A stretch of 63,953 bases of DNA, filler included, from Nemertoderma westbladi (taxonomy: Eukaryota > Animalia > Xenacoelomorpha): assembly GCA_032718475.1 (NCBI GenBank). It is 4 parts of 4 records of this genome, joined end to end, with 100 filler letters (N's around TTAATTAATTAA, not from the genome) between each part and the next. Parts side by side here need not be neighbours in the genome. Positions count along the whole stretch, not along the records: positions 1 to 23,290 come from JAUCBJ010001845.1; 3 more parts are not named here. One strand, given 5' to 3'. A program made the translations under genes and the position numbers. Shown here in pieces: positions 1 through 63,953 of this stretch (positions within the stretch are counted from its first letter, which is position 1; each line of letters starts with the position of its first letter). The notes below the pieces were generated by a model. It was not told the origin of the DNA. It did not search any database and saw nothing but the letters and a program-made list of their open reading frames with translations.

Positions 1-162
1 GCCCGATTTGGGCAGGGCGAGTTAGGGAATGAGAGGACGAGAGAGGTCGCCACAGAACTGTTTGAATTGTGGTGATCGGGGATAGTGCCATACAGTAGAG
101 TATACATAGGACCTTATCTGGTTAATACGCGAGGGTTTAAGTTAGTGGGATGGGCAGGTTTG

Positions 163-1470
163 AATGACACCGAGCCAAAGGTAAACCCGGAGGATTCAGT
201 GTCATCCGTCAGTAAAACCACGTGAGCCACAAGTAAGCACGATAAAATTAGTAAAACCATCAGGTGATGGGAGTCCGTCGCAACCTATAAGTCCGCTACA
301 TCCTTCGCGAAAGCAATAAGGGTGTTAGAAATAGATCTGGCGTGTCAGTTAGACATGGTTGCGTTGGACCAAAAGGAGTTAGAGAGGCAGTTGGATGAGG
401 GGAGTGTGTTGTTATAAAGGGAAAGAGAGTTAGCGAGAGACTGTAAAGAGAGGGCTGAGAAGGTGGCGAGAGAGTATAGAGAGAGAGAGAGAGCTACGAG
501 GGAAGCAGATGAGTATAGAGTGAGAGCTGTGAGGGAAGCCGAAAGGGTTGAGGGAGAGGCGAAGGGGTGCCAGCCTATGATATTGTAAAGCAATACCAGG
601 GAATTGAAGGAGGTTTTACAGCAGCGTGGAGAGCCCTGGATAGGGAATATGGCCATCCGACGAAGATTATCCAACAAACCTTAAGGGAGATAACATCAGG
701 CGGACTCGTGGATAACCCTGTCAGTATCAAAGCCTTCGCCACCAAAATAGAGAAGGCATTGATAGTTTTAAAGACGCTAGAGACACTGTACAAACTTAAT
801 GCTTCAAACAACATCATAACAATAGCACAGGCCCTACTAATATGGTTAAGGAATAAATGGAGAAAGATTGCTTTCTCCACTCGAGAAAAGAAGGGTGCGG
901 AGCAAGGGTTTGAAGAAATGTCGAACTTCCTTAACTATGAGGCGGAATTGATAACAGATCCAGTATACACCGAGGACAGTCTTGGCAAGGTACCTAAACT
1001 GGATTACAATCAACCTAAACTGGAACATAGTGCAGCATACACTCTTCCAAAAGTATGAAAATCACTACCGTATGCGGCTACGCAGGGGACTACAAGTCCA
1101 CAGGGCACTGGAAACAAAACCACATCGTGGCAGGGACAGGGACAGAGACAACGACAATAATAATAAATTAAATACCCCCAGTAGGCCAAGTACAAATAAC
1201 CAAAATGCTAAATCACCCGAAACGAATTTGGATGCAATAAGTGATACGCCATACAAGGAGCGCATAATCCCAGTTACAAATGTCATCTGCATAGAAATGG
1301 GATGCATAAGACTATTGATTGCAACCAGTAGCAGGCATTGCTGAAAGATGATCGACAAGCTTATACCAGGAGGTTTGGACTATGCCACAGATGTGCGGTA
1401 TGAGGACATAGGTAGGATAGATGTCGAGAACATCCACCAAAGTACGCTGAGACCGATGAGACCAGAGGCC
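163..1470 (+). pseudogene. BEL gag remnant (coiled-coil, gag core, degenerate zinc knuckles)
   Basis: ORF 567-1058 (AYDIVKQYQGIEGGFTAAWRALDREYG...WRKIA) closely resembles the gag of the copy at 57.2-57.6 kb. Broken by stops and frameshifts; start approximate. Confidence 0.8.
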
Positions 1471-1835
1471 AGACTATGGCAACAAGCACTGGAACAGGAA
1501 CAGTGGTGCTCGGGGTAGTACCAGTAAGAATGATAGGAGAGAAGGGGCGGTCGATAACAACGTTAATGTTGATCATTTTATTTCATATATATTTTATGTT
1601 AATGTTGAGCATTTAAACTAGCTAACTGAAAATTGGGTGGCTGAGGAACTGGGATTAAAGACCAAGCCGAGTAAAATGGTGGTGACTACATATCTACCAA
1701 AACGAGGTCATGCCAATGAGAACAGGATGGTGTCAAATAGTAGCCATAACACCAGGATGCGACTATGGGGCTGCCATAGAACCCATTCAGATCATTCATG
1801 CCAGGCGACCAATGAAGATCAAACCGAACAATACT

Positions 1836-3583
1836 ACTACTAGGATCGGCATGCTGCATTGCAGCTGCATTTTTAAGAATGCTGTGCCGGCTTGTCAACA
1901 AAATTGCACCGCCACAACTCCCTATTACCCATGACATTTGCTAGATCATCCGCATCTTTAAGGCCAGTGTCCTTTAAGATGCGTCTCAAGAAAGTCATGG
2001 GCTGTCCACCATGCTTATTCACTCCATGAGGCTGCCAAAGTACAAGATTATGCACTGGCTGGTCCTCACGGCGAAAGCAATGTCCTGCAAAGCGGAGGCG
2101 ATTTTGTTCTAGTGTCAAGCTTGGGGGAACCAATGAGACACCTCCAATGTTATATAGTGTCTGGTTGGAGATGTGTGCATTGTACTTGACACAATGAACC
2201 CGGCGTAGCATTCTTGTGAATGTGCCATCCAGAGATTTGGTGTCCTCAGCAGTTAGAGCCCAGCATGGACTCCCGTAGAGGAGTACTGGAACTACTGCTG
2301 CTCTAAATAATCGGACCTTAAGTTTCCGAGTAATTCTCAGTGACTTCCAAATCCTGGAAAGCCTATTCAAGGCTGCCCATGCCTTTCCCTTACGTATTCG
2401 AAGGTCCTCACCTGACTTCCGGATCCATGATCCCAGGTAACAGAAGTCGTCCACATGCTCAAGCATACCATCCTTTGAGCTTATGCTCATCCGATCAGAG
2501 ACTTGCTGAGGACTTTCAAAGTTAACTGTCAGAATTTTGGTCTTTCTGGAGTTAATAAAAAGACCAACACTAGAAGCAGCATGTTCTAATGAGCTGAGGA
2601 GCCGTTGGGCTCCCTCTAATGATTCTGAGAGTACTCCTAAGTCATCAGCAAAGTCTAGATCAGTTAGGTACTTGGCAGGATTTCCTCGACTTCTGGAGCC
2701 AGTAGGTGGAGTTATCATCACCCCATCATCATTATAATGATCTAAGGACATGCGTAGAACATAGTCAACCACAATAATGAACAAGAATGGTGCAAGTGTG
2801 TCTCCTTGGAGGACGCCCCATAACACTTCAAATGGTTCTGTGTCACCGTCAACAGTAGACACAAATGTTGTCGAACCATCGTATACTGATCTGATTGCTG
2901 CAATAATTTCATCAGGAATCCCATATAATGAAAGTATGCTGAACATACGTGAGCGAGAGACTGAATCAAAGGCCTTGAAGAAGTCAACAAAGATAACAGC
3001 CAGATGCCTGTCTTTCTTTTTTGATAACTCTTCAATTATCCTTCTAAGTGCCAAAATGGGCTCCATGGTCCCACGACCTTTACGGAACCCATTCTGATTT
3101 CCACGGAGCAGTCTCTCAATGGGATCCCTGATGCGATTTAATAAAATCCTATTGTATAGCTTTGCAGCAATCGAGATCAATGAAATTCCCCGAAAAGAAC
3201 CATAGAGTGTTAGGTTGCCCTTCTTGGGAACTGGCACCAACTTATTTGTTTTCATCTCTTGTGGGACTCTTGTTGTTCGGTACATGTCTACTATGATGGG
3301 ATAGATGAGCTTTAAACACTCAGGTATTTTAAAGACCTCAGGGGGAACACCATCTACTCCACTGGCACGATTGGTCTTAATGCTCTTTGCAGCAGCCTTC
3401 ACTTCTGCAAAGGAGATATCGCCAATGGGAATATCTGGGAGTACAGACTCAGACACTTTTACTTCTATAAAGTTATCAGGCAATACCCTGTCATTATTGA
3501 GGAGCTTTTCAAAGTGGGCTTTCCAACCATTGAGGCGATCGGCTGGTGATTCAGCCTTAACCTTGGTGGTTGGGTTGGTATTG
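1836..3583 (-). mobile_element. 5'-truncated RTE-type non-LTR retrotransposon
   Basis: 14-bp TSD AACCGAACAATACT at 1822-1835 and 3584-3597. Short (TAG)n 3' tail on the minus strand, very short 3' UTR, open RT frame. Confidence 0.92.
1873..3583 (-). CDS. LINE reverse transcriptase (ORF2 C-terminal part, endonuclease lost)
   Basis: Uninterrupted frame with RGISL, QNGFR, FVDFFKAFDSV, GVLQGDTLAPFLF, DLDFADD, FCYLGS. The N-terminal residues of the ORF-track call (3584-3627) are read-through into host BEL sequence. Confidence 0.9.
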
Positions 3584-3993
3584 AACCGAACAATACTGGT
3601 ACCTGGACTGCATCGTCTTTTCAACACGTGAACTCGATGTCCCGAAGGTTTCTCTTATTGTCAGCATGGACTGTCCGACAGCCAATGAGAGACTACAAAC
3701 TATCTTTGGTGACGATAGAGAGCGAGATCCGGTAGCTATTCTAATGCCATTCGGATGGATGCTCAGTAGCCCAATAAAGACAAAGATCCCATTTAGCATA
3801 TCCGAATCCTTAGGGTGCATCTTTGCTGGGACGATGAGAAATGTAGAAGATGAAGGAGCGGAGGAACAGCTCAAGAGGCTGCTATGGCAGGATTTTGAGG
3901 GATTAAAATATATATTGGTGTGGGAACCTCAGTGGAGGATAAGCAGGCGCAGGAGAGTGTCAGGAGGTCAATGAAGTGTGAGGGGGGGGGGGA

Positions 3994-5093
3994 GTGCAGT
4001 ACACCATAGGCATGGTGTGGAAAGAGCCGAAGTTTCCCCTTCCGAACAATAGGAGGATGGTCGAGATAAGACTCCAGAAATTAAAACAAATGCTTAAACA
4101 GAGTCTGGAGAAAAAAGACTATATACAAAAAATAATAAAGAAGTATGTAGATCAGGGGTGGACCGTGGAACTACCAGTAGACGAACCCGACACCAACAGA
4201 ACTTATTATCAGCCACTTCATGTGGTCCTAGATCCCAAGAATGGCAAGCTAAGGATGGTAGTCGACACTTCCACTAAGACAAACGGGAAGTGTCTCAATG
4301 ACTATCTGTTAGAAGGCCCCAATATATACAACTCAGGAATTGAGGTCTTGTTGCGATTCAGGAGAGGGAAACATGCCTTCACATGTGATATAGAAGGGAT
4401 GTTTGACCAGGTTCGAGTGACGGAGGAGGATAGCGACATCCAGCGCTTCCTATGGTATGATGGTGATAACAAACTGTCAATTATACCAATATACAAGATG
4501 GTCCCCAAGAAGAGAGTACCAGTTAAATAACTGGGATCAAATCTTGGGATAGGAGTAGCACCCACCCCTACCCTCGGGTAGCAGCTATCAAAGGAGGAGC
4601 CTTTGGGTTGCCTCTGGCTTTGGCTGACTGTTTGCTTTTTTTTGCTTACAAGATGGTCATCCAGAACATAGGGGTGAAATCGTCTTAGTTTACTACAACC
4701 ATGGCGGTGAGACACGGTTAAGGCTAAGGAAACAGAGTATAGTAAGGAGGCGATTGATATGATTCGATACGGATTCTACGTGGATAACGGGATGGGTTCA
4801 GGGAACACCATTAAGGAGATCATCGAGACAGTCACGAAGTTCGCGACATCCTGAAGAAATCAGGATTCAACTTGACAAAGTTCCAGTCGAACTCCAATGA
4901 ATTCATGGAAGTCATAGAGGAGACGCAGCCGGAACTGAAATTGGATAAACCAATGACCACAAAAGAGCAAATTATGGTGGATAAAAGAGTAGAATCACAG
5001 CAGAAATCTCTTGGGATCATGTGGAATCGAGAGACGGATGAGTTGGAATATCAGCTAAGTCAGGAGGGTGCAGAGATCCAGACAAAGAGGTAG
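3994..5093 (+). pseudogene. BEL reverse transcriptase remnant
   Basis: LPNNR, KLRMVVD, CLNDYLLEGPN, LLRFR, DIEGMFDQV, QRFLW, and catalytic FYVDN at 4774-4788. Interrupted at 4504-4646. Confidence 0.9.
4504..4646 (+). mobile_element. Short retroposed insertion (SINE or LINE 3' end) inside BEL RT
   Basis: 12-bp TSD TACAAGATGGTC at 4492-4503 and 4647-4658. Internal hairpin CCAGTTA-AA-TAACTGG and a T-rich tail. Removing it rejoins the RT motif YKMV-IQNIG. Confidence 0.8.
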
Positions 5094-5116
5094 GACTAGC
5101 ATCTCCTTTACTAGTT

Positions 5117-5760
5117 ATGGGGAAACAAATACTTAAGAAGGTTTACAAACTCAAGGATGATTGGGATGTGGAGGTCCCAATAGAGATAAGTAAACAATGG
5201 GATAAATGGATGGGGGGCTTGGAAGATATGGGAACCTATAGTATGCCATGGGTATACTTCCCAGATGGAGATATGAGTAAGTTAGAATTACACATGTTCT
5301 CTGATGCATCCCTGGAAGCATACGGTGCAGTGCTTTATTTGGTGCAGTGAAAGGGGACTCACAAGCCCAGACTAGCGTTTAGTAAAGCGAGGTCGACACA
5401 ACCACATTCAGCATCAGTACTAAAGCTAGAACTAACAGCTGCGAGATTGGGAGAGCAAGCAACAGCATATTTGGTGGATACGATACCAAGTATAGTGGAG
5501 ACACACTATTGGACAGATTCCATGGTGGTACTAGGATGTCTACACAACGAGAAAATGTGCTATCCCATATTTGTAGCGAACCGAGTAGATGAGTTAAGAG
5601 CAACAACAGACCTGGATAAGTGGCACTACTGCCCAACTGACGACAACCCGGCGGACTTGCTATCGAGAGGGGTACAACGCCACGCTTTCTCGGGAAAGCA
5701 AGAGTTGTGGCAGCATGGTCCACAGTTCCTCAACGACAGGACAAAGTGGCCACCAATGAG
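5117..5760 (+). pseudogene. BEL RNase H region remnant
   Basis: LELHMFSDASLEAYGAVLYL, LKLELTAA, YWTDSMVVL, FVANRV, WHYCPTDDNPADLLSRG, LWQHGPQFL. Confidence 0.88.
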
Positions 5761-6119
5761 GAAGGTAGATCCAAAGGGAGAGGAAGTATTTATAGAGGTT
5801 GAAGGAAACAAATCAGAGGGGGTGGAGATATTTAGCCAGTTGGAGAGGGAAATCAATAAGACACTATCGCAACCTAAGACGATAGATTCGAACGATAACC
5901 CAACGGATAGGTTGCTCAGTTACAGCTCTAGCTGGTATAAGACGAAGAAGCTAGTTGCACATCTGAGAGCATATGGAGAATTCCTTAGGGGAGCCAGTAT
6001 GGGCGAGAAACGCAAACCTACCATGTACACCTACCATCTGGATGGAGTGGCCAAAGCCTTAATACGATATGAGCAAGGGATGGCATTCGGAGATGAAATC
6101 AAACTTATTAAGAACCAGC

Positions 6120-7191
6120 AATGACTCCGACAAGACAGCAGATTCCACATGCTGTCACCACAGCTGGAAAAGGATGGCATCCTAGTAATGAACTCCAGGG
6201 TAGCCAATAACACCAGTGTCTTAGTTACATAAAAGCCAGTAATAGTTCCCAACAAATCACCAATAGTCCACCAGATTATATGGGACACCCACAAGACAAT
6301 AATTCATGGCGGCACTAATGCAACCCTAAATGAGATCAGGAGGAAGTACTGGGTAATCCAACTTAGAAAGATGGTGAAGACAGTTGTGGCACAGTGCCAG
6401 ACCTGTCAGTGGATGAAGAAGGAGAAAGCCGAACAGGAGATGGCACTGTTGCCAACAACTAGGGTGAGACATCATGATCCACAATTTACACATAGCGGTG
6501 TGGACATGTTTGGTCCAATAAAGAGAAAGGTGATGCGACATACCGAGAAGTGCTACGGTATAATCTTCATATGTAACAACACGAGGGCTGTGGCGATAGA
6601 ACTGGCGCAGGACACAACGTCGTCGGCATTTATTAATGCATTAGAGCGATTCGTGACCCGATGAGGAAAAACGGTCGAAGTTCTTTATTCCGATAATGGC
6701 ACAAACTTCATTGGAGCGGATAATGAGTTGGTAGAGGCCTTCAATATTCTAGAGGGAGAGGATGTTAAAGGGGCGATGAGGAACCGCCTGATAAAATGGG
6801 AAAGGAGGACGCCATATGCACCGCATACGCTGGGTTGCATATAACGTCTGGTTAGAAGCTTAAAACGGCTGATGACGAAACTTCTCAATAATCATATGGT
6901 GACAGAGGATGTATTGAGAATGGTGCTGGCGAAGTGTGAGGGTAATTAACAGCCACCCACTGTATCCCGAGAATGATGATCCAGAGTTATTGGACATTCT
7001 GACACCAGCACATCTGCTTAGGGAGAGGCCAGCAGAGATATATATGCGATATATTGATGAAGATGATATAAACTCGCGATAGAGTTGGATGGTAGCTAGG
7101 GCGATTGGTGCAGAATATTGGAAAAGGTGGATTCAAGAGTACCTACCAATGCTGCACACGAGGAACAAGTGGAGGAATAACCAATGGTAAC
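6120..7191 (+). pseudogene. BEL integrase remnant (continues at 15215-15420)
   Basis: H..H / CxxC zinc motif, GVDMFGP, SDNGTNFIG, W..W..EYL. Cut by the nested LTR element. Confidence 0.88.
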
Positions 7192-7809
7192 TGTGAGCGG
7201 ATTCAATTCCGTCCACCACCCCATACAGTTGGGAAGTGGCGTTTTAAGCAATATTGGGGAGTACGAGGTTGATTACAATCAACCTCGTATCACCCCCAAT
7301 AAACGGGGACAACAAACCCCCAAAGAGCCACACACAATAGAGGTTATAGGTCAAACCTCTTGGAGAGGGAAAGTGCAGCAGCGGGGGGGGGGGGGGGGGG
7401 GGAACACTCCCACAGAGGTGGGAGCCGAGAATTAGGTTTTTGGCCAATGGGGGGCAAGGAAAGTGCATCCGCTAGATACAGAGGCCACAAGTAGAGTTGG
7501 TAATCAATATATTACCGGTCAGTGTTTATGTCCTATTCAGTTATCTCAGTCACTTAGGGCAGTACGGTGACACTTTAATACCGTCACTGCAGTCACCGAT
7601 TACATATCAATATATTACCGGTCAGTTAGATAATAACCAACGCACTACTATCATAATCTGTGCTATCATACCTTGTATCGTATACTATATCATATATATT
7701 TGGAGTTTATCAATAATATCGGAAGAACGACAAACTCTTTTTCCCATTCGCACGGTGATGCTGATGCGTAAATAAATCAAACCGGTCGGAATCCTTTGAT
7801 CCCGTCACA
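7192..7809 (+). repeat. 5' LTR of nested element
   Basis: Direct repeat of 14612-15209 with TGTGA/TCACA termini. Scattered substitutions and small indels between the two LTRs. Confidence 0.95.
7508..7542 (+). promoter_or_regulatory. LTR core promoter (TATA-like + initiator), predicted +1 at 7539
   Basis: TATATTA at 7508 and TCAGTT at 7537-7542 (spacing -31). The same layout appears in the diverged outer LTR. Confidence 0.6.
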
Positions 7810-7834
7810 GTATTAAAGTCACCCAGTACGCCTA
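7810..7834 (+). promoter_or_regulatory. Non-canonical primer-binding site complementary to the element's own LTR
   Basis: GTATTAAAGT (7810-7819) is the exact reverse complement of ACTTTAATAC (7572-7581). Pairing extends with bulges to 7555/7834. No TGG. Confidence 0.65.
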
Positions 7835-7885
7835 GACAACTACCAGAACTGTAACTGCCAGCCACCAGAAAGAAAGCGATAAAGG

Positions 7886-10825
7886 ATGAGTGAAGCCCGA
7901 AACCTAGAGGGAGAGACGACACCGCCGCGGACCCCAGACGATACGAACGAAACGATCCGTGAGGCCGCGACGCAACGGTATCGACCCGCAACGCTGGACT
8001 CGCCAGAAAGAGACGATCCGGCAACAACCCAAGCGGAGGGCGGCCGTCTACCAGAATGAGAGGACGAGTCGACGCACGACGGCGGACGACGTACCGATGT
8101 CGCCGGCCAGCCACAGGCCGAAGGCAATGGACGGCCCACTGCAACGGCGACGGTGGGGCCGCCAGTACGACGCCGAACCAGGAGGGGAGGAGGAGAGGTC
8201 GGCGACGAGGACGTCGGAACCAGTGACCGGCTCCGACGCGCGAGAGAATAAAGAGAGGGCTGAGAGGGTCGCGAGAAACTTTAGAGAGTGTGAGGAGATA
8301 GAAATAAGGGAAGGAAAGGAGCGAGAGGCGAGCGAGGCGAAAGAGGCGAGCGAACGTAAAGAGCGAGGGGCGAGAGAGGAGAGTGAGCGTAAAGAGTGTG
8401 AGGCGGAGCGAGGCCGCGCGGCCGCGAGGCGGCTTGAGAGGATTGCGAGGGAGGCGGAGTTGGCCGAGCAGAGTTTGCAAGAGGATAGAGAGAGGGAGAG
8501 AACGGGAAAGCGTGTGTGGGATGATATGCATGCCCGGTTGAGGGGGCTTATGCAGTATCAGGTCAAACAGAAGCGCCGATTGGAACTGGCGCGGTTGGGG
8601 CTGTCAGAGAGTGAGGCTGGCTCGGGTAGTGTTTACGAGGAGCCAGAAGTTATGGAAATGTTTGTTAATACCCCACTTACAGGGACCGGACGACAGACCC
8701 AAGACTGGTGTAACCATACGGGTGGGGGGGGGGGGGGGGGTAATAATAATACGTTAGAAAACGTTAATATTAATAGTACCGTAGTGGATAACCCTAATCA
8801 AACTTTCATTGCAGGAAATAATATTTTGCCCGATAATAGTAATTTAAATCTGAACGATCCTAATTTAAATGTAGAAAATAATTCAAATAATCTAGATTCG
8901 AATTTACAAAATAATTCAAATAATTTAAATACGCAAGATAATCTAAACAATAATTATAATTCAAACGAACAAAATAATCCCGATTCTAATTCAAATATAC
9001 AAAGTAATCTAAATAATTTAAATTCAGCACAAAATAATTCTAATAATTTAAATAATTCAGAAAATAATATTAATAATGGTGCTATTAATGTAAACGCGGC
9101 AAATGTAGGTGGCCCAGCAAACGAGAGCCTGGTAGGCCACGTAAACGGAGAAGCGGGGGTGAGAAACCCCGACGGGGGCCTGATAGGCCATGTAGTTAGT
9201 GCGCAGGGAGTGGCGGGGTTGAGTTAACCCGACGGGAGCCTGCCAGGCAACACAGTGATAGAGGGAGAGGCGGGGGTGGATAGACCCAGCCACAGTAGAG
9301 CTAGTGCGTCGACTCGAGGGGGGTGTAGAGGCGAAGTGAGAGATAGTGAAGTGATAGATGGCGAGTGGGGGGGGGGGGGGGCTATAGGAGCCCCATAACG
9401 AGAGATTAGCGGCGAGAGGGGGGGGGGGGGGGGCAGAGAGAGTCCCACAGGCGTCGGCGGATAATGCGCGGGGCAAATTAGGTGAACCGCAGCACCCGGC
9501 GATGGAGAATAGTAGGGGGATTACGAATATCCCCAGGGGCATGCGACTGGGTAGAGAGAGAGAGGTTGGCGTCGCGAGAGGGCGAGCGACGAAACGTCGA
9601 GCCCAGTCAGAAGAGGGAAGAAGAACAGTGGAGTTTAACCGGGAGGTCGATGAGAGATCTCACGAGCGGGGATGCTGCACTGCAGAGAGAAGAAGGGAAG
9701 AGAGTAGAAGAAGTGTCGTCACGAACGACAGGAGAGCGAGGACGGATAGTTAGCCGTCGGTAGTAGAGACGGAGTCGAAGAGTCGGTGGGGTCGAACTCC
9801 GGGAGATTGCCGTCGTCCTGGAGAAGCGCGACCTGACGAGGTGTACTATACACCGAGAGAGGGGTACAGGGCGTACCGGTATGAGGATGAAAACAGGAGA
9901 GGGGATCGAAGAGAAACTTCCCGACGGGATATATAGATGACAATCGAGGATACGGTAGCCGCGGGGAGAACTTCTTGGATTATTCGAGAAGGTTAAACTT
10001 CGATCCCGAGGGACACATACAGACTGCAGGACATACTGTAGGCCTTACTGCACATACTATAGGCCATGCTGGGAGAGATAATGTAGGCGATAGGGCAGCG
10101 CGGGCGACGGGATTAAACCCGGAAGTCGCGGAGTACATACCGGTAGGTAGGCTTATAGCAGTACCAGCACAACAGTATGACTATAGCATGCAAGGACATA
10201 ACATATATCCAGGGGAGGGGAGAGTTATTGCGGATAGGTGTATGGGCCCCAATATATTAACATCAACCCCAGTACCAAACATACCGGTGGGGGGGGGGGG
10301 GGGGGGCAAGGTGACATTCCCCCATCACAATATCAACAATATACTCAAACAGGAATAAGAACATCGAACCCCCTGGATGAGAACAGATCATGCGACACCG
10401 AAATATGGAGGGGGCCATTACCCCCAATGATATATCCGACGCAGAGGAGGGCAACAGATAGGCCGGGCGGACCGCACCCAACAGGAGAATCTGTACAGCA
10501 TCCATCGAACCCATTAGAGGCACAGGCGATGGGAATGGCTACATTAATCGATGCATTAAAGACCAGGATCGAGTTACCACCCGTAGAACCATTTAAATTC
10601 GATGGAAGTAGGCCGGAAGAATACCTGCAATTTCGGAGTATGTACAGCAATGAAATATTGACGAAGAACCTGACGCAGGCGGAGTGCCTAAAATATCTAC
10701 AGGTGTATACAGGAGGCCTAGCATACGACATCGTGAGGCAGTACCAGGGCATCAAGGTGGCCGAAGAGATAGGATTGATGACGATGCCAAGTAGAATGGC
10801 GGTAACAACCATCTCCAGTAAGTTA
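7886..10825 (+). pseudogene. Gag-like region of nested element (E/R coiled-coil, Asn-rich tract, gag core start, protease fragment)
   Basis: ORFs 7959-9227 and 10238-10936 (IELPPVEPFKFDGSRPEEYLQF...CLKYLQVYTGG). Homologous to 55.3-57.2 kb, with frameshifts at G homopolymers. Confidence 0.8.
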
Positions 10826-11337
10826 CCCTATAGGGAGTTAGTTAGTAAGATGGTACGTAGTACCGTTAGTAGAAGAGTTAGTAAGAGAGTACGTGTAGTA
10901 CCATTAGTAGAAGAGTTAGTAAGAGGGTACATGTAGTACCGTTAGTAGAGGAGTTAGTAAGAGGGTACGTGTAGTAAGAGTTAGTGGTAGAAGGGTATGT
11001 AGTATATAGTAAGAGTTAGTAGAAATTAGTTAGAAAGTTAGTAGAGTTAGTAGTGCTGTAGTTAGTAGTAATTAAATATTAAAATTAGAAATTAGACAAA
11101 TTATGGTAACAGTAGGTAAGATATTCCAGAATACAATTAAAGTAACTGACAAAAATTACAGAATTTAGTAAATTTAGCACTTTTAGGAAATAAAGGTAGG
11201 AAAATTAGGCAATAACCCAACATTCAGAGAGAGATAGGCCATTATCGAACCGTACAGACCATCCTAACTACATCACTCACTTATATTGTGCCTTGGCAAG
11301 GCCCCACCTTATAGGTGAGCGATCGGGAGAGTTCGAA

Positions 11338-12300
11338 ATGGCGGAGAAACTTGTCAGAAAGAGAAAGGCGGAGTTGGGAGGAAAGGAGATACTGGTGGAT
11401 TTCACCGAAAAGCATCTGGAAGAGAAGACGAGGGGATACTACGAGCGGTTAGAGAGGGGTCACAAAGCGCGAGCGCTGCAGGACCATTTCAGGGAGGTGC
11501 ACGAACAGCGGCTGGTCGGAACCTATGGGACACCGTCGCTAGACAACGCGATCTTCGAGCACTTCCACTACGTGGTAAAGGGAGACGAGGCGAAGTTCGG
11601 GATACCGAAGTATCCAAAGGAACCACCGAGAAAGGACTGGAAGAGGTTCGTAGAGTCCGTCAGCAGGGGAGGATACCTGGTCCTAGACAATGAGGGGACC
11701 GTGGAAGACGAGGAAGGTTCGAGAAGAGGGTCGGCGGGGTTGGCCAGAGCCATATTCCTACATTTGGCCCAGCCAAATGGGGATATATTCCTGTTTGATC
11801 TGGGAACGTATGGGAAGAAGAACGGGCCGAAGTTAAACCGGTTGCCAAAGGCGGTGCAGAGCCTAGTAAGAGAGAAGTCGACGATAAAGGTGGGATCGGC
11901 GATCTGCGACAACGCAGAGAGGATCAACGGTCCAGAGACCCCCAACCTCCTGGACATGCAAATGGTCTACATGGCTATGACAGCGCCAGGCGGGTTGGGA
12001 CTAGTAGAGAATGCGGGCCATTGTGGAGTGGTGGCGATGGGCCTGTTAATGGGGCTCATATGCCACAAGCCAATGGACTGGAGTAAATTCAGAGAGGAGT
12101 ACGGAGCGGAGTTGGCGAACTCGCTGAAGTGGGGAGCGAGACCGGGGAAGCAAGAGGTGTATCAATTGCGGAGAGGAGCGATAAAGGTATATCAGAGGCG
12201 ATATATCCTGCAGGAGGACTGGATAATGATAGGTTTGCTAAACCTATTCATGACCGTGGTTATCGAGAGAGAACCAACGGCATTTCTGCTATCGGGATGA
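11338..12300 (+). CDS. Extra ORF part 1: DEDDy (RNase D/WRN/EXD-like) 3'-5' exonuclease-like domain
   Basis: First ATG at 11338. LVLDNEG (ExoI DxE), IFLHLAQPNGDIFLFDL, LPKAVQSLVREKSTIKVGSAICDN, NLLDMQ and YQRRYILQED follow the WRN-exo/RNase D motif order as recognised by eye. Confidence 0.65.
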   Translation: MAEKLVRKRKAELGGKEILVDFTEKHLEEKTRGYYERLERGHKARALQDHFREVHEQRLVGTYGTPSLDNAIFEHFHYVVKGDEAKFGIPKYPKEPPRKDWKRFVESVSRGGYLVLDNEGTVEDEEGSRRGSAGLARAIFLHLAQPNGDIFLFDLGTYGKKNGPKLNRLPKAVQSLVREKSTIKVGSAICDNAERINGPETPNLLDMQMVYMAMTAPGGLGLVENAGHCGVVAMGLLMGLICHKPMDWSKFREEYGAELANSLKWGARPGKQEVYQLRRGAIKVYQRRYILQEDWIMIGLLNLFMTVVIEREPTAFLLSG

Positions 12301-13879
12301 CCCCTGAACTACAGAAGAGCCTTCAAAGTGACTTTCGAGGGTCTGGTAGACCACCCGGGGCTGAAGCTGCCGATATCTAGTAGACAGGGAGGTGGATACG
12401 CCATATCAGAGGTGGGAGCAGCTAGAGGCGGATAGACGAGAGGCGAAGCGATTGGAAGAAATTGCTAGACGAGAAAGGAGGGAGGCAGAAGAAAGGGAGG
12501 CGGAAGCTAGAGGAGAGGGCTACGGGTTCAAGGAACAGGCGGCCTTAGACGACCTACACTGGACATCAGGGAGTTCGGGTGAGTCTCTAGGGCGAGAATT
12601 GGGGTAGACGGTAGGATCACCGAAACAGTCAACATTGGGATTGCAGACGACGCCCATACCAGCGGGCGCCGAGGGCGATTTCGCGCACAGGAGGCCAGGG
12701 GGACTGGAAGGATGGAGAGTAACGGGCGAGAGCCAAGGTGGGAAGGGACACAGTGGATCCACCGGGATACCGGGATTGGAGCCACTCCCAGAGGAGGACG
12801 AGGATGACGACGAGTTCAGAGAGATGCCGCCCATCGGGAGAATCGGCCACTCAGACACGGACTGGGTTGGCGGGAGGGTGGTGACGGCCAGCGGGGCGAG
12901 GGCCTTCTGGGATAGACCCGGCAAGCGGGCCTGGGTGCATGAGGAGCCGGCGATGGATTTCGCGGGGAGCACCATCAGATTGGGCGAGCAACCGGGAACG
13001 GCACCACGGGTAGTATTCGGAGAGACGATGCCCGGACGGGGCGAGGAGATAGACGTGGACAGGGACACTAATGTCCAGAAGTTCGCTTACCAGCGACTCC
13101 ATAGACCGAGGAGATCGCTTGGGACGAAAGACGACGTGGGGCGGGAGGCATTGGTACTCGGCTGCGATTACTGCGGGAGGCAAACTCACCAGGAAAGGAG
13201 CTGCTTGTACCGATTCCAGAAAGGGACTAGCTGTCTCTACTGCCGCGAGTCGAGTCATAGGATGGGGGCGTGTCCACGGTTGCACAACCGGTGTTCTAAG
13301 GGCAACTTCCGGGGCACTACGGACGCCAGTGCGACTGGATGGACAACGAGGAGAAGTTTAGGATCTTCGAGGAGTGGGCCGATGTCGGCGCCATGACCCG
13401 GCAGCGGATGAAGGCCCAGGAATTCCGGAGGGGCTTCTTTAATATCAACCAGGAGGCCCACCTGGAAATCATCAAACAGAGACTTCCGTTTACATATCAG
13501 GAGGTGTCAACGGGCGTCGTATGCCGGAGTGATAAATACGCAGAGGTATTTGGACAGGTGGACGCCACAGAACCGGGGAGAGTTCAGAGATTTCTTGGCA
13601 GAGCATGTGCCGCGGGCTATGAAAGTGATCCTATGGGATGCCACTAGTGGGAAACAACAGGGCCATTCGGAGGAGCCACCCGTGAAGCGATACCGGGAGC
13701 TAATAACACCAGCGCCCAGGGAGTCGACGACGGGAATCAGTAGAGAGGTGACAGCAAGGATCAGGAACCTAAAAGGGGATAAGAGCAAGGGAGCGGCAAC
13801 GACTAGGAAACGACCGAGGGAGGAGGACGACGGAGGGAAGGAGTTGATATGGTTCCCAAAGTCAGGTGGAGCAAACTAG
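12301..13879 (+). pseudogene. Extra ORF part 2: coiled-coil, acidic linker, three CCHC zinc knuckles (frameshifted continuation)
   Basis: ORFs 12392-12607 and 12635-13396 share a frame. CDYCGRQTHQERSC, CLYCRESSHRMGAC and (across a 1-nt shift) CSKGNFRGHYGRQC lie at 13163-13332. Continues in 13339-13647 and 13529-13879. Confidence 0.65.
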
Positions 13880-14611
13880 AACTTAGATGTGGAGATGCCT
13901 GGAAGGCACCACATGTGAAGTAATACGAACTCCTAAGTGCAAATTTAATTAAAAGTACAATTAGTATGTACATATGTAATAATCATTAGTATAGTCACAT
14001 AGCAAATATAATCAAAGTAAGTACTATAGTCATATAACCTTTTCCAATTAGCTACTGGGACTGGGGACCAATTGACTATGACAGGATGAGGCATTAGACG
14101 ACTTCATACTTCTTGAGTGCGACGGCACAGGAGGGGAGGGTGAGGCTCGGCAGGAGTGAATGGGTTAATAGTAGACGAGAATAGAACGCGAGGAGAGAAG
14201 GCAAGTGCAATTCAAGTGTGGGGGGGGGGGGGGGTAAGAGGTAGAGTGAGGGACAAGGAGGTCCGAGAGTTAGAGTGGAAGTAGAAGAGAAGTAGAGGAG
14301 AATCAGGATGAGAGTGGAGAAGTTAGAGTCAGTCAGAGCGGAGTTAGAGTGGAAAGAGTAGTGGGGAGGTAAAATTGTGTGAGAGAAATCCACAATTGTC
14401 TTGACACGAGACGCCAGATGTCTTGGTGCGACATAGGTGAAGTTGCACCAAGAGAGGGTTGCAATATCATACCCATAGGGAGCGGCCTGGAAAGCCAGCT
14501 CCAAGAAAGAGAATTCCACCCCACACCCGATAGTAGATCAGGTTCCAGTGGAATTGAAGCGCACTCGTTGGTGATGCTATCTTCTCACCGGGAAGATAGC
14601 ATGGGGGGGAG

Positions 14612-15209
14612 TGTGAGCGGATTCAATTCCGCCCACCACCCCATAAAGTTGGGAAGTGGCGTTTTAAGCAATATTGGGGAGTACGAGGTTGATTACAATC
14701 AACCTCGTATCACCCCCAATAAACAGGGACAACAAACCCCCAAAGAGCCACACACAATAGAGGTTATAGGTCAAACCTCTTGGAGAGGGAAAGTAACAGC
14801 AGTGGGGGGGGGGGAAACACTCCCACAGAGGTGGGAGCCGAGAATTAGGTTATTGGCCAATGGGGGGCAAGGAAAGTGCATCTGCTAGATACAGAGGCCA
14901 CAAGTAGAGTAGGTAATCAATATATTACCGGTCAGTGTTTATGTCCTATTCAGTTATCTCAGTCACTTAGGGCAGTACGATGACACTTTAATACCGTCAC
15001 CGCGGTCACCGATTACATATCAATATATTACCGGTCAGTTAGATAATAACCAACGCACTACTATCATAAACTGTGCTATCATACCTTGTATCGCATACTA
15101 TATTACATATATTTGGAGTTTATCAATAATATCGGAAGAACGACAAACTCTTTCTCCCATTCGCACGGTAAATAAATCAAACCGGTCGGGATCCTTTGAT
15201 CCCGTCACA
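14612..15209 (+). repeat. 3' LTR of nested element
   Basis: Follows PPT GGGGGGGAG, repeats 7192-7809, and has a terminal hairpin CGGGATC-CTTT-GATCCCG. Confidence 0.95.
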
Positions 15210-15214
15210 GTAAC

Positions 15215-15420
15215 TGAAGAAAGGTGATTTAATAATCATGGCAGATGATATGTTCATCAACAACCAATGGAGGTTAGCCAGGGTAGTTGAGTGTTACCCT
15301 GGGGAGGACGGGATGATTAGATCCGTGGAGTTCCGGATTGGAGGAAAGATTGGGGCAAAGGATAGGAAGACCTACATGGGGGCGGTAGGGAAGTGTTGCC
15401 TATTGGAGGGAACACCCTAA
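15215..15420 (+). pseudogene. C-terminus of outer BEL integrase
   Basis: KKGDLIIMADD...WRLARVVECYPGEDGMIRSV resumes immediately after the TSD. Confidence 0.9.
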
Positions 15421-16025
15421 TTAAGCTGAGTCATCCAATAAATTGGACTGAGGGGGATGGGAATGAGGGCGATACACCCTTCCCACAAAAATAAAACATA
15501 AAAATAAAAATATATAATTATGTACGCTCAATGACTACAAACATACTAACGTATATACATACGTACGTCTGATGAGTATACCTGTACTGATGTATATAGT
15601 ATTTAGGTTTAGATTAACATTACGTATGTCCGATGAGTACAAACGTAATAACGTACATAAAAAGGACGTCTGATGAGTATACGGTATAACTGTGCTAACG
15701 TATAAATATTTAGGAATAGATGGACATAATTACGTACACTCAATGAGTACAAACATACTAACATACATACATACATACATCTGATGAGTACACCTGTACT
15801 AACGTACATAATTACATAGCACTAACGCCGGGTCAATGGGATCAATAGTAGTACATAATACGTACTATTTTTTAGGATTAGAATGGTACATAGTACCACA
15901 TTTATGAGTAGAAGGGTACATAGTATCACATTTAGGATTAGAAGGGTACATAGTACCACATTTAGAATTAGATGAGTACACAATTACGTACGTCCAATGA
16001 GCACTACATGTGCTAATGTACTTAA

Positions 16026-16126
16026 ATATGTACTAATGCCGGGTCAATGGGACCATATGTACTAATGCCGGGTCAATGGGACCATATGTACTAATGCTGG
16101 GTGAATGGGACCATACGTACTAATGC
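16026..16126 (+). repeat. 29-bp tandem repeat (about 3.5 copies) in BEL 3' UTR
   Basis: ATATGTACTAATGCCGGGTCAATGGGACC repeated. Confidence 0.85.
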
Positions 16127-16382
16127 ACCACCCCATAGATTGATTTACTATGGGGGGCCGGATCAATGGGATCCGTCAAATGGGTATTGGTGTTGCAGAT
16201 GGAAGCTGGAGGCTGGGAAAGCTTAGGGTAGTGAGACCAGACCCAGTGGGGCCAGTCTGGAAATCTGTCCTTAGAGAAGATATTTCCACCCCAAATCCAA
16301 TATTAGATTGGATTCCAGCGAAATGGAGTGCACTAATTGGTTTATGCTATCTTCTCACCTGGAAGATAGCATAGAAGGGGAG

Positions 16383-16917
16383 TGTTAGCGAATCCAATCC
16401 GCTGCACCCCACCCAGTGAGGAAATGGGGAACAAAGTGATTTACGAGTCACAGTTAAGTATGCAATATTATATCCAATATAATATTGCATACCAAGGAGA
16501 ATGTAGGGCAATATAATGCCAGCTTGGAGATAGATACCAACATATATCAGGGAAGAAGCTAGCATAGGGCCGGAGGAAATAGGGAGTGGCAAAGGGAAAA
16601 CCAAGCAATGGCGGGACAGTACATGTGCAATTAACAGGTATCTATTGGTAGGTCAACATGTAGGTAGAAATGTATAATAAGCTTTCTAAGCAATGTGTAT
16701 AAAACCGTTACTCAATATTAATTATGTTCAGTTGGCTATTAATTACTGTGGAAGTCGGGCGGTTTTGACCATCGTCGCTAGTGCATACTGATTGTGCTGT
16801 TGTTTACAGGTACTTATATAAATCAGCTATTATTAACAACGATAAACCATAAACTTTTTTATTTACCGACTCACGGGACGCAGGTATATTACCTGCGCCA
16901 ACGCAGATCCCGTCACA
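16383..16917 (+). repeat. 3' LTR of outer BEL element
   Basis: Follows PPT AGAAGGGGAG. Starts TGTTAGCG and ends GATCCCGTCACA like the nested LTRs. TATAAAA at 16698 and TCAGTT at 16728-16733. Confidence 0.85.
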
Positions 16918-17504
16918 GTATCCAAAGTCTGTGGTGTTTAGTAGAGTATTATGTGAAATTTGTTGAAAATTTAAAGTCAAATCTTAGAAAATCCTCAATA
17001 AAATTTTTTCTAGGTAATTTGTGTTTTTCTGTTTGTAGGTCCAACTCGGGTGCTAATCTAAAGCACATACTTTTGAAATGTGCGCCTGTTAAAATATGTA
17101 GTAAATCGTGCAATATGATTCATTGGCATTCAGTAAAAGTTTAGCTGCCCTGGAATAGTGTTGTATTACTTGTACATCGTGTTAGCCATGAATTTTGGCA
17201 ATATCATATTGGCATTTCATTAGCTGACACTTCAAGATAGAACTATTGTACGTACAATTTACAGCTCTAAGGGGTGATTAAATCTATCAAATTCAGAATA
17301 AACAAGGCTTTCACCATTCATGCACAGTGGAAGATGGCTGACGACCTGCTCCGTACAGGTACTGTAGCACTTGATAGTAGTAATGGAATATGTAAAGATT
17401 TCGGTCAAATATTTTCAACTTTGATGCTCTTTTAATAGCTTTTATAAATTTTGAGGAATTCCACCTAAATAATTTCGCAATTTTTAATAAGAAAATATTC
17501 ATAT

Positions 17505-17610
17505 CACGTTGTGATCCTTGTTTCCATTTTACTAACTATGCTCGTTCGAATAAGAAACCACTCGGATCAGCACACTGAAAAGTGCTACTTACCACACAAG
17601 TACGCAAAAT
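17505..17610. repeat. Fragment of the dispersed repeat also present at 33176-33913
   Basis: CCACTCGGATCA.CACACTG.AAAGTGCTACTT..CACACAAGTA is shared with 33857-33901. Confidence 0.7.
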
Positions 17611-18007
17611 TTGCGTCGCAAATAGTTTAAATACTTCGTTTAAATAGTTCAAATTTTTTTTTGCACAAGTATGTGGTGGCCCTAGTAGGTCGGTCGTAGA
17701 TAAATTCCCGATCAAGATAAATTACACCATAATTGCTCTGGACTCACAAAAAAAGTCTTTATCTATCACAAAGATATCAAAGTTCAAGATTCCTGAACTA
17801 AACTACCATAACATATTTCTGCTTACATCTGTAGCAACAAATACAAGGTATATTATATCTACCATAGTTTAGTACAAGTGTAGATAAGTTATTAGACAAT
17901 TCTCTACCTCTTAATATACCATTGACATGATGTGTTATTGCGTTAATTGAATACTGTAGAACAGTTGTGTATTATTACGAAATAATTTCCAATATAACTG
18001 TGGGAAA

Positions 18008-20851
18008 ATGGAGGCAATTAAATATCTTATTGGGTTACTCGTTATGTTGGCATTGCTTTCTACCCCAATTCTTGGAAACTTGCGTCTACGGCGGTCACAG
18101 ATATCGACATCAAAAAATGGTTACATCAATGTACTAATTGCTATTGGTAGAGATGTTAAAGAAATGGAAAATCCAAATCTCATTGACAACATTAAAGAGA
18201 TTTTTACAAGAGCCTCACAACAAATGTTAGAATCAACATACCAGCGGTTGTATTTCAAGGAGATTTCGATTCTTATTCCATGCACCTGGAACCATACCTC
18301 TAGTTATCAGACACCAACCGACGAATCATTTAATACTGCGAATATAATTGTTGACAAAGCCAACCCTATTTTTGGAGACAATCCATATGTTAAACAGCCT
18401 GGTGGCTGTGCCCAACCTGGGGAATACATGCATCTCACACCTGGGTTGATTAATGACCACGAACTTTCATCTCTCCTCTGGGGTGACCTGGGCAAGATGA
18501 TTGTTCATGAATGGGGCCATCTTCGATGGGGTCTATTCGATGAATACCCACTAAATGATGGTGAACATTTCTACAGAGATTCCAATGGTGAAGTCCAAGC
18601 TACACGATGTGGGTTGAAGGTGGCGGGAGAGAGTCGACATTCAGAGACTTATGATCAATGCGAACTGGATCCAACAACAAGCCTTCCTGAGAAAGATTGT
18701 CGATTCTTTCCCTCTATGGATGAAGATGAGAACACAGCTATTGGCTCAATGATGTTTATGCAGTTCATTCCTGGGATTTATCACTTTTGCCATTCGGACC
18801 CTGATTTTGCAGATGATTTCCATAACAATGAATCTCCAAACAAACACAATATTCAGTGCAAAGGTGCTGCTGCCTGGGACATAATGGACTTTCATAAAGA
18901 TTTCTTAGGAGGTGTTAATCCACCAATCTCGGATCTCGATGATATCTCTATAACGCCAACATTCACCTTACTACAACCATATTCCAGGCGTGTAGTCCTG
19001 ATACTCGATGTTAGTACCAGCATGGATAAAGAGAATCGCATGGCCCGTATGAGGCATGCAGCAGGAAGATTTATATTTTCGTTCATAGAAACGGGAAGTT
19101 ATCTTGGTATAGTCGGATTTGCTAAAAGAGGTTCCACATTACACAACATTGTCGCAGTAAACAGTGATAGGATAAGAGAAGATCTAGCAAACAGTCTACC
19201 CACCAAAACCGGTTCGTATACTTCGATTGGTGCCGGTGTTAATGAAGCTATGAAAATACTGGGATCTACCACTAAAGGCACTCAATTTATTATCCTAAGT
19301 GATGGTGAAGAAAATACGAAACCAAACGTTCACACTTTACAATCTCAACTAGAAAGAAAAGGTATCTCATTAAATGCGATATTACTTGGCAATAAAGCAA
19401 GTAGAAAACTTGTGGATATGGTGGAGGACATGGGTGGAATGATATATTATGCCCAGGATGGTTCTGATAGTTCTGGATTAGATGATGCTTTCTCTTCATT
19501 AATTACCAATAATCCATCATGTGATGGATCCCCCGTGGTGCATGTTACATCAAATCAATATTTACCAAGTTCTTCATCTCGAAGTAAACGTAACATTCGT
19601 AATGTATTCCATGTTGACAAATCATCAGCAAAAGCGGGCTTGCAGTTGAGTTTTTATTGGTCGGAGGGATCTGTGTCCGTATCAGTTACTGTATACAGGC
19701 CATCAGGAGTTGCTATATCTGACACTGGTAGCCAATATGTTTACAAGAATGGCAATTTCAAATATCTAAGATTTAGCATTCCAGATGCCGAAGAGGGAAA
19801 GTGGTCTTATGACCTTAGCAATCCCACTGGCAAAAATCAACAGGTTAAGATAACTATTCTTACTGAAAGTGATAAGGGGAAAGGTAATGAACCAATTACC
19901 TTGACAGGAAGGACAAACCGGGCAACTATCACTTATAATGAAAACGGTATTGGTGGCAGCAAAATAATACCTACAGTATATGCGGATCTCAGCCAAGGTG
20001 AAACGCCTGTCCTCAACGCAAATGTCATGGCTAACATTGAAGGCGCTGGAGAAATAAAGCTAATTGACAATGGTGCTGGGGCTGATATTACAGTTAATGA
20101 TGGAATATATTCAGCTTACATAACTGGTATACGTAAGAATGGGCTTTACACCATTCAGATATATGCAGATAACTTAAACAATACAGCTAGTATTCCTCAA
20201 GATACGGTCAATAGACATAGAGGTAAACGATCTGGTTCGCTCCCAATCCCTACAAACCATGATGGCACTGACGAGTTCGCATTAGAGTCACTTGGTGGCT
20301 TCTCCCGGGAAAGTAATATTGAAGCCTTTGAGATCACTGGAATACCTGGAGGGACCAATGATCTGTATCCACCATCCAGAGTCACTGATCTCAAGGTGAC
20401 GGGTGTATATCCAAACAACAAGACATTCGAGATAACCTGGACGGCCCCTGGCGACGATATGGATTTCGGAAGAGCCAATCACTATGTGATCAGATATTCA
20501 CAAAATGTCACCGCTATGTACACTGACTTTGATAAACAGAGTATTATTAAAGAAGAAAATGTCTTTATTGGCAATTTAAGTTCTCCTTCTAAAAGTGGAA
20601 ATCTCGAAAATTTTATGATAGAAATACCAGATGGTTTACCTGGCAACCAGGTATATGCGCTGTCATTGGTTGCCGTGGATAACGCTAAGCGTGTTGGTGA
20701 AGTAAGCAATGTCGTATCTGTTCCGTTAGTAACTGTGGCAACAGGAGCAAATATTGGTTTGATTGTTGGGCTTATTGTTATGTGCGCGGTGATTGCCTGT
20801 GCTGTCGGAATTGGAGCCTGGTTTATACTACGTCGGCGCATAGGGCAGTAG
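18008..20851 (+). CDS. CLCA: Calcium-activated chloride channel regulator (CLCA) family protein, single-exon, type I membrane
   Basis: 947 aa with signal peptide, zinc-metalloprotease VHEWGHLRWGLFDEY, Cys-rich region, VWA MIDAS DVSTS / LSDGEE, DNGAGAD...DGIYS, FnIII (PPSRVTDL, WTAPGDDMDFG), and a C-terminal TM helix followed by RRR. AATAAA at 21263. Confidence 0.95.
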   Translation: MEAIKYLIGLLVMLALLSTPILGNLRLRRSQISTSKNGYINVLIAIGRDVKEMENPNLIDNIKEIFTRASQQMLESTYQRLYFKEISILIPCTWNHTSSYQTPTDESFNTANIIVDKANPIFGDNPYVKQPGGCAQPGEYMHLTPGLINDHELSSLLWGDLGKMIVHEWGHLRWGLFDEYPLNDGEHFYRDSNGEVQATRCGLKVAGESRHSETYDQCELDPTTSLPEKDCRFFPSMDEDENTAIGSMMFMQFIPGIYHFCHSDPDFADDFHNNESPNKHNIQCKGAAAWDIMDFHKDFLGGVNPPISDLDDISITPTFTLLQPYSRRVVLILDVSTSMDKENRMARMRHAAGRFIFSFIETGSYLGIVGFAKRGSTLHNIVAVNSDRIREDLANSLPTKTGSYTSIGAGVNEAMKILGSTTKGTQFIILSDGEENTKPNVHTLQSQLERKGISLNAILLGNKASRKLVDMVEDMGGMIYYAQDGSDSSGLDDAFSSLITNNPSCDGSPVVHVTSNQYLPSSSSRSKRNIRNVFHVDKSSAKAGLQLSFYWSEGSVSVSVTVYRPSGVAISDTGSQYVYKNGNFKYLRFSIPDAEEGKWSYDLSNPTGKNQQVKITILTESDKGKGNEPITLTGRTNRATITYNENGIGGSKIIPTVYADLSQGETPVLNANVMANIEGAGEIKLIDNGAGADITVNDGIYSAYITGIRKNGLYTIQIYADNLNNTASIPQDTVNRHRGKRSGSLPIPTNHDGTDEFALESLGGFSRESNIEAFEITGIPGGTNDLYPPSRVTDLKVTGVYPNNKTFEITWTAPGDDMDFGRANHYVIRYSQNVTAMYTDFDKQSIIKEENVFIGNLSSPSKSGNLENFMIEIPDGLPGNQVYALSLVAVDNAKRVGEVSNVVSVPLVTVATGANIGLIVGLIVMCAVIACAVGIGAWFILRRRIGQ

Positions 20852-21295
20852 TAGAGATTTATTAAGACCCCTCCAACTCAGCGAGACGCACACATATAGG
20901 TAATTCGTGTAATTTGTTGTGATTTATCATTTCGTAAATTATTTTTCAAGTGATATTAATTAATATGAATGTTAAATAGGCGGTATAATATATAATATAT
21001 AATATATAAATTATTATATTATTATTATTATTATTGAGTGATTTAAACTGTTATATGAACAACAACCCATTTTAGTATCGACTGAAACCTTTGAATATTA
21101 TAAGGTAGGCCAACATTAGGTTCGATGATACCTGTAGAACATACGCAATAATTACACTAAAATTATGTAGATTACTGCTATTTGCGAATTTATTATATAT
21201 ATATTATAACTTTATAATTTCTTTTTATTTTGGGGTTAATTATTTAAACTAGAAGAGAATTGAATAAAAATTATAATACAATACAGTATTTCCTC

Positions 21296-21851
21296 TATAG
21301 CCCACTGATTTCCGTGTCTCTTACACCTTAATTGAGTTCCAACCTCACTATAGTGCCCACTGAGTTCCGTGTCTCTTACACCTTAATTGAGTTCCAACCT
21401 CACTATAACGCCCTCTGAGTTCCGTGTCTCTTACACCTTAACATAGTTCCAACCTCACTATAACTCCCTCTGAGTTCCGTGTCTCTTGCAACTTAATTGA
21501 GATTCAAACCTCACTATAGTGCCCCACTGAGTTCCGTGTCTCTTACAACTTAATTGAGTTCCAACCTCACTATAGTGCCCACTGAGTTCCGTGTCTCTTA
21601 CAAATTTATTGAGATCCAACCTCACTATAACTCCCTCTGAGTTCCGTGTCTCTTACAACTTAATTGAGTTCCAACCTCACTATAGTGCCCACTGAGTTCC
21701 GTGTCTCTTACAACTTAATTGAGATCCAACCTCACTATAACTCCCTCTGAGTTCCGTGTCTCTTACAACTTAGTTGAGATCCAACCTCACTATAGTGCCC
21801 ACTAAGTTCCGTGTCTCTTACACCTTAATTGAGATCCAACCTCACTATAGT
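21296..21851. repeat. 55-bp tandem repeat, about 10 copies
   Basis: Unit CCCACTGAGTTCCGTGTCTCTTACACCTTAATTGAGTTCCAACCTCACTATAGTG. Two variants (TAGTGCCCAC / TAACTCCCTC) are interspersed. Confidence 0.95.
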
Positions 21852-21898
21852 GTTGTTTACTGGGTGAATTTCAGTTAACAGAAGAATTTCATGTTAAC

Positions 21899-22056
21899 AT
21901 GGTAGGATACAGGATTGGTGACATGTTAGGATACCGGGTGGGTTATAGGGCGGGTTACAGGTTAGGATACAGGGTGGGTTACATGGTTGATTACAGGGTT
22001 GGTTACAGGGTGGGTTACAGGGTTGATTGGATACAGAGTGGGTTGCAGGGTGGGTT
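21899..22056. repeat. Degenerate 12-bp minisatellite
   Basis: GGGTTACAGGGT-type units. Confidence 0.8.
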
Positions 22057-22067
22057 TCTCAGAGCAA

Positions 22068-22200
22068 GGTTCATATTGGCTAGTGGTGAGATCCCCGGAC
22101 TTCCAACCCAAATGTTACCAGTTCAAATCCCAGCTAAGATATGCTTAGGAAGCCATTAATATAATAAATTATATCATCAGACACTTCATTATCCATGCAA
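22068..22200 (+). mobile_element. Degenerate tRNA-derived SINE head
   Basis: Pol III A-box-like TGGCTAGTGG (22077-22086) and B-box GTTCAAATCC (22121-22130). No full cloverleaf; end approximate. Confidence 0.5.
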
Positions 22201-23290
22201 TTTGTCAGATCTCCATGGCGTTGCACGTGTTGTGATTGTCACCGTGTAATCAAAGGTCCCCATATCTCCGTGGAGTTGGGTAATAAGCGAATGTGACAAC
22301 GCATTGTTTGAAACCCCTTAGGCCCATTAAATACATGGGATGTCATGGCTGGAATATATTGTGATCATGTAGTTGAAGTTACGTGTATGGAATTATTTAG
22401 AAGTATCTACTTTAACTAGATGCCCCGGCAGTTCTGAGGAAAGGCCAAGGGTTGGTTGGTTCCGGATACCTTCTTATGGGTAGGATGTACCATTAGGTTT
22501 CCGTTTATAATGCATTCGTATTCGGAGTTATACTCATTCTCTTAAAAATTCACCACTAACAGAAATGTAAACTCTGCCCAGACTATCAATTAAATGCTTC
22601 TAAACTAATAAATAATTATAAACTATAGTAAATGAACAGCTAAACATACCAAAATTAATTGAGCTAAAGTTAAAATGCACAAATTTGCAAAACTTCAAAA
22701 TATCGAAACTATTTCACTTTTAACACTCTGCGTGCTATTCCATTCATGTGGCGACGTATGATAGTACAGTATAATTATTAATTAATTAATTAATTTGTAA
22801 TGATTTTAATTTAACTATCTTAAACGAAACAATAATAGTTAACAATTTATTATTTTATATAAATTTTTATCCAAGTACAGTGATAATTTATCATCCATAT
22901 TTTTGGTAGGGCCATAATAATAAATTTAACGTACGGTACAACTAATTATTATACCACCAAATTCAGATATATACAGTATAATAGGATGTGTGTTACATTA
23001 ATCGTAATACTGTAGGCCTTACATAGTATTGTACTTGAGTTGTTAAAATATTAGACGTTCAACTGTTAAAAATTGAGAAAATAAAAAAGTATAATATATT
23101 GTTTACTCGGTAAAATAGGTGACAGCAAAAATACATACTTTAAAGACTTTAAAGAGAAAGGGTTCCAATTTACAAAAAAGTGGGGCTGTTAAAAATTCGA
23201 AAGGTAGAGGTAAAAAAATTAATATAAAAAAATTATTGGTTCTGAACTAAAAAATCGTTAAAATATATAATTTAAAAGAAAAGGGTTACC

Positions 23291-23390
23291 NNNNNNNNNN
23301 NNNNNNNNNNNNNNNNNNNNNNNNNNNNNNNNNNTTAATTAATTAANNNNNNNNNNNNNNNNNNNNNNNNNNNNNNNNNNNNNNNNNNNN
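23291..23390. other. Artificial contig linker
   Basis: 44 N + TTAATTAATTAA + 44 N. Confidence 0.97.
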
Positions 23391-24162
23391 ATCACTATCC
23401 AAATATATCTTTATTTCCCCCGCAGGCGCAGATGCCAGGTACCCATTGTGACGCTAAAGTGTTGTGATTAGGAACACAACAATACGCAACGTCGAAAGCC
23501 TTTAGACGGATTTCGCGCCGCCATGATAAATACATACACGAACACGAGTAGGGCCTTCGTGCAGCATAAGCTGCAATCAATCTTAGCGAACAATTATAAA
23601 TATACTTTGGCTAGTTATATATTCTGATCTTGGCTTCCAACACACCCACACTGACACACAGACTTTTAGAAAACGGTCATTGTATTTGTATAATTATAAT
23701 AGTTCGTTGATGGCTCGCAGTTCTGACTCGCCCCACAATCCTATTTATTTTATTATTGAAATATTTAATTAATTTTAATTTAATTTAATTTATTAATGTT
23801 ATTGACTATACACTATACCGGCTGCAACACCTTTCATAACTCACCATTTCCAACCAGTAATTTGCAGTCAAAATTTGATCTTTCTCTTCCTGTAAAATAA
23901 ATTTAGCGGTTCCAGTATTCGGTAATTAAAATACTAATTATCATAAATAGCAATGAAACACCAATAAAACAGGTAAAAGTTAAACTCTCAAATTAATCTA
24001 AGAATCTCAAAATAATTATGTTTCAGATTTCCAATGAAATATTTCAAATAGCAAACTATTGCATGAAGAATTAAGCTTTATACTATTAATTGTTGTCGAA
24101 TTTTGCGATCTTGCCATTTAATGGCGGATTAACATTCTTTGTGATTATAAAGTATTTCTTAC

Positions 24163-24404
24163 CAGTTTAACAATTTGTATGATATATATCTTTAACTGAA
24201 CATTGATTGCTGTAGATGTGTTCCTAACTGGTCGCACATCTTTTCTATAACTCGCTCCAAACAACATGTCTGCGAGAGCCTTCTCGCTTTTTGTATCTTC
24301 ATCGAGAGCGCTTTCTTTGACATCATTAATGTCCTTTAAATGATCCAATTCTGGAAATGGGATCTCCTCCGAAACTTGAAATTGATGACAGATCAAAGGT
24401 AGTA
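24163..24404 (-). CDS. Cys-loop ligand-gated ion channel (nAChR-like) subunit, coding exon 2
   Basis: EKALADMLFGASYRKDVRPVRNTSTAINVQLKIYIIQIVKL matches the LGIC N-terminal helix and YxxxxRP motif. Acceptor TTCCCTTCTTTTCTAG, donor GTAAG. Later exons fall beyond the contig end. Confidence 0.8.
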
Positions 24405-24639
24405 CTAGAAAAGAAGGGAAATAAAATATATAGCTCGTTATATATCAGTTGGTGTGTATTTATAAGGTTAAGTATGTAAATTCCAGTTACCGGTATTGCG
24501 TTTAGACAAGGTATTAAATTTCACAGCATTCATTAAAAAAAAATCGTATTTAAGGAGGGGGGGGGGGGTGGGTGGGAGTGGGGGGTGGGTGGGAGTGGGG
24601 GGTGGGGGGAGGGGGGGGGGTGGGGTGGTTCACCCCACC

Positions 24640-25290
24640 CCGGTTCAAAATTTCAATTTTTAAAATTCATCTAGAGCAGAATTTAATGAGGATTCTTAGT
24701 TACTCTCTTTCTTCTCGAGTTATAGCTGAATGTCCGTTTCTATGTCTGTCAGTCTGTCCATCAAAATATAAGAAACACCACGACCTGACTAATATTTCCT
24801 TTGCGGGTGTGTTACTGGCGTTTATTTAATTTTCGTCCCTCTATCTCTCTGGTTGTCACTTCGTCTGTCTGTCTGTCGGACTGTTCGTCAAAATATAACA
24901 GCTTTAGTGTAAACTGATATTAGATATAAAATCGGTAACATTGAAAAAAACTTCAATAATTAAATTTTAGAGAGGTGGAGTGGTGTATTTTATTTTGACG
25001 TAAAGACCTACAAAGAGACAGACAGACGGATAAACAGACAAACAGACAATGTTCCGTCAAAAATACAAAAACGGAAATTAAATCAGCCACTTCGAAAACC
25101 CCAATAACGAAATTTAAGTGAGGGGCGAGTTTTCTACTATATTGACAAAATATAACCTATAAAGATACAGACAGACGGATAGACAGACAGACCGACAATA
25201 TTACGTCCAAAATAAAAATTGAGATCGGAAATGAAATCGGGAACCTGGAAAACCCCATAACGAAAATTTTAGCGCGGTATCGTAGGCATG
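24640..25290. repeat. Dispersed repeat with (GTCT)n/(AGAC)n tracts in opposite orientations, inside LGIC intron 1
   Basis: TCTGTCTG tracts at about 24740-24880 and AGACAGAC tracts at about 25015-25195. Boundaries approximate. Confidence 0.5.
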
Positions 25291-25372
25291 CATTGTTGAA
25301 ATAGTTGGTGTGTGAAAATATCCTTATATACGCTCAATGTGATCTATGATTTCTAAATTTAAAAAGACTTAC

Positions 25373-25406
25373 TGTATGTACATACAAGTGCTGCTGAGCT
25401 ATACAT
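25373..25406 (-). CDS. Probable coding exon 1 of the LGIC subunit (signal peptide)
   Basis: ATG-MYSSAALVCTY plus 1 nt, then a GTAAGT donor. Phase 1 joins exon 2 in frame to give MYSSAALVCTYILPLICHQFQVSEE. Confidence 0.55.
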
Positions 25407-28400
25407 TGTGCCTGCGACGTTAATCTTTGTTTCATCCAGTATTTCGTTGACAATAATTCTAATGAATAACACAATCTACAGAACCGTCGACACGCTGCTG
25501 CTGGCAGACATGCGCGCGCATTGTTGAGAATAACCCCGAGCATATTTGTCCCGTTATATGAAAAACAAATCAGATACAGAGTCAGACTCAGAGTTCTCAA
25601 CTCAGATACATCTTGTAGCGAACCTTATTGTAGCAATATTCGTAAAACTGTTTTGTATTTCGTGTTTATATGTATATTTATATTTCGTGTGATATATCTA
25701 TAATTAATCCATATCTTGAAAAAGGCATATATACACTTACCCATTAAACGATCCATCACAATAATTACTCAATACAAATTAATAATAATTTCAATGGACA
25801 GTGATCGTGTACTATAACAGTTGCTACTACTATCACTTCAACATTTAAATTGAAATTTTAGGTTTGGGAATCACAATCGAACTACAAATAGTACACTGAG
25901 CAGGTATTATGACTACACAATAGAACTACAAATAGTACACTGAGCAGGTATTATGACTACACACTAGACTAACACTTCAACCGACATTATATGCAGCTGA
26001 TAAATGAATCTATCTGAAGTTTCCCATTGTGAAGCTTCCTTTTGATATTGTCAGATTCAAAACAACAGGATATCATTACTAGAAGGTCGGAATGGATTTC
26101 TTTGTTCACTTTTACAAGATTATCATTCATTATGAGTCTGTAGAGATTCTTTTCATATTCACTTTGTTTTCATATAAGGTAAACTACAAGCCAAGTTTAC
26201 TAGCCTAACAATTAATTATGTTATATTTATTGCCCTGTATCATGTAATCACAGGAAGTTATTCTCATTCATTATTCATTCACTATATTTTTTTGTTAATA
26301 AAAATATTACGATTCATCAACAGCAACCAAATAATAATAATGGGCTGATCAACATATTAAAAATATAACTATACTGTAAGTGTATTGATTGAGGGAATCA
26401 AGAATTGCAAAAAAACCAGTCGGTTACCAGTTAACATGAACACTGAATCGACAGTTCTTTGAGACCGAAGTGAAATCCGATGAGATAATTTCTGAAATAA
26501 AATAACTTAATATGATTCCACAATTATTGGAGGAGAGAGGTTGACTCATTTCTCGCGTTTGTAGTTTATATTTATTGAGGTCAATCAATTTTACTTGCGA
26601 TCAATGTCCATGTCATATTCTTCATTGATTTCTGTTTTGTTGGACATGGCTTGATTGTCCTTCAATAATGCAATAGCCAGGACTACTGTATTATAGACAG
26701 AGATGGAATGAATTTGATTGCTAATAGAATGGCTTTGTCCATATAATTAATACGTATGCTATGAGAAGAACAAACGTCAGTTGCTAAAACTTAACTTGCT
26801 GAGTGGCAGATAATAAACACACTCGCAAGGTCTGCAGTTGGTCATTCCAAGGAATTCCATTGACAACCCGCCAGCAGTAGCAATCAGCATATTGATGTAT
26901 TTTATTTAGCACCCACAAAACATAGTTAAAATACAGTGGCTGCCTTGCAACTTCACTTGACCATAATACATTAGTCCTACTAGAAAATCAATAGGAGAGT
27001 GAAACTAGTATTGATCAATTGAGGTTCAGATCTGTGGATGTCAGCAACACGCAAATACAGAATTAATTATTTCATTGCCCACTTTTTATTCTTCAGAAGG
27101 TGACAGATTAGTGGAGGAAAAGTCGATTTAATTGCAACCATCAAATGCAATGCACAATATTTAATTATCAGGTTTCTTGCTAGGGTTCTCGGCTATGCAT
27201 AATCGGCAGAGAATAAAGTTATCCATGGCCTCACAATTTTGATGGTATTGCTGGGATTTTGTAATAAGATGTAACCACCCAATGTTGTGCAGTATTTAAT
27301 TTTATTGCGAATATTATGTATCCTTGTGTATTATTAGCAGGTGATAAAGGTGTTAACGTACTTGTGCTAGTACAATTGCAAATAAGTTTCCCAGGGTTGT
27401 GATTATATTATTTTACACCCTAACCAGTACTGCTTATGTTGCAGATATTAATTCGCTATACATTGATTTATAAGCATCTGCGGAATAAGTAGATAAGCAT
27501 TTCGCACATGCGTGTGATTTCAATGTCAGATTTCATTAAATCACATTCAGTGATTCAGTGTATCTCAACTGCATAAACTGAAATCAGGCTCTTCAGACAT
27601 TTGGCCACAGATTAAGCACAATGTCTGACAATATTTCCAGTATTGCCCTACAGCGGAAACTGGTACACTTTCAGGCTATTAAGGTAAATATGGGTTCTGG
27701 TTAGTCACTATAAAGAATTAAGATACATACCAAAATAAAAACTCAATTAGATAGATCCCATGCACGACAAGAACCCACAACCTATGAAGACAGAGATGCG
27801 TATTGAGGGAAACAGTAAGCCAGTACATCAAAGAGGACCCTGGCAGAAAATTCATTGAAACCTGCCATGCGGTTAAACTGCTCCCTAGATGAAAGAGTCG
27901 ACCAACTGCAAAGGTCAAGAGTCAAAGGTAAATTCCCTGATTTTATATAGGCTGGGCAATTTGGAAAGACCATGTTGCGAAACTCATGAACACTTTCTGG
28001 TTATAAATTATTCTGTAAATTACATTGTATTGCGTAAATCGGAATTGTTTCCATAAGGGTAGAAAAGCACCTTGGAGTCAATTCTACTGCATAGAAATGA
28101 ACTGCAAAGTAGGACAGGCTGGATTTTTGGTAGACTGCTTTAAGGCTTTCAACTCTTGTCTTCTGTAGTCCATGCATGTAAAATTATTTCAGGACATGGG
28201 ATTCCTGAAGATGTTATTATTGATGCGATATGAACAATTTATGACGCATTTATTTGTGTTCTCTTCAGGTGGTGGAACTTACTTACTCATTTAAAATTCG
28301 GTATGGCGGCATTTTCAGATTTTGACATTGTTATAGTGCCAGAGAAGTTGGATGAAGCTCTGAAATTGTTACCTCGCTTAATCGTTGTCTTTATTAAATA

Positions 28401-29274
28401 CAAGAAAGCGAAATTTCGGCCAGAAGACATTGATTTTGACAGGCAGTTGATTAATATAAATATCATTACCACTCATCTTGATGGATCTACAGGTCATGCT
28501 GATTATTTGTTCCGCTATCTGGTAGTGTAGATATTAAAGAGTGCTGAAGAATGGCATAACTGTACCTCTCTCCTGGTGCGGCATCATGAAGATGTAGGCC
28601 GATCTATATATTTGTGAAACAAGTCCATCTTATTCAAAAAAATCACTAAATTTCTAACCAAATACAATCGATTGAATATAATAAACAAACCCATTTCCAC
28701 AAAAACCTTTATTAGAAAGATTTGAAACCTAAAAAATAATCTTTTAATCTTAATATGTGCTGTCCTGTAACTTCATTAACATTTGAAAGATTTTTAAATC
28801 AATTCATTTCATTAAACTTCACACAGTGCAGCATACAGCCAACTCCCAGCCAATTACTTAGAGCTTGAAGGATGAACGCTTCCCCAGTTTATTGCTTATT
28901 GACCTGTTAAAATCGGGAACGTTGAGTGAAGTAATCCTGTATATGTAATTAAACTTGTCACAATGTTAAATCAATTGACAAACCGGGCTACTTTTATATA
29001 TGATTTATTTACTCAGTACACAGTGACCTCGCCAGGACAAAGGCAATGATTACGATCCTTTGTTAACATTTGGTTGTAATGGCTGATGTCGTTCATAATA
29101 TATTCTTTACCTACTTCATGTTATAGTGTTGTAAAAATGATTTTGACATAGTTAATATTGGAAATGATCTGGAACAAATAGAAACAATAAATTAAAATAA
29201 CAAATTATTAAAAAATGTTAATTGTATATTATATATATTAGATAAGAACAGAGTGAATATAACAGAGTGAATTC

Positions 29275-32089
29275 TCGAGACATTTAAAAATTGTGGTGCT
29301 ATAAGTATCTCCGCCGAGGTTTCACATATGCGTGGGTCGCCTAGAACCCGGAACATCCATATCCACCATCAAAAACAATCTCACTAGCAGGAACATCGAA
29401 GTTGATCACGTGTTTAACATAACCCCTCTAACTGTAATCCTAACCAGAACGACTCCCAGCCACTGACACCCCAATGTGAGGTCTTTCACATTGTGTGCCC
29501 CACCTCAGCAGCTGCCGACGCTGTTTACACACCGAACTGCTGGCCAAGAGGTACAACAATTAGACGACACCTTCTTGGAGAAGAAGACAGAACCAACCTA
29601 AAATTAAAGTTGCAACCCGCTCATAAAGTGGATTGACACAACCAGCTGTTTGACTGGTCTCCCCTGAGGCAACATTTTCCCCAGAGACTACTGTTTCCCC
29701 TGAGACTATTATTTCCCCTGAGACTGCTGTTTCCCCTGAGACTACTTTTTTTCCCTGGGACTGTTGTTTCCCCTGAGACTACTGTCTCCCCTGAGACTGC
29801 TGTTTCCCCTGAGACTGCTGTTTCCCCTGAGACTGCTGTTTCCCCTGAGACTGCTGTTTTCCCTGAAACTACTGTCTTTCCTGAGACTGCTGTTTCCCCT
29901 GAGATTATTATCTTCCCTGAGTCAACTCCTTTCAATGATACTATGGTTTCCCCTGAGTCTACTGTTTCCCCAGAGACTACTGTTTCCCCTGAGTCAACTC
30001 CTTTCCATGAGATAGGGGTCTGCCCTGAAACTACTGTTCCCCATGAGACCACTGTGTTCCCATAGACAACTTTTACCCATGAGACTACGTTTTCCCTTGA
30101 GACTATGTTTGCCCCTGAGACTACTATTTCCCCTGACACTATTGAGTTCCCAGAGACTACTGTCTTCATTGAAACTACAGTTTCTCCTGAGACTACCGCC
30201 TTCCCTGAGATTATGGTTGCAGATACAGATATATCCAAAGGCATCAAACACCGAGTGAAATCTTTGAGGATGCAGATGTCTTGCTTCTAACTGAAACACT
30301 ATGCGACGTTGATGTAGTTGTTAAAATCTCATATTATCCATTCATCCAACCAGTTAAGAAGTTACTTCGCGGCCAGCCAAGATGATTACATCATCTTTCA
30401 ATACAATACATCATCATCTTACAAGATTTCATTGGAGGCCTGATGATTCTTAGTAAACCAGAACTAAACCCAAAGTTTATTAAATCAACAGCTGCTTATA
30501 TAGTTGTTGAGACAAATTGCGCCTTCTTTTTAGTCTTCCACTTTACACCAGATACACCTCTTGAAGATATATACTCATGGTAAATCCTTCCTATTCTTGT
30601 AGGTTTATATAATGTGTGCGTAAATGTTGGGTCCTTACCTTCATCCTGGAAAACAAACATAATTAAAATACTCTACAAGGGTAAAGGAAGCCCAACCTCG
30701 CCGGAAAATTATAGAGGTATTGCCCTCATCTCAACCCTACTAAAGATCTTGACAACTGTAATAAACAAATCTCTCTCACATCAATCACTGGCTTCCCGAG
30801 GAACAGTTTGGAGATTTACCAAGGGTAAATCAACGCTTCAGGCACTGAGAAAACTGTTAAACGATGTGTCTTCAACATTGCGAGGAGATGGAGACTCCCA
30901 CGTAGTATACGCGGTGTTCGTTGACTTCAGGAAAGCTTTTGACTTTGTCAATGAATCAATCCTACTCTATAAAATGTACTACTCATTCGGTATTCAAGGC
31001 AATTTGTATACATTGATCCAAGACCTCCTTAGAAACTCCATTCGAGTCTATGACGGAATTAAAAACTCCAAGTTGTTAAATCAACTTCGCGGTATATTAC
31101 AAGGAGACTGCTTCTCACCAAGTTGTTTCCTGATTTTTATCGCTGACCTCGCCATAGCTCTTCGCCACATCTCTGCGATCATAAAATCTATATTTTTCGC
31201 AGATGACTTGGTGATATATTCCTCATGTCGTGATGACATCCAGTGCGCTCTTAACACACTACACAACAATGGAACTCAACATCAGCAAAACTAAAATTCT
31301 AAAGTTTAGAACGGGCCTGTCGACTCGCGCATCTGGATAAATTTACATATGGCGGGAAAAGAAAACTATAGATATATGTAACCAGTATGAATACTTGGGG
31401 GTTGTACTACAGCCAACATTATGCTTCACAAAGCACTTAGATCAAAAGAAGCAGAAATGCTTCGCAATTATTGGGTGTCTTCCAAATCTCCAGCTCTTGT
31501 CCATTGGAACTGGAATAAAAATATTGGAAATGAAGATCATGCCTTGTGTGACATACGCCTTCTCGGAAATCGCCAAACACTTCACCGTTGGCTGGGGTTG
31601 CAGAAAAATTCCTCTACTACTCTAGCTCTAAAATTAACTGACTGCAAAACACTCATTGAAGATCTAGCAACTAAAACTCCAACTTTGTTCGACCCTGAAG
31701 TTTTGCTGAAATATAAGCAGTACAGACTCGGGCGGGAGGAGAACTTCATCTCAATGGGTTACTCTCATGGCCCAGGCTTCAATTCAAATGTCTGGAAAGG
31801 CTCAATGCAGTCGAACAGACACCTTGTCACCCGGGTAACCTCTCATGGTTTCCATTTTAAACTCTGCCTTGATCGAATGCCGTTTCATGAACTGACAGAT
31901 GCATGCCGGTGTCATCAATTCTGCGGTGATTCAGCACAGGATAGGTATCATGTCCTACTTTGCAGCAGCTGCCTCTCCATCGCGTCCATCTCACAGACAT
32001 AACTCTCTATCTAATTACCGTAATGTATACTGTTTATAATGTTATTTTATTTCATAGTAATAAAATTCAATAAATTCAATAAAAAAAAA
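29275..32089 (+). mobile_element. Decayed non-LTR retrotransposon (CR1/L2-group-like)
   Basis: ORF1 C-terminal WPRG..IR motif (about 29540), endonuclease remnants (DVLLLTET, GGLMIL), RT 30614-31294 (YRGIAL, FVDFRKAFD, GILQGDCFSP, FADD), and a 3' AATAAA repeat plus A-tail. 5' boundary approximate. Confidence 0.8.
29660..30215. repeat. 18-bp minisatellite (CTGCTGTTTCCCCTGAGA-type)
   Basis: Homogeneous units around 29770-29860 with degenerate flanking units. Confidence 0.9.
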
Positions 32090-32220
32090 CATTTTACTGT
32101 TATATATAATTATTGATTATAATTAAATAAAATTTACCCCGACTGGGGGCGTATAGTTCCTTTAAAAAAAACAAATATGTTGTGAATATATATTTGTACT
32201 TTTATACGTACTTGTCCATG

Positions 32221-33114
32221 ACCATGACCGTTACGACCATGACTCATTTTCTGATGACACGGACACCCCCCGCCAAATTTTTCTACAGATCTTTATCATA
32301 TTGCTTGAAATTTGAAACACAACTAGTTCCACTCACCGTGGTTGTTACCATGAAGCCGGAATTTTCGATTTTGCCTTTACATTTTTTTAATAAGCGTTTT
32401 AAAAAAGTGTCTTTTGCGAAATTGCACATCTCCTATCATCGCCATTCTTCACATTAACCTCGCTTTATAGATATCATTAGAAAACTTTCGTTACAAGGAT
32501 TCAAAATTTAACTATATCTGAATTTCGTTGTGAAACAGCTGAGATATAGGCGTTCAAAGATTGCAATAATTATTGTTCTCTGCAGGCCATTTATTCTATT
32601 TAATAAATCCACAATGTTCTGGAACAATTTATTTATGTATGATTAGCTACGCGGTATAGATATTGTAAAGGCATTCCGCTGTTGCCTACCAACTCATAAA
32701 ATAAATAACACGTTCTAGAAATTTGTATATTTATTAAATAGAATAAATGGCCTGCAGCGAACAATAATTCTTGCAATCTTTGAACGCCTATATCTCAGCT
32801 GTTTCTCAACGAAATTCAGATATTGTTACATATTTGGAATCCTTGTAACGAAAGTTTTCTAATGATATCTATAAAGCGAGGTTAATGTGAAGAATGGCGA
32901 TGATAGGAGATGTGAAATTTCGCAAAAGACACTTTTTTTAAAACGCTTATAAAAAAATGTAAAGGAAAATCGAAAATTACGGTTTCATGTTATCAATGAC
33001 GGTGAGTGGAACTAGTTGTGTTTCAAATTTCAAGCAATATGATAAAGATCTGTAGAAAAATTTGAGGGGGTGTCCGTGTTATCAGAAAATGACACTATAT
33101 TACGGGTCATGGTG
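32221..33114. mobile_element. Fold-back MITE (arms of about 400 bp, spacer of about 85 bp)
   Basis: 32243-32624 is the near reverse complement of 32712-33092. Termini ACCATGACC...GGTCATGGTG-TA. Confidence 0.88.
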
Positions 33115-33175
33115 TACTAATGAACAATAACTGCATGTGTAACTGAACTCTGAAATCTATAAATCTAGAGGCCTG

Positions 33176-34384
33176 TAATAACTATTTACATACTTGTGTA
33201 TAAAGTAGCACTTTACAGTGTGATGATCCGAGTGGCTTTGTTACACGAACGAACGTTAGTGAGTGAGTGAAAATAAAGCCACGAGGATCATAACACTGTA
33301 AAGTACTTTATTCCAAAATTGTAACATTACTAAACGCCGTTAGTATTAACAGCGAGATGTTATTTAGCACTTTACAACTTTTGAGGACATTACAGCATTG
33401 TATTGGCCTGTACATTTCGTATTGTATTTGGTGTTGTCCGTTAAGTAATGTCCCCTTAGTGGACATTACTTAACGCCGTCATTAGTTACCACGTAAACAA
33501 TACTTGGAAATTTGTCTCACAGCCAGATAGGTCTACTGCATTACCTACCGGTAGGCGGGGTATAGCTATTAATGACCAGTAGCTATAAACTACTGTATTA
33601 ACATGGCTCCAAACGCCACCATAAATATAAGCTAATTTATTTATAACATAATTTATGTCATTTTTACATTTATTTATACAGCAACTAATTTAATTTGTGC
33701 AGTTTCTATCACTTATAATATATATACAATAATTTCGTAATGTTACAATATTGGAATAAAACTACATACATACCTGTTGCAAAGTACTTTATACAGAGTT
33801 CTGATCCTCGTGGCTTTATTTTCACTCACTCACTAACGTTCGTTCGTGTAACAAAGCCACTCGGATCATCACACTGTAAAGTGCTACTTTACACACAAGT
33901 ATGTAAATAGTTATTGCAACAAGTATGTATGTAGTTTTATTCCAAAATTTTAACATTACGAAATGATTGTATATATATTATAAGTGATAGAAACTGCACA
34001 AATTAAATTAGTTGCTGTATAAATAAAAGTGTAAAAATGACATAAATTATGTTATAAATAAGTTAGCTTATATTTATTGTGGCGTGTGGAGTGTTAACTA
34101 GTATCTGGTTATTACTATCTATACCCCGCCTACCGGTAGGTAATGCAGTAGGCCTATCTGGCTGTCAGGCAAATTTCCACTTATTGTTTACGTGGTAACC
34201 AATGGCGGCGTTAAGTAATGTCCACTAAGGGGACATTACTTAACGGATAACACCAAATACAATACTAAATTTTCAGGCCAATAGAATGCTGTAATGTCCT
34301 CAAAAGTTGCACAGTGCCAAATAACAACTCGCTGTTAATGCTAACGGCGTGGCGTTGAGTAATGTTACAATTTTGGAATAAAGT
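33176..34384. repeat. Interlocked inverted repeats A-B-A'-B' (non-autonomous DNA element copies)
   Basis: A 33176-33305 is inverted at 33781-33915, and B 33307-33780 is inverted at 33914-34384. B has its own TIRs TTATTCCAAAATTGTAACATTAC. Confidence 0.85.
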
Positions 34385-34749
34385 TACTTTACGGAAGCGA
34401 GCCATGTTAACTAGTATTGCTAAGCAGAAGGTGTGGCAGGAGTAGCCTCCATAAATACCCCCTTAAGTATACATACGCTGTCTAGCGTCTTAAAGATCAT
34501 GTCAAAACTCCAGGCTAACTGTGGAGGGTGTAGGGACAACTGGGAAGCAGCGAGAAGGACAAAGGATAATCTAATCTGTGTCATTGTCACATAATTTATG
34601 GTCATCTAGTAATATAAGCGGCCATTCTTCAAATATCCTAAATACAATTTGTAACAATAAGATACTATAACTACTACCACTCAATAACTGAGATAAATTC
34701 TGTTTGACTGACATTGTTTTCAGCATAATGGTAAAATAAAGTATAGAAG

Positions 34750-35260
34750 ACAAAATAATTAATCAGTTCATAAAGGTTGACAATAATAGCAATGTTATAA
34801 CCAAGTCGTAGTGGATTGCATTTCTTGTAATATAGACACACCGTCCACGCGACAAACATTAGATACCGATTTTAAAATTGAATTGTCTGATAATTCTGCC
34901 CTCTTAAAGAGGCTGGTTATTGAATCAAATCTGATATGCACAAGCAGCATCATATTATAATAACCAAAGGCACTTGTTATACTAGTTAGTTCCCCATTTG
35001 TAACTCTTGGGATATGAAATAGTATTCTGGAACAGTTATTATAAGCAACCCTAAGTTTATAATGAACAAGTTCTGAATAGTTAGACCAAAGAGAACTACA
35101 GTACAAACTGGAACTATTATAAATAAAGTAATTTAGGCACTAATACTGCATGCACCAAATTTCCTAGCTAAGAAGTTACCCCGGGCATAAGGGCGCCTGG
35201 TCTGCCTTCTAATATCCTAGTCATCGTCAGTACTGCTTTGTATAAATAAGGTGACCTAAA
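34750..35260 (-). mobile_element. 3' fragment of a non-LTR retrotransposon
   Basis: DIRRQTR..YARGNFLARKF..CS and YCSSLW...KLRVAYNN..RIL, typical post-RT LINE motifs. Contains stops. Confidence 0.65.
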
Positions 35261-37807
35261 TAATTGAATTTAGAAACTATTTATATCGTACTATCGTACA
35301 TATGAAAGTGGAGGAGGGGTGTATAGGAAGGCATATTAGAAATGGAGAGGGAATTGGGGATGTCAATATAGTTCCTAATAGGAATATTGATTATATAAGT
35401 TAATGTGCATAACAAGGGAGATAATGGGAGTGCAGGATGCCTACATTTTTTAGACAATTTTGAGATTTTGCATATCTAAATCAAATATTAAAAACAATAT
35501 AATACATTAAGAAAACTAATGGCTTTATATTACCGGTCGGTATATAACAGTGGCTACACCTCTGCCACAGTAATATAATACTGTAGGATAAAAGCTTTAA
35601 TACTCAGAAATTTCGCCCCTCTTACCTGTAATTTAGCTCCTAGAATTTTACTGGAGGGACAGTTACACCGCCATTTCGACCGTTTCCTCGTGTTTTGAAA
35701 AAAACACACTCCGCCACTTGATGCAGGGGACTTGTTACCCCTTATTCATTTGTTTCTAGCCAAACAATTTTTTCGCGCACCAACCCTATTGCGATTACTT
35801 TTTTTTTTAGCAGCAAATGCGGAAATTTATAGTCTTTATTCACCGCACTATTCAAAATTAACTCATGTTGAAGCAAATTAACTTACCAGATATTACCAGC
35901 ATTGACAAGAACATTGCGAACCGTATAAATATATATTCAGTCAGAAAAATAATCCAAATATAAGTCCAAGTATCATCATCGAATTATGGAATAGTTTGCC
36001 TGGATAAACAAATAATTAAAAATAACCACTTTATAGCCCATATACATATTCTATAATATAAACATATAATATAACACTAAGGTAAGGCCTTCTTCAATCA
36101 GCATATGAGATAAATCTAAGTTTAAACTAGAATGGATTATTAACGAAATATGAGCAGATTTGCACTTGCAGATGAGCCAAACACTCACAAATACCCAGCT
36201 ACAGATGGAGATGAGCCAAACACTCACAAATACCCAGCTAGCTCTATTAGATAATATCTCCCAGTTATATCAGCCATTGAGGAGTAGTAAAGACAATGAA
36301 AAAATTATGTTTTTAATTTATTGATATTTCGCCCTCAGATGCAGACTGGAATACTGCAGGCAGATTGATCAGTCTTTTCACCCAATTTCTGCAAACTGGA
36401 AAAGTTATTCTGTAACTGTAAATAGCAATCAAATCGATAATATATATTTAGTTCATTGTGTGTAGCATAGCACTTTATCGAACAAAATACGGCAATAATT
36501 GTACAACATGTATAACAAGTTTGGAAATGTACTCCAGGATTCTTGAGCAGGGGAAATAATTTTATATTGGCTATCCACCCACATGCCTCTGCTCAAACCA
36601 TCAGGTTACAAGGTTGTGATAAGGCTGATCCTGATCCACCAGCGTTGGAAGCGACTGACCAGACTTACTTTTTAAAGCTTTAGTCCACACTTCTAAAGCT
36701 GTGCTTTACTTAGAATGATTGCAAAATACTTACTATTATAATCTATAACATTATATCTTACCACCATTGTATTAATATTAGGTGTTTTTTATTAATTATA
36801 ACCGTTCGCCGATGACTCGTGTCATACACAACTCATGATCAACAACTCACATTTATAAAAATTACATTTATATTAGTACATTTTTGGAGTAGTTTTGGCA
36901 CTCCATTAAAAAAAATGTAGCCAAAATCACATAAATTGCATTAATTTAAATTTAACATGTGCGGAAACTGATATAAACCATGTTATTTAAGAAATTAATC
37001 AGATGAAATTTGGTGATGTTTAATAATCCTATTGGTACATAATGGGAATAAGTTATCGATTATGAACTCATAAAGCTTAGACTATAGATTTATCAACGTA
37101 CGTCATTCATTTCTGTTCACTAAACATGATGGTGAACAGCCGCATACTTGAGATACACTGCGGGCGACAACGTGCCAGTGCATAATATAGATTCTTATAT
37201 ATTAATTTGAATATAAATTAAAAATGATAATGATTGGGAAGAAGAGCATATATTTGTTCCAAATCTGATGAAAAGGAAACCTTCTAATGTTTAGTTTGTC
37301 ACAACTGATTCTTGATAAAAAATTTCCATATTAGCTGGACGATATTAAACTACTGTATGTTATTCCCCAAAATTTTGAATAATATAAAAGCAATTCTGAT
37401 GAAAATAATATATTATATCATATTTTTATGGACAAAATAATAAGTGTAATTATAATTTACATGGAGTAACAATATCAGTAATCAGTAATCATCTTTCTTT
37501 TACGCGGTCTGGCTGATGTTTTAAAATGATATCCAAATTTTTCTGGAAAATCCCATCATCCCTTTACAGTATTTTGGGTTGCGTTTGCATGACATATATA
37601 TAGTCATATAGTAGGTAATTGGGGTCGTTTGAATACATACAGTAAATAGAAAGTAATTGAGAACATCCCCAAAGGCAATATAATTGCTTGTATCTCTTAT
37701 TTGATTGCACCGCTTTATGTTGAGCATGCATCCCTAGCAAGCATGTGTCGGCCCGAACGAATATGGAACGAATAGGTTTCCTCTCTACATACTCTCTCTA
37801 CTCTGCA

Positions 37808-38290
37808 ATATAGTGTCGTTATCACTATGTCACTGGTACCAGCCTCCCCCTCTCCCCTCCCAATTTTGGCCTCATTATTTAGTTACAAGCGTTTAAAAAA
37901 AGTGTCTTAGACGATATTGCCGCCTGTCGTACTGCGGGTATTCTTCAACCTTATAGTGATTATAGTTGGTATACATTGGGAAGTGCAAGGACTCCAAATT
38001 TGTAAAAATATTTATATTTTGTTGGGAAATGGCTGAGATTATGGGCATTCGAAATTTTCATGTATTTGCTTCCGCTGCGCTTTATTCTGGATTAATGCAC
38101 AATATTCTGGAACATTCTGTTTATGTTGTAGCTGGGCAATAATGCAATGCCTATATGATAATACTAGTATAAGGATATACATACAGAAGCAAAATGGTCT
38201 AGAACATGGTGTATTCAATAAATAGAACAAATAACCTGTAGTGGAAGCCAATACATTGGGAAGCTCTCAACTTTCGAATGCCCATGTCTT
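37808..38290. repeat. Diverged partial relative of the 32.2-33.1 kb fold-back MITE
   Basis: Shares TATAGTGTC, AAGCGTTTAAAAAAAGTGTCTT, GCTGAGAT..GG.C.TTC.AA and TAGAA...AATAAATAGAA blocks. Confidence 0.55.
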
Positions 38291-40971
38291 TCTGGCAAGA
38301 TTCAACCGTTGAGCCTGCAGTGTAGTGCGTGGTTTAATTTAGCATTATATTATTTTATGCCATGAATAGCATACATATAATTATTAATTGTAACTATATA
38401 AGAGTTATTTGCCGCTAAATCTTAGGCAGTACTTTAGATATTGTATTATTATTAAATAAATTAACATTATTAAAATATCATTAAAATATCATTATATTGT
38501 ATATTGTATTTTTATTAGGGTGTAATTATTGTTTGGGAGTCAATCATATCTTGGGTCCGTTGGAAAATAGTTCCCCAGTACTGCTGAATCGACCACAATG
38601 CAGTAGCAGCAGTCGTAAATGCATAAATAAGTTATATCTAGTTAGTGGGGATTGACGTTATTTTATAAATAATTAACTGTGTCGATCCTGTGGTTGGTTG
38701 GGCTGTTTATTTCCCGAAAATAATAACTCTGAAGATATTCACGATGACATAATTTATTGTATTTATCAAATGTCTCGATACGGTGATGGGGTGGGGGGTG
38801 GGGGGACTTCCGATGCGAATAAAAGTCATCCCACTTCAGGGGAAAACCGATGCAAATAACAGCTTATTATACTTAAAAATAAAACTTGTTCTTGTAACTT
38901 ATTCTATTCACTAGTTTATTGTTAGTCTTTGTTTAATGTTTTGGTTAGAATAACGCGTCACTGTAACTTGCTCATTTCCATTAATTCATAATTTAACATT
39001 ATGAACAACCATTTTGTTACAACTATCATTCATATCAGTAATTATTTTCAGTAATTTTATGCGTTTTATATTTAGCTCTATCCAGTATTTACATAGAAAC
39101 TCTAGCATAATTCTACTTTGTATTCCACTGTGTATTCTACTGTAATATTTTATTTACTACATTATTTTATAATTTTACCCATGTGGGATAATATACTAAA
39201 CGAATCTCATAATTTCAAATTGAGGCGAGAAATAAATTCACCGAGATGGGATTTGCATCCAGTTCCTGTTCCAGTTTCTCTCTGTTATGCCATAATGTGT
39301 ATATAATAAAACTTTAAATATGTAAATGTTGTTCTTCATAGGCCATTTCCGTGGGAGAAGTAATTGGAATTTTCATTCGACTGCAGTTCAACATACGAAT
39401 ACGGCGACATTTCTCTCCCAATCCAATTTAGAATTGTACTACCATTCTGTCTTTGCCAGGATGCGTCAACTTCCTAAAACCTTGATTTAATTTCCGTTGG
39501 CCCGAGGATCTATTTGTCCGATGGCCATGTCCGCCAGTTACCTTCCAATTTTATTTGCATTAACAGGAAAACGGGAGCGGTAAAAGCTAAGTGCATTTAT
39601 AGAAGTTACCCACAACTCTATCAGTATTAGTACTGCTGAGAGTGATGGCTCGCTTATTTGTTTGGTAGGTAAACAGGTTTTCTTCATTGAGGCGTAAAAA
39701 CAGTTGGCAGTGCGACAACAGTGTATTTGCGTCACTAACACTAATTGACAACATTATACAGCACTAAATAAAACGAGTTATTTATTTGCATTCATTGACA
39801 CCGACCGACCGCCAATCCGGTAAAAACATCCCTCACCACCTACCGTTAAATTCTTGGAAATTCATTCTTGGAAATTTAGCATTTGCAATGACTGTGCATG
39901 CAGCTGTTGTTTATTGCCCTGAATAAGAATATTCAGCGACGGAGACAAGAAGGAAATTGATTCTAACGACCCCTGTTTCCAATTTGCAATACTTTGCCGG
40001 GCCATAAAAAACATGCTGGAACATTCCCCCAAAGGGATAGTGCAGGGAACATTAATGATTCCCTTGTGCGTTCATACTGTGTTGCATTGCTATTGAATGG
40101 CGAATGATTAAATTCCTCTGAGAGACTATAAACCTAAAAAGCTTGATGTTTCGGCTATTCTCCCGCTCCAATAAATTGGTTTATAATGTTAAATTACCTT
40201 GTCTTTTAACTTTCTTTTACTTCTTTTTTTACCTCTTATAAATATAACTTTGATCCACCATAACCTGAGTGCTGACTGCTCTGGTTAGTATAGTCTGGTA
40301 GATGTAATAAATATGACACAATTTCTCAATTATTGAAAACCAATATTCAAAATTCATAAGTGTCAACCTGGCTGATCATGTGAACCTGCTTCTAGGCATA
40401 GACAGTATACACATGAACAGCATGCACTATGGTGCAATGCCGTAAAATAATACCCAGTCAGAAACGAAGCTGAGCCAAATCAGAAATTCCAAGTTTGTTT
40501 ACCAAGTTCAGCGATATTCTCCATCCTTCGGCGAGCAGCCGGTGAGGTAAAAGGTATTGGGTGGCTACTATGACTGTATAGTGTATACTCGTATAGCCAC
40601 TATAATTTTAGAACATATGGCCAATTATTTCTTATATGTGTGGGCATATCCATCATTGTACAGTAGCCCTACACCCTTTTTAACAAGCTTATTGGTCTAG
40701 GTACCTTTGAGGAATCCGGTGTCAGTAACTGTGGATTACCACCTTTAATGAAGTAGCCAACTTTTCTGATTTACAGATCCTGGTTGATACAGCTGGTCGA
40801 CACTTGAATCGTCACACTTATTTATATCAGTATATCACCACCAAATATCATATGGATGAATAACAGGCATAACTTGGTAGAATAAGGAATGACCTTATTT
40901 CTCCAGATGAAGCAGTTCCACATTAATTTCCTTAAAACATGATCATATACTTATCTCTATCTTTATCCGAG

Positions 40972-43213
40972 TACTAAAAATAAAGTAACTATATCAACAT
41001 AGTTTGGGTACAGTCTAGAACTTTCATTATATTTGCTACTAAAAATAAAGTAACTATATCAACACAGTTTGGGTACAGTCTAGAACTTTCATTATATTTG
41101 CTACTAAAAATAAAGTAACTATATCAACATAGTTTGGGTACAGTCTAGAACTTTCATTATATTTGCTACTAAAAATAAAGTAACTATATCAACATAGTTT
41201 GGGTACAGTCTAGAACTTTCATTATATTTGCTACTAAAAATAAAGTAACTATATCAACACAGTTTGGGTACAGTCTAGAACTTTCATTATATTTGCTACT
41301 AAAAATAAAGTAACTATATCAACACAGTTTGGGTACAGTCTAGAACTTTCATTATATTTGCTACTAAAAATAAAGTAACTATATCAACACAGTTTGGGTA
41401 CAGTCTAGAACTTTCATTATATTTGCTACTAAAAATTACCGAGAGCGAGAATAACATTATATTTGCTACTAAAAATAAAGTAACTATATCAACACAGTTT
41501 GGGTACAGTCTAGAACTTTCATTATATTTGCTACTAAAAATAAAGTAACTATATCAACATAGTTTGGGTACAGTCTAGAACTTTCATTATATTTGCTACT
41601 AAAAATAAAGTAACTATATCAACACAGTTTGGGTACAGTCTAGAACTTTCATTATATTTGCTACTAAAAATAAAGTAACTATATCAACATAGTTTGGGTA
41701 CAGTCTAGAACTTTCATTATATTTGCTACTAAAAATAAAGTAACTATATCAACATAGTTTGGGTACAGTCTAGAACTTTCATTATATTTGCTACTAAAAA
41801 TAAAGTAACTATATCAACATAGTTTGGGTACAGTCTAGAACTTTCATTATATTTGCTACTAAAAATAAAGTAACTATATCAACATAGTTTGGGTACAGTC
41901 TAGAACTTTCATTATATTTGCTACTAAAAATAAAGTAACTATATCAACATAGTTTGGGTACAGTCTAGAACTTTCATTATATTTGCTACTAAAAATAAAG
42001 TAACTATATCAACATAGTTTGGGTACAGTCTAGAACTTTCATTATATTTGCTACTAAAAATAAAGTAACTATATCAACATAGTTTGGGTACAGTCTAGAA
42101 CTTTCATTATATTTGCTACTAAAAATAAAGTAACTATATCAACATAGTTTGGGTACAGTCTAGAACTTTCATTATATTTGCTACTAAAAATAAAGTAACT
42201 ATATCAACATAGTTTGGGTACAGTCTAGAACTTTCATTATATTTGCTACTAAAAATAAAGTAACTATATCAACATAGTTTGAGTACAGTCTAGAACTTTC
42301 ATTATATTTGCTACTAAAAATAAAGTAACTATATCAACATAGTTTGGGTACAGTCTAGAACTTTCATTATATTTGCTACTAAAAATAAAGTAACTATATC
42401 AACACAGTTTGGGTACAGTCTAGAACTTTCATTATATTTGCTACTAAAAATAAAGTAACTATATCAACATAGTTTGGGTACAGTCTAGAACTTTCATTAT
42501 ATTTGCTACTAAAAATAAAGTAACTATATCAACACAGTTTGGGTACAGTCTAGAACTTTCATTATATTTGCTACTAAAAATAAAGTAACTATATCAACAC
42601 AGTTTGGGTACAGTCTAGAACTTTCATTATATTTGCTACTAAAAATAAAGTAACTATATCAACATAGTTTGGGTACAGTCTAGAACTTTCATTATATTTG
42701 CTACTAAAAATAAAGTAACTATATCAACACAGTTTGGGTACAGTCTAGAACTTTCATTATGATTATTTGCTACTAAAAATAAAGTAACTATATCAACATA
42801 GTTTGGGTACAGTCTAGAACTTTCATTATATTTGCTACTAAAAATAAAGTAACTATATCAACATAGTTTGGGTACAGTCTAGAACTTTCATTATATTTGC
42901 TATTAAAAATAAAGTAACTATATCAACACAGTTTGGGTACAGTCTAGAACTTTCATTATATTTGCTACTAAAAATAAAGTAACTATATCAACATAGTTTG
43001 GGTACAGTCTAGAACTTTCATTATATTTGCTACTAAAAATAAAGTAACTATATCAACATAGTTTGGGTACAGTCTAGAACTTTCATTATATTTGCTACTA
43101 AAAATAAAGTAACTATATCAACATAGTTTGGGTACAGTCTAGAACTTTCATTATATTTGCTACTAAAAATAAAGTAACTATATCAACATAGTTTGGGTAC
43201 AGTCTAGAACTTT
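40972..43213. repeat. 65-bp satellite array, about 34 copies, running into the gap
   Basis: Unit TACTAAAAATAAAGTAACTATATCAACAYAGTTTGGGTACAGTCTAGAACTTTCATTATATTTGC; copies nearly identical. Confidence 0.98.
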
Positions 43214-43313
43214 NNNNNNNNNNNNNNNNNNNNNNNNNNNNNNNNNNNNNNNNNNNNTTAATTAATTAANNNNNNNNNNNNNNNNNNNNNNNNNNNNNNN
43301 NNNNNNNNNNNNN
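43214..43313. other. Artificial contig linker
   Basis: 44 N + TTAATTAATTAA + 44 N. Confidence 0.97.
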
Positions 43314-43560
43314 AGCCGGAGCCGGACATGCCAAGTCCGGCCGGAGCCGGAGCTCCGGTCGAACCCTAGAATCTGGTAATACTAATTTACTACCTAGCCT
43401 GCTAGCTGCCTAAGCCTACAAAATACTTTCTAAATAGATAAATAATGAGAATAATAGGGCTCGATCGGAGCTCCGGCCTCCGGCTCCGGCTCCGGCCATT
43501 TTGGCACCTCCGGCTCCTGCTCCTGCTCCGGCTCCGGTAAAAATAGTGCCGGAGTTAATT
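43314..43560. mobile_element. Ends of hAT-like non-autonomous elements with (GCTCCG)n subterminal repeats
   Basis: ...GGAGCTCCGGTCGAACCCTA (to 43368) and TAGGGCTCGATCGGAGCTCC... (from 43456). Confidence 0.65.
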
Positions 43561-44217
43561 TTTTAATAAAGTATTATATTTCGTGCATATTCTAATCTGA
43601 ACAATTATTTACACTATAAGTACAGAAGTACTGTCAGACTGTAGTAGGCCTACAGCTTCAATATCAAGCATAATACTGCAGTATTTACTTAAAGTCAATG
43701 ACTGACTGACTGACTAGCAGACTAGACCAGTAGACTAGTAGACTAGCAGACTAGTAGACTGCAGTACTGGTACTGGCCAGCAGACTGACTAGCAGACAGT
43801 CAGGGAGATCATCAAATTTGAGAATACCTCAAATTTCAAATTATAGACCCAATTTTGGAATTACCTCAAATTTAATACAAGGTTAGGTTAATTCTCTAAA
43901 TTTGAGTTTTACCCCAAATTTGAATTTCATAGCAGCATAGTCAGATACAGACTGACAGACATAGTTGGCCTAGTTCAGTAGTGGTTAGCTTGTTACTGTA
44001 TTGCAAAGGTAAAAAAATAAACTGATGTAGGCCTAGTGCTAGTGTCTGAGTGTTGTGAAATATAATATTTCTGTATTTAAAACATAGGCTATTCAGTATT
44101 AGTTTAAAAAGGCTTGTACTTAAAAAGGCTACTGGTTGGGTGCAGTGGGGTGGTATGATCCTATGATCAGATGGTAGACATATAAAACGAAGTACAGAGC
44201 TTAAAGAACTTATATTT

Positions 44218-44424
44218 TTATATTGTTACTTTTTTGCTTGAATATGCCCTAAAATCGGGAGAAAAAGTAGGCCTACTTTTTTTCCCTACTGGTAGGAAAA
44301 AAGTTGCCCCCATAATATCTGAATATTGTAACTTTTTGTTGGGCACAGCTTTTGCAAAGTCGGCAACACAGCAACCTGCAATAATAATGAATAATATTGC
44401 CACATAATAATGTACCAGAGCCAT
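44218..44424 (-). CDS. Possible secreted peptide-precursor exon
   Basis: ATG, hydrophobic leader ending A-K-A, then KK-LQYSDIMGATFFLPVG-KK. Possible GTAAC donor after SSKK. Short and without homology support. Confidence 0.3.
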   Translation of the reverse strand: MALVHYYVAILFIIIAGCCVADFAKAVPNKKLQYSDIMGATFFLPVGKKSRPTFSPDFRAYSSKKVTI

Positions 44425-44484
44425 AATTTTGCATTGATTTTACTTTTTCTCCCGGTAAATAAAGTAAAATAAAACATTGGCATT

Positions 44485-44739
44485 GGCACTTGTCAAATAG
44501 GGGACCCTCCTAGCTCCTAATCTGCTAATCCTGAAATCACCTAAACTAAAGTCACTTTCACTAGTGCCCGGATACAGGGGTAGCAAAGGAGCAGGTTACA
44601 GAGGTGAGTTGAAAGTAACCAAAAAACAATAATCAAGAGTTAGGAATATTGATATCACCTGCACTAAATTTCAGGATTAGCTGGTGATTTCAGGATTAGC
44701 AGATTAGGGGGGTCACTTATTTGATTTGACACAAGTGCC
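44485..44739. mobile_element. Small MITE
   Basis: GGCACTTG..TCAAAT / ATTTGACACAAGTGCC termini and internal inverted CTAATCTGCTAATCCTGAAATCACC. Confidence 0.7.
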
Positions 44740-44949
44740 CAAATATTTTTGGTGGAATTTCTAAAATTTCATTGAATGTGTTGATCGAAATTTGAGCAAA
44801 ATCCATCCCTACACACTATTGCAATGCAACTTTAGTGCCTGCAGCTGCAAGGTGTACTCCAAAGATGAGATAAAGCCTCGAGAATAGGTTAGTGAAAACG
44901 GTTATACTTTTTGCCCAAGTTGTAAATGATTTTGGTTCCTCATAAGGTC

Positions 44950-45460
44950 AATTTAAAAGGATGTATGTATGTATAGTATAAACAAACAGTAACTTAGATT
45001 TCTAAAACATTTCAGATGTCTGGATAAGAAAGCAGAGTCTAAAGACTGTTTAAAAGAATAGCGATTAGTGATGATGATGTTTCTACTGTGTTCCAGGTCC
45101 AGCATGTTCCATATGTTAATGACCCTGATAAAGAAGAGGTGATGTATGGATTTGGAACCTGCAGACATGGCAGATGGGCGGGGCATGGCCTTTGCTTCAT
45201 AATTTTATATATATGGCCAGGTCATGATTGCATTGGATGTCTGGCTGGGATATTAAAATAGTCTGCGAGGATGTTGCACATTGTTGTAATGGAGGATCAG
45301 GTTTAGATCTATACATAAGTTTAAAGCACATTATCAAATTGAACTTTAATTGATGTATACTGCAGTAGGTAGTGGTTCCAACTTTAGAGTCTCCAGTCGT
45401 ATAAGAATAACTAACAAAAGAATCAAGTCCACAATCCACATATATACTTTGCAGCAACAT
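44950..45460 (-). mobile_element. Old CR1-like 3' fragment
   Basis: NLIMCFKL and HLFFIRVINIWNML correspond to CR1 ORF2 C-terminal motifs. Confidence 0.5.
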
Positions 45461-45569
45461 TTGTCTAGAATGGGCTCCAAGAGTCCAAACTGTGGAAGAA
45501 TGATAGTACAGTATTCCAATTGACAGATAGAGCTAGGACAGGCGAATATTACATAAGTTAAAGAAACTT

Positions 45570-47511
45570 GGTTAAAGAAACTTGTTAAAGAAACCTCCTA
45601 AACATAACCCGGATAACTATCGTCCCATATCCCTTACTTGTATCTTGGCTAAGGTCTGTGAGAAGTTTATTCGTGATGCACTTATTTGTCATTTTGAAGG
45701 AAATAATATTTTCACTGATGCCCAGCACGGAGCTCGTGCTCACCGTTCTACAGTTACACAGTTACTAGAAGTAGTGGAAGACTTCTGCAACTTTGTAGAT
45801 GAACTGCATTCTCTTGGAGCTGATGTTGTGTATCTCGATCTAAGACGAGCCTTTGACACTGTCTCACACACCCTGCTACTGCATAAATTAGAGAGTTATG
45901 GTGTAAAGGGCAACGTTTTAGTTTGGATAGGTAACTTTCTTACTGGGCGTACCCAAACTGTTAGGGTTAATGGAGTATTAAGTGGGACTCGAATGGTGAC
46001 CAGTGGCGTTCCTCAAGGGACTGTTACTGCGCCAATATTATTCTTGATCTTCGTTAATGATGTTCCTGATATGATCACATCTTGTTGTAAGATATTTGTA
46101 GATGATACGAAAATATACAGACAAATTTCTAGTACGGACGACACCAACTTCTTGCAAGCAGACTTAAACCGGCTTGTTGAATGGGCAAACAAATGGCACT
46201 TACAGTTTAATTTTTCAAAGTGTAAAATACTTCACCTTGGTCGTAGAAATCCATCAACGCCATACTACATGTCTAACACAGTTCTGGATGCAGTATGCGA
46301 AGAGAAAGACCTTGGTGTTACTTTTAGTTCCAATATGTCATTCTCCGCTCATTGTTCTAATATTGCTGCTCGTGCGACACGTATTCTTAACTTAGTAAAA
46401 CACACATTCACGTTTATGGAACCGATAATGTTTACCAAGTTATATAAGTCTATAATTCGTCCGCTACTCGAATATGGTACAGTTGTATGGTCACCGTATC
46501 TTCAAAAGGATATCGAGCACATAGAACAAGTGCAACACCGCGCAACCCGTATGGTACCTTCACTACAGCATCTGTCATATGAGGAGCGTCTTCGTTCACT
46601 TAAAATACCGACACTGATTTACAGACGAGCTAGAGCGGATATGATATCAACATACAAGTTTGTTCACAAACTTGATAACGTAGACTATAGTAACTTTTTT
46701 GAACTCAGAAGCCAGCGTCACTCATATTCGACAAGAGGTTCATCCTGTCATCACTGACATTGTACAAACGAAACACCGCGGGTCAACATCTGTTCCACAC
46801 TAACAGTTTTGCGTCTCGTGTAATAAACTTATGGAATATGTTGGATGAGAATGTTGTTAATGCTCGAGATTTTCATGGTAATCCTAGTGTAAACTTATTT
46901 AAAAATCGTCTTGATTGTGCCATGAAGTCCAAAATGAATATTTATAGTGATATACCAGTTAGACAAGTTGCCACTGCCCAGTTTACATTCCATCGGTACT
47001 TATATTAAATTAAATTTTTCTTTTGTATCATTGTAATTACAATTTTTACTTAATTAAATATCAGGTTCTTTGTTTTTAATATTTTCATATGAAGTGCACG
47101 GTATTTTTTATTATTTTTATTATTTTTTATTTGTTTTTTTTAATATTATTGCACACATCGAAGTTTTTACTGTATCGTTCTTAATAGAAACATTTTAATC
47201 ATAACGTGCCTTTTATGTTTATTTTTTATTGCAATATGTAAAATTATCAACATTGTGATTTTTACTTACAATCTACGTCGTATAATTTTGAACCCCACTA
47301 TCTGTTTATTGTTTATTTATGTTTGTAATATGTTATATGTTTGTACCTATAATGTATGTAACTTACCTGCAGTACTTCATAAAAGAAATATACGCATATG
47401 CGTAGAATCCTTATAGATTTGCCAGTTCATTGTGTTTTATAAGAATTTATGTGCTGTATGTATTAATTTTAATTTGCATTTGGCGTATTAAACTAAACTA
47501 AACTAAACTAA
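45570..47511 (+). mobile_element. 5'-truncated CR1 LINE
   Basis: RT ORF 45582-46757 (NYRPISLT, YLDLRRAFDTV, SGVPQG, FVDD, EKDLGV, RPLLEY..VWSP), C-terminal FASRVINLWNML, and (TAAAC)4 tail at 47489-47511. Confidence 0.92.
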
Positions 47512-47992
47512 GTCTTCATCAGGCTGTCAGATGAGGAATGGCTTCATTTGATATACAAAGTTTTAAAGAGGACATCAACAACCAGAAAACATATTTTTTT
47601 CCGAAGATGTGTGATATGAATGATGAACAGAACAGATGAATGCCAGAATATGTAAACTTCCAAATTCTGGAATTGATTCAACATCTACAAGAAATAGTAG
47701 GCCTTCCTGAGTCTGTAACTGTGCAGCTGTGTGAGCTTGAATCTCGCAACAGTGAGGATTTGGTCTACTGTTCTTCTTACCAACAGTAAGGCTGTAAGGA
47801 TAGCGAATTTCTCTAGTCTTCTGCATTTTTCTCACCAATCACTAACGGAGTTAACAATCATTAAAGTTATTGACTGTAAGTTGCTGTGCTGTAAGGTTAA
47901 GCCTACCCTGCATACATGTCATGTCACAGGTTACACTGGCCAGCCATTATCACCAAGCTCTATAAGCACTAAGCAGCAAAGCCTACTGCAGT

Positions 47993-49113
47993 CAGGGATG
48001 GCAAAAACCATGGTTTTTTGAAAAAAAAATTTTGGTTTTGGTTTTATTGTTTGGTTTTTTATGGTTTTTTTCGGTTTTTTATGGTTTTTTATGGTTTTTC
48101 TGTGGTTTAATTAAATCCAATACAGCAATACATACAAATGTAGGGTCTACGTACGGTACAGGACAGGTACAACAGTCTGACAGTACAACCCTTGCTGCCT
48201 TGCGCTTGCCCAATAGAACAAAATACTGCAGTACTGGAATAACTGAATAAGGCCACATACAGTATGCTGGTTTGAAGCGTTTCTTCTGCTGTTCTGTCCT
48301 TACTCTCATCCAACCCATCAGCAACAAAATACTAATGGGACTGAACACTGATACGATGTCGATGGGATTGTTGTGACAAAATACTAACAACATACAACGT
48401 AAAAATACATACCAACGTCCAGACGTCTGCACTGCTCCACTGCACGCCAGGCTGCAAACCACCACACCACTGAAGCGCGCACAACGGCTGCGCACAATTT
48501 TTCAGCCGCACAGTACAGCGGTATTGGACAATATACCGCGCATGCACCGAAAAAAACGCGCACACAACATTTTAACAATGTAAACGAGAAACATACTGAC
48601 ATACGCCAGCAAAGCGAGCAAAACCTTTTCATTAACATTGCAAAATGAACAGATGAAAAAGAAACACTGAAACACGAGCAAAACTCAAAGTGAGAGAAAT
48701 TTGTTCATTCTAACAGCTGCGAACAGTGCAAAAACAGCAAAATGATAAGATAAAGAAACGCGAGCACAACTCAAAGTGAGCGAAATTTTTTCCTTCTAAC
48801 AGTGCAAAATGAAAAAGAAACGAGAGCAAAACTCAAAGTGAGCGAAATTTGTTCATTCTACATGTAACAGTGCAAAATGAAAAAGAAACGCGAGCAAAAC
48901 TCTGTTCGAAATTTTTTCATTCTAACCGTGCAAAATGAAAAAGAAATGCGACTACCAGTCTGCTTTATATTATTTACAGCGTTAATTGTAAAATTTTATG
49001 AAAAACCATAATAAACCATAAAAAACCAATTTTTTCGCCTTTTTTTAAAAGTTGGTTAAACCAAAAAACCATAAAAAACCAATGGTGAGAAAAACCATTG
49101 GTTGCCAACCCTG
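47993..49113. mobile_element. hAT-like MITE
   Basis: CAGGGATGGCAA / TTGCCAACCCTG termini with TGGTTTTT / AAAAACCA subterminal arrays. TSD imperfect. Confidence 0.75.
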
Positions 49114-50791
49114 CTACTGCTACACCCTACTGCTGGCAGGCTGGTGACGTTGTAAAGACTGGCGAAATTTGAGGTTTTGTCTCAAATTTGAGGTTTAACC
49201 TCAAATTTCAATTTTCGCCCCCAATAAAAGCATGTTTGCATCGGTGAAATATTTTATTGCATCGATAAAAGTTCTTATTTTACATTATATTTTAACATAT
49301 TAAAAGTAGAAGTTGCTCCAACAGTTTCCCTAAGTCGCAGCAACACTCGATATTATGAGCCTAAAAATACCTCAAATTTGAACAAAAAACACCAATTTTC
49401 GACAGTCTATTACCAGAATTCGAAATTTGGGGTAACCCCAAAATTGATGATCTCCCTGACTGGCAGAAGCAGACTATTACAGATAGGCCCTACTGTAAAA
49501 AATTGTAAATGCTATGATCAGATGATTGCTGGATTGTACACTGTACCACTGCCAGACTGCAGCCATTTAGAATAACAGATAATACTAGTTAAATCTTGTA
49601 GAATCGGGTGTTTTCTGTCACTTTTAAAAAAGGTCAAACAGTCAAACCGGGTGATTTTCAAACCTGTGATGAAAACTTTTGAAATTTCTGGTGGGCTATT
49701 ATATAACAACTTGTCAGCTTGTAGTTCAGTTTAATGTCTGATATTTGAAAAAAAAATGCAGAAATGGCGTTTCTAGGACAGAATTTCATTGTGATTTTTT
49801 TAAAAGTCATTCCAATGGCCTTACAACAGTACAACCCCATGAGAGGGGTGCTAGGGCATTTGAAATTTATACAATATTGGTGGCCATACCACTGTACCAC
49901 CCCGCCCTGGGGTGGTACTGTGGTATGGCCACCCCAGTTTCTTTTTAAAAAAAATCCCCCCTGGCTGTCTGGGGACCTGAAATAGAAATTTACCATGGGT
50001 TTCAAAAGTTTAATATATAGCTGAGATGTGTAGGTTTCTTCCTATGGGTGGCCATGAAGGTTTCATGTAACTGTGCTCCCATGGGATTAAAAAAAGTTGA
50101 AAAAATGGCCATACAACCCCAGCCTACAGCCTACCCTACCTACATACAGACATACCAAGGACTGCAGCCATATACCGATATATGCAACAGTCTGAAGGTG
50201 CTTACCCATAATACAGTAATACTGTATGTGAGTGAAAATGCAGAATACACTGCACTATGACTAGGCTAATGATAATCACAAATATAGGCCTACAGACTGA
50301 CAGACTTCAGGTAGGCAATGGGTTCAGGACTTAATGCACACTGGTAGCTGGCTGAGTACAGCCACAGGCTGACAGCGACAGTGGACTGGTCACTGACTGG
50401 CGACAGTGAGTAGACTGGTGGCTGGTGCGGTGCAGCACTGCACTTATTTACTTCTATAAGTAAAAACGCACCAACATGCACAACACAATAAAATAAGATC
50501 ATTTTTTTAAACATTCACTGAGTGACAGATAGAGGCCGTATCTAAATAATCAAATATTAATATACATATAGTATACTATACAAATACACCGATATAAAAA
50601 CAAATTTATTACTATTGGTAAGTATGTTGGTCGTTGGTGTATGCGATATACAATATAAAATAAGTATGTAAGATATTGTTTTTAAAATACATAAAATAAA
50701 TTATTAAAATAAGTCTGTAGGATAGTGATCTTAAAATAGAAACAAACAGCACATTAAAATACTTAAAATTTAATAAAATAAAATGATTTAA

Positions 50792-51501
50792 GGGGGGGGT
50801 ACACCATTTTCGGACAACTCTTCGATTTATCACTCTCAGCGTTTCAAAATTGTTTGATTTTGGCTAAAATTTGGCATATAGGTGCCTAAGATGCTATACC
50901 ACATGACAGGTCAGAAAAAAATTTTTTTTCGCTATTTAATATTAGTTAATACTAGTTAACAACAAAAAAAACTTGGTTGCGCTTAAAACCCTAAGGCTTT
51001 TACAGTTTTGAATCTAATCACATGAAAGTTTTTTTATATGATAGATCAAAGATGGGGCAACATAACTATCAGGCGAAATTTTGTTAAAATAATTCTGCAC
51101 CGCTAGGTGGCGCTGCAAATTTATGCAAATTTTTAGGTTTTTTATAAATAGTATTAAATTTTATTAACAAAAAATTTCGAAAAGTTGCCTGATACTTTTA
51201 TGCAGGGTGGCTATCTAGACACCCACAGGAAGTTTCAGACTAATTACTCAAAAATTGTAGAAGTAGTAGGGTTTTGAAGTTGACAATTTCATGAAAAAAA
51301 TATTTTGAGATAATCGACCTTTCATTATACACAGTAATAGTAATTTCAATAGGATTCCGTAAATCGAAATTTACATAACTTGAAAACTAAAAGAGCTATT
51401 AAATAGCGGTTTCAGATTTGGAAACACCATGCAATGGTGCATTACAATAGATCATAAAAAAAATTTCGACATATTTTGGACCAAAATGGTGTACCCCCCC
51501 C
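50792..51501. mobile_element. Kolobok-like MITE
   Basis: Perfect 19-bp TIR GGGGGGGGTACACCATTTT, TTAA TSD at 50788-50791 and 51502-51505. Purine-initial ends argue against piggyBac. Confidence 0.85.
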
Positions 51502-51645
51502 TTAAGAAAAAGATTTAATTATTTTAAGTTAATGTTAGTATAGTTTTATTCTTAAAATAAGCCGTGTTTAATAAAATAAGGATATTATGTAATGTAGGTT
51601 TATTGAATTAAAATAATGTATTTAAAATAATGGAATAAGTATGTT

Positions 51646-51830
51646 ACAGTCCAGATCACCAACAGAGTGCCATCGGATCCGATCTGAACCGATCGGATCC
51701 AACAGCTTCAAACACTTTCAGACAAACTCCAACAGTCCAACAACTTCAAACAGATTCAGACAGTTTCAAACAGATTCAGACAGTTTCAAACAAAATCAGA
51801 CAACTTCCAACAACCTGTCAATCACTCCAC
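51646..51830 (+). repeat. End of a TA-CAGT (Tc1/mariner-like) repeat family with 10-bp internal repeats
   Basis: TACAGTCCAGATCACCAACAGAGTGCCATCGGATCCGATC is shared with the 53.5 and 54.2 kb copies. Confidence 0.7.
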
Positions 51831-53059
51831 CCACACTCAACCGCAACCCCAACTCAACTCCCATCTTCTTGCGCGCAGATAGAATGAAAGCGTTTGAAAC
51901 TACTGTACTAAAGGAACTCCATTCATAAAGCCACAATAACGACAGAGTGGACTGGCCACTGGCGGCGCCCTTGAACATTTACACTGTAACTTAAGCCGAC
52001 CTGAAGGAACAGCCCATTAGTGAGGTCGGTATTTCTCTTTATTCCTGCCGCTATCTTTGAATAACACAATAGCAGAAAGCTAACCAGTGGTCTACCCCCA
52101 ATACAAGACAAGTTGGCTACCATTGAAATGAATGGGGAATGGAATTCTGTGTTCACATACTAATGTTGCTTTGGGTTGGTCTAGACCCATACAATAGAGC
52201 TTTACGGAAATACACTTCCAAAGAGCCAAGCAGTGGCGGTATAGGTCCAAAATGTAGAATTTCTTCGAATGAGGCTCAATTTCTTTAAGTTACATTAATT
52301 CAAATACTGATAAATATATTTTGCTTTTCGCAGGAGGGACAGTATCCCCCTCTACAGTTAATATAGTGTACGTACATGTGTTAGTTATATCGTTGCGTTT
52401 ATTTATATTTATACAGGTTTGGATATGATCTCTACTAGTTTGATTTTTGTTTTGTCAATTAATTAATTGTGCGGTTAATTTGTCAATCACAGCCTTAATT
52501 GGCTACATTGCTTATTGTATGAATGAATATAATTAGTTATTAAGACATTATTTTAATTAGTATCTGGTGTGATTAGGTCTACCTTTTACATAACAATAGT
52601 ACGTCAATGGCGCATATACTACTACTAAGTCGAGCGAACTCGGACAGTGGAAATGAGATCCTTCCAGGCTTCCCGATTCTCCATAGTTGTCGCAATTTCG
52701 TTTCTCCCAAGTTCAGAGATGGCGGATATACATTACATCATAATATGGCATGGCAGTGACGTGAAAACAAGTGCCTTTACATTCCCAATTCTCTATCTAA
52801 CGTAGGGCCCCGTCCCTACGTTCACCCTCCCTTGTGAAGGGCTAGAGCTTTCGACCCATCATTACCAAAGGGTAGTGATAACATTCAAAATAAGTTTTCC
52901 CATGTATACGTAATTTTATTCTTAAATAGGTACTTGTTTGTTCCTAAATTCTGCCTACATGCTGCCTTACTCAATGTTAAATAATTTATTGTTCTCGAAT
53001 ATTTATTTCGTAACTAGGGAACCGCTTAACTACAAACCAATATTGGATATGGAGTTCCG

Positions 53060-54726
53060 TTCTAGTTAATTAATTGATATAATTAACGACATAAGTATGT
53101 AAATAAAAATTGTTAAATGAAACAAATCTTTGTTTCGGTTTATAATTGACAATAGCACACCCTCACAATCACTTCAAATTGAGAGTCAAAGTGATTGACA
53201 TTTTGTTAATGAACTACGCTTTTGTAAGGCATTGGCAAATTCCAACAAATTCCGATGGCGTCAAACATCTTCAGACAACTTCAAACAGTTTCAGACAATT
53301 TCAAACAGCTTCAGACAACTTCAAACAACTTCAGATAGCTTCCAACAACATCCAACAGAAATTTCAAACACTTTCAGACGGATTTCAGACAGATTCAGAT
53401 GGGCTCCAACAGACTAAACTTGGTGGAAATATTTTCTCCAACAGAATCAAACAGTACTAAATCTCCGTAGGTTAGCATTGTGCTTGTTTGAATCTGTCGG
53501 AGTGTGTTGGATCCGATCGGATCCGATGGCACTCTGTTGGTGAGCTGGACTGTAGTATATGCGATATACAATATAAAATAAGTATGTAGTGAATTATTTT
53601 TAAAATACATAAAATAAATTAAAATAAGTCTGTACGATAGTGATCTTAAAATAGAAGCAAACAACACATTAAAATATTAAAATACTTAAAAATTAATAAA
53701 ATAAAATGTTTTAAGCATGAAAACGACTGAAGGAAACCAGTACTGAAGTAGTTGAAAGTGGCCCAAGCCTGCAGGCAGTGAGGCTGAGGCCCAGCCAGCC
53801 AGGCCAGCCAGACTGAAATACATACTGTACACTTTGTGCCGGATTAATCCGGTGCGCTTTACAATAAAATCTCGCCAGTGTGGCGCGAGTGGCGCGCTCG
53901 AAAAGCGTAAAATGCTCCGCCTTGGCGAGTGGCGTTCACAAAAATAAAAACTGGCGCCGATTTGTTGGTTTAAACAATTCTGGAAGTGCCTTAAATTTGC
54001 ATTACCAGATTACCTCGCTGCTATGTCTTGTACTTGTCTAAAAATTTCGGCTCGCTTCGCTCGCCCTTTCTTTATTCTATTGTATGGTTACTATTTTATA
54101 TCGCAATAATTTTTATTGTCCGTTTAAATCCTTTTTTTGTCCTTTTTTTTTATTTTTTATGTCCTCCAAAAGTCTAATGTTAGGTTCCATGCTACCGGTT
54201 TCTCTACTGCTGTTCTCTCAGGCTATCAGTATCGGTATTAGTACAGTCCCGCTCACCAACAGAGTGCCATCGGATCCGATCGGATCCAACACACTCCGAC
54301 AGCTTCAAACAAGCACAATGCTAACCTACGGAGATTTAGTACTGTTTGATTCTGTTGGAGAAAATATTTCCAACAAGTTTAGTCTGTTGGAGCCCATCTG
54401 AATCTGTCTGAAATCCGTCTGAAAGTGTTTGAAATTTCTGTTGGATGTTGTTGGAAGCTATCTGAAGTTGTTTGAAGCTGTCTGAAATTGTCTGAAACTG
54501 TTTGAAGTTGTCTGAAGATGTTTGACGCCATCGGAATTTGTTGGAATTTGCCAATGCCTTACAAAAGCGTAGTTCATTAACAAAATGTCAATCACTTTAA
54601 CTCTCAATTTGAAGTGATTGTGAGGGTGTGCTATTGTCAATTATAAACCGAAACAAAGATTTGTTTCATTTAACAATTTTTATTTACATAATTATGTCGT
54701 TAATTATATCAATTAATTAACTAGAA
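53060..54726. repeat. Inverted pair of about 490-bp copies of the same family
   Basis: 53060-53554 is the near reverse complement of 54242-54726, with the TA-CAGT ends facing inward. Confidence 0.9.
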
Positions 54727-54900
54727 TGCATAAACGAATATTAAATTCCTATAATATAAATTCCGATAAATGAATATAATAACACCAACACGTTTTTAAT
54801 TCCTTAATTTAATTACGAAATGTAAATAATGCTATAATAATACTGTATATTAGTTTCTTTGACGTAGGGCACTAAATACTGCACATAAACAGATATAAAC

Positions 54901-55000
54901 NNNNNNNNNNNNNNNNNNNNNNNNNNNNNNNNNNNNNNNNNNNNTTAATTAATTAANNNNNNNNNNNNNNNNNNNNNNNNNNNNNNNNNNNNNNNNNNNN
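54901..55000. other. Artificial contig linker
   Basis: 44 N + TTAATTAATTAA + 44 N. Confidence 0.97.
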
Positions 55001-55512
55001 ATACCGGTATGTCAAAAGCAGTAATTCATAAATTTCTCAATAACTGTAGTTTATTACAAGCCAATATATAGTTTCAAACTTCCCACCAAAAATGCTGTGT
55101 TTATACTGTCCAATAGAATACGTTCAAAATGAATCAACTGTTAAAAAACAATATTTTATGGTTTTTTATGCTATTTTAGTGAAAAGTGAGTCTGGGAGTC
55201 GTATATCTATTAGCTCATAGATCGATAACTATAAAAGATATGAATAAACCGTTTATATTTTTGAAATCCCCTTAAAATTTACTACTAAATGAGATCAAAA
55301 AAACGATTTTCCAAATTTTGGTTCCAAATTACTATCCACCCCACCCCCCTTAAACGAACAAAATAATCCAAATAATTCTAATTTAAATATACAAACCATT
55401 CCAAATAATAGCCCTAACTCTGAGCAAAATAATTTAAATAATTTAGATAACAATATTATTGATAATGGTGCTATTAATACGAATGTAGGGGACACAGGTG
55501 GTCCGGCCAGCG

Positions 55513-55800
55513 AGAGCCTGCAAGGCCACGTAGTTATGCAGGGAGTAGCGGGGGTGAGTCACCCAAACGGGAGCCTGCAAGGCCACATAGTTACGCAGGG
55601 AGTAGTGGGGGTGAGTCACCCCGACTACGGGAGCCTGCAAGGCCATGTAGTTACAAAGGGAGTAGCGGGGGTGAGTCACCCCGACGGGAGCCTGCAAGAC
55701 CACATAGTTAGGCAGGGAGTAGCGGGGGTGAGTCAACCCGATGGGAGCCTGCAATGCCACACACTCACACAGAGAGAGGTGGGGGTGAGTGGACCCAGCT
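55513..55800 (+). repeat. About 60-bp tandem repeat (5 copies) in gag region
   Basis: GAGCCTGCAAGGCCAC.TAGTT..GCAGGGAGTAGCGGGGGTGAGTCACCC units; about 3 copies at 9124-9290. Confidence 0.85.
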
Positions 55801-57396
55801 GGAGTAGAGATAATGCGTCGACTAGAGAGGGACGTAGAAGCGAAGTAGGAGGTAGTGAAGTAAGAGGTGGCGAATGGGGGGGGGGGGTGGCTATGGGCAC
55901 CCCACCACGAGAGATTAGTGGCGAGAGGGGGGGGGGGGGCAGAGAATGCCCCACAAGGGTCGGCGGATAATGCGTGGGGCGAGTTAGATGAACCGTGGCA
56001 CCCGACGACGGAGAATAGTAGGGGGATTGCGAGTATCCCCAGGGGCATCCAACCGGCTAGAGAGAGAGAGGTTGGCGTTGTGAGCGGGTGAGCGACAAGA
56101 CGTCGAGCCCAGTTGGAAGACGGAAGAAGAACAGTGGAGTTTAACCGGGAGGCCGAAGAGAGATCTCATGAGCGGGATCGCTACACTGAAGAGAGAAGAA
56201 GTGAAGAGAATGGAAGAAGCGTTGCTACAAGCAACCGGAGAGCAAGGACGGACAGTGAACTGTCGGTAGTAGATACGAAGTTAGAGAGTCAGTTTGGTTG
56301 AACTACGGGAGATTGCCGTCACCCCGGAGAGACACAGCCTGGTGTGATATACCACACACCAGGAGAAGGGTACAGAATGTACTGGTACGAGGAGGAGAAC
56401 AGGAGAGGGGATTGAAGAGAAACTTCCCAACGGGATATAGCTGCCGATCGAGAATATGGTAGTCACGGGGACGACTTCTTGGAATATTCGAGAAGAATAA
56501 ACTTCGGTCCGGAGGGACACAGGCAGACTGCAGGACATACTTAGGCCTTACTGCACATACTATATAGGCCATTCTGGAAGAGATAGTGTAGGCGATAGGG
56601 TAGCGTGGACAACGGGATTAGACCCAGAAGTCGCGACATGCATAGTGGTAGATAGGCAAGAGGTGGATAGGCCTATACCGGTACCTGCACACCAGTATGA
56701 CTATAATATGCAGGGATATAAAATATACCCAGGGGAGGGGGGAGCTGTTGCTGATAGGTGTGTGGGGCCCAATATATTAACATCAACCCCAGTACCAAAT
56801 ATAATACCGGTGGGGGGGGGGGGGGGGCAGGGTGACATTCCCCCATTACAATATCAGCAATACACTCAGCCGAGAATAATAATATGGAGGGGGCCGTTAC
56901 CCCCAATGATATATCCGACACAGAAAAAATCAACAGGCCCGACAGGTGGACTGCACCCAACAACAGGAGAGTCTGTATGGCATCCGTCGAACCCATTGAA
57001 AGCACAGACGATGGGTATGGCAACACTCATTGATGCGCTTAAGACCAGGATCGAGCTGCTACCAGTGGAGCCATTTAAATTCGATGGAAGCAGACCGGAA
57101 GAATACCTGCAATTCCGACACATGTACAGTAATGAAATATTAACTAAAAACCTGATGCAGGCGGAATGCCTAAAATATTTACAAGTTTACACAGGGGGCC
57201 CAGCGTACGATATCGTGAGGCAGTATCAAGGTATCGAGGGTGGCTTCACAACTGCATGGTGGGCCCTAGACAGGGAATACGGACACCCTGCCAAGATCAT
57301 CCGGCAGACCTTGAGGGGAATAACATCGGGTGGCCTACAGGATAACCCTGTCAGTATAAAGACTTTCGCGAATAAAAGGTCGAGAAGGCGCTAATC

Positions 57397-59085
57397 GTGC
57401 TAAAGAACTTGGATGCGCCATACGAACTCAACGCATCGAATAACATCACCACGATAGCGCAGGCACTGCCAATCTGGCTACAGAACAAATGGAGGAAGAT
57501 CGCCTTCTCCACCCGGGAGAAGAAAGGTGCGGAACCGGGCCTAGAGGAAATGTCAAACTTCCTCAATTATGAAGCAGAGTTGATTACAGACCAAGTCTAC
57601 AGTGAGGATAGTTTGGGGAAGGCGCCGAAAGCCGAATACAACAGGCCTAAACCCGAACACAGTCCGGTGGATCCATTCCCGAGAGTGAGACAGTCGCTAC
57701 CACATACGGCCACACAGGGGACTGCTAGTCCACAGTTAGCTGGGAGTAGGGCCACACCGTGGCAGGGACAGAAACAAAATAACAACACGAACAAATATAA
57801 TCCCAACACACCCAGTAGGCCGAGTCCAAATAACCAAAACACTAAACTGGTAGATACGAATCTACGCGCAATACGTGAAGGGCTATACAAGGAACGCTAC
57901 AATCCAGGATACGAATGTCAATTGCATAGGGATGGAACCCACAAGACCATGAGTTGTAAGCATTGGCAAGCGTTGCCTAAACAAGATCGTGTAGCCTATG
58001 CGGATACAAACGGACTATGTCATCGATGCGTGGTAGAGGGACACAGATTCGGAGAGTGTAGAGATACACCGACAGAATATGGCGAGACTGGAGGCCAAAC
58101 AATTGCTACGAGCACAACAGGAGCAAGAAGAAAGAGGAAAGTACTACTCGGGGTAGTACCAGTGAGGTTATCAGGAAAGGGCGGCCGATCAGTCACAACA
58201 TTGATGCTGGTCGACAGCGGAGCAGCCTTCACGCTGGTGGATAATTGGATGGCCGAGGAGATAGGGTTACAGACGAGGCCAAGTAGGATGGCAGTAACTA
58301 CTATCTCGAGCAAGGATGAGGTCCTGGAGATGAGGACGGGACAGTGCGAGATATCAGCAATAGCACCGGGATGTGACTATGGGGTGACCATCGACCCCAT
58401 ACAGATAATAGAATCGATTAACATAAACGCCAGGCGACCCACCAGGATCGAGGTCGAGCAATACCAGTTCCTGGACAATATCGATTTCTCAATACCAGAA
58501 GTGGACGTCTCAAAGGTATCCATCATAGTCGGAATGGATTGTCCGATGGCCCATGAGAGAGTAAGGACCATATTCGGAGAGAATAAGCAGCGGGATCCGA
58601 CGACGATTCTCACGCCGTTCGGATGGATGCTTAGCGGCCCAATTAAAACCAAGATTCCATCCAGGGTGTCGGAGACATCAGGGTGCATGCTATCAGGCAC
58701 TGTTAAGGATGTAGAGAAGAAACCAGAGACGGGCTATGGGGAGGTCCCATGTGAGAAGCGGCCCGGGGAAGGATACCAGGAGTTGGGTATGGATCTGGAA
58801 CCACACATAGTGGATTGTGGTGAAAGGATAGAGGATGGTTCCAGGGAAATACCGTCGGTAGATGAATTAGGAGGGGAAGCAACAGCAAGAGAGTGGGCGG
58901 AGGAGAATGGATTCGACGCGGAAGACTCAGAGACGATGGGATGGAACAAGGATGCCCCCGGCAACTATCGGTATGAGGATAGAGAAGAGTGGACGGCGAG
59001 ATGTCCGGAGAACTTTTATTATCCATTCTGTTTTATCTATTCTTTCGATTTCTTTTCATTCTACCACCAGGTGACGACAAGATGA
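57397..59085 (+). CDS. BEL gag C-terminus + aspartic protease (frameshifted from 56645-57394)
   Basis: Zinc knuckles CQLHRDGTHKTMSC and CHRCVVEGHRFGEC, protease LVDSGAAFTLV, IIVGMD, TPFGWMLSGP. Confidence 0.85.
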   Translation: MLKNLDAPYELNASNNITTIAQALPIWLQNKWRKIAFSTREKKGAEPGLEEMSNFLNYEAELITDQVYSEDSLGKAPKAEYNRPKPEHSPVDPFPRVRQSLPHTATQGTASPQLAGSRATPWQGQKQNNNTNKYNPNTPSRPSPNNQNTKLVDTNLRAIREGLYKERYNPGYECQLHRDGTHKTMSCKHWQALPKQDRVAYADTNGLCHRCVVEGHRFGECRDTPTEYGETGGQTIATSTTGARRKRKVLLGVVPVRLSGKGGRSVTTLMLVDSGAAFTLVDNWMAEEIGLQTRPSRMAVTTISSKDEVLEMRTGQCEISAIAPGCDYGVTIDPIQIIESININARRPTRIEVEQYQFLDNIDFSIPEVDVSKVSIIVGMDCPMAHERVRTIFGENKQRDPTTILTPFGWMLSGPIKTKIPSRVSETSGCMLSGTVKDVEKKPETGYGEVPCEKRPGEGYQELGMDLEPHIVDCGERIEDGSREIPSVDELGGEATAREWAEENGFDAEDSETMGWNKDAPGNYRYEDREEWTARCPENFYYPFCFIYSFDFFSFYHQVTTR

Positions 59086-59721
59086 AGGGTGGCATTTTGC
59101 TGCCAGAGGACCATGAGGAAATCAAGAAGGCGACCGAAAGACCCGATTTTAGGGTGGTGGAGAGAGGAGAATCAATTCCTAGAGAGTTGGAATTGGCAAG
59201 GAGAGTGTGGCGAAGGATAAGAGGACATACAGGGGGGCAGTGGGAGAGTGCCTGCTGGAAGAATCACCCTTGAAGTTTAGTCATCCAATATGTTGGACTG
59301 AGGGGGGTGGGAATGAGGGCGAGACGCCCTTCTCACACATAAATAAAATATAAATAATAAAAAATAATAGAGTAAGAAGTAATAATAATGTGAATTACAG
59401 ACTAATAATTAAACTAAATGAAAAAACACAATAATAACATACACATCAGACAGTCTGCTTATGTAATGTAGGTAGGCTACCGGTGTTACTGTAGTTATAG
59501 AAAAAAATAAAATCACGTTATAAATAATTGCACTGCATTTTGAAGAAATTTAATTAAATTTTTAAAATAATATTTTGAAAAATAAATAAATAGAAATGAA
59601 AGACATATTGAGATAAATACGATAAATATAGGACAGAAAAGTTAAGGAATGACAGGTCGGGGGGGGGGGACTTGGATAAGAGAAGATCGTGAAGGGGGGG
59701 GGGGGAATAACTACAGTAGAA

Positions 59722-60279
59722 TTAGTTCAATGGACGTGGTGTGGTCATTATAAGGGAGGGGCTTAACGAACGGATGTAAAGTGTTTCTTTAATATTGAGA
59801 TCTAGAATATCTTTGCCTGTTGCGAGAATTTTGAAGTTGTCAGTAAGAATGGGGTGGTCACAGGAAATGGAATGGTCAAAAATAGCGGAATCTTTAGGGA
59901 CAGAAAACCTACCCGTCCGGTAGGTCTTACCAGTGTGCTCCTCAATGCGTTTCCCTAGGTGTCGTATGGTACGACCAATGTAGGAGGCTGGGCAGCTTCC
60001 ACAGTTGTATTTATAGACGACTCCGGAACGCATGAGGAGGGGGGCGCAGTCTTTATAGGGAAAGAGGGAGGACAACCTACAGCTATTTTGAAAGACTATT
60101 TTGAGTTCTATATGGGGGAAGCATCGAAATAAACGTAATAGGCAATTCTTAATTAGAATGCCGTGGTGATCTGTGAATGGAAGGCATATCATCACGGGGC
60201 GTTTTGGAACAGACTGGGAAGTGGCTGGAGGGTTATTTAGTCTAGAGAGAAAGAGATTGGTGACAGAGTCCATAATCAA
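59722..60279 (-). mobile_element. Penelope-like element GIY-YIG endonuclease segment (inverted)
   Basis: SGVVYKYNCGSCPASYIGRTIRHLGKRIEEH...SAIFDH...FKIL...KETLYI...PSL. Confidence 0.9.
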
Positions 60280-60326
60280 GGTTTCACCCGTAATCAGTTC
60301 AAAACCTTGTTAAAATTATCTGTTAA

Positions 60327-63300
60327 CACTAGAACAGCCGAATACATCAATTGATGTTTTTGCGCGCGGATGCTAAGATAACTTTCCCCCCATTTATGCT
60401 ACTGAAATGTAATACCCATGAGTTTTATTCATTTTTCGAGCTCTCTTTGATGGTATGATTGAAATTTTTCAGTCATGTGTAGTTTAGCCGCAATACTAAA
60501 ATATACCTAATAAGGCCGGCTACATCAATTGATGTTCTTCATAGTATATTATTATAATTATAATATATAATGTAATGTAATTATGTAGTAATGCAGTTAT
60601 ATAATGTAATTAATATAATTAAAATGTCTGTATTGTTTGCCTCATCAATTAGTCTGTACTCAGTGAGGGCCTATTTGAGGCCCAAATTACTATATTACAT
60701 GTACTGTACATTGATAAACTAGTCACGGCACTTGATGCAGATGTTGGTGAGGCACTGGCCGCACACGGGTCGCTGGCACTTTGTGCACTTTGTGGCTGTC
60801 ATATTCCGGGTGCATCCGGATTTAACTTGACACACCACTCTTTTGGCCAGTTTTGGTGGCGTGGGACCCGATGTGGTTGGTAGGTGCTCCTCGCGTTCGC
60901 CTTCGCCAATCATTTCTCTCGCCAGCTTCAACAGAAACGACCGTCGATCAATTGTGGCTCCAGTGTTCTTCTTGTAGATGATGTATGCGTTGATTCCTAA
61001 AACATGACACTATAGTTGACATGAGTCAAAGGTGTTAGGTCGGGTTGATGCCTTATTGGTTTAGACGACTAATCAGGTATCCACCCGACCTAGTATATGT
61101 ATTATGTATAGTAGGCCCAACCTAATATATATATATACAGTAGTACCCTAGACCCATGCTATTACCAGCTTCAAGAAAATGACAAACAAGACATGCAAAT
61201 AACTTTTACCAACCTGCTATATCCAGCAAGTTGTAAAACACTGCCATAGGCCACCTCCGTGTACCACATTTGGTTGTACGTCGCCTTGCCATCGCATCCA
61301 GCATGTCCACGCCGCATTTGTTGCTGTTGTAGTCAATGACAGATTGGGGTTTGCATTTCGGCTCCGGTCCAGTGACAATGCCAGCGTGTAGCGACGACAA
61401 CATCCATACGGTCTTCGTGCGCTTTGCTCTGTATTCCACCAACTGGATGCCATTATTGGATTTAAAATTGCTGGAATATAGGGCCGTGACTGTAGCTGGA
61501 GGCAGTTCTCGCCGATTGGCTCTTACTGTGCCCAGCATTGATGTTTTATTGTCTTTCAGATACCGTGCGATATCCAAGTTTGTGAAGAAGTTGTCGGTGC
61601 AGACGTTATAACCTTTGCGCAGGTGTGGCCGCATCAGCTCCTTCACAACGTGGCTTCCCAGCCCTTCAGTTCGGGTATCATCTTTTCCCAAATATGGGCG
61701 CATGCCACAACAATACTTTGAATCAACTTCAGCTAGGAGCCAAAATTTGATCCCAAACTTATCGGGTTTGGACGGCATATATTGGGTAAAGCGGCACCGG
61801 GTCTTGCATGGAAAGAGTTGTTCATCGATCGTAAGATATGGATTAGGGACATAAGCTTTGCCAAAGTTAGTCACCACCCGGTCAAATACTTCCGAAACAA
61901 GTGCAAACTTGTTAGTTTTCAGTCGCTCACTTCTCGTTGCCTTTATATCAAATCGGAGATATCGTCTTATCTCTCGAAACCGCATGCGCGGCATTGCCTT
62001 TCTAAAGGTTGCGTTGCCAAATTCATCAGACCAGAGGAGGTCCAGTGGGATGTCGCTGAAGAGTGTCGCCTTCAGGTAGAGGAGTCCCAGAAAAACAAGC
62101 AGTTGCTGAGTTGTGATGGACCAGGTTGGGGAAACAGATCGTGCAAAGGTCTGGGTACAGTTGGCAATATGACGCAGACAACCTGGGTCTATGAACAACA
62201 TGAGCACTTGAATACATGTTACAGCATTTCGCGCATAACTTGTTGGGCCTGACTTGACCGAAAACACATTTTGGAGTCTTGCCCTGCCGGTTCCAGCTAA
62301 CTGGGATTCCTGTGTCCACTCAGTCCCGTCTTTGCTCGTTATTGTAGCCACATTATCTGGATGGGCGTGTCCTTGGGCTGGCGAATCATCATCGACATCG
62401 CTTGATTCATCACTGGACGAAACTGCATGGACTGAGGTGATTGAGTCCGCCACAGTAGATGTATCCAAATGGGGAGTTTCACCATCCAAATCGCTACCAC
62501 CACTGCCGCTATCCTCCTGATTCAGTGCCTCGAGATAAGCGAGCGCCTCGGTGCCATTCATCCTCCTAGTGGGTCGAGGCATTTTCAGATTAGAAGACAA
62601 TTCAGTATGATAAAATTTATAAGACACGGTAGGCCTATTTGGGTAAATCAGGAATCAGTCACGGTATAACATAATAAATCAGGAACTATTTGGGTTGGGT
62701 TATATAACTATGGTATAGCCTATGCCATATGGTATGTATTTCGAGTGTTGCCTATGCCTAGGCTTATAGGCTGTACTGTGTACAGTACATGTATGTAGGC
62801 TACCCAGTATAAGCCGGCGCTTTTCCGGTATTCCCTGGGTTAGGGTTAGGGTTATATAACACTTTTAATTACGGTTACGGCCTGACCAATGAACCCTAAC
62901 CAAAAAACTAACCGAAACCCCAAGGGAATGCGAGGAAGCACTAAATATTGAAATATTGTTGTTAAAATTCAGTACCGGTAGCATTTGTATATTACAAACA
63001 GTAAAAATGCGGGGGAATACCGAAAAAGTGCCTATAAACCTAGGTTGATATACATGTACAAACCTAGGCATATGTATAGGCCTAGGCATAGAGGCTGTAT
63101 GCAGGCTACCAAGTATAAAACTAGGTTGATATACAAAGATGCCACACGGATAGTAAAAAGTGGCAGATTGCAAAAAGATCTTTGAATCTGTTACTTGGGC
63201 TGGGGCTGGGCATAGTAATAATATTTATAATAATATGGGCATAGTTATAATAATATTTTCGTGCAATATACACGTAGATGATGTGTTGATCATATGCGCA

Positions 63301-63431
63301 TTATACACGATGCACACTTCAATAAAATCGCATTCCATTTGGTTAGGTAAGTGCTTCTATGCAAAGCGTGCATTTACATCAATTGATGTACGCGGCTTAA
63401 TTGGTAGTGATAAGATTTGGCCGTTCTAGTG
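60327..63431 (-). mobile_element. piggyBac DNA transposon, full length
   Basis: TIRs CACTAGAACAGCCGAAT / ATTTGGCCGTTCTAGTG (15/17), flanked by TTAA (60323-60326) and CTAA (63432-63435). Subterminal ACATCAATTGATG at both ends. Confidence 0.92.
60719..62582 (-). CDS. piggyBac transposase, two exons (62582-61214, 60996-60719), about 548 aa
   Basis: DDD motifs IDEQL, TDNFF, GVDMLD. The GT-AG intron at 61213-60997 restores LLDIAGINAYIIY...RRSFLLKLA and joins the C-terminal Cys-rich domain. Confidence 0.88.
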
Positions 63432-63953
63432 CTAAAGACTGTTGTTTTGTTTGTAATGATAAATTATATATTCAGATTGATGGCGTCGGTATGGGGTCCC
63501 CCCTCGGCCCTGTATTAGCTAATGCGTTTTTAGCTCACCATGAACAGACTTGGTTGTCCGATTGCCCTATCGACTTCAAACCACTTTTATACCGTAGATA
63601 TGTTGACGACACATTTTTATTATTTCGCTCCATTTCTCATTCTGATCAGTTTCTCTCGTACCTCAATAGTAAACACCCTAACATTGAATTTACTGCTGAA
63701 CATGGTGTCAATAACAATCTACCTTTCCTCGACGTCTTAATCCACCAAAATCCAAATAGTTTCAATTTTGAAACTAGTATTTATAGAAAACCTACCTATA
63801 CTGGTTTGTACACTAATTATGACAGTTTCATGCCGTGCAATTATAAATTTGGTTTGGTTTATACTCTTATTAGTAGATTGTTTTATATTTCATCTAGTTA
63901 TCTTACATTCCATTCCAGTCTAGTTGATCTCTGCACCACCTTGCGCTCCAATG

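Follow-up and report, generated by a model that had tools for sequence, protein, structure and literature searches.

A decayed BEL/Pao retrotransposon of Nemertoderma westbladi with a primer-binding site complementary to its own LTR: a likely case of self-priming

The window analysed here, a stretch of 63,953 nucleotides (filler included) joined from four parts of the genome of Nemertoderma westbladi, holds a decayed BEL/Pao retrotransposon that lacks pol and whose primer-binding site (PBS) pairs with its own long terminal repeat (LTR). Judging from the sequence, its family likely primes minus-strand DNA with a 5′ piece of its own RNA and not with a tRNA. Such self-priming had been put forward in an original prediction from this one copy, and it is now supported by relatives of the element: an own-LTR match is found in 19 of 21 of those without a TGG at the PBS and in none of the nine of TGG type, with in-step changes between families.

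A pol-less element nested in an older one

The element at 7192-15209 is an old, cut-down BEL/Pao retrotransposon of 8,018 bp, running from LTR 7192-7809 to LTR 14612-15209 (Table 1). It has TG..CA LTR ends, a target-site duplication and a polypurine tract, as BEL/Pao LTR elements do, and the 5′ and 3′ LTRs agree at 93.7% with gaps, differing by 18 substitutions in 597 aligned columns. Its gag matches the DUF1759-bearing (E 5.5e-8) reading frame at 56501-57391 at 77% on the amino-acid level over 149 residues and, on the nucleotide level, the second BEL/Pao fragment of the window at 79% over 1.67 kb; its own Pfam DUF1759 score is weak (E 0.18). That second fragment, at 55352-59363, carries gag and protease and then jumps to the post-integrase end. 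Protease, reverse transcriptase (RT), RNase H and integrase are all absent from the inner element, and with pol missing it is a non-autonomous derivative. Its extra reading frame at 11209-12300 gave no Pfam match, no homologues and no PDB hits, and its predicted model has a pLDDT of 32.5; an exonuclease identity was thus confirmed by neither homologue, PDB nor model searches and remains a lead. DEDDy exonucleases do occur as third reading frames in LTR elements of bdelloids, according to the accessible part of PMC5408684.

The inner element sits inside an older BEL/Pao element, near the end of the latter's integrase region. The pol of this host element shows Peptidase_A17 (weakly), Integrase_H2C2 and DUF5641, and its RT matches are BEL/Pao polyproteins. 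Both the inner gag and the host pol are of BEL/Pao type, which places the element outside the Tf1/sushi clade with its Ty3/gypsy chromovirus pol. The related LTR at 16383-16917, hereafter the sister LTR, most likely closes the host element as its 3′ LTR, and through it we infer that the inner LTR family is tied to a pol-bearing BEL/Pao element.

Table 1. Features of the inner BEL/Pao element, its host element and the sister LTR, in window coordinates
Feature	Position	Strand	Basis or remark
Left target-site duplication, GTAAC	7187..7191	+	Identical 5 nt at 15210-15214
5′ LTR, 618 nt, TG..CA, terminal inverted repeat	7192..7809	+	LTR-LTR alignment
Identical 21-nt direct repeats (two) flanking the promoter-primer block	7503-7523, 7606-7626	+	blastn
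Predicted core promoter: TATA-like TATATTAC at 7508 and initiator-like TCAGTT, predicted +1 at 7539	7508..7542	+	Motif scan
Predicted self-primer segment, perfect core 7572-7581	7555..7581	+	Duplex energy, shuffles, ensemble folding
Alternative hairpins at the core, arm 7565-7571 opposite either 7583-7589 or 7591-7597	7565..7597	+	Sequence
Predicted polyadenylation signal, AATAAA	7771..7776	+	Motif scan, inferred role
PBS without TGG, complementary to own LTR	7810..7834	+	Sequence, shuffles, relatives
Broken BEL/Pao gag (stops, frameshifts), ending within a DUF1759-like region	7886..10936	+	Similarity
Extra reading frame, 363 aa, candidate 3′-5′ exonuclease (lead only)	11209..12300	+	Atlas 0.89 to a cluster that is 50% PF01612
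Two CCHC-type zinc knuckles in extra reading frame 12608-13396	13163..13273	+	Translation; Pfam zf-CCHC_4 E 0.17; Atlas 0.88
Polypurine tract	14603..14611	+	Sequence
3′ LTR, TG..CA	14612..15209	+	10-nt core retained, single change in extension
Right target-site duplication, GTAAC	15210..15214	+	Pairs with 7187-7191
Broken host-element pol (RT, RNase H region, integrase)	3982..7186, resumes 15215-15417	+	Pfam and RT similarity
Related (sister) LTR	16383..16917	+	Last 11 nt identical to inner LTR's; 3′ UTR and polypurine tract related

Several other observations were made along the window. Target-site duplications of the form GTnnC recur, as GTAAC at 7187-7191 and as GTGAC, GTACC and GTACC in three relatives (L078, L103, L106); other elements differ. 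An inverted repeat near the start of U3 (7245-7301) is present in all three LTRs and forms the deepest LTR bins in the read data. The window also carries three LINE-type RT stretches, a transposase of piggyBac type and a 65-nt tandem array (1873-3654, 30584-32002, 45576-46757, 61206-62654, 40830-43000), the first LINE-type stretch being inserted antisense in the host BEL element, and an uninterrupted 963-aa CLCA/VWA reading frame at 17960-20851, about 1 kb from the nested elements.

Pairing between the primer-binding site and the LTR

Directly after the end of the 5′ LTR (7809) the window reads GTATTAAAGTCACCCAGTACGCCTA. The lack of a TGG at this place, on which the original prediction rested, extends over the first 25 nt, and because mature tRNAs end in CCA a canonical tRNA 3′-end PBS is excluded. 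The claim that the reverse complement of these bases matches LTR 7555-7581, perfectly so over the last 10 nt, also holds: 7810-7819 is the exact reverse complement of 7572-7581 and lies flush with the LTR end. Where self-priming is recognised by an own-LTR complement of at least 10 nt, 0-5 nt past the LTR, the inner element thus has 10 nt at offset 0. Dinucleotide shuffling of the LTR produced a flush match of at least 10 nt 17 times in 20,000, and 41 times in 20,000 when an offset of 0-5 nt was allowed.

The pairing runs on to about 22 bp. The energy of the 25-nt duplex (-25.0 kcal/mol) was equalled in 6 of 2000 trials when the LTR was shuffled and in 8 of 2000 when the PBS was. With the 10-nt core held fixed, the extension is better than 982 of 1000 tail shuffles in the 5′ LTR and than 942 of 1000 in the 3′ LTR, where the position of 7567 carries a G>A change. 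A less favourable control is the ranking by duplex energy, in which the PBS stands no higher than 61st among 1356 internal 25-mers. Long bulged extensions of this kind are not the rule in the relatives whose match spans a splice junction, where one of 11 tested beat 95% of tail shuffles, and the extension may be a trace of primer copy-back. A splice-built primer was also sought in the window's own LTRs and rejected, the best match over any GT/GC-AG junction being 8 nt, which is shorter than the contiguous 10 nt.

The position of the primer within the RNA depends on the start site. The TATA-like box and the TCAGTT with its A at 7539, from which the start had been derived, are both present and 31 nt apart, and +1 at 7539 is a prediction. 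Further TCAKTY motifs turned up in the motif scan of the 5′ LTR at 7548 and 7624, of which the latter, if used, would place the primer segment in U3; the sole TATA-like/initiator pair spaced 31 nt is the one that gives 7539. In the sister LTR, TATAAAA and TCAGTT stand 32 nt apart, and since this block aligns near-equally at three places in the inner LTR (scores 34, 29 and 32, with 36 for 7584-7650), homology leaves the start site unsettled. The predicted AATAAA would leave about 190 nt of R beyond the primer for strand transfer.

Folding bears on a further claim, namely that the 10 nt can sit in the loop of a hairpin formed by 7565-7571 and 7583-7589. The hairpin can be formed on paper, with one G-U pair, and a role for it finds no support from folding. 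When the leader is folded by itself (7539-7620), the arm 7565-7571 pairs chiefly with a later repeat near 7591-7597, and with the PBS included both hairpins drop to a probability of about 0. The PBS/LTR duplex belongs to the minimum free energy (MFE) structure of 7539-7850, its first seven pairs having a probability of at least 0.99; the fold of the whole of 7539-7850 has z = -1.57, with 6 of 100 shuffles equally good.

The 3′ end of the sister LTR is adjoined by GTATCCAAAGTC, which resembles the inner PBS and finds a complement of at most 5 nt in the sister LTR. This counts against self-priming; most simply it would be a target-site duplication followed by host flank, the 5′ end of the host element lying beyond the window. 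Apart from this, a strong acceptor-like site with GTAC behind it is present at 16809 in the sister LTR, 104 nt short of its end, as in the spliced relatives. No strong splice donor was found in it downstream of its initiator motif.

Relatives with and without a tRNA-type site

BEL/Pao relatives of the host RT number in the thousands, and the best of them share 34-47% identity with it. From these, 127 RT loci selected by likeness to the host RT were gathered (79 from metagenomes, 28 from MAG contigs and 20 further regions), presumably representing host-animal DNA, and the 30 with a definable 5′ LTR end were tested, several of these ends having been placed by eye from the terminal inverted repeat; the remaining loci had no definable 5′ LTR end, were near-copies (L108, L109, L120, L123) or were not inspected. 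Among the nine TGG-type elements none has an own-LTR complement of 10-12 nt, the maximum being 6 nt, as against 11 of 12 non-TGG elements in a first set and 8 of 9 in a second, L126, which starts GTGG, being counted among these 21 without a tRNA-type site. The rows include close kin (L002/L003/L006, L011/L015, L089/L090, L043/L073), so that the independent families are fewer than 21. The two non-TGG elements outside the 19 are L080, with only 8 nt, in which an 11-nt junction match with one mismatch can be seen by eye, and L084, with 6 nt, of which only 57 nt of the 5′ LTR are present in the sequence.

Fifteen of the 19 matches exist only across a GT-AG splice junction, with an intron of 76-1116 nt within the LTR, and four (L011, L043, L053, L073) are contiguous like that of the window's element. 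In the relatives, 0-3 of 200 PBS shuffles were as good as the real own-LTR match, and when PBSs were swapped between families the own score was never reached for the first set's 11 matches; the match of L066 is doubtful, as swapped PBSs score equally. PBS and primer letters change in step between families of relatives: the last three exon-1 bases and the facing PBS bases differ together between L089 and L090, and primer and PBS do likewise between L043 and L073. In L011 exon 1 runs directly into exon 2; the closely related L015 carries a GT-AG intron of 171 nt at this place (L011:1-183, L015:490-854; the exact junction was read by eye, as the aligner had misplaced the gap). The difference reflects either an exact loss of the intron or a contig assembled from spliced RNA. 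The PBS begins with a flush GT in 13 of the 21 non-TGG relatives, as it does in the window's element.

The two types of site also separate on an unrooted tree of RT, RNase H and integrase (455 columns), built with 36 rows (L080 and L091, which lack a domain, being left out) and then as a quick tree of 31 rows. One branch (94/97 with 36 rows, 96 with 31) keeps all the no-TGG elements to one side, another (97/100 and 94) divides all the TGG elements from the no-TGG elements together with the window's host, and one change between no-TGG and TGG suffices on the tree. The host pol forms a long branch (1.3-1.9 changes/site) that joins the tree between the two types, and the host RT is nearer to non-TGG elements (the first 20 of 37 tblastn hits). 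On this tree the window's lineage stands as a long branch beside the no-TGG group, of which it is at most a putative member.

Sequencing reads give a view of the family beyond single loci. Between 22 and 31% of words were found in three DNA runs from two studies. In run X1 the summed contig depth, which is not equivalent to copy number, is 3431-5808 at 7524-7591 versus 804 and 464 in the flanking bins; X2 and X3 show the same shape (X1 and X3 being one sample), and across three well-covering runs from two studies the excess at 7524-7591 is 3-13 times the flanking bins. This hints that the promoter-primer block is common to many subfamilies and has a wider spread than the sequence on either side. 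Among the best-supported 40 of 243 read differences none falls in 7572-7581 or 7810-7819, which carries no weight either way. The 22-nt LTR-end pattern yielded no loci in the metagenome and viral contigs searched, and RT searches of viral contigs found no relatives.

Proposed mechanism, alternatives and known systems

On the observed anatomy, complementarity and recurrence in relatives, the following course of events can be proposed. Transcription would start at about 7539, and +34..+43, together with a bulged extension on the upstream side, would pair with the PBS by fold-back. Cleavage of the RNA would follow directly behind the AC at 7581, probably by RNase H, by analogy with Tf1; the RT with its RNase H would come in trans from relatives that carry pol, for instance the host element. 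RT would then copy U5, continue through the 190+ nt of R that are left and transfer to the 3′ R, restoring the whole LTR, and the retained primer would be copied in plus-strand synthesis, so that the PBS is rewritten from the LTR and the match is kept. RNase H cleavage and primer retention are features of Tf1, whose primer is 11 nt, and are applied here by analogy. In most relatives the primer would arise when an LTR intron is spliced out; the element of the window has the contiguous form.

Beyond this family, we lean towards the view that a deep branch of BEL/Pao dropped tRNA priming in favour of self-priming, a third independent origin after those in Ty3/gypsy and Ty1/copia, and that its primer is mostly built by host splicing, so that only spliced RNA would be reverse-transcribed; contiguous members such as the window's would have come about after intron loss or primer relocation. 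The independence of the origin had been claimed against Tf1/sushi as the precedent. The claim fits the distribution over superfamilies, and in one respect it needs amending, as the accessible part of PMC6317226 shows that self-priming has also been proposed for TAR/Houba copia elements, so that Tf1/sushi is not the sole precedent.

Other explanations of the pairing have to be weighed against fold-back priming. An LTR-derived primer could act in trans, as a short transcript of its own (RNA of a solo or 3′ LTR that paused or terminated early), with no fold-back and cleavage of the genomic RNA. The predicted primer of about 43 nt, with 16 nt unpaired at its 5′ end, is longer than Tf1's 11 nt, LTR pieces are very abundant in the sequencing runs, and a hairpin lies directly after the primer core; the duplex in cis, on the other hand, is the predicted MFE structure with a core probability near 1, and in most relatives the primer invariably ends in AC at its 3′ side, in keeping with a defined cut, so that we regard priming in trans as improbable. 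The pairing might also be an RNA structure serving another job (packaging, dimerisation, translation control) or the leftover of a template switch, with priming done by something else, a reading to which a single decayed copy, the unremarkable whole-leader fold (z -1.57) and the overlap of the core with a motif like the repeated TATA-like unit of the inner LTR would lend themselves. Such a structure need neither lie flush with the LTR end nor replace the TGG, nor need it be seen again, at a length of 10-12 nt, in 19 of the 21 relatives, of which 15 have it across a splice junction, and we think it unlikely to be the explanation.

There is little reason to expect, finally, that a host tRNA half or another small RNA primes here and that the LTR match is chance or secondary, although half-tRNA priming exists in Ty1/copia (PMC6317226, accessible part) and a site for an external primer could be shared with the sister LTR, given the similar sequence that adjoins it. 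The tRNAs available for comparison were a small surrogate set of 57 distinct sequences from other contigs, of mixed and uncertain origin, not the host's own and with most Arg isoacceptors missing. Against this set the window's PBS reaches at best 6 nt of Watson-Crick pairing, versus 17 nt to tRNA-Lys for the control L115, and with wobble 9 nt to the anticodon loop of tRNA-Gln(TTG) at offset 3; three TGG-type controls (L101, L106, L119) found no partner among the 57, which marks the surrogate set as incomplete. The PBSs of non-TGG elements, moreover, vary by family and track their own LTR, and no tRNA or Rfam family matches the LTR. A tRNA-like sequence within the LTR was likewise considered and found unsupported, Rfam giving nine chance-level hits and no tRNA.

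Priming by the element's own RNA, if true for a large branch of BEL/Pao, would mean that self-priming arose in all three LTR superfamilies, and would bear on whether hairpin priming is ancestral or recurrent, a question discussed in the accessible part of PMC3601003. It would also tie reverse transcription to host splicing, with spliced and contiguous forms coexisting and so directly testable, explain those BEL/Pao elements in which PBS finders return nothing, make an exception to the definition of a tRNA-primed BEL/Pao family (PMC8742986) and presumably release the elements from control by tRNA fragments. No published report of self-priming in BEL/Pao was found in the accessible literature, and an earlier mention is possible in supplements, subscription journals, Repbase or GyDB. 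The accessible parts of PMC6934838, PMC8220671, PMC5443660, PMC2864245, PMC554778 and PMC8556966 do not report it, and the terms 'PBS', 'primer' and 'tRNA' are absent from PMC3118150.

The Belpaoviridae are described in the ICTV profile as primed by a host tRNA through an 18-nt PBS for tRNA-Arg or tRNA-Gly (PMC8742986). The window's element shares with them the DUF1759-type gag, TG..CA LTRs, 5-bp target-site duplication and polypurine tract, and its host element the Peptidase_A17, integrase H2C2 and DUF5641 domains; unlike them, the inner element has no 18-nt site for tRNA-Arg or tRNA-Gly (no TGG in 25 nt), no pol, and extra reading frames. In the TAR lineage (Houba, Osr-1) of plant Ty1/copia, self-priming was predicted from a match of at least 10 nt lying 0-5 nt past the LTR, by the accessible part of PMC6317226, and the window's element shows a match of the same kind. 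The TAR elements are plant copia with an unrelated RT, and no intron-built primer is described for them in that part of PMC6317226.

The closest likeness in the mode of priming is to the Tf1/Tf2 elements of S. pombe, Tj1 of S. japonicus and the Tf1/sushi and Tcn1 groups of Ty3/gypsy, whose PBS complements the 5′ part of their own mRNA (PMC4600332 and PMC6317226, accessible parts). As in the Tf1/sushi and Tcn1 groups, there is no tRNA site and 10-12 nt pair flush with the LTR end. Unlike the Tf1 group, the window's element belongs to another superfamily, its paired core is predicted at +34..+43 and not at the extreme 5′ end, it shows no pairing onward into U5, and its BEL/Pao relatives build the primer across a splice junction, self-priming here being a prediction. 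The element would most likely work like Tf1, yet it is not a member of Tf1/sushi.

What the first reader, a model, noticed from the sequence alone, without database searches (positions are those of the whole stretch)
11338..13879. LTR element cargo: DEDDy exonuclease-like domain fused to a coiled-coil and three CCHC knuckles, in the env position
Seen: between the deleted pol and the PPT lies a coding-like region of about 2.5 kb that is absent from the 3' region of the outer element. It has RNase D/WRN-type motif order (LVLDNEG; LHLA..GDIFLFDL; LP....L......KVG; LLD; Y...ED), an E/R helix, and CX2CX4HX4C knuckles at 13163-13332. ExoII and ExoIII acidic residues are shifted, so catalysis is uncertain, and this copy has frameshifts. 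From memory, DEDDy ORFs have been reported in some rotifer and nematode gypsy-like elements; I do not know this architecture in BEL/Pao. Inference: an RNA-binding nuclease or pseudo-nuclease that might counter small-RNA silencing or trim element RNA, possibly the self-primer.
Basis: partly seen in the sequence, partly recalled or inferred. Interest (0 to 1): 0.8.

Follow-up and report, generated by a model that had tools for sequence, protein, structure and literature searches.

The report
BEL retrotransposon exonuclease–zinc-knuckle accessory gene
A broken jumping gene in an animal genome carries a third gene whose protein is predicted to fold like an RNA-trimming enzyme joined to zinc fingers; the same gene follows the polymerase gene in dozens of related elements, some with and some without the cutting residues, so it is likely a long-kept RNA-binding helper that would shield the element from host RNA silencing.

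Summary
Confirmed in substance. 11338-13879 is a decayed third gene (ORF3) inside a pol-less BEL/Pao element (LTRs 7192-7809 and 14612-15209, 5-bp TSD) nested in another BEL integrase. This copy has two stops and three frameshifts; two knuckles are intact, the third is broken. Pfam, PDB and phmmer miss it. A scan for the knuckle motif alone gave 120 metagenome loci; 27 of 35 with enough upstream DNA have a BEL integrase upstream, and 44 of 63 long ORFs share the N-terminal domain. That family profile hits EXD2 (E 3e-11), and the model (pLDDT 84) matches WRN, Nibbler, RNase D and EXD1 (Z 12-14). 21 of 42 relatives keep all four catalytic acids; a 16-member clade lost them yet shows dN/dS 0.17-0.45. 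ORF3 distances track pol distances. The coiled coil is not conserved (6 of 42). Self-primer trimming is unlikely as the general role, since relatives have tRNA-type primer sites. Catalysis in this copy is unresolved; function is untested. DEDDy ORF3s are published for rotifer gypsy-like elements, and this scan noted others in gypsy elements on other DNA; I found none in print for BEL/Pao or with these knuckles.

The parts
7187..7191 (+). Left copy of the 5-bp target-site duplication, inside the C-terminal part of the outer element's integrase
   Evidence: right copy at 15210-15214
7192..7809 (+). 5' LTR of the inner BEL/Pao element (TG...CA)
   Evidence: 3.2% mismatches to the 3' LTR
7810..7833 (+). 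Primer-binding position; no TGG, complementary to LTR bases 7558-7581 (10 bases perfectly): possible self-priming site
   Evidence: 0 of 1000 LTR shuffles reach the score; 23 against best 22; paired in MFE and centroid folds but z = -1.46
7908..10761 (+). Broken gag region; 9121-10761 is 79% identical to the third BEL element at 55627-57244
10758..10822 (+). Protease-region stub joined to gag after a deletion of about 1 kb; no RT, RNase H or integrase homology follows
10840..10976 (+). 38-base tandem repeat (3.7 copies) in the non-coding spacer before ORF3
11338..11619 (+). ORF3 start codon and N-terminal extension of about 94 residues
11620..12297 (+). DEDDy-type 3'-5' exonuclease-fold domain: ExoI D/E at 11686-11694, ExoII region 11908-11913, ExoIII Y and acids 12202-12219
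12298..12300 (+). In-frame stop not shared by other copies
   Evidence: over 99% of depth in runs X1 and X2 differs at this codon
12404..12515 (+). E/R-rich helix in a low-complexity linker, after a frame change near 12370; not conserved in the family
12605..12607 (+). Second in-frame stop not shared by other copies
   Evidence: over 99% of depth in X1 and X2 differs
13163..13204 (+). CCHC knuckle 1 (intact)
13232..13273 (+). CCHC knuckle 2 (intact)
13292..13332 (+). CCHC knuckle 3, broken in this copy (one ligand missing, frameshift)
13333..13512 (+). Conserved segment after the knuckles (FE..A..G..T..R...GF), part of the same family domain
   Evidence: (E 8e-7)
13513..13879 (+). C-terminal part of ORF3 after a further frameshift, to the stop
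14603..14611 (+). Polypurine tract
14612..15209 (+). 3' LTR of the inner element
15210..15214 (+). Right copy of the target-site duplication; the outer integrase frame resumes after it

Best explanation
This is a decayed copy of a third gene of BEL/Pao retrotransposons that encodes a predicted DEDDy exonuclease-fold domain and a three-knuckle zinc domain, and the protein likely grips single-stranded RNA with the knuckles, holds RNA 3' ends in the nuclease pocket, and would thereby blunt host small-RNA silencing of the element. Shown: the gene, its position after pol in many relatives, both domains, purifying selection, and a split into acid-retaining and acid-less clades (confidence in this anatomy about 0.95). 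Inferred by analogy with Trypanosoma RNase D: the knuckles supply RNA affinity and, where the four acids are kept, feed the 3' end to a two-metal site that trims it. Inferred from the conserved acid-less clade: binding, not cutting, is the indispensable activity. Inferred from ORF3-less relatives in the same window: the role is accessory, not core replication. Guessed among accessory roles: interference with piRNA/siRNA maturation or with decay of the element's RNA, because the nearest folds include Nibbler, EXD1 and Egalitarian. Whether the window's own family cuts RNA is open (about even).
For: Fold: ESM Atlas on the window protein alone gave PF01612-bearing clusters for 24 of 30 hits (score 0.93, 175 shared features, family on 50% of members). 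Family profile hits EXD2 E 2.8e-11 and Egalitarian E 0.0035. Model pLDDT 83.9; Foldseek top rows Egalitarian, T. brucei RNase D, Nibbler, EXD2; VIA-align Z 14.2 apicoplast polymerase exonuclease, 13.7 WRN, 13.6 Nibbler, 13.2 RNase D, 12.3 EXD1, rmsd 2.9-4.4 over 161-184 residues. Family: 27 of 35 loci with at least 5 kb upstream carry a BEL integrase upstream on the same strand; 17 of 19 neighbouring ORFs scanned hit Pao Peptidase_A17 above cut-off; 44 of 63 long ORFs share the nuclease domain. Selection: dN/dS 0.09-0.47 in 16 unsaturated of 19 nuclease-domain pairs, 0.17-0.45 in the 8 unsaturated acid-less pairs; among 24 listed variant sites in the window's own family, polymorphic sites are 10 silent to 3 replacing, sites private to this copy 3 to 8. 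Pol and ORF3 distances correlate (Spearman 0.89, 0 of 2000 permutations, 16 elements). Analogy: the CCHC domain of TbRND raises RNA binding and cleavage (PMC7797062, section read). Accessory: the outer and third elements of the window lack the gene.
Against: No activity, substrate or expression data exist. The window protein alone has no Pfam, NCBIfam, PDB or phmmer hit, and the single-sequence model failed (pLDDT 32.5); the good model depends on an alignment at 11-24% identity. The fold matches DNA-proofreading exonucleases as well as RNA enzymes, so RNA specificity rests on the knuckles. ExoII and ExoIII acids of this copy are off register. Nothing here separates counter-silencing from handling of the element's own RNA. 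dS is high (0.7-3) and the pairs are not independent. The variant-site count uses only the best-supported rows that the tool printed. Kin share distances, so the pol/ORF3 correlation shows co-inheritance at most.
Confidence: 0.45

Rival explanations
1. ORF3 serves the element's own RNA: it binds the genomic transcript and helps to localise, package or mature it (as the dead DEDD domain of Egalitarian does for mRNAs), or trims RNA or DNA ends during reverse transcription.
For: Egalitarian-RNA complexes are the top Foldseek rows. Knuckles of this type are nucleocapsid-like (established). Co-inheritance with pol across 26-83% pol identity suits a cis-acting partner. Rodriguez et al. propose 3'-end processing of element RNA for rotifer DEDDy ORF3s (PMC5408684, Discussion).
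Against: Two related BEL elements in the window lack ORF3 at the matching place, so it is not needed for replication in this lineage. Relatives with ORF3 have ordinary gag-pol ORFs of 2100-2400 residues.
Confidence: 0.35
2. ORF3 trims the self-primer made from the 5' end of the element's transcript.
For: The window's element has no TGG primer site and its primer position is complementary to its own LTR.
Against: At least 10 of 17 relatives examined have a TGGC(G/A)CC-type tRNA primer site ahead of gag, both acid-retaining (L024, L027, L033, L049, L075) and acid-less ones (L029, L056, L078, L080). Making a self-primer needs an internal cut, which in Tf1 is done by RNase H (recalled), not a 3'-5' exonuclease.
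Confidence: 0.05
3. ORF3 acts for the host or limits the element itself, degrading RNA of competing elements or viruses, or damping its own transcripts.
For: Half of the relatives keep all four acids. A mut-7-like silencing role was raised for rotifer ORF3s, and antiviral roles for other retroelement accessory domains (PMC6338049, passages).
Against: The gene stays within multi-copy, diverging elements; an acid-less clade is equally conserved. The same rotifer paper argues that self-limiting elements would be out-competed.
Confidence: 0.1
4. The region is a passenger: a captured host fragment, a duplicated gag knuckle array or a separate nested insertion, with no function for the element.
For: This copy is broken at five places; no direct database hit for the window protein.
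Against: Intact ORF3 in the same slot in many relatives, dN/dS well under 1, the knuckle profile does not match gag of 11 relatives (best E 0.18), no inverted or direct terminal repeats around the region, and the stops are private to this copy.
Confidence: 0.04

Closest known systems
DEDDy ORF3 of bdelloid rotifer Juno and Vesta LTR retrotransposons and Athena/Terminon retroelements (Rodriguez, Kenefick, Arkhipova 2017, PMC5408684; passages and Discussion read)
   Same: A DEDDy exonuclease ORF downstream of pol in place of env, no transmembrane segment, function unknown; DEDD changed to DEED in that paper's alignment.
   Different: Those elements are described as retrovirus-like rotifer lineages, not BEL/Pao; the paper has no occurrence of 'CCHC' and says these ORFs lack coiled coils (it notes a Cys-His-Cys motif in Vesta2 and Vesta5); it found no departure from neutrality, whereas this family shows purifying selection and a conserved acid-less clade. 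Homology between the two ORF3 sets was not tested (sequences not available to me).
Trypanosoma brucei RNase D, TbRND (PDB 7C42; PMC7797062, abstract and one results section read)
   Same: DEDDy domain followed by a CCHC zinc-finger domain; Foldseek rank 2, VIA-align Z 12.2 with 17% identity.
   Different: A cellular guide-RNA trimming enzyme with four fingers and U preference; here three knuckles lie 70-480 residues from the nuclease domain; the knuckle profile does not hit TbRND, so the shared layout may be convergent.
Cellular WRN/EXD-type DEDDy proteins: EXD2, WRN exonuclease, Nibbler/mut-7, EXD1, Egalitarian (Pfam PF01612)
   Same: Same fold; EXD2 is the best profile hit (E 2.8e-11). EXD1 is cited as a catalytically dead RNA binder, like the acid-less clade.
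   Different: Identity 10-19%; only 1 of 47 ORF3 proteins passes the PF01612 cut-off; ORF3 has a long insertion between ExoII and ExoIII. The donor was not identified.
Belpaoviridae / BEL-Pao elements with env-like third genes such as Tas, Cer7, Cer13, Atlas (PMC8742986 whole text; PMC9094657 and PMC554778 passages)
   Same: Same element family and same gene slot.
   Different: The described third genes are fusion glycoproteins; this ORF3 has no transmembrane segment (1 of 42 marginal). The ICTV profile lists only gag, pol and env. I recall, without being able to check (paper not held), that an exonuclease-like domain may have been noted in nematode Cer elements.

Membership tests
BEL/Pao LTR retrotransposon (Belpaoviridae) | LTRs of 0.2-1.2 kb with TSD and PPT | tested here: met
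   618 and 598 bases, 5-bp TSD, PPT
BEL/Pao LTR retrotransposon (Belpaoviridae) | Pao-type pol (PR-RT-RH-IN; Peptidase_A17) | tested here: inconclusive
   The inner element has lost pol. Its gag is 79% identical to the third element, which is 67-71% identical to the outer element with Peptidase_A17 and DUF1759 hits. ORF3-bearing relatives: 17 of 19 ORFs scanned hit Peptidase_A17. Filed as a non-autonomous derivative.
BEL/Pao LTR retrotransposon (Belpaoviridae) | tRNA-complementary primer-binding site | tested here: not met
   No TGG after the 5' LTR; LTR-complementary instead. Relatives do have TGG-type sites. ICTV lists tRNA-Arg or Gly sites. This lowers 'typical member', not lineage.
BEL/Pao LTR retrotransposon (Belpaoviridae) | Placement in a named clade (BEL, Pao, Tas, Suzu, Sinbad, Dan, Flow) by RT phylogeny | not testable with these tools
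   No named reference elements could be fetched
DEDD/DnaQ-like 3'-5' exonuclease fold | RNase H-like core with ExoI-II-III in order | tested here: met
Active DEDDy exonuclease | ExoI D-x-E | tested here: met
   D117 and E119 in the canonical columns
Active DEDDy exonuclease | ExoII Asp in register | tested here: inconclusive
   Asn in the canonical column, Asp one before; the state in other copies was not among the printed rows
Active DEDDy exonuclease | ExoIII Y-x3-D | tested here: inconclusive
   Tyr present; Glu at +4, Asp at +5. 21 of 42 relatives have all four acids
Active DEDDy exonuclease | Metal-dependent 3'-5' exonuclease activity | not testable with these tools
   needs an assay
Rotifer Juno/Vesta DEDDy ORF3 lineage | Sequence homology closer than to cellular DEDDy proteins | not tested
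   rotifer sequences were not fetched
env gene | Transmembrane anchor | tested here: not met
   highest 19-residue hydropathy 1.46 in the window pieces; 1 of 42 relatives reaches 1.9
BEL/Pao Gag triple Cys-His box | Third finger ends in His; homology to gag nucleocapsid | tested here: not met
   Third ORF3 knuckle mostly ends in Cys (83%) against CX2-4CX3HX4H for Gag (PMC554778); the profile gives best E 0.18 on 11 gag-pol proteins

The most novel reading that the evidence does not exclude
An old, widespread and unannotated lineage of BEL/Pao retrotransposons encodes a dedicated suppressor of piRNA/siRNA silencing built from a DEDDy domain and three zinc knuckles, which evolved from a trimming enzyme into a pure RNA-end decoy in one clade; in this organism the gene rides on a high-copy pol-less, self-priming satellite element that supplies the suppressor in trans to an autonomous partner that lacks it.
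Probability: 0.15. Interest if true: 0.85.

Novelty: new variant of a known kind. Interest (0 to 1): 0.64.

Why it matters
Animal LTR retrotransposons have few characterised accessory genes other than env. This one defines a large family (about 250 stored stretches estimated in one metagenome collection) that Pfam and source annotations miss, with naturally intact members in both catalytic and acid-less forms. That natural pair makes it directly testable whether a retrotransposon-borne DEDDy protein works by cutting or by binding RNA, and whether it counters small-RNA defence, a question left open by the rotifer work. It also shows that the third-gene slot of Belpaoviridae is not limited to envelope genes.

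Tried and rejected
No genome is held for the window, so copies could be seen only through run contigs. Direct searches with the window protein found nothing: Pfam, NCBIfam, PDB sequences, word-seeded homologue search, phmmer over 1.84 billion representatives, peptide-pattern scans of metagenome and viral contigs. BLASTP against E. coli RNase D was uninformative (best E 0.014 over 39 residues). Single-sequence AlphaFold failed. The knuckle motif had 0 matches in viral contigs and 5 in 596 billion prokaryotic bases (not examined, taken as background). The knuckle-domain profile has no significant PDB hit (Air2 at E 8.8), and ESM Atlas gave only leads under 0.9, so a resemblance to Air1/2 that I recalled is not supported. 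No RNA holder was listed, so splicing at the AG sites near 11300 and 11315 is untested. The careful tree did not finish; the quick tree was used, and the window's row is a long branch with no supported placement. Contig depth was not used to rank parts. No loose ends at the gag/protease junctions were among the printed rows (24 of about 3500 shown), too weak to show that the pol-less layout is family-wide. Cluster look-up gave no names or hosts for 10 relatives. My recollection that Cer9/Cer19 carry such a nuclease was not borne out by bioRxiv 10.1101/825315 (0 occurrences of 'nuclease').
Full report
Setting. The window is animal DNA; no assembly is held. An outer BEL/Pao element runs from before base 552 to its 3' LTR at 16383-16917, with DUF1759, Peptidase_A17 and integrase zinc-finger hits. 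Inserted in the end of its integrase is an inner element with LTRs at 7192-7809 and 14612-15209, 3.2% diverged, flanked by a 5-bp duplication. The inner element holds broken gag, a 65-base protease-region stub joined after a 1-kb deletion, no further pol homology, a spacer with a 38-base tandem repeat, the region in question, 730 non-coding bases and a polypurine tract.

Observation. Stops follow at 12298 and 12605, and frame changes near 12370, 13310 and 13512. Two perfect CCHC knuckles lie at 13163-13204 and 13232-13273; the third is broken. Contigs of four runs, three of which hold the stretch and one of which shares only the species label, were laid on the element: 21,110, 13,686, 13,601 and 158 contigs aligned at 80% or better, mostly 90-99% in the three holders, so this is a large, diverse repeat family. 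At both stop codons over 99% of the depth in X1 and X2 reads otherwise; indels at the two later frame changes appear in 2-6 contigs per run, and 11 contigs of X1 run on unlike the window at 12366. The breaks therefore look private to this copy. Of 24 printed variant sites in the first ORF (best-supported rows only; most rows were not shown), those polymorphic in the family are 10 silent to 3 replacing, and those where this copy stands alone are 3 to 8: the pattern of a constrained gene with a decaying copy.

Direct searches. The window protein has no hit in Pfam, NCBIfam, PDB sequences or two large protein collections, and folds poorly alone. ESM Atlas gave a lead: 24 of 30 hits were clusters with PF01612 on half of their members.

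Relatives. A degenerate motif spanning knuckles 2-3 matched 120 metagenome loci, with about 250 estimated in the collection, against 0 in viral contigs and 5 in 596 billion prokaryotic bases. Flanks were fetched for 80. Of 35 with at least 5 kb upstream, 27 have a BEL-type integrase upstream on the same strand; three more have Peptidase_A17 ORFs. Many show an unbroken gag-pol ORF of 2100-2400 residues followed at once by an unbroken ORF3 of about 640-1280 residues. These loci were chosen on the knuckles alone, yet iteration from the window's N-terminal domain gathered 44 of 63 ORFs of 300 residues or more; two identical rows were dropped, leaving 42. A profile without the window row scores the window protein 49.1 bits against at most 3.3 for 1000 shuffles (the domain limits and alignment were made with the window row present). 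One of 47 relatives passes the PF01612 cut-off and two more hit below it. A protein search with the profile returned 14 further proteins, 9 with the exact knuckle motif, none named or with Pfam domains. Most loci come from one series of contig names, with several other series represented; hosts were not identified.

Fold. The family profile hits EXD2 (E 2.8e-11), Egalitarian (0.0035) and, weakly, WRN. AlphaFold with the alignment gives pLDDT 83.9, pTM 0.83. Foldseek ranks Egalitarian, T. brucei RNase D, Nibbler and EXD2 first. VIA-align over 48,161 chains gives Z 14.2-12.2 for the apicoplast polymerase exonuclease, WRN, Nibbler, diDNase, RNase D, RRP6, EXD1 and TbRND, rows within 1 Z being tied. 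Giant-virus 3'-5' exonucleases lead the viral library. The donor is unresolved.

Catalysis. 21 of 42 relatives keep four acids in register. A clade of 16 has lost the ExoI Asp and most other acids (SH-aLRT 100 in the quick tree; the careful search did not finish), yet has dN/dS 0.17-0.45 in 8 unsaturated pairs; all 16 unsaturated pairs of 19 give 0.09-0.47, and knuckle-domain pairs 0.08-0.48 (rough, dS high). The window copy has ExoI intact, Asn in the ExoII column with Asp beside it, and Y-x3-E-D at ExoIII: inconclusive.

Other parts. The knuckles belong to a conserved domain with a following FE..A..G..T..R...GF segment, not derived from gag and without a solved relative. The linker varies from about 70 to 480 residues and is E/K/R-helical in only 6 of 42; there is no transmembrane segment. 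Pol and ORF3 distances correlate across 16 elements whose pol identity spans 26-83%, consistent with long co-inheritance. The window's outer element is 23-32% identical to these in one RNase H-region piece, so the window's lineage is distant from all of them.

Mechanism. TbRND, a DEDDy enzyme with a C-terminal CCHC domain, needs the fingers for RNA binding and efficient trimming (PMC7797062, section 13). I infer the same division of labour. Conservation after loss of the acids implies that binding is the kept function, and ORF3-less relatives in the window imply an accessory role. Counter-silencing (0.45) is preferred only slightly over handling of the element's own RNA (0.35); nothing here tests either. 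Self-primer trimming is unlikely as the family role because relatives have tRNA-type primer sites, although the window's element itself may self-prime (fold z only -1.46).

Literature. Ten searches found DEDDy ORF3s only for rotifer Juno/Vesta and Terminons (PMC5408684, passages and Discussion; PMC6431247, PMC5718144, PMC6338049, passages). The ICTV Belpaoviridae profile (PMC8742986, whole text) names only gag, pol and env. The BEL/Pao survey PMC3118150 and the Sinbad paper PMC554778 have no occurrence of 'exonuclease' in the main text (supplements not seen). PMC2774666, PMC9094657, PMC11662393, bioRxiv 825315 and 2026.03.22.711591 (passages) gave no such report. Subscription papers, Repbase and GyDB were not searchable, and I recall that an exonuclease-like domain may have been noted in nematode Cer elements (paper not held). 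This scan's earlier notes list DEDD cargo in gypsy elements on other DNA (unchecked) and none for BEL/Pao or for this sequence.

Verdict. A real accessory gene: a new variant of a known kind, with a new host superfamily, a new domain partner and paired catalytic and acid-less clades. Function is untested. Interest 0.64.

Noticed in passing
window 7558-7581 and 7810-7833: The primer position after the 5' LTR has no TGG and is complementary to the LTR interior (10 bases perfect, 24 imperfect), as in self-priming Tf1-type elements (comparison recalled). One paper search on self-priming and BEL (listing only) showed no obvious report for BEL/Pao.
   Followed up: partly
L024, L027, L029, L033, L049, L056, L059, L062, L078, L080 (5' ends): ORF3-bearing relatives share a TGGCGCC-type primer site, which I recall as tRNA-Lys-like; the ICTV profile lists only tRNA-Arg and tRNA-Gly for this family.
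   Followed up: partly
L007, L045, L047, L053, L070, L082: ORF3-like proteins with the knuckle domain in which the nuclease domain was not detected or only weakly (L007 E 0.01): possibly more divergent or with another N-terminal cargo. L047 also has a further 1589-codon ORF downstream with no Pfam hit.
   Followed up: no
window 17960-20851: An uninterrupted 963-codon CLCA-like gene (CLCA and VWA Pfam hits) with no introns, 1 kb past the outer LTR.
   Followed up: partly
window 1873-3654 (- strand): A LINE reverse transcriptase ORF (RVT_1, DUF6451) inserted in the outer BEL element.
   Followed up: partly
window 55350-59363: A third, deleted BEL element whose gag is 79% identical to the inner element and whose integrase end matches the outer one; no ORF3 follows.
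   Followed up: partly
window about 61300-62550 (- strand): A stretch that looks by eye like a piggyBac-type transposase (recalled motifs, not tested).
   Followed up: no
window 40830-43000, 29696-30253, 21238-21949: Tandem arrays with 65-, 18- and 55-base units; large inverted repeats at 32265-34350 and 53060-54726.
   Followed up: no
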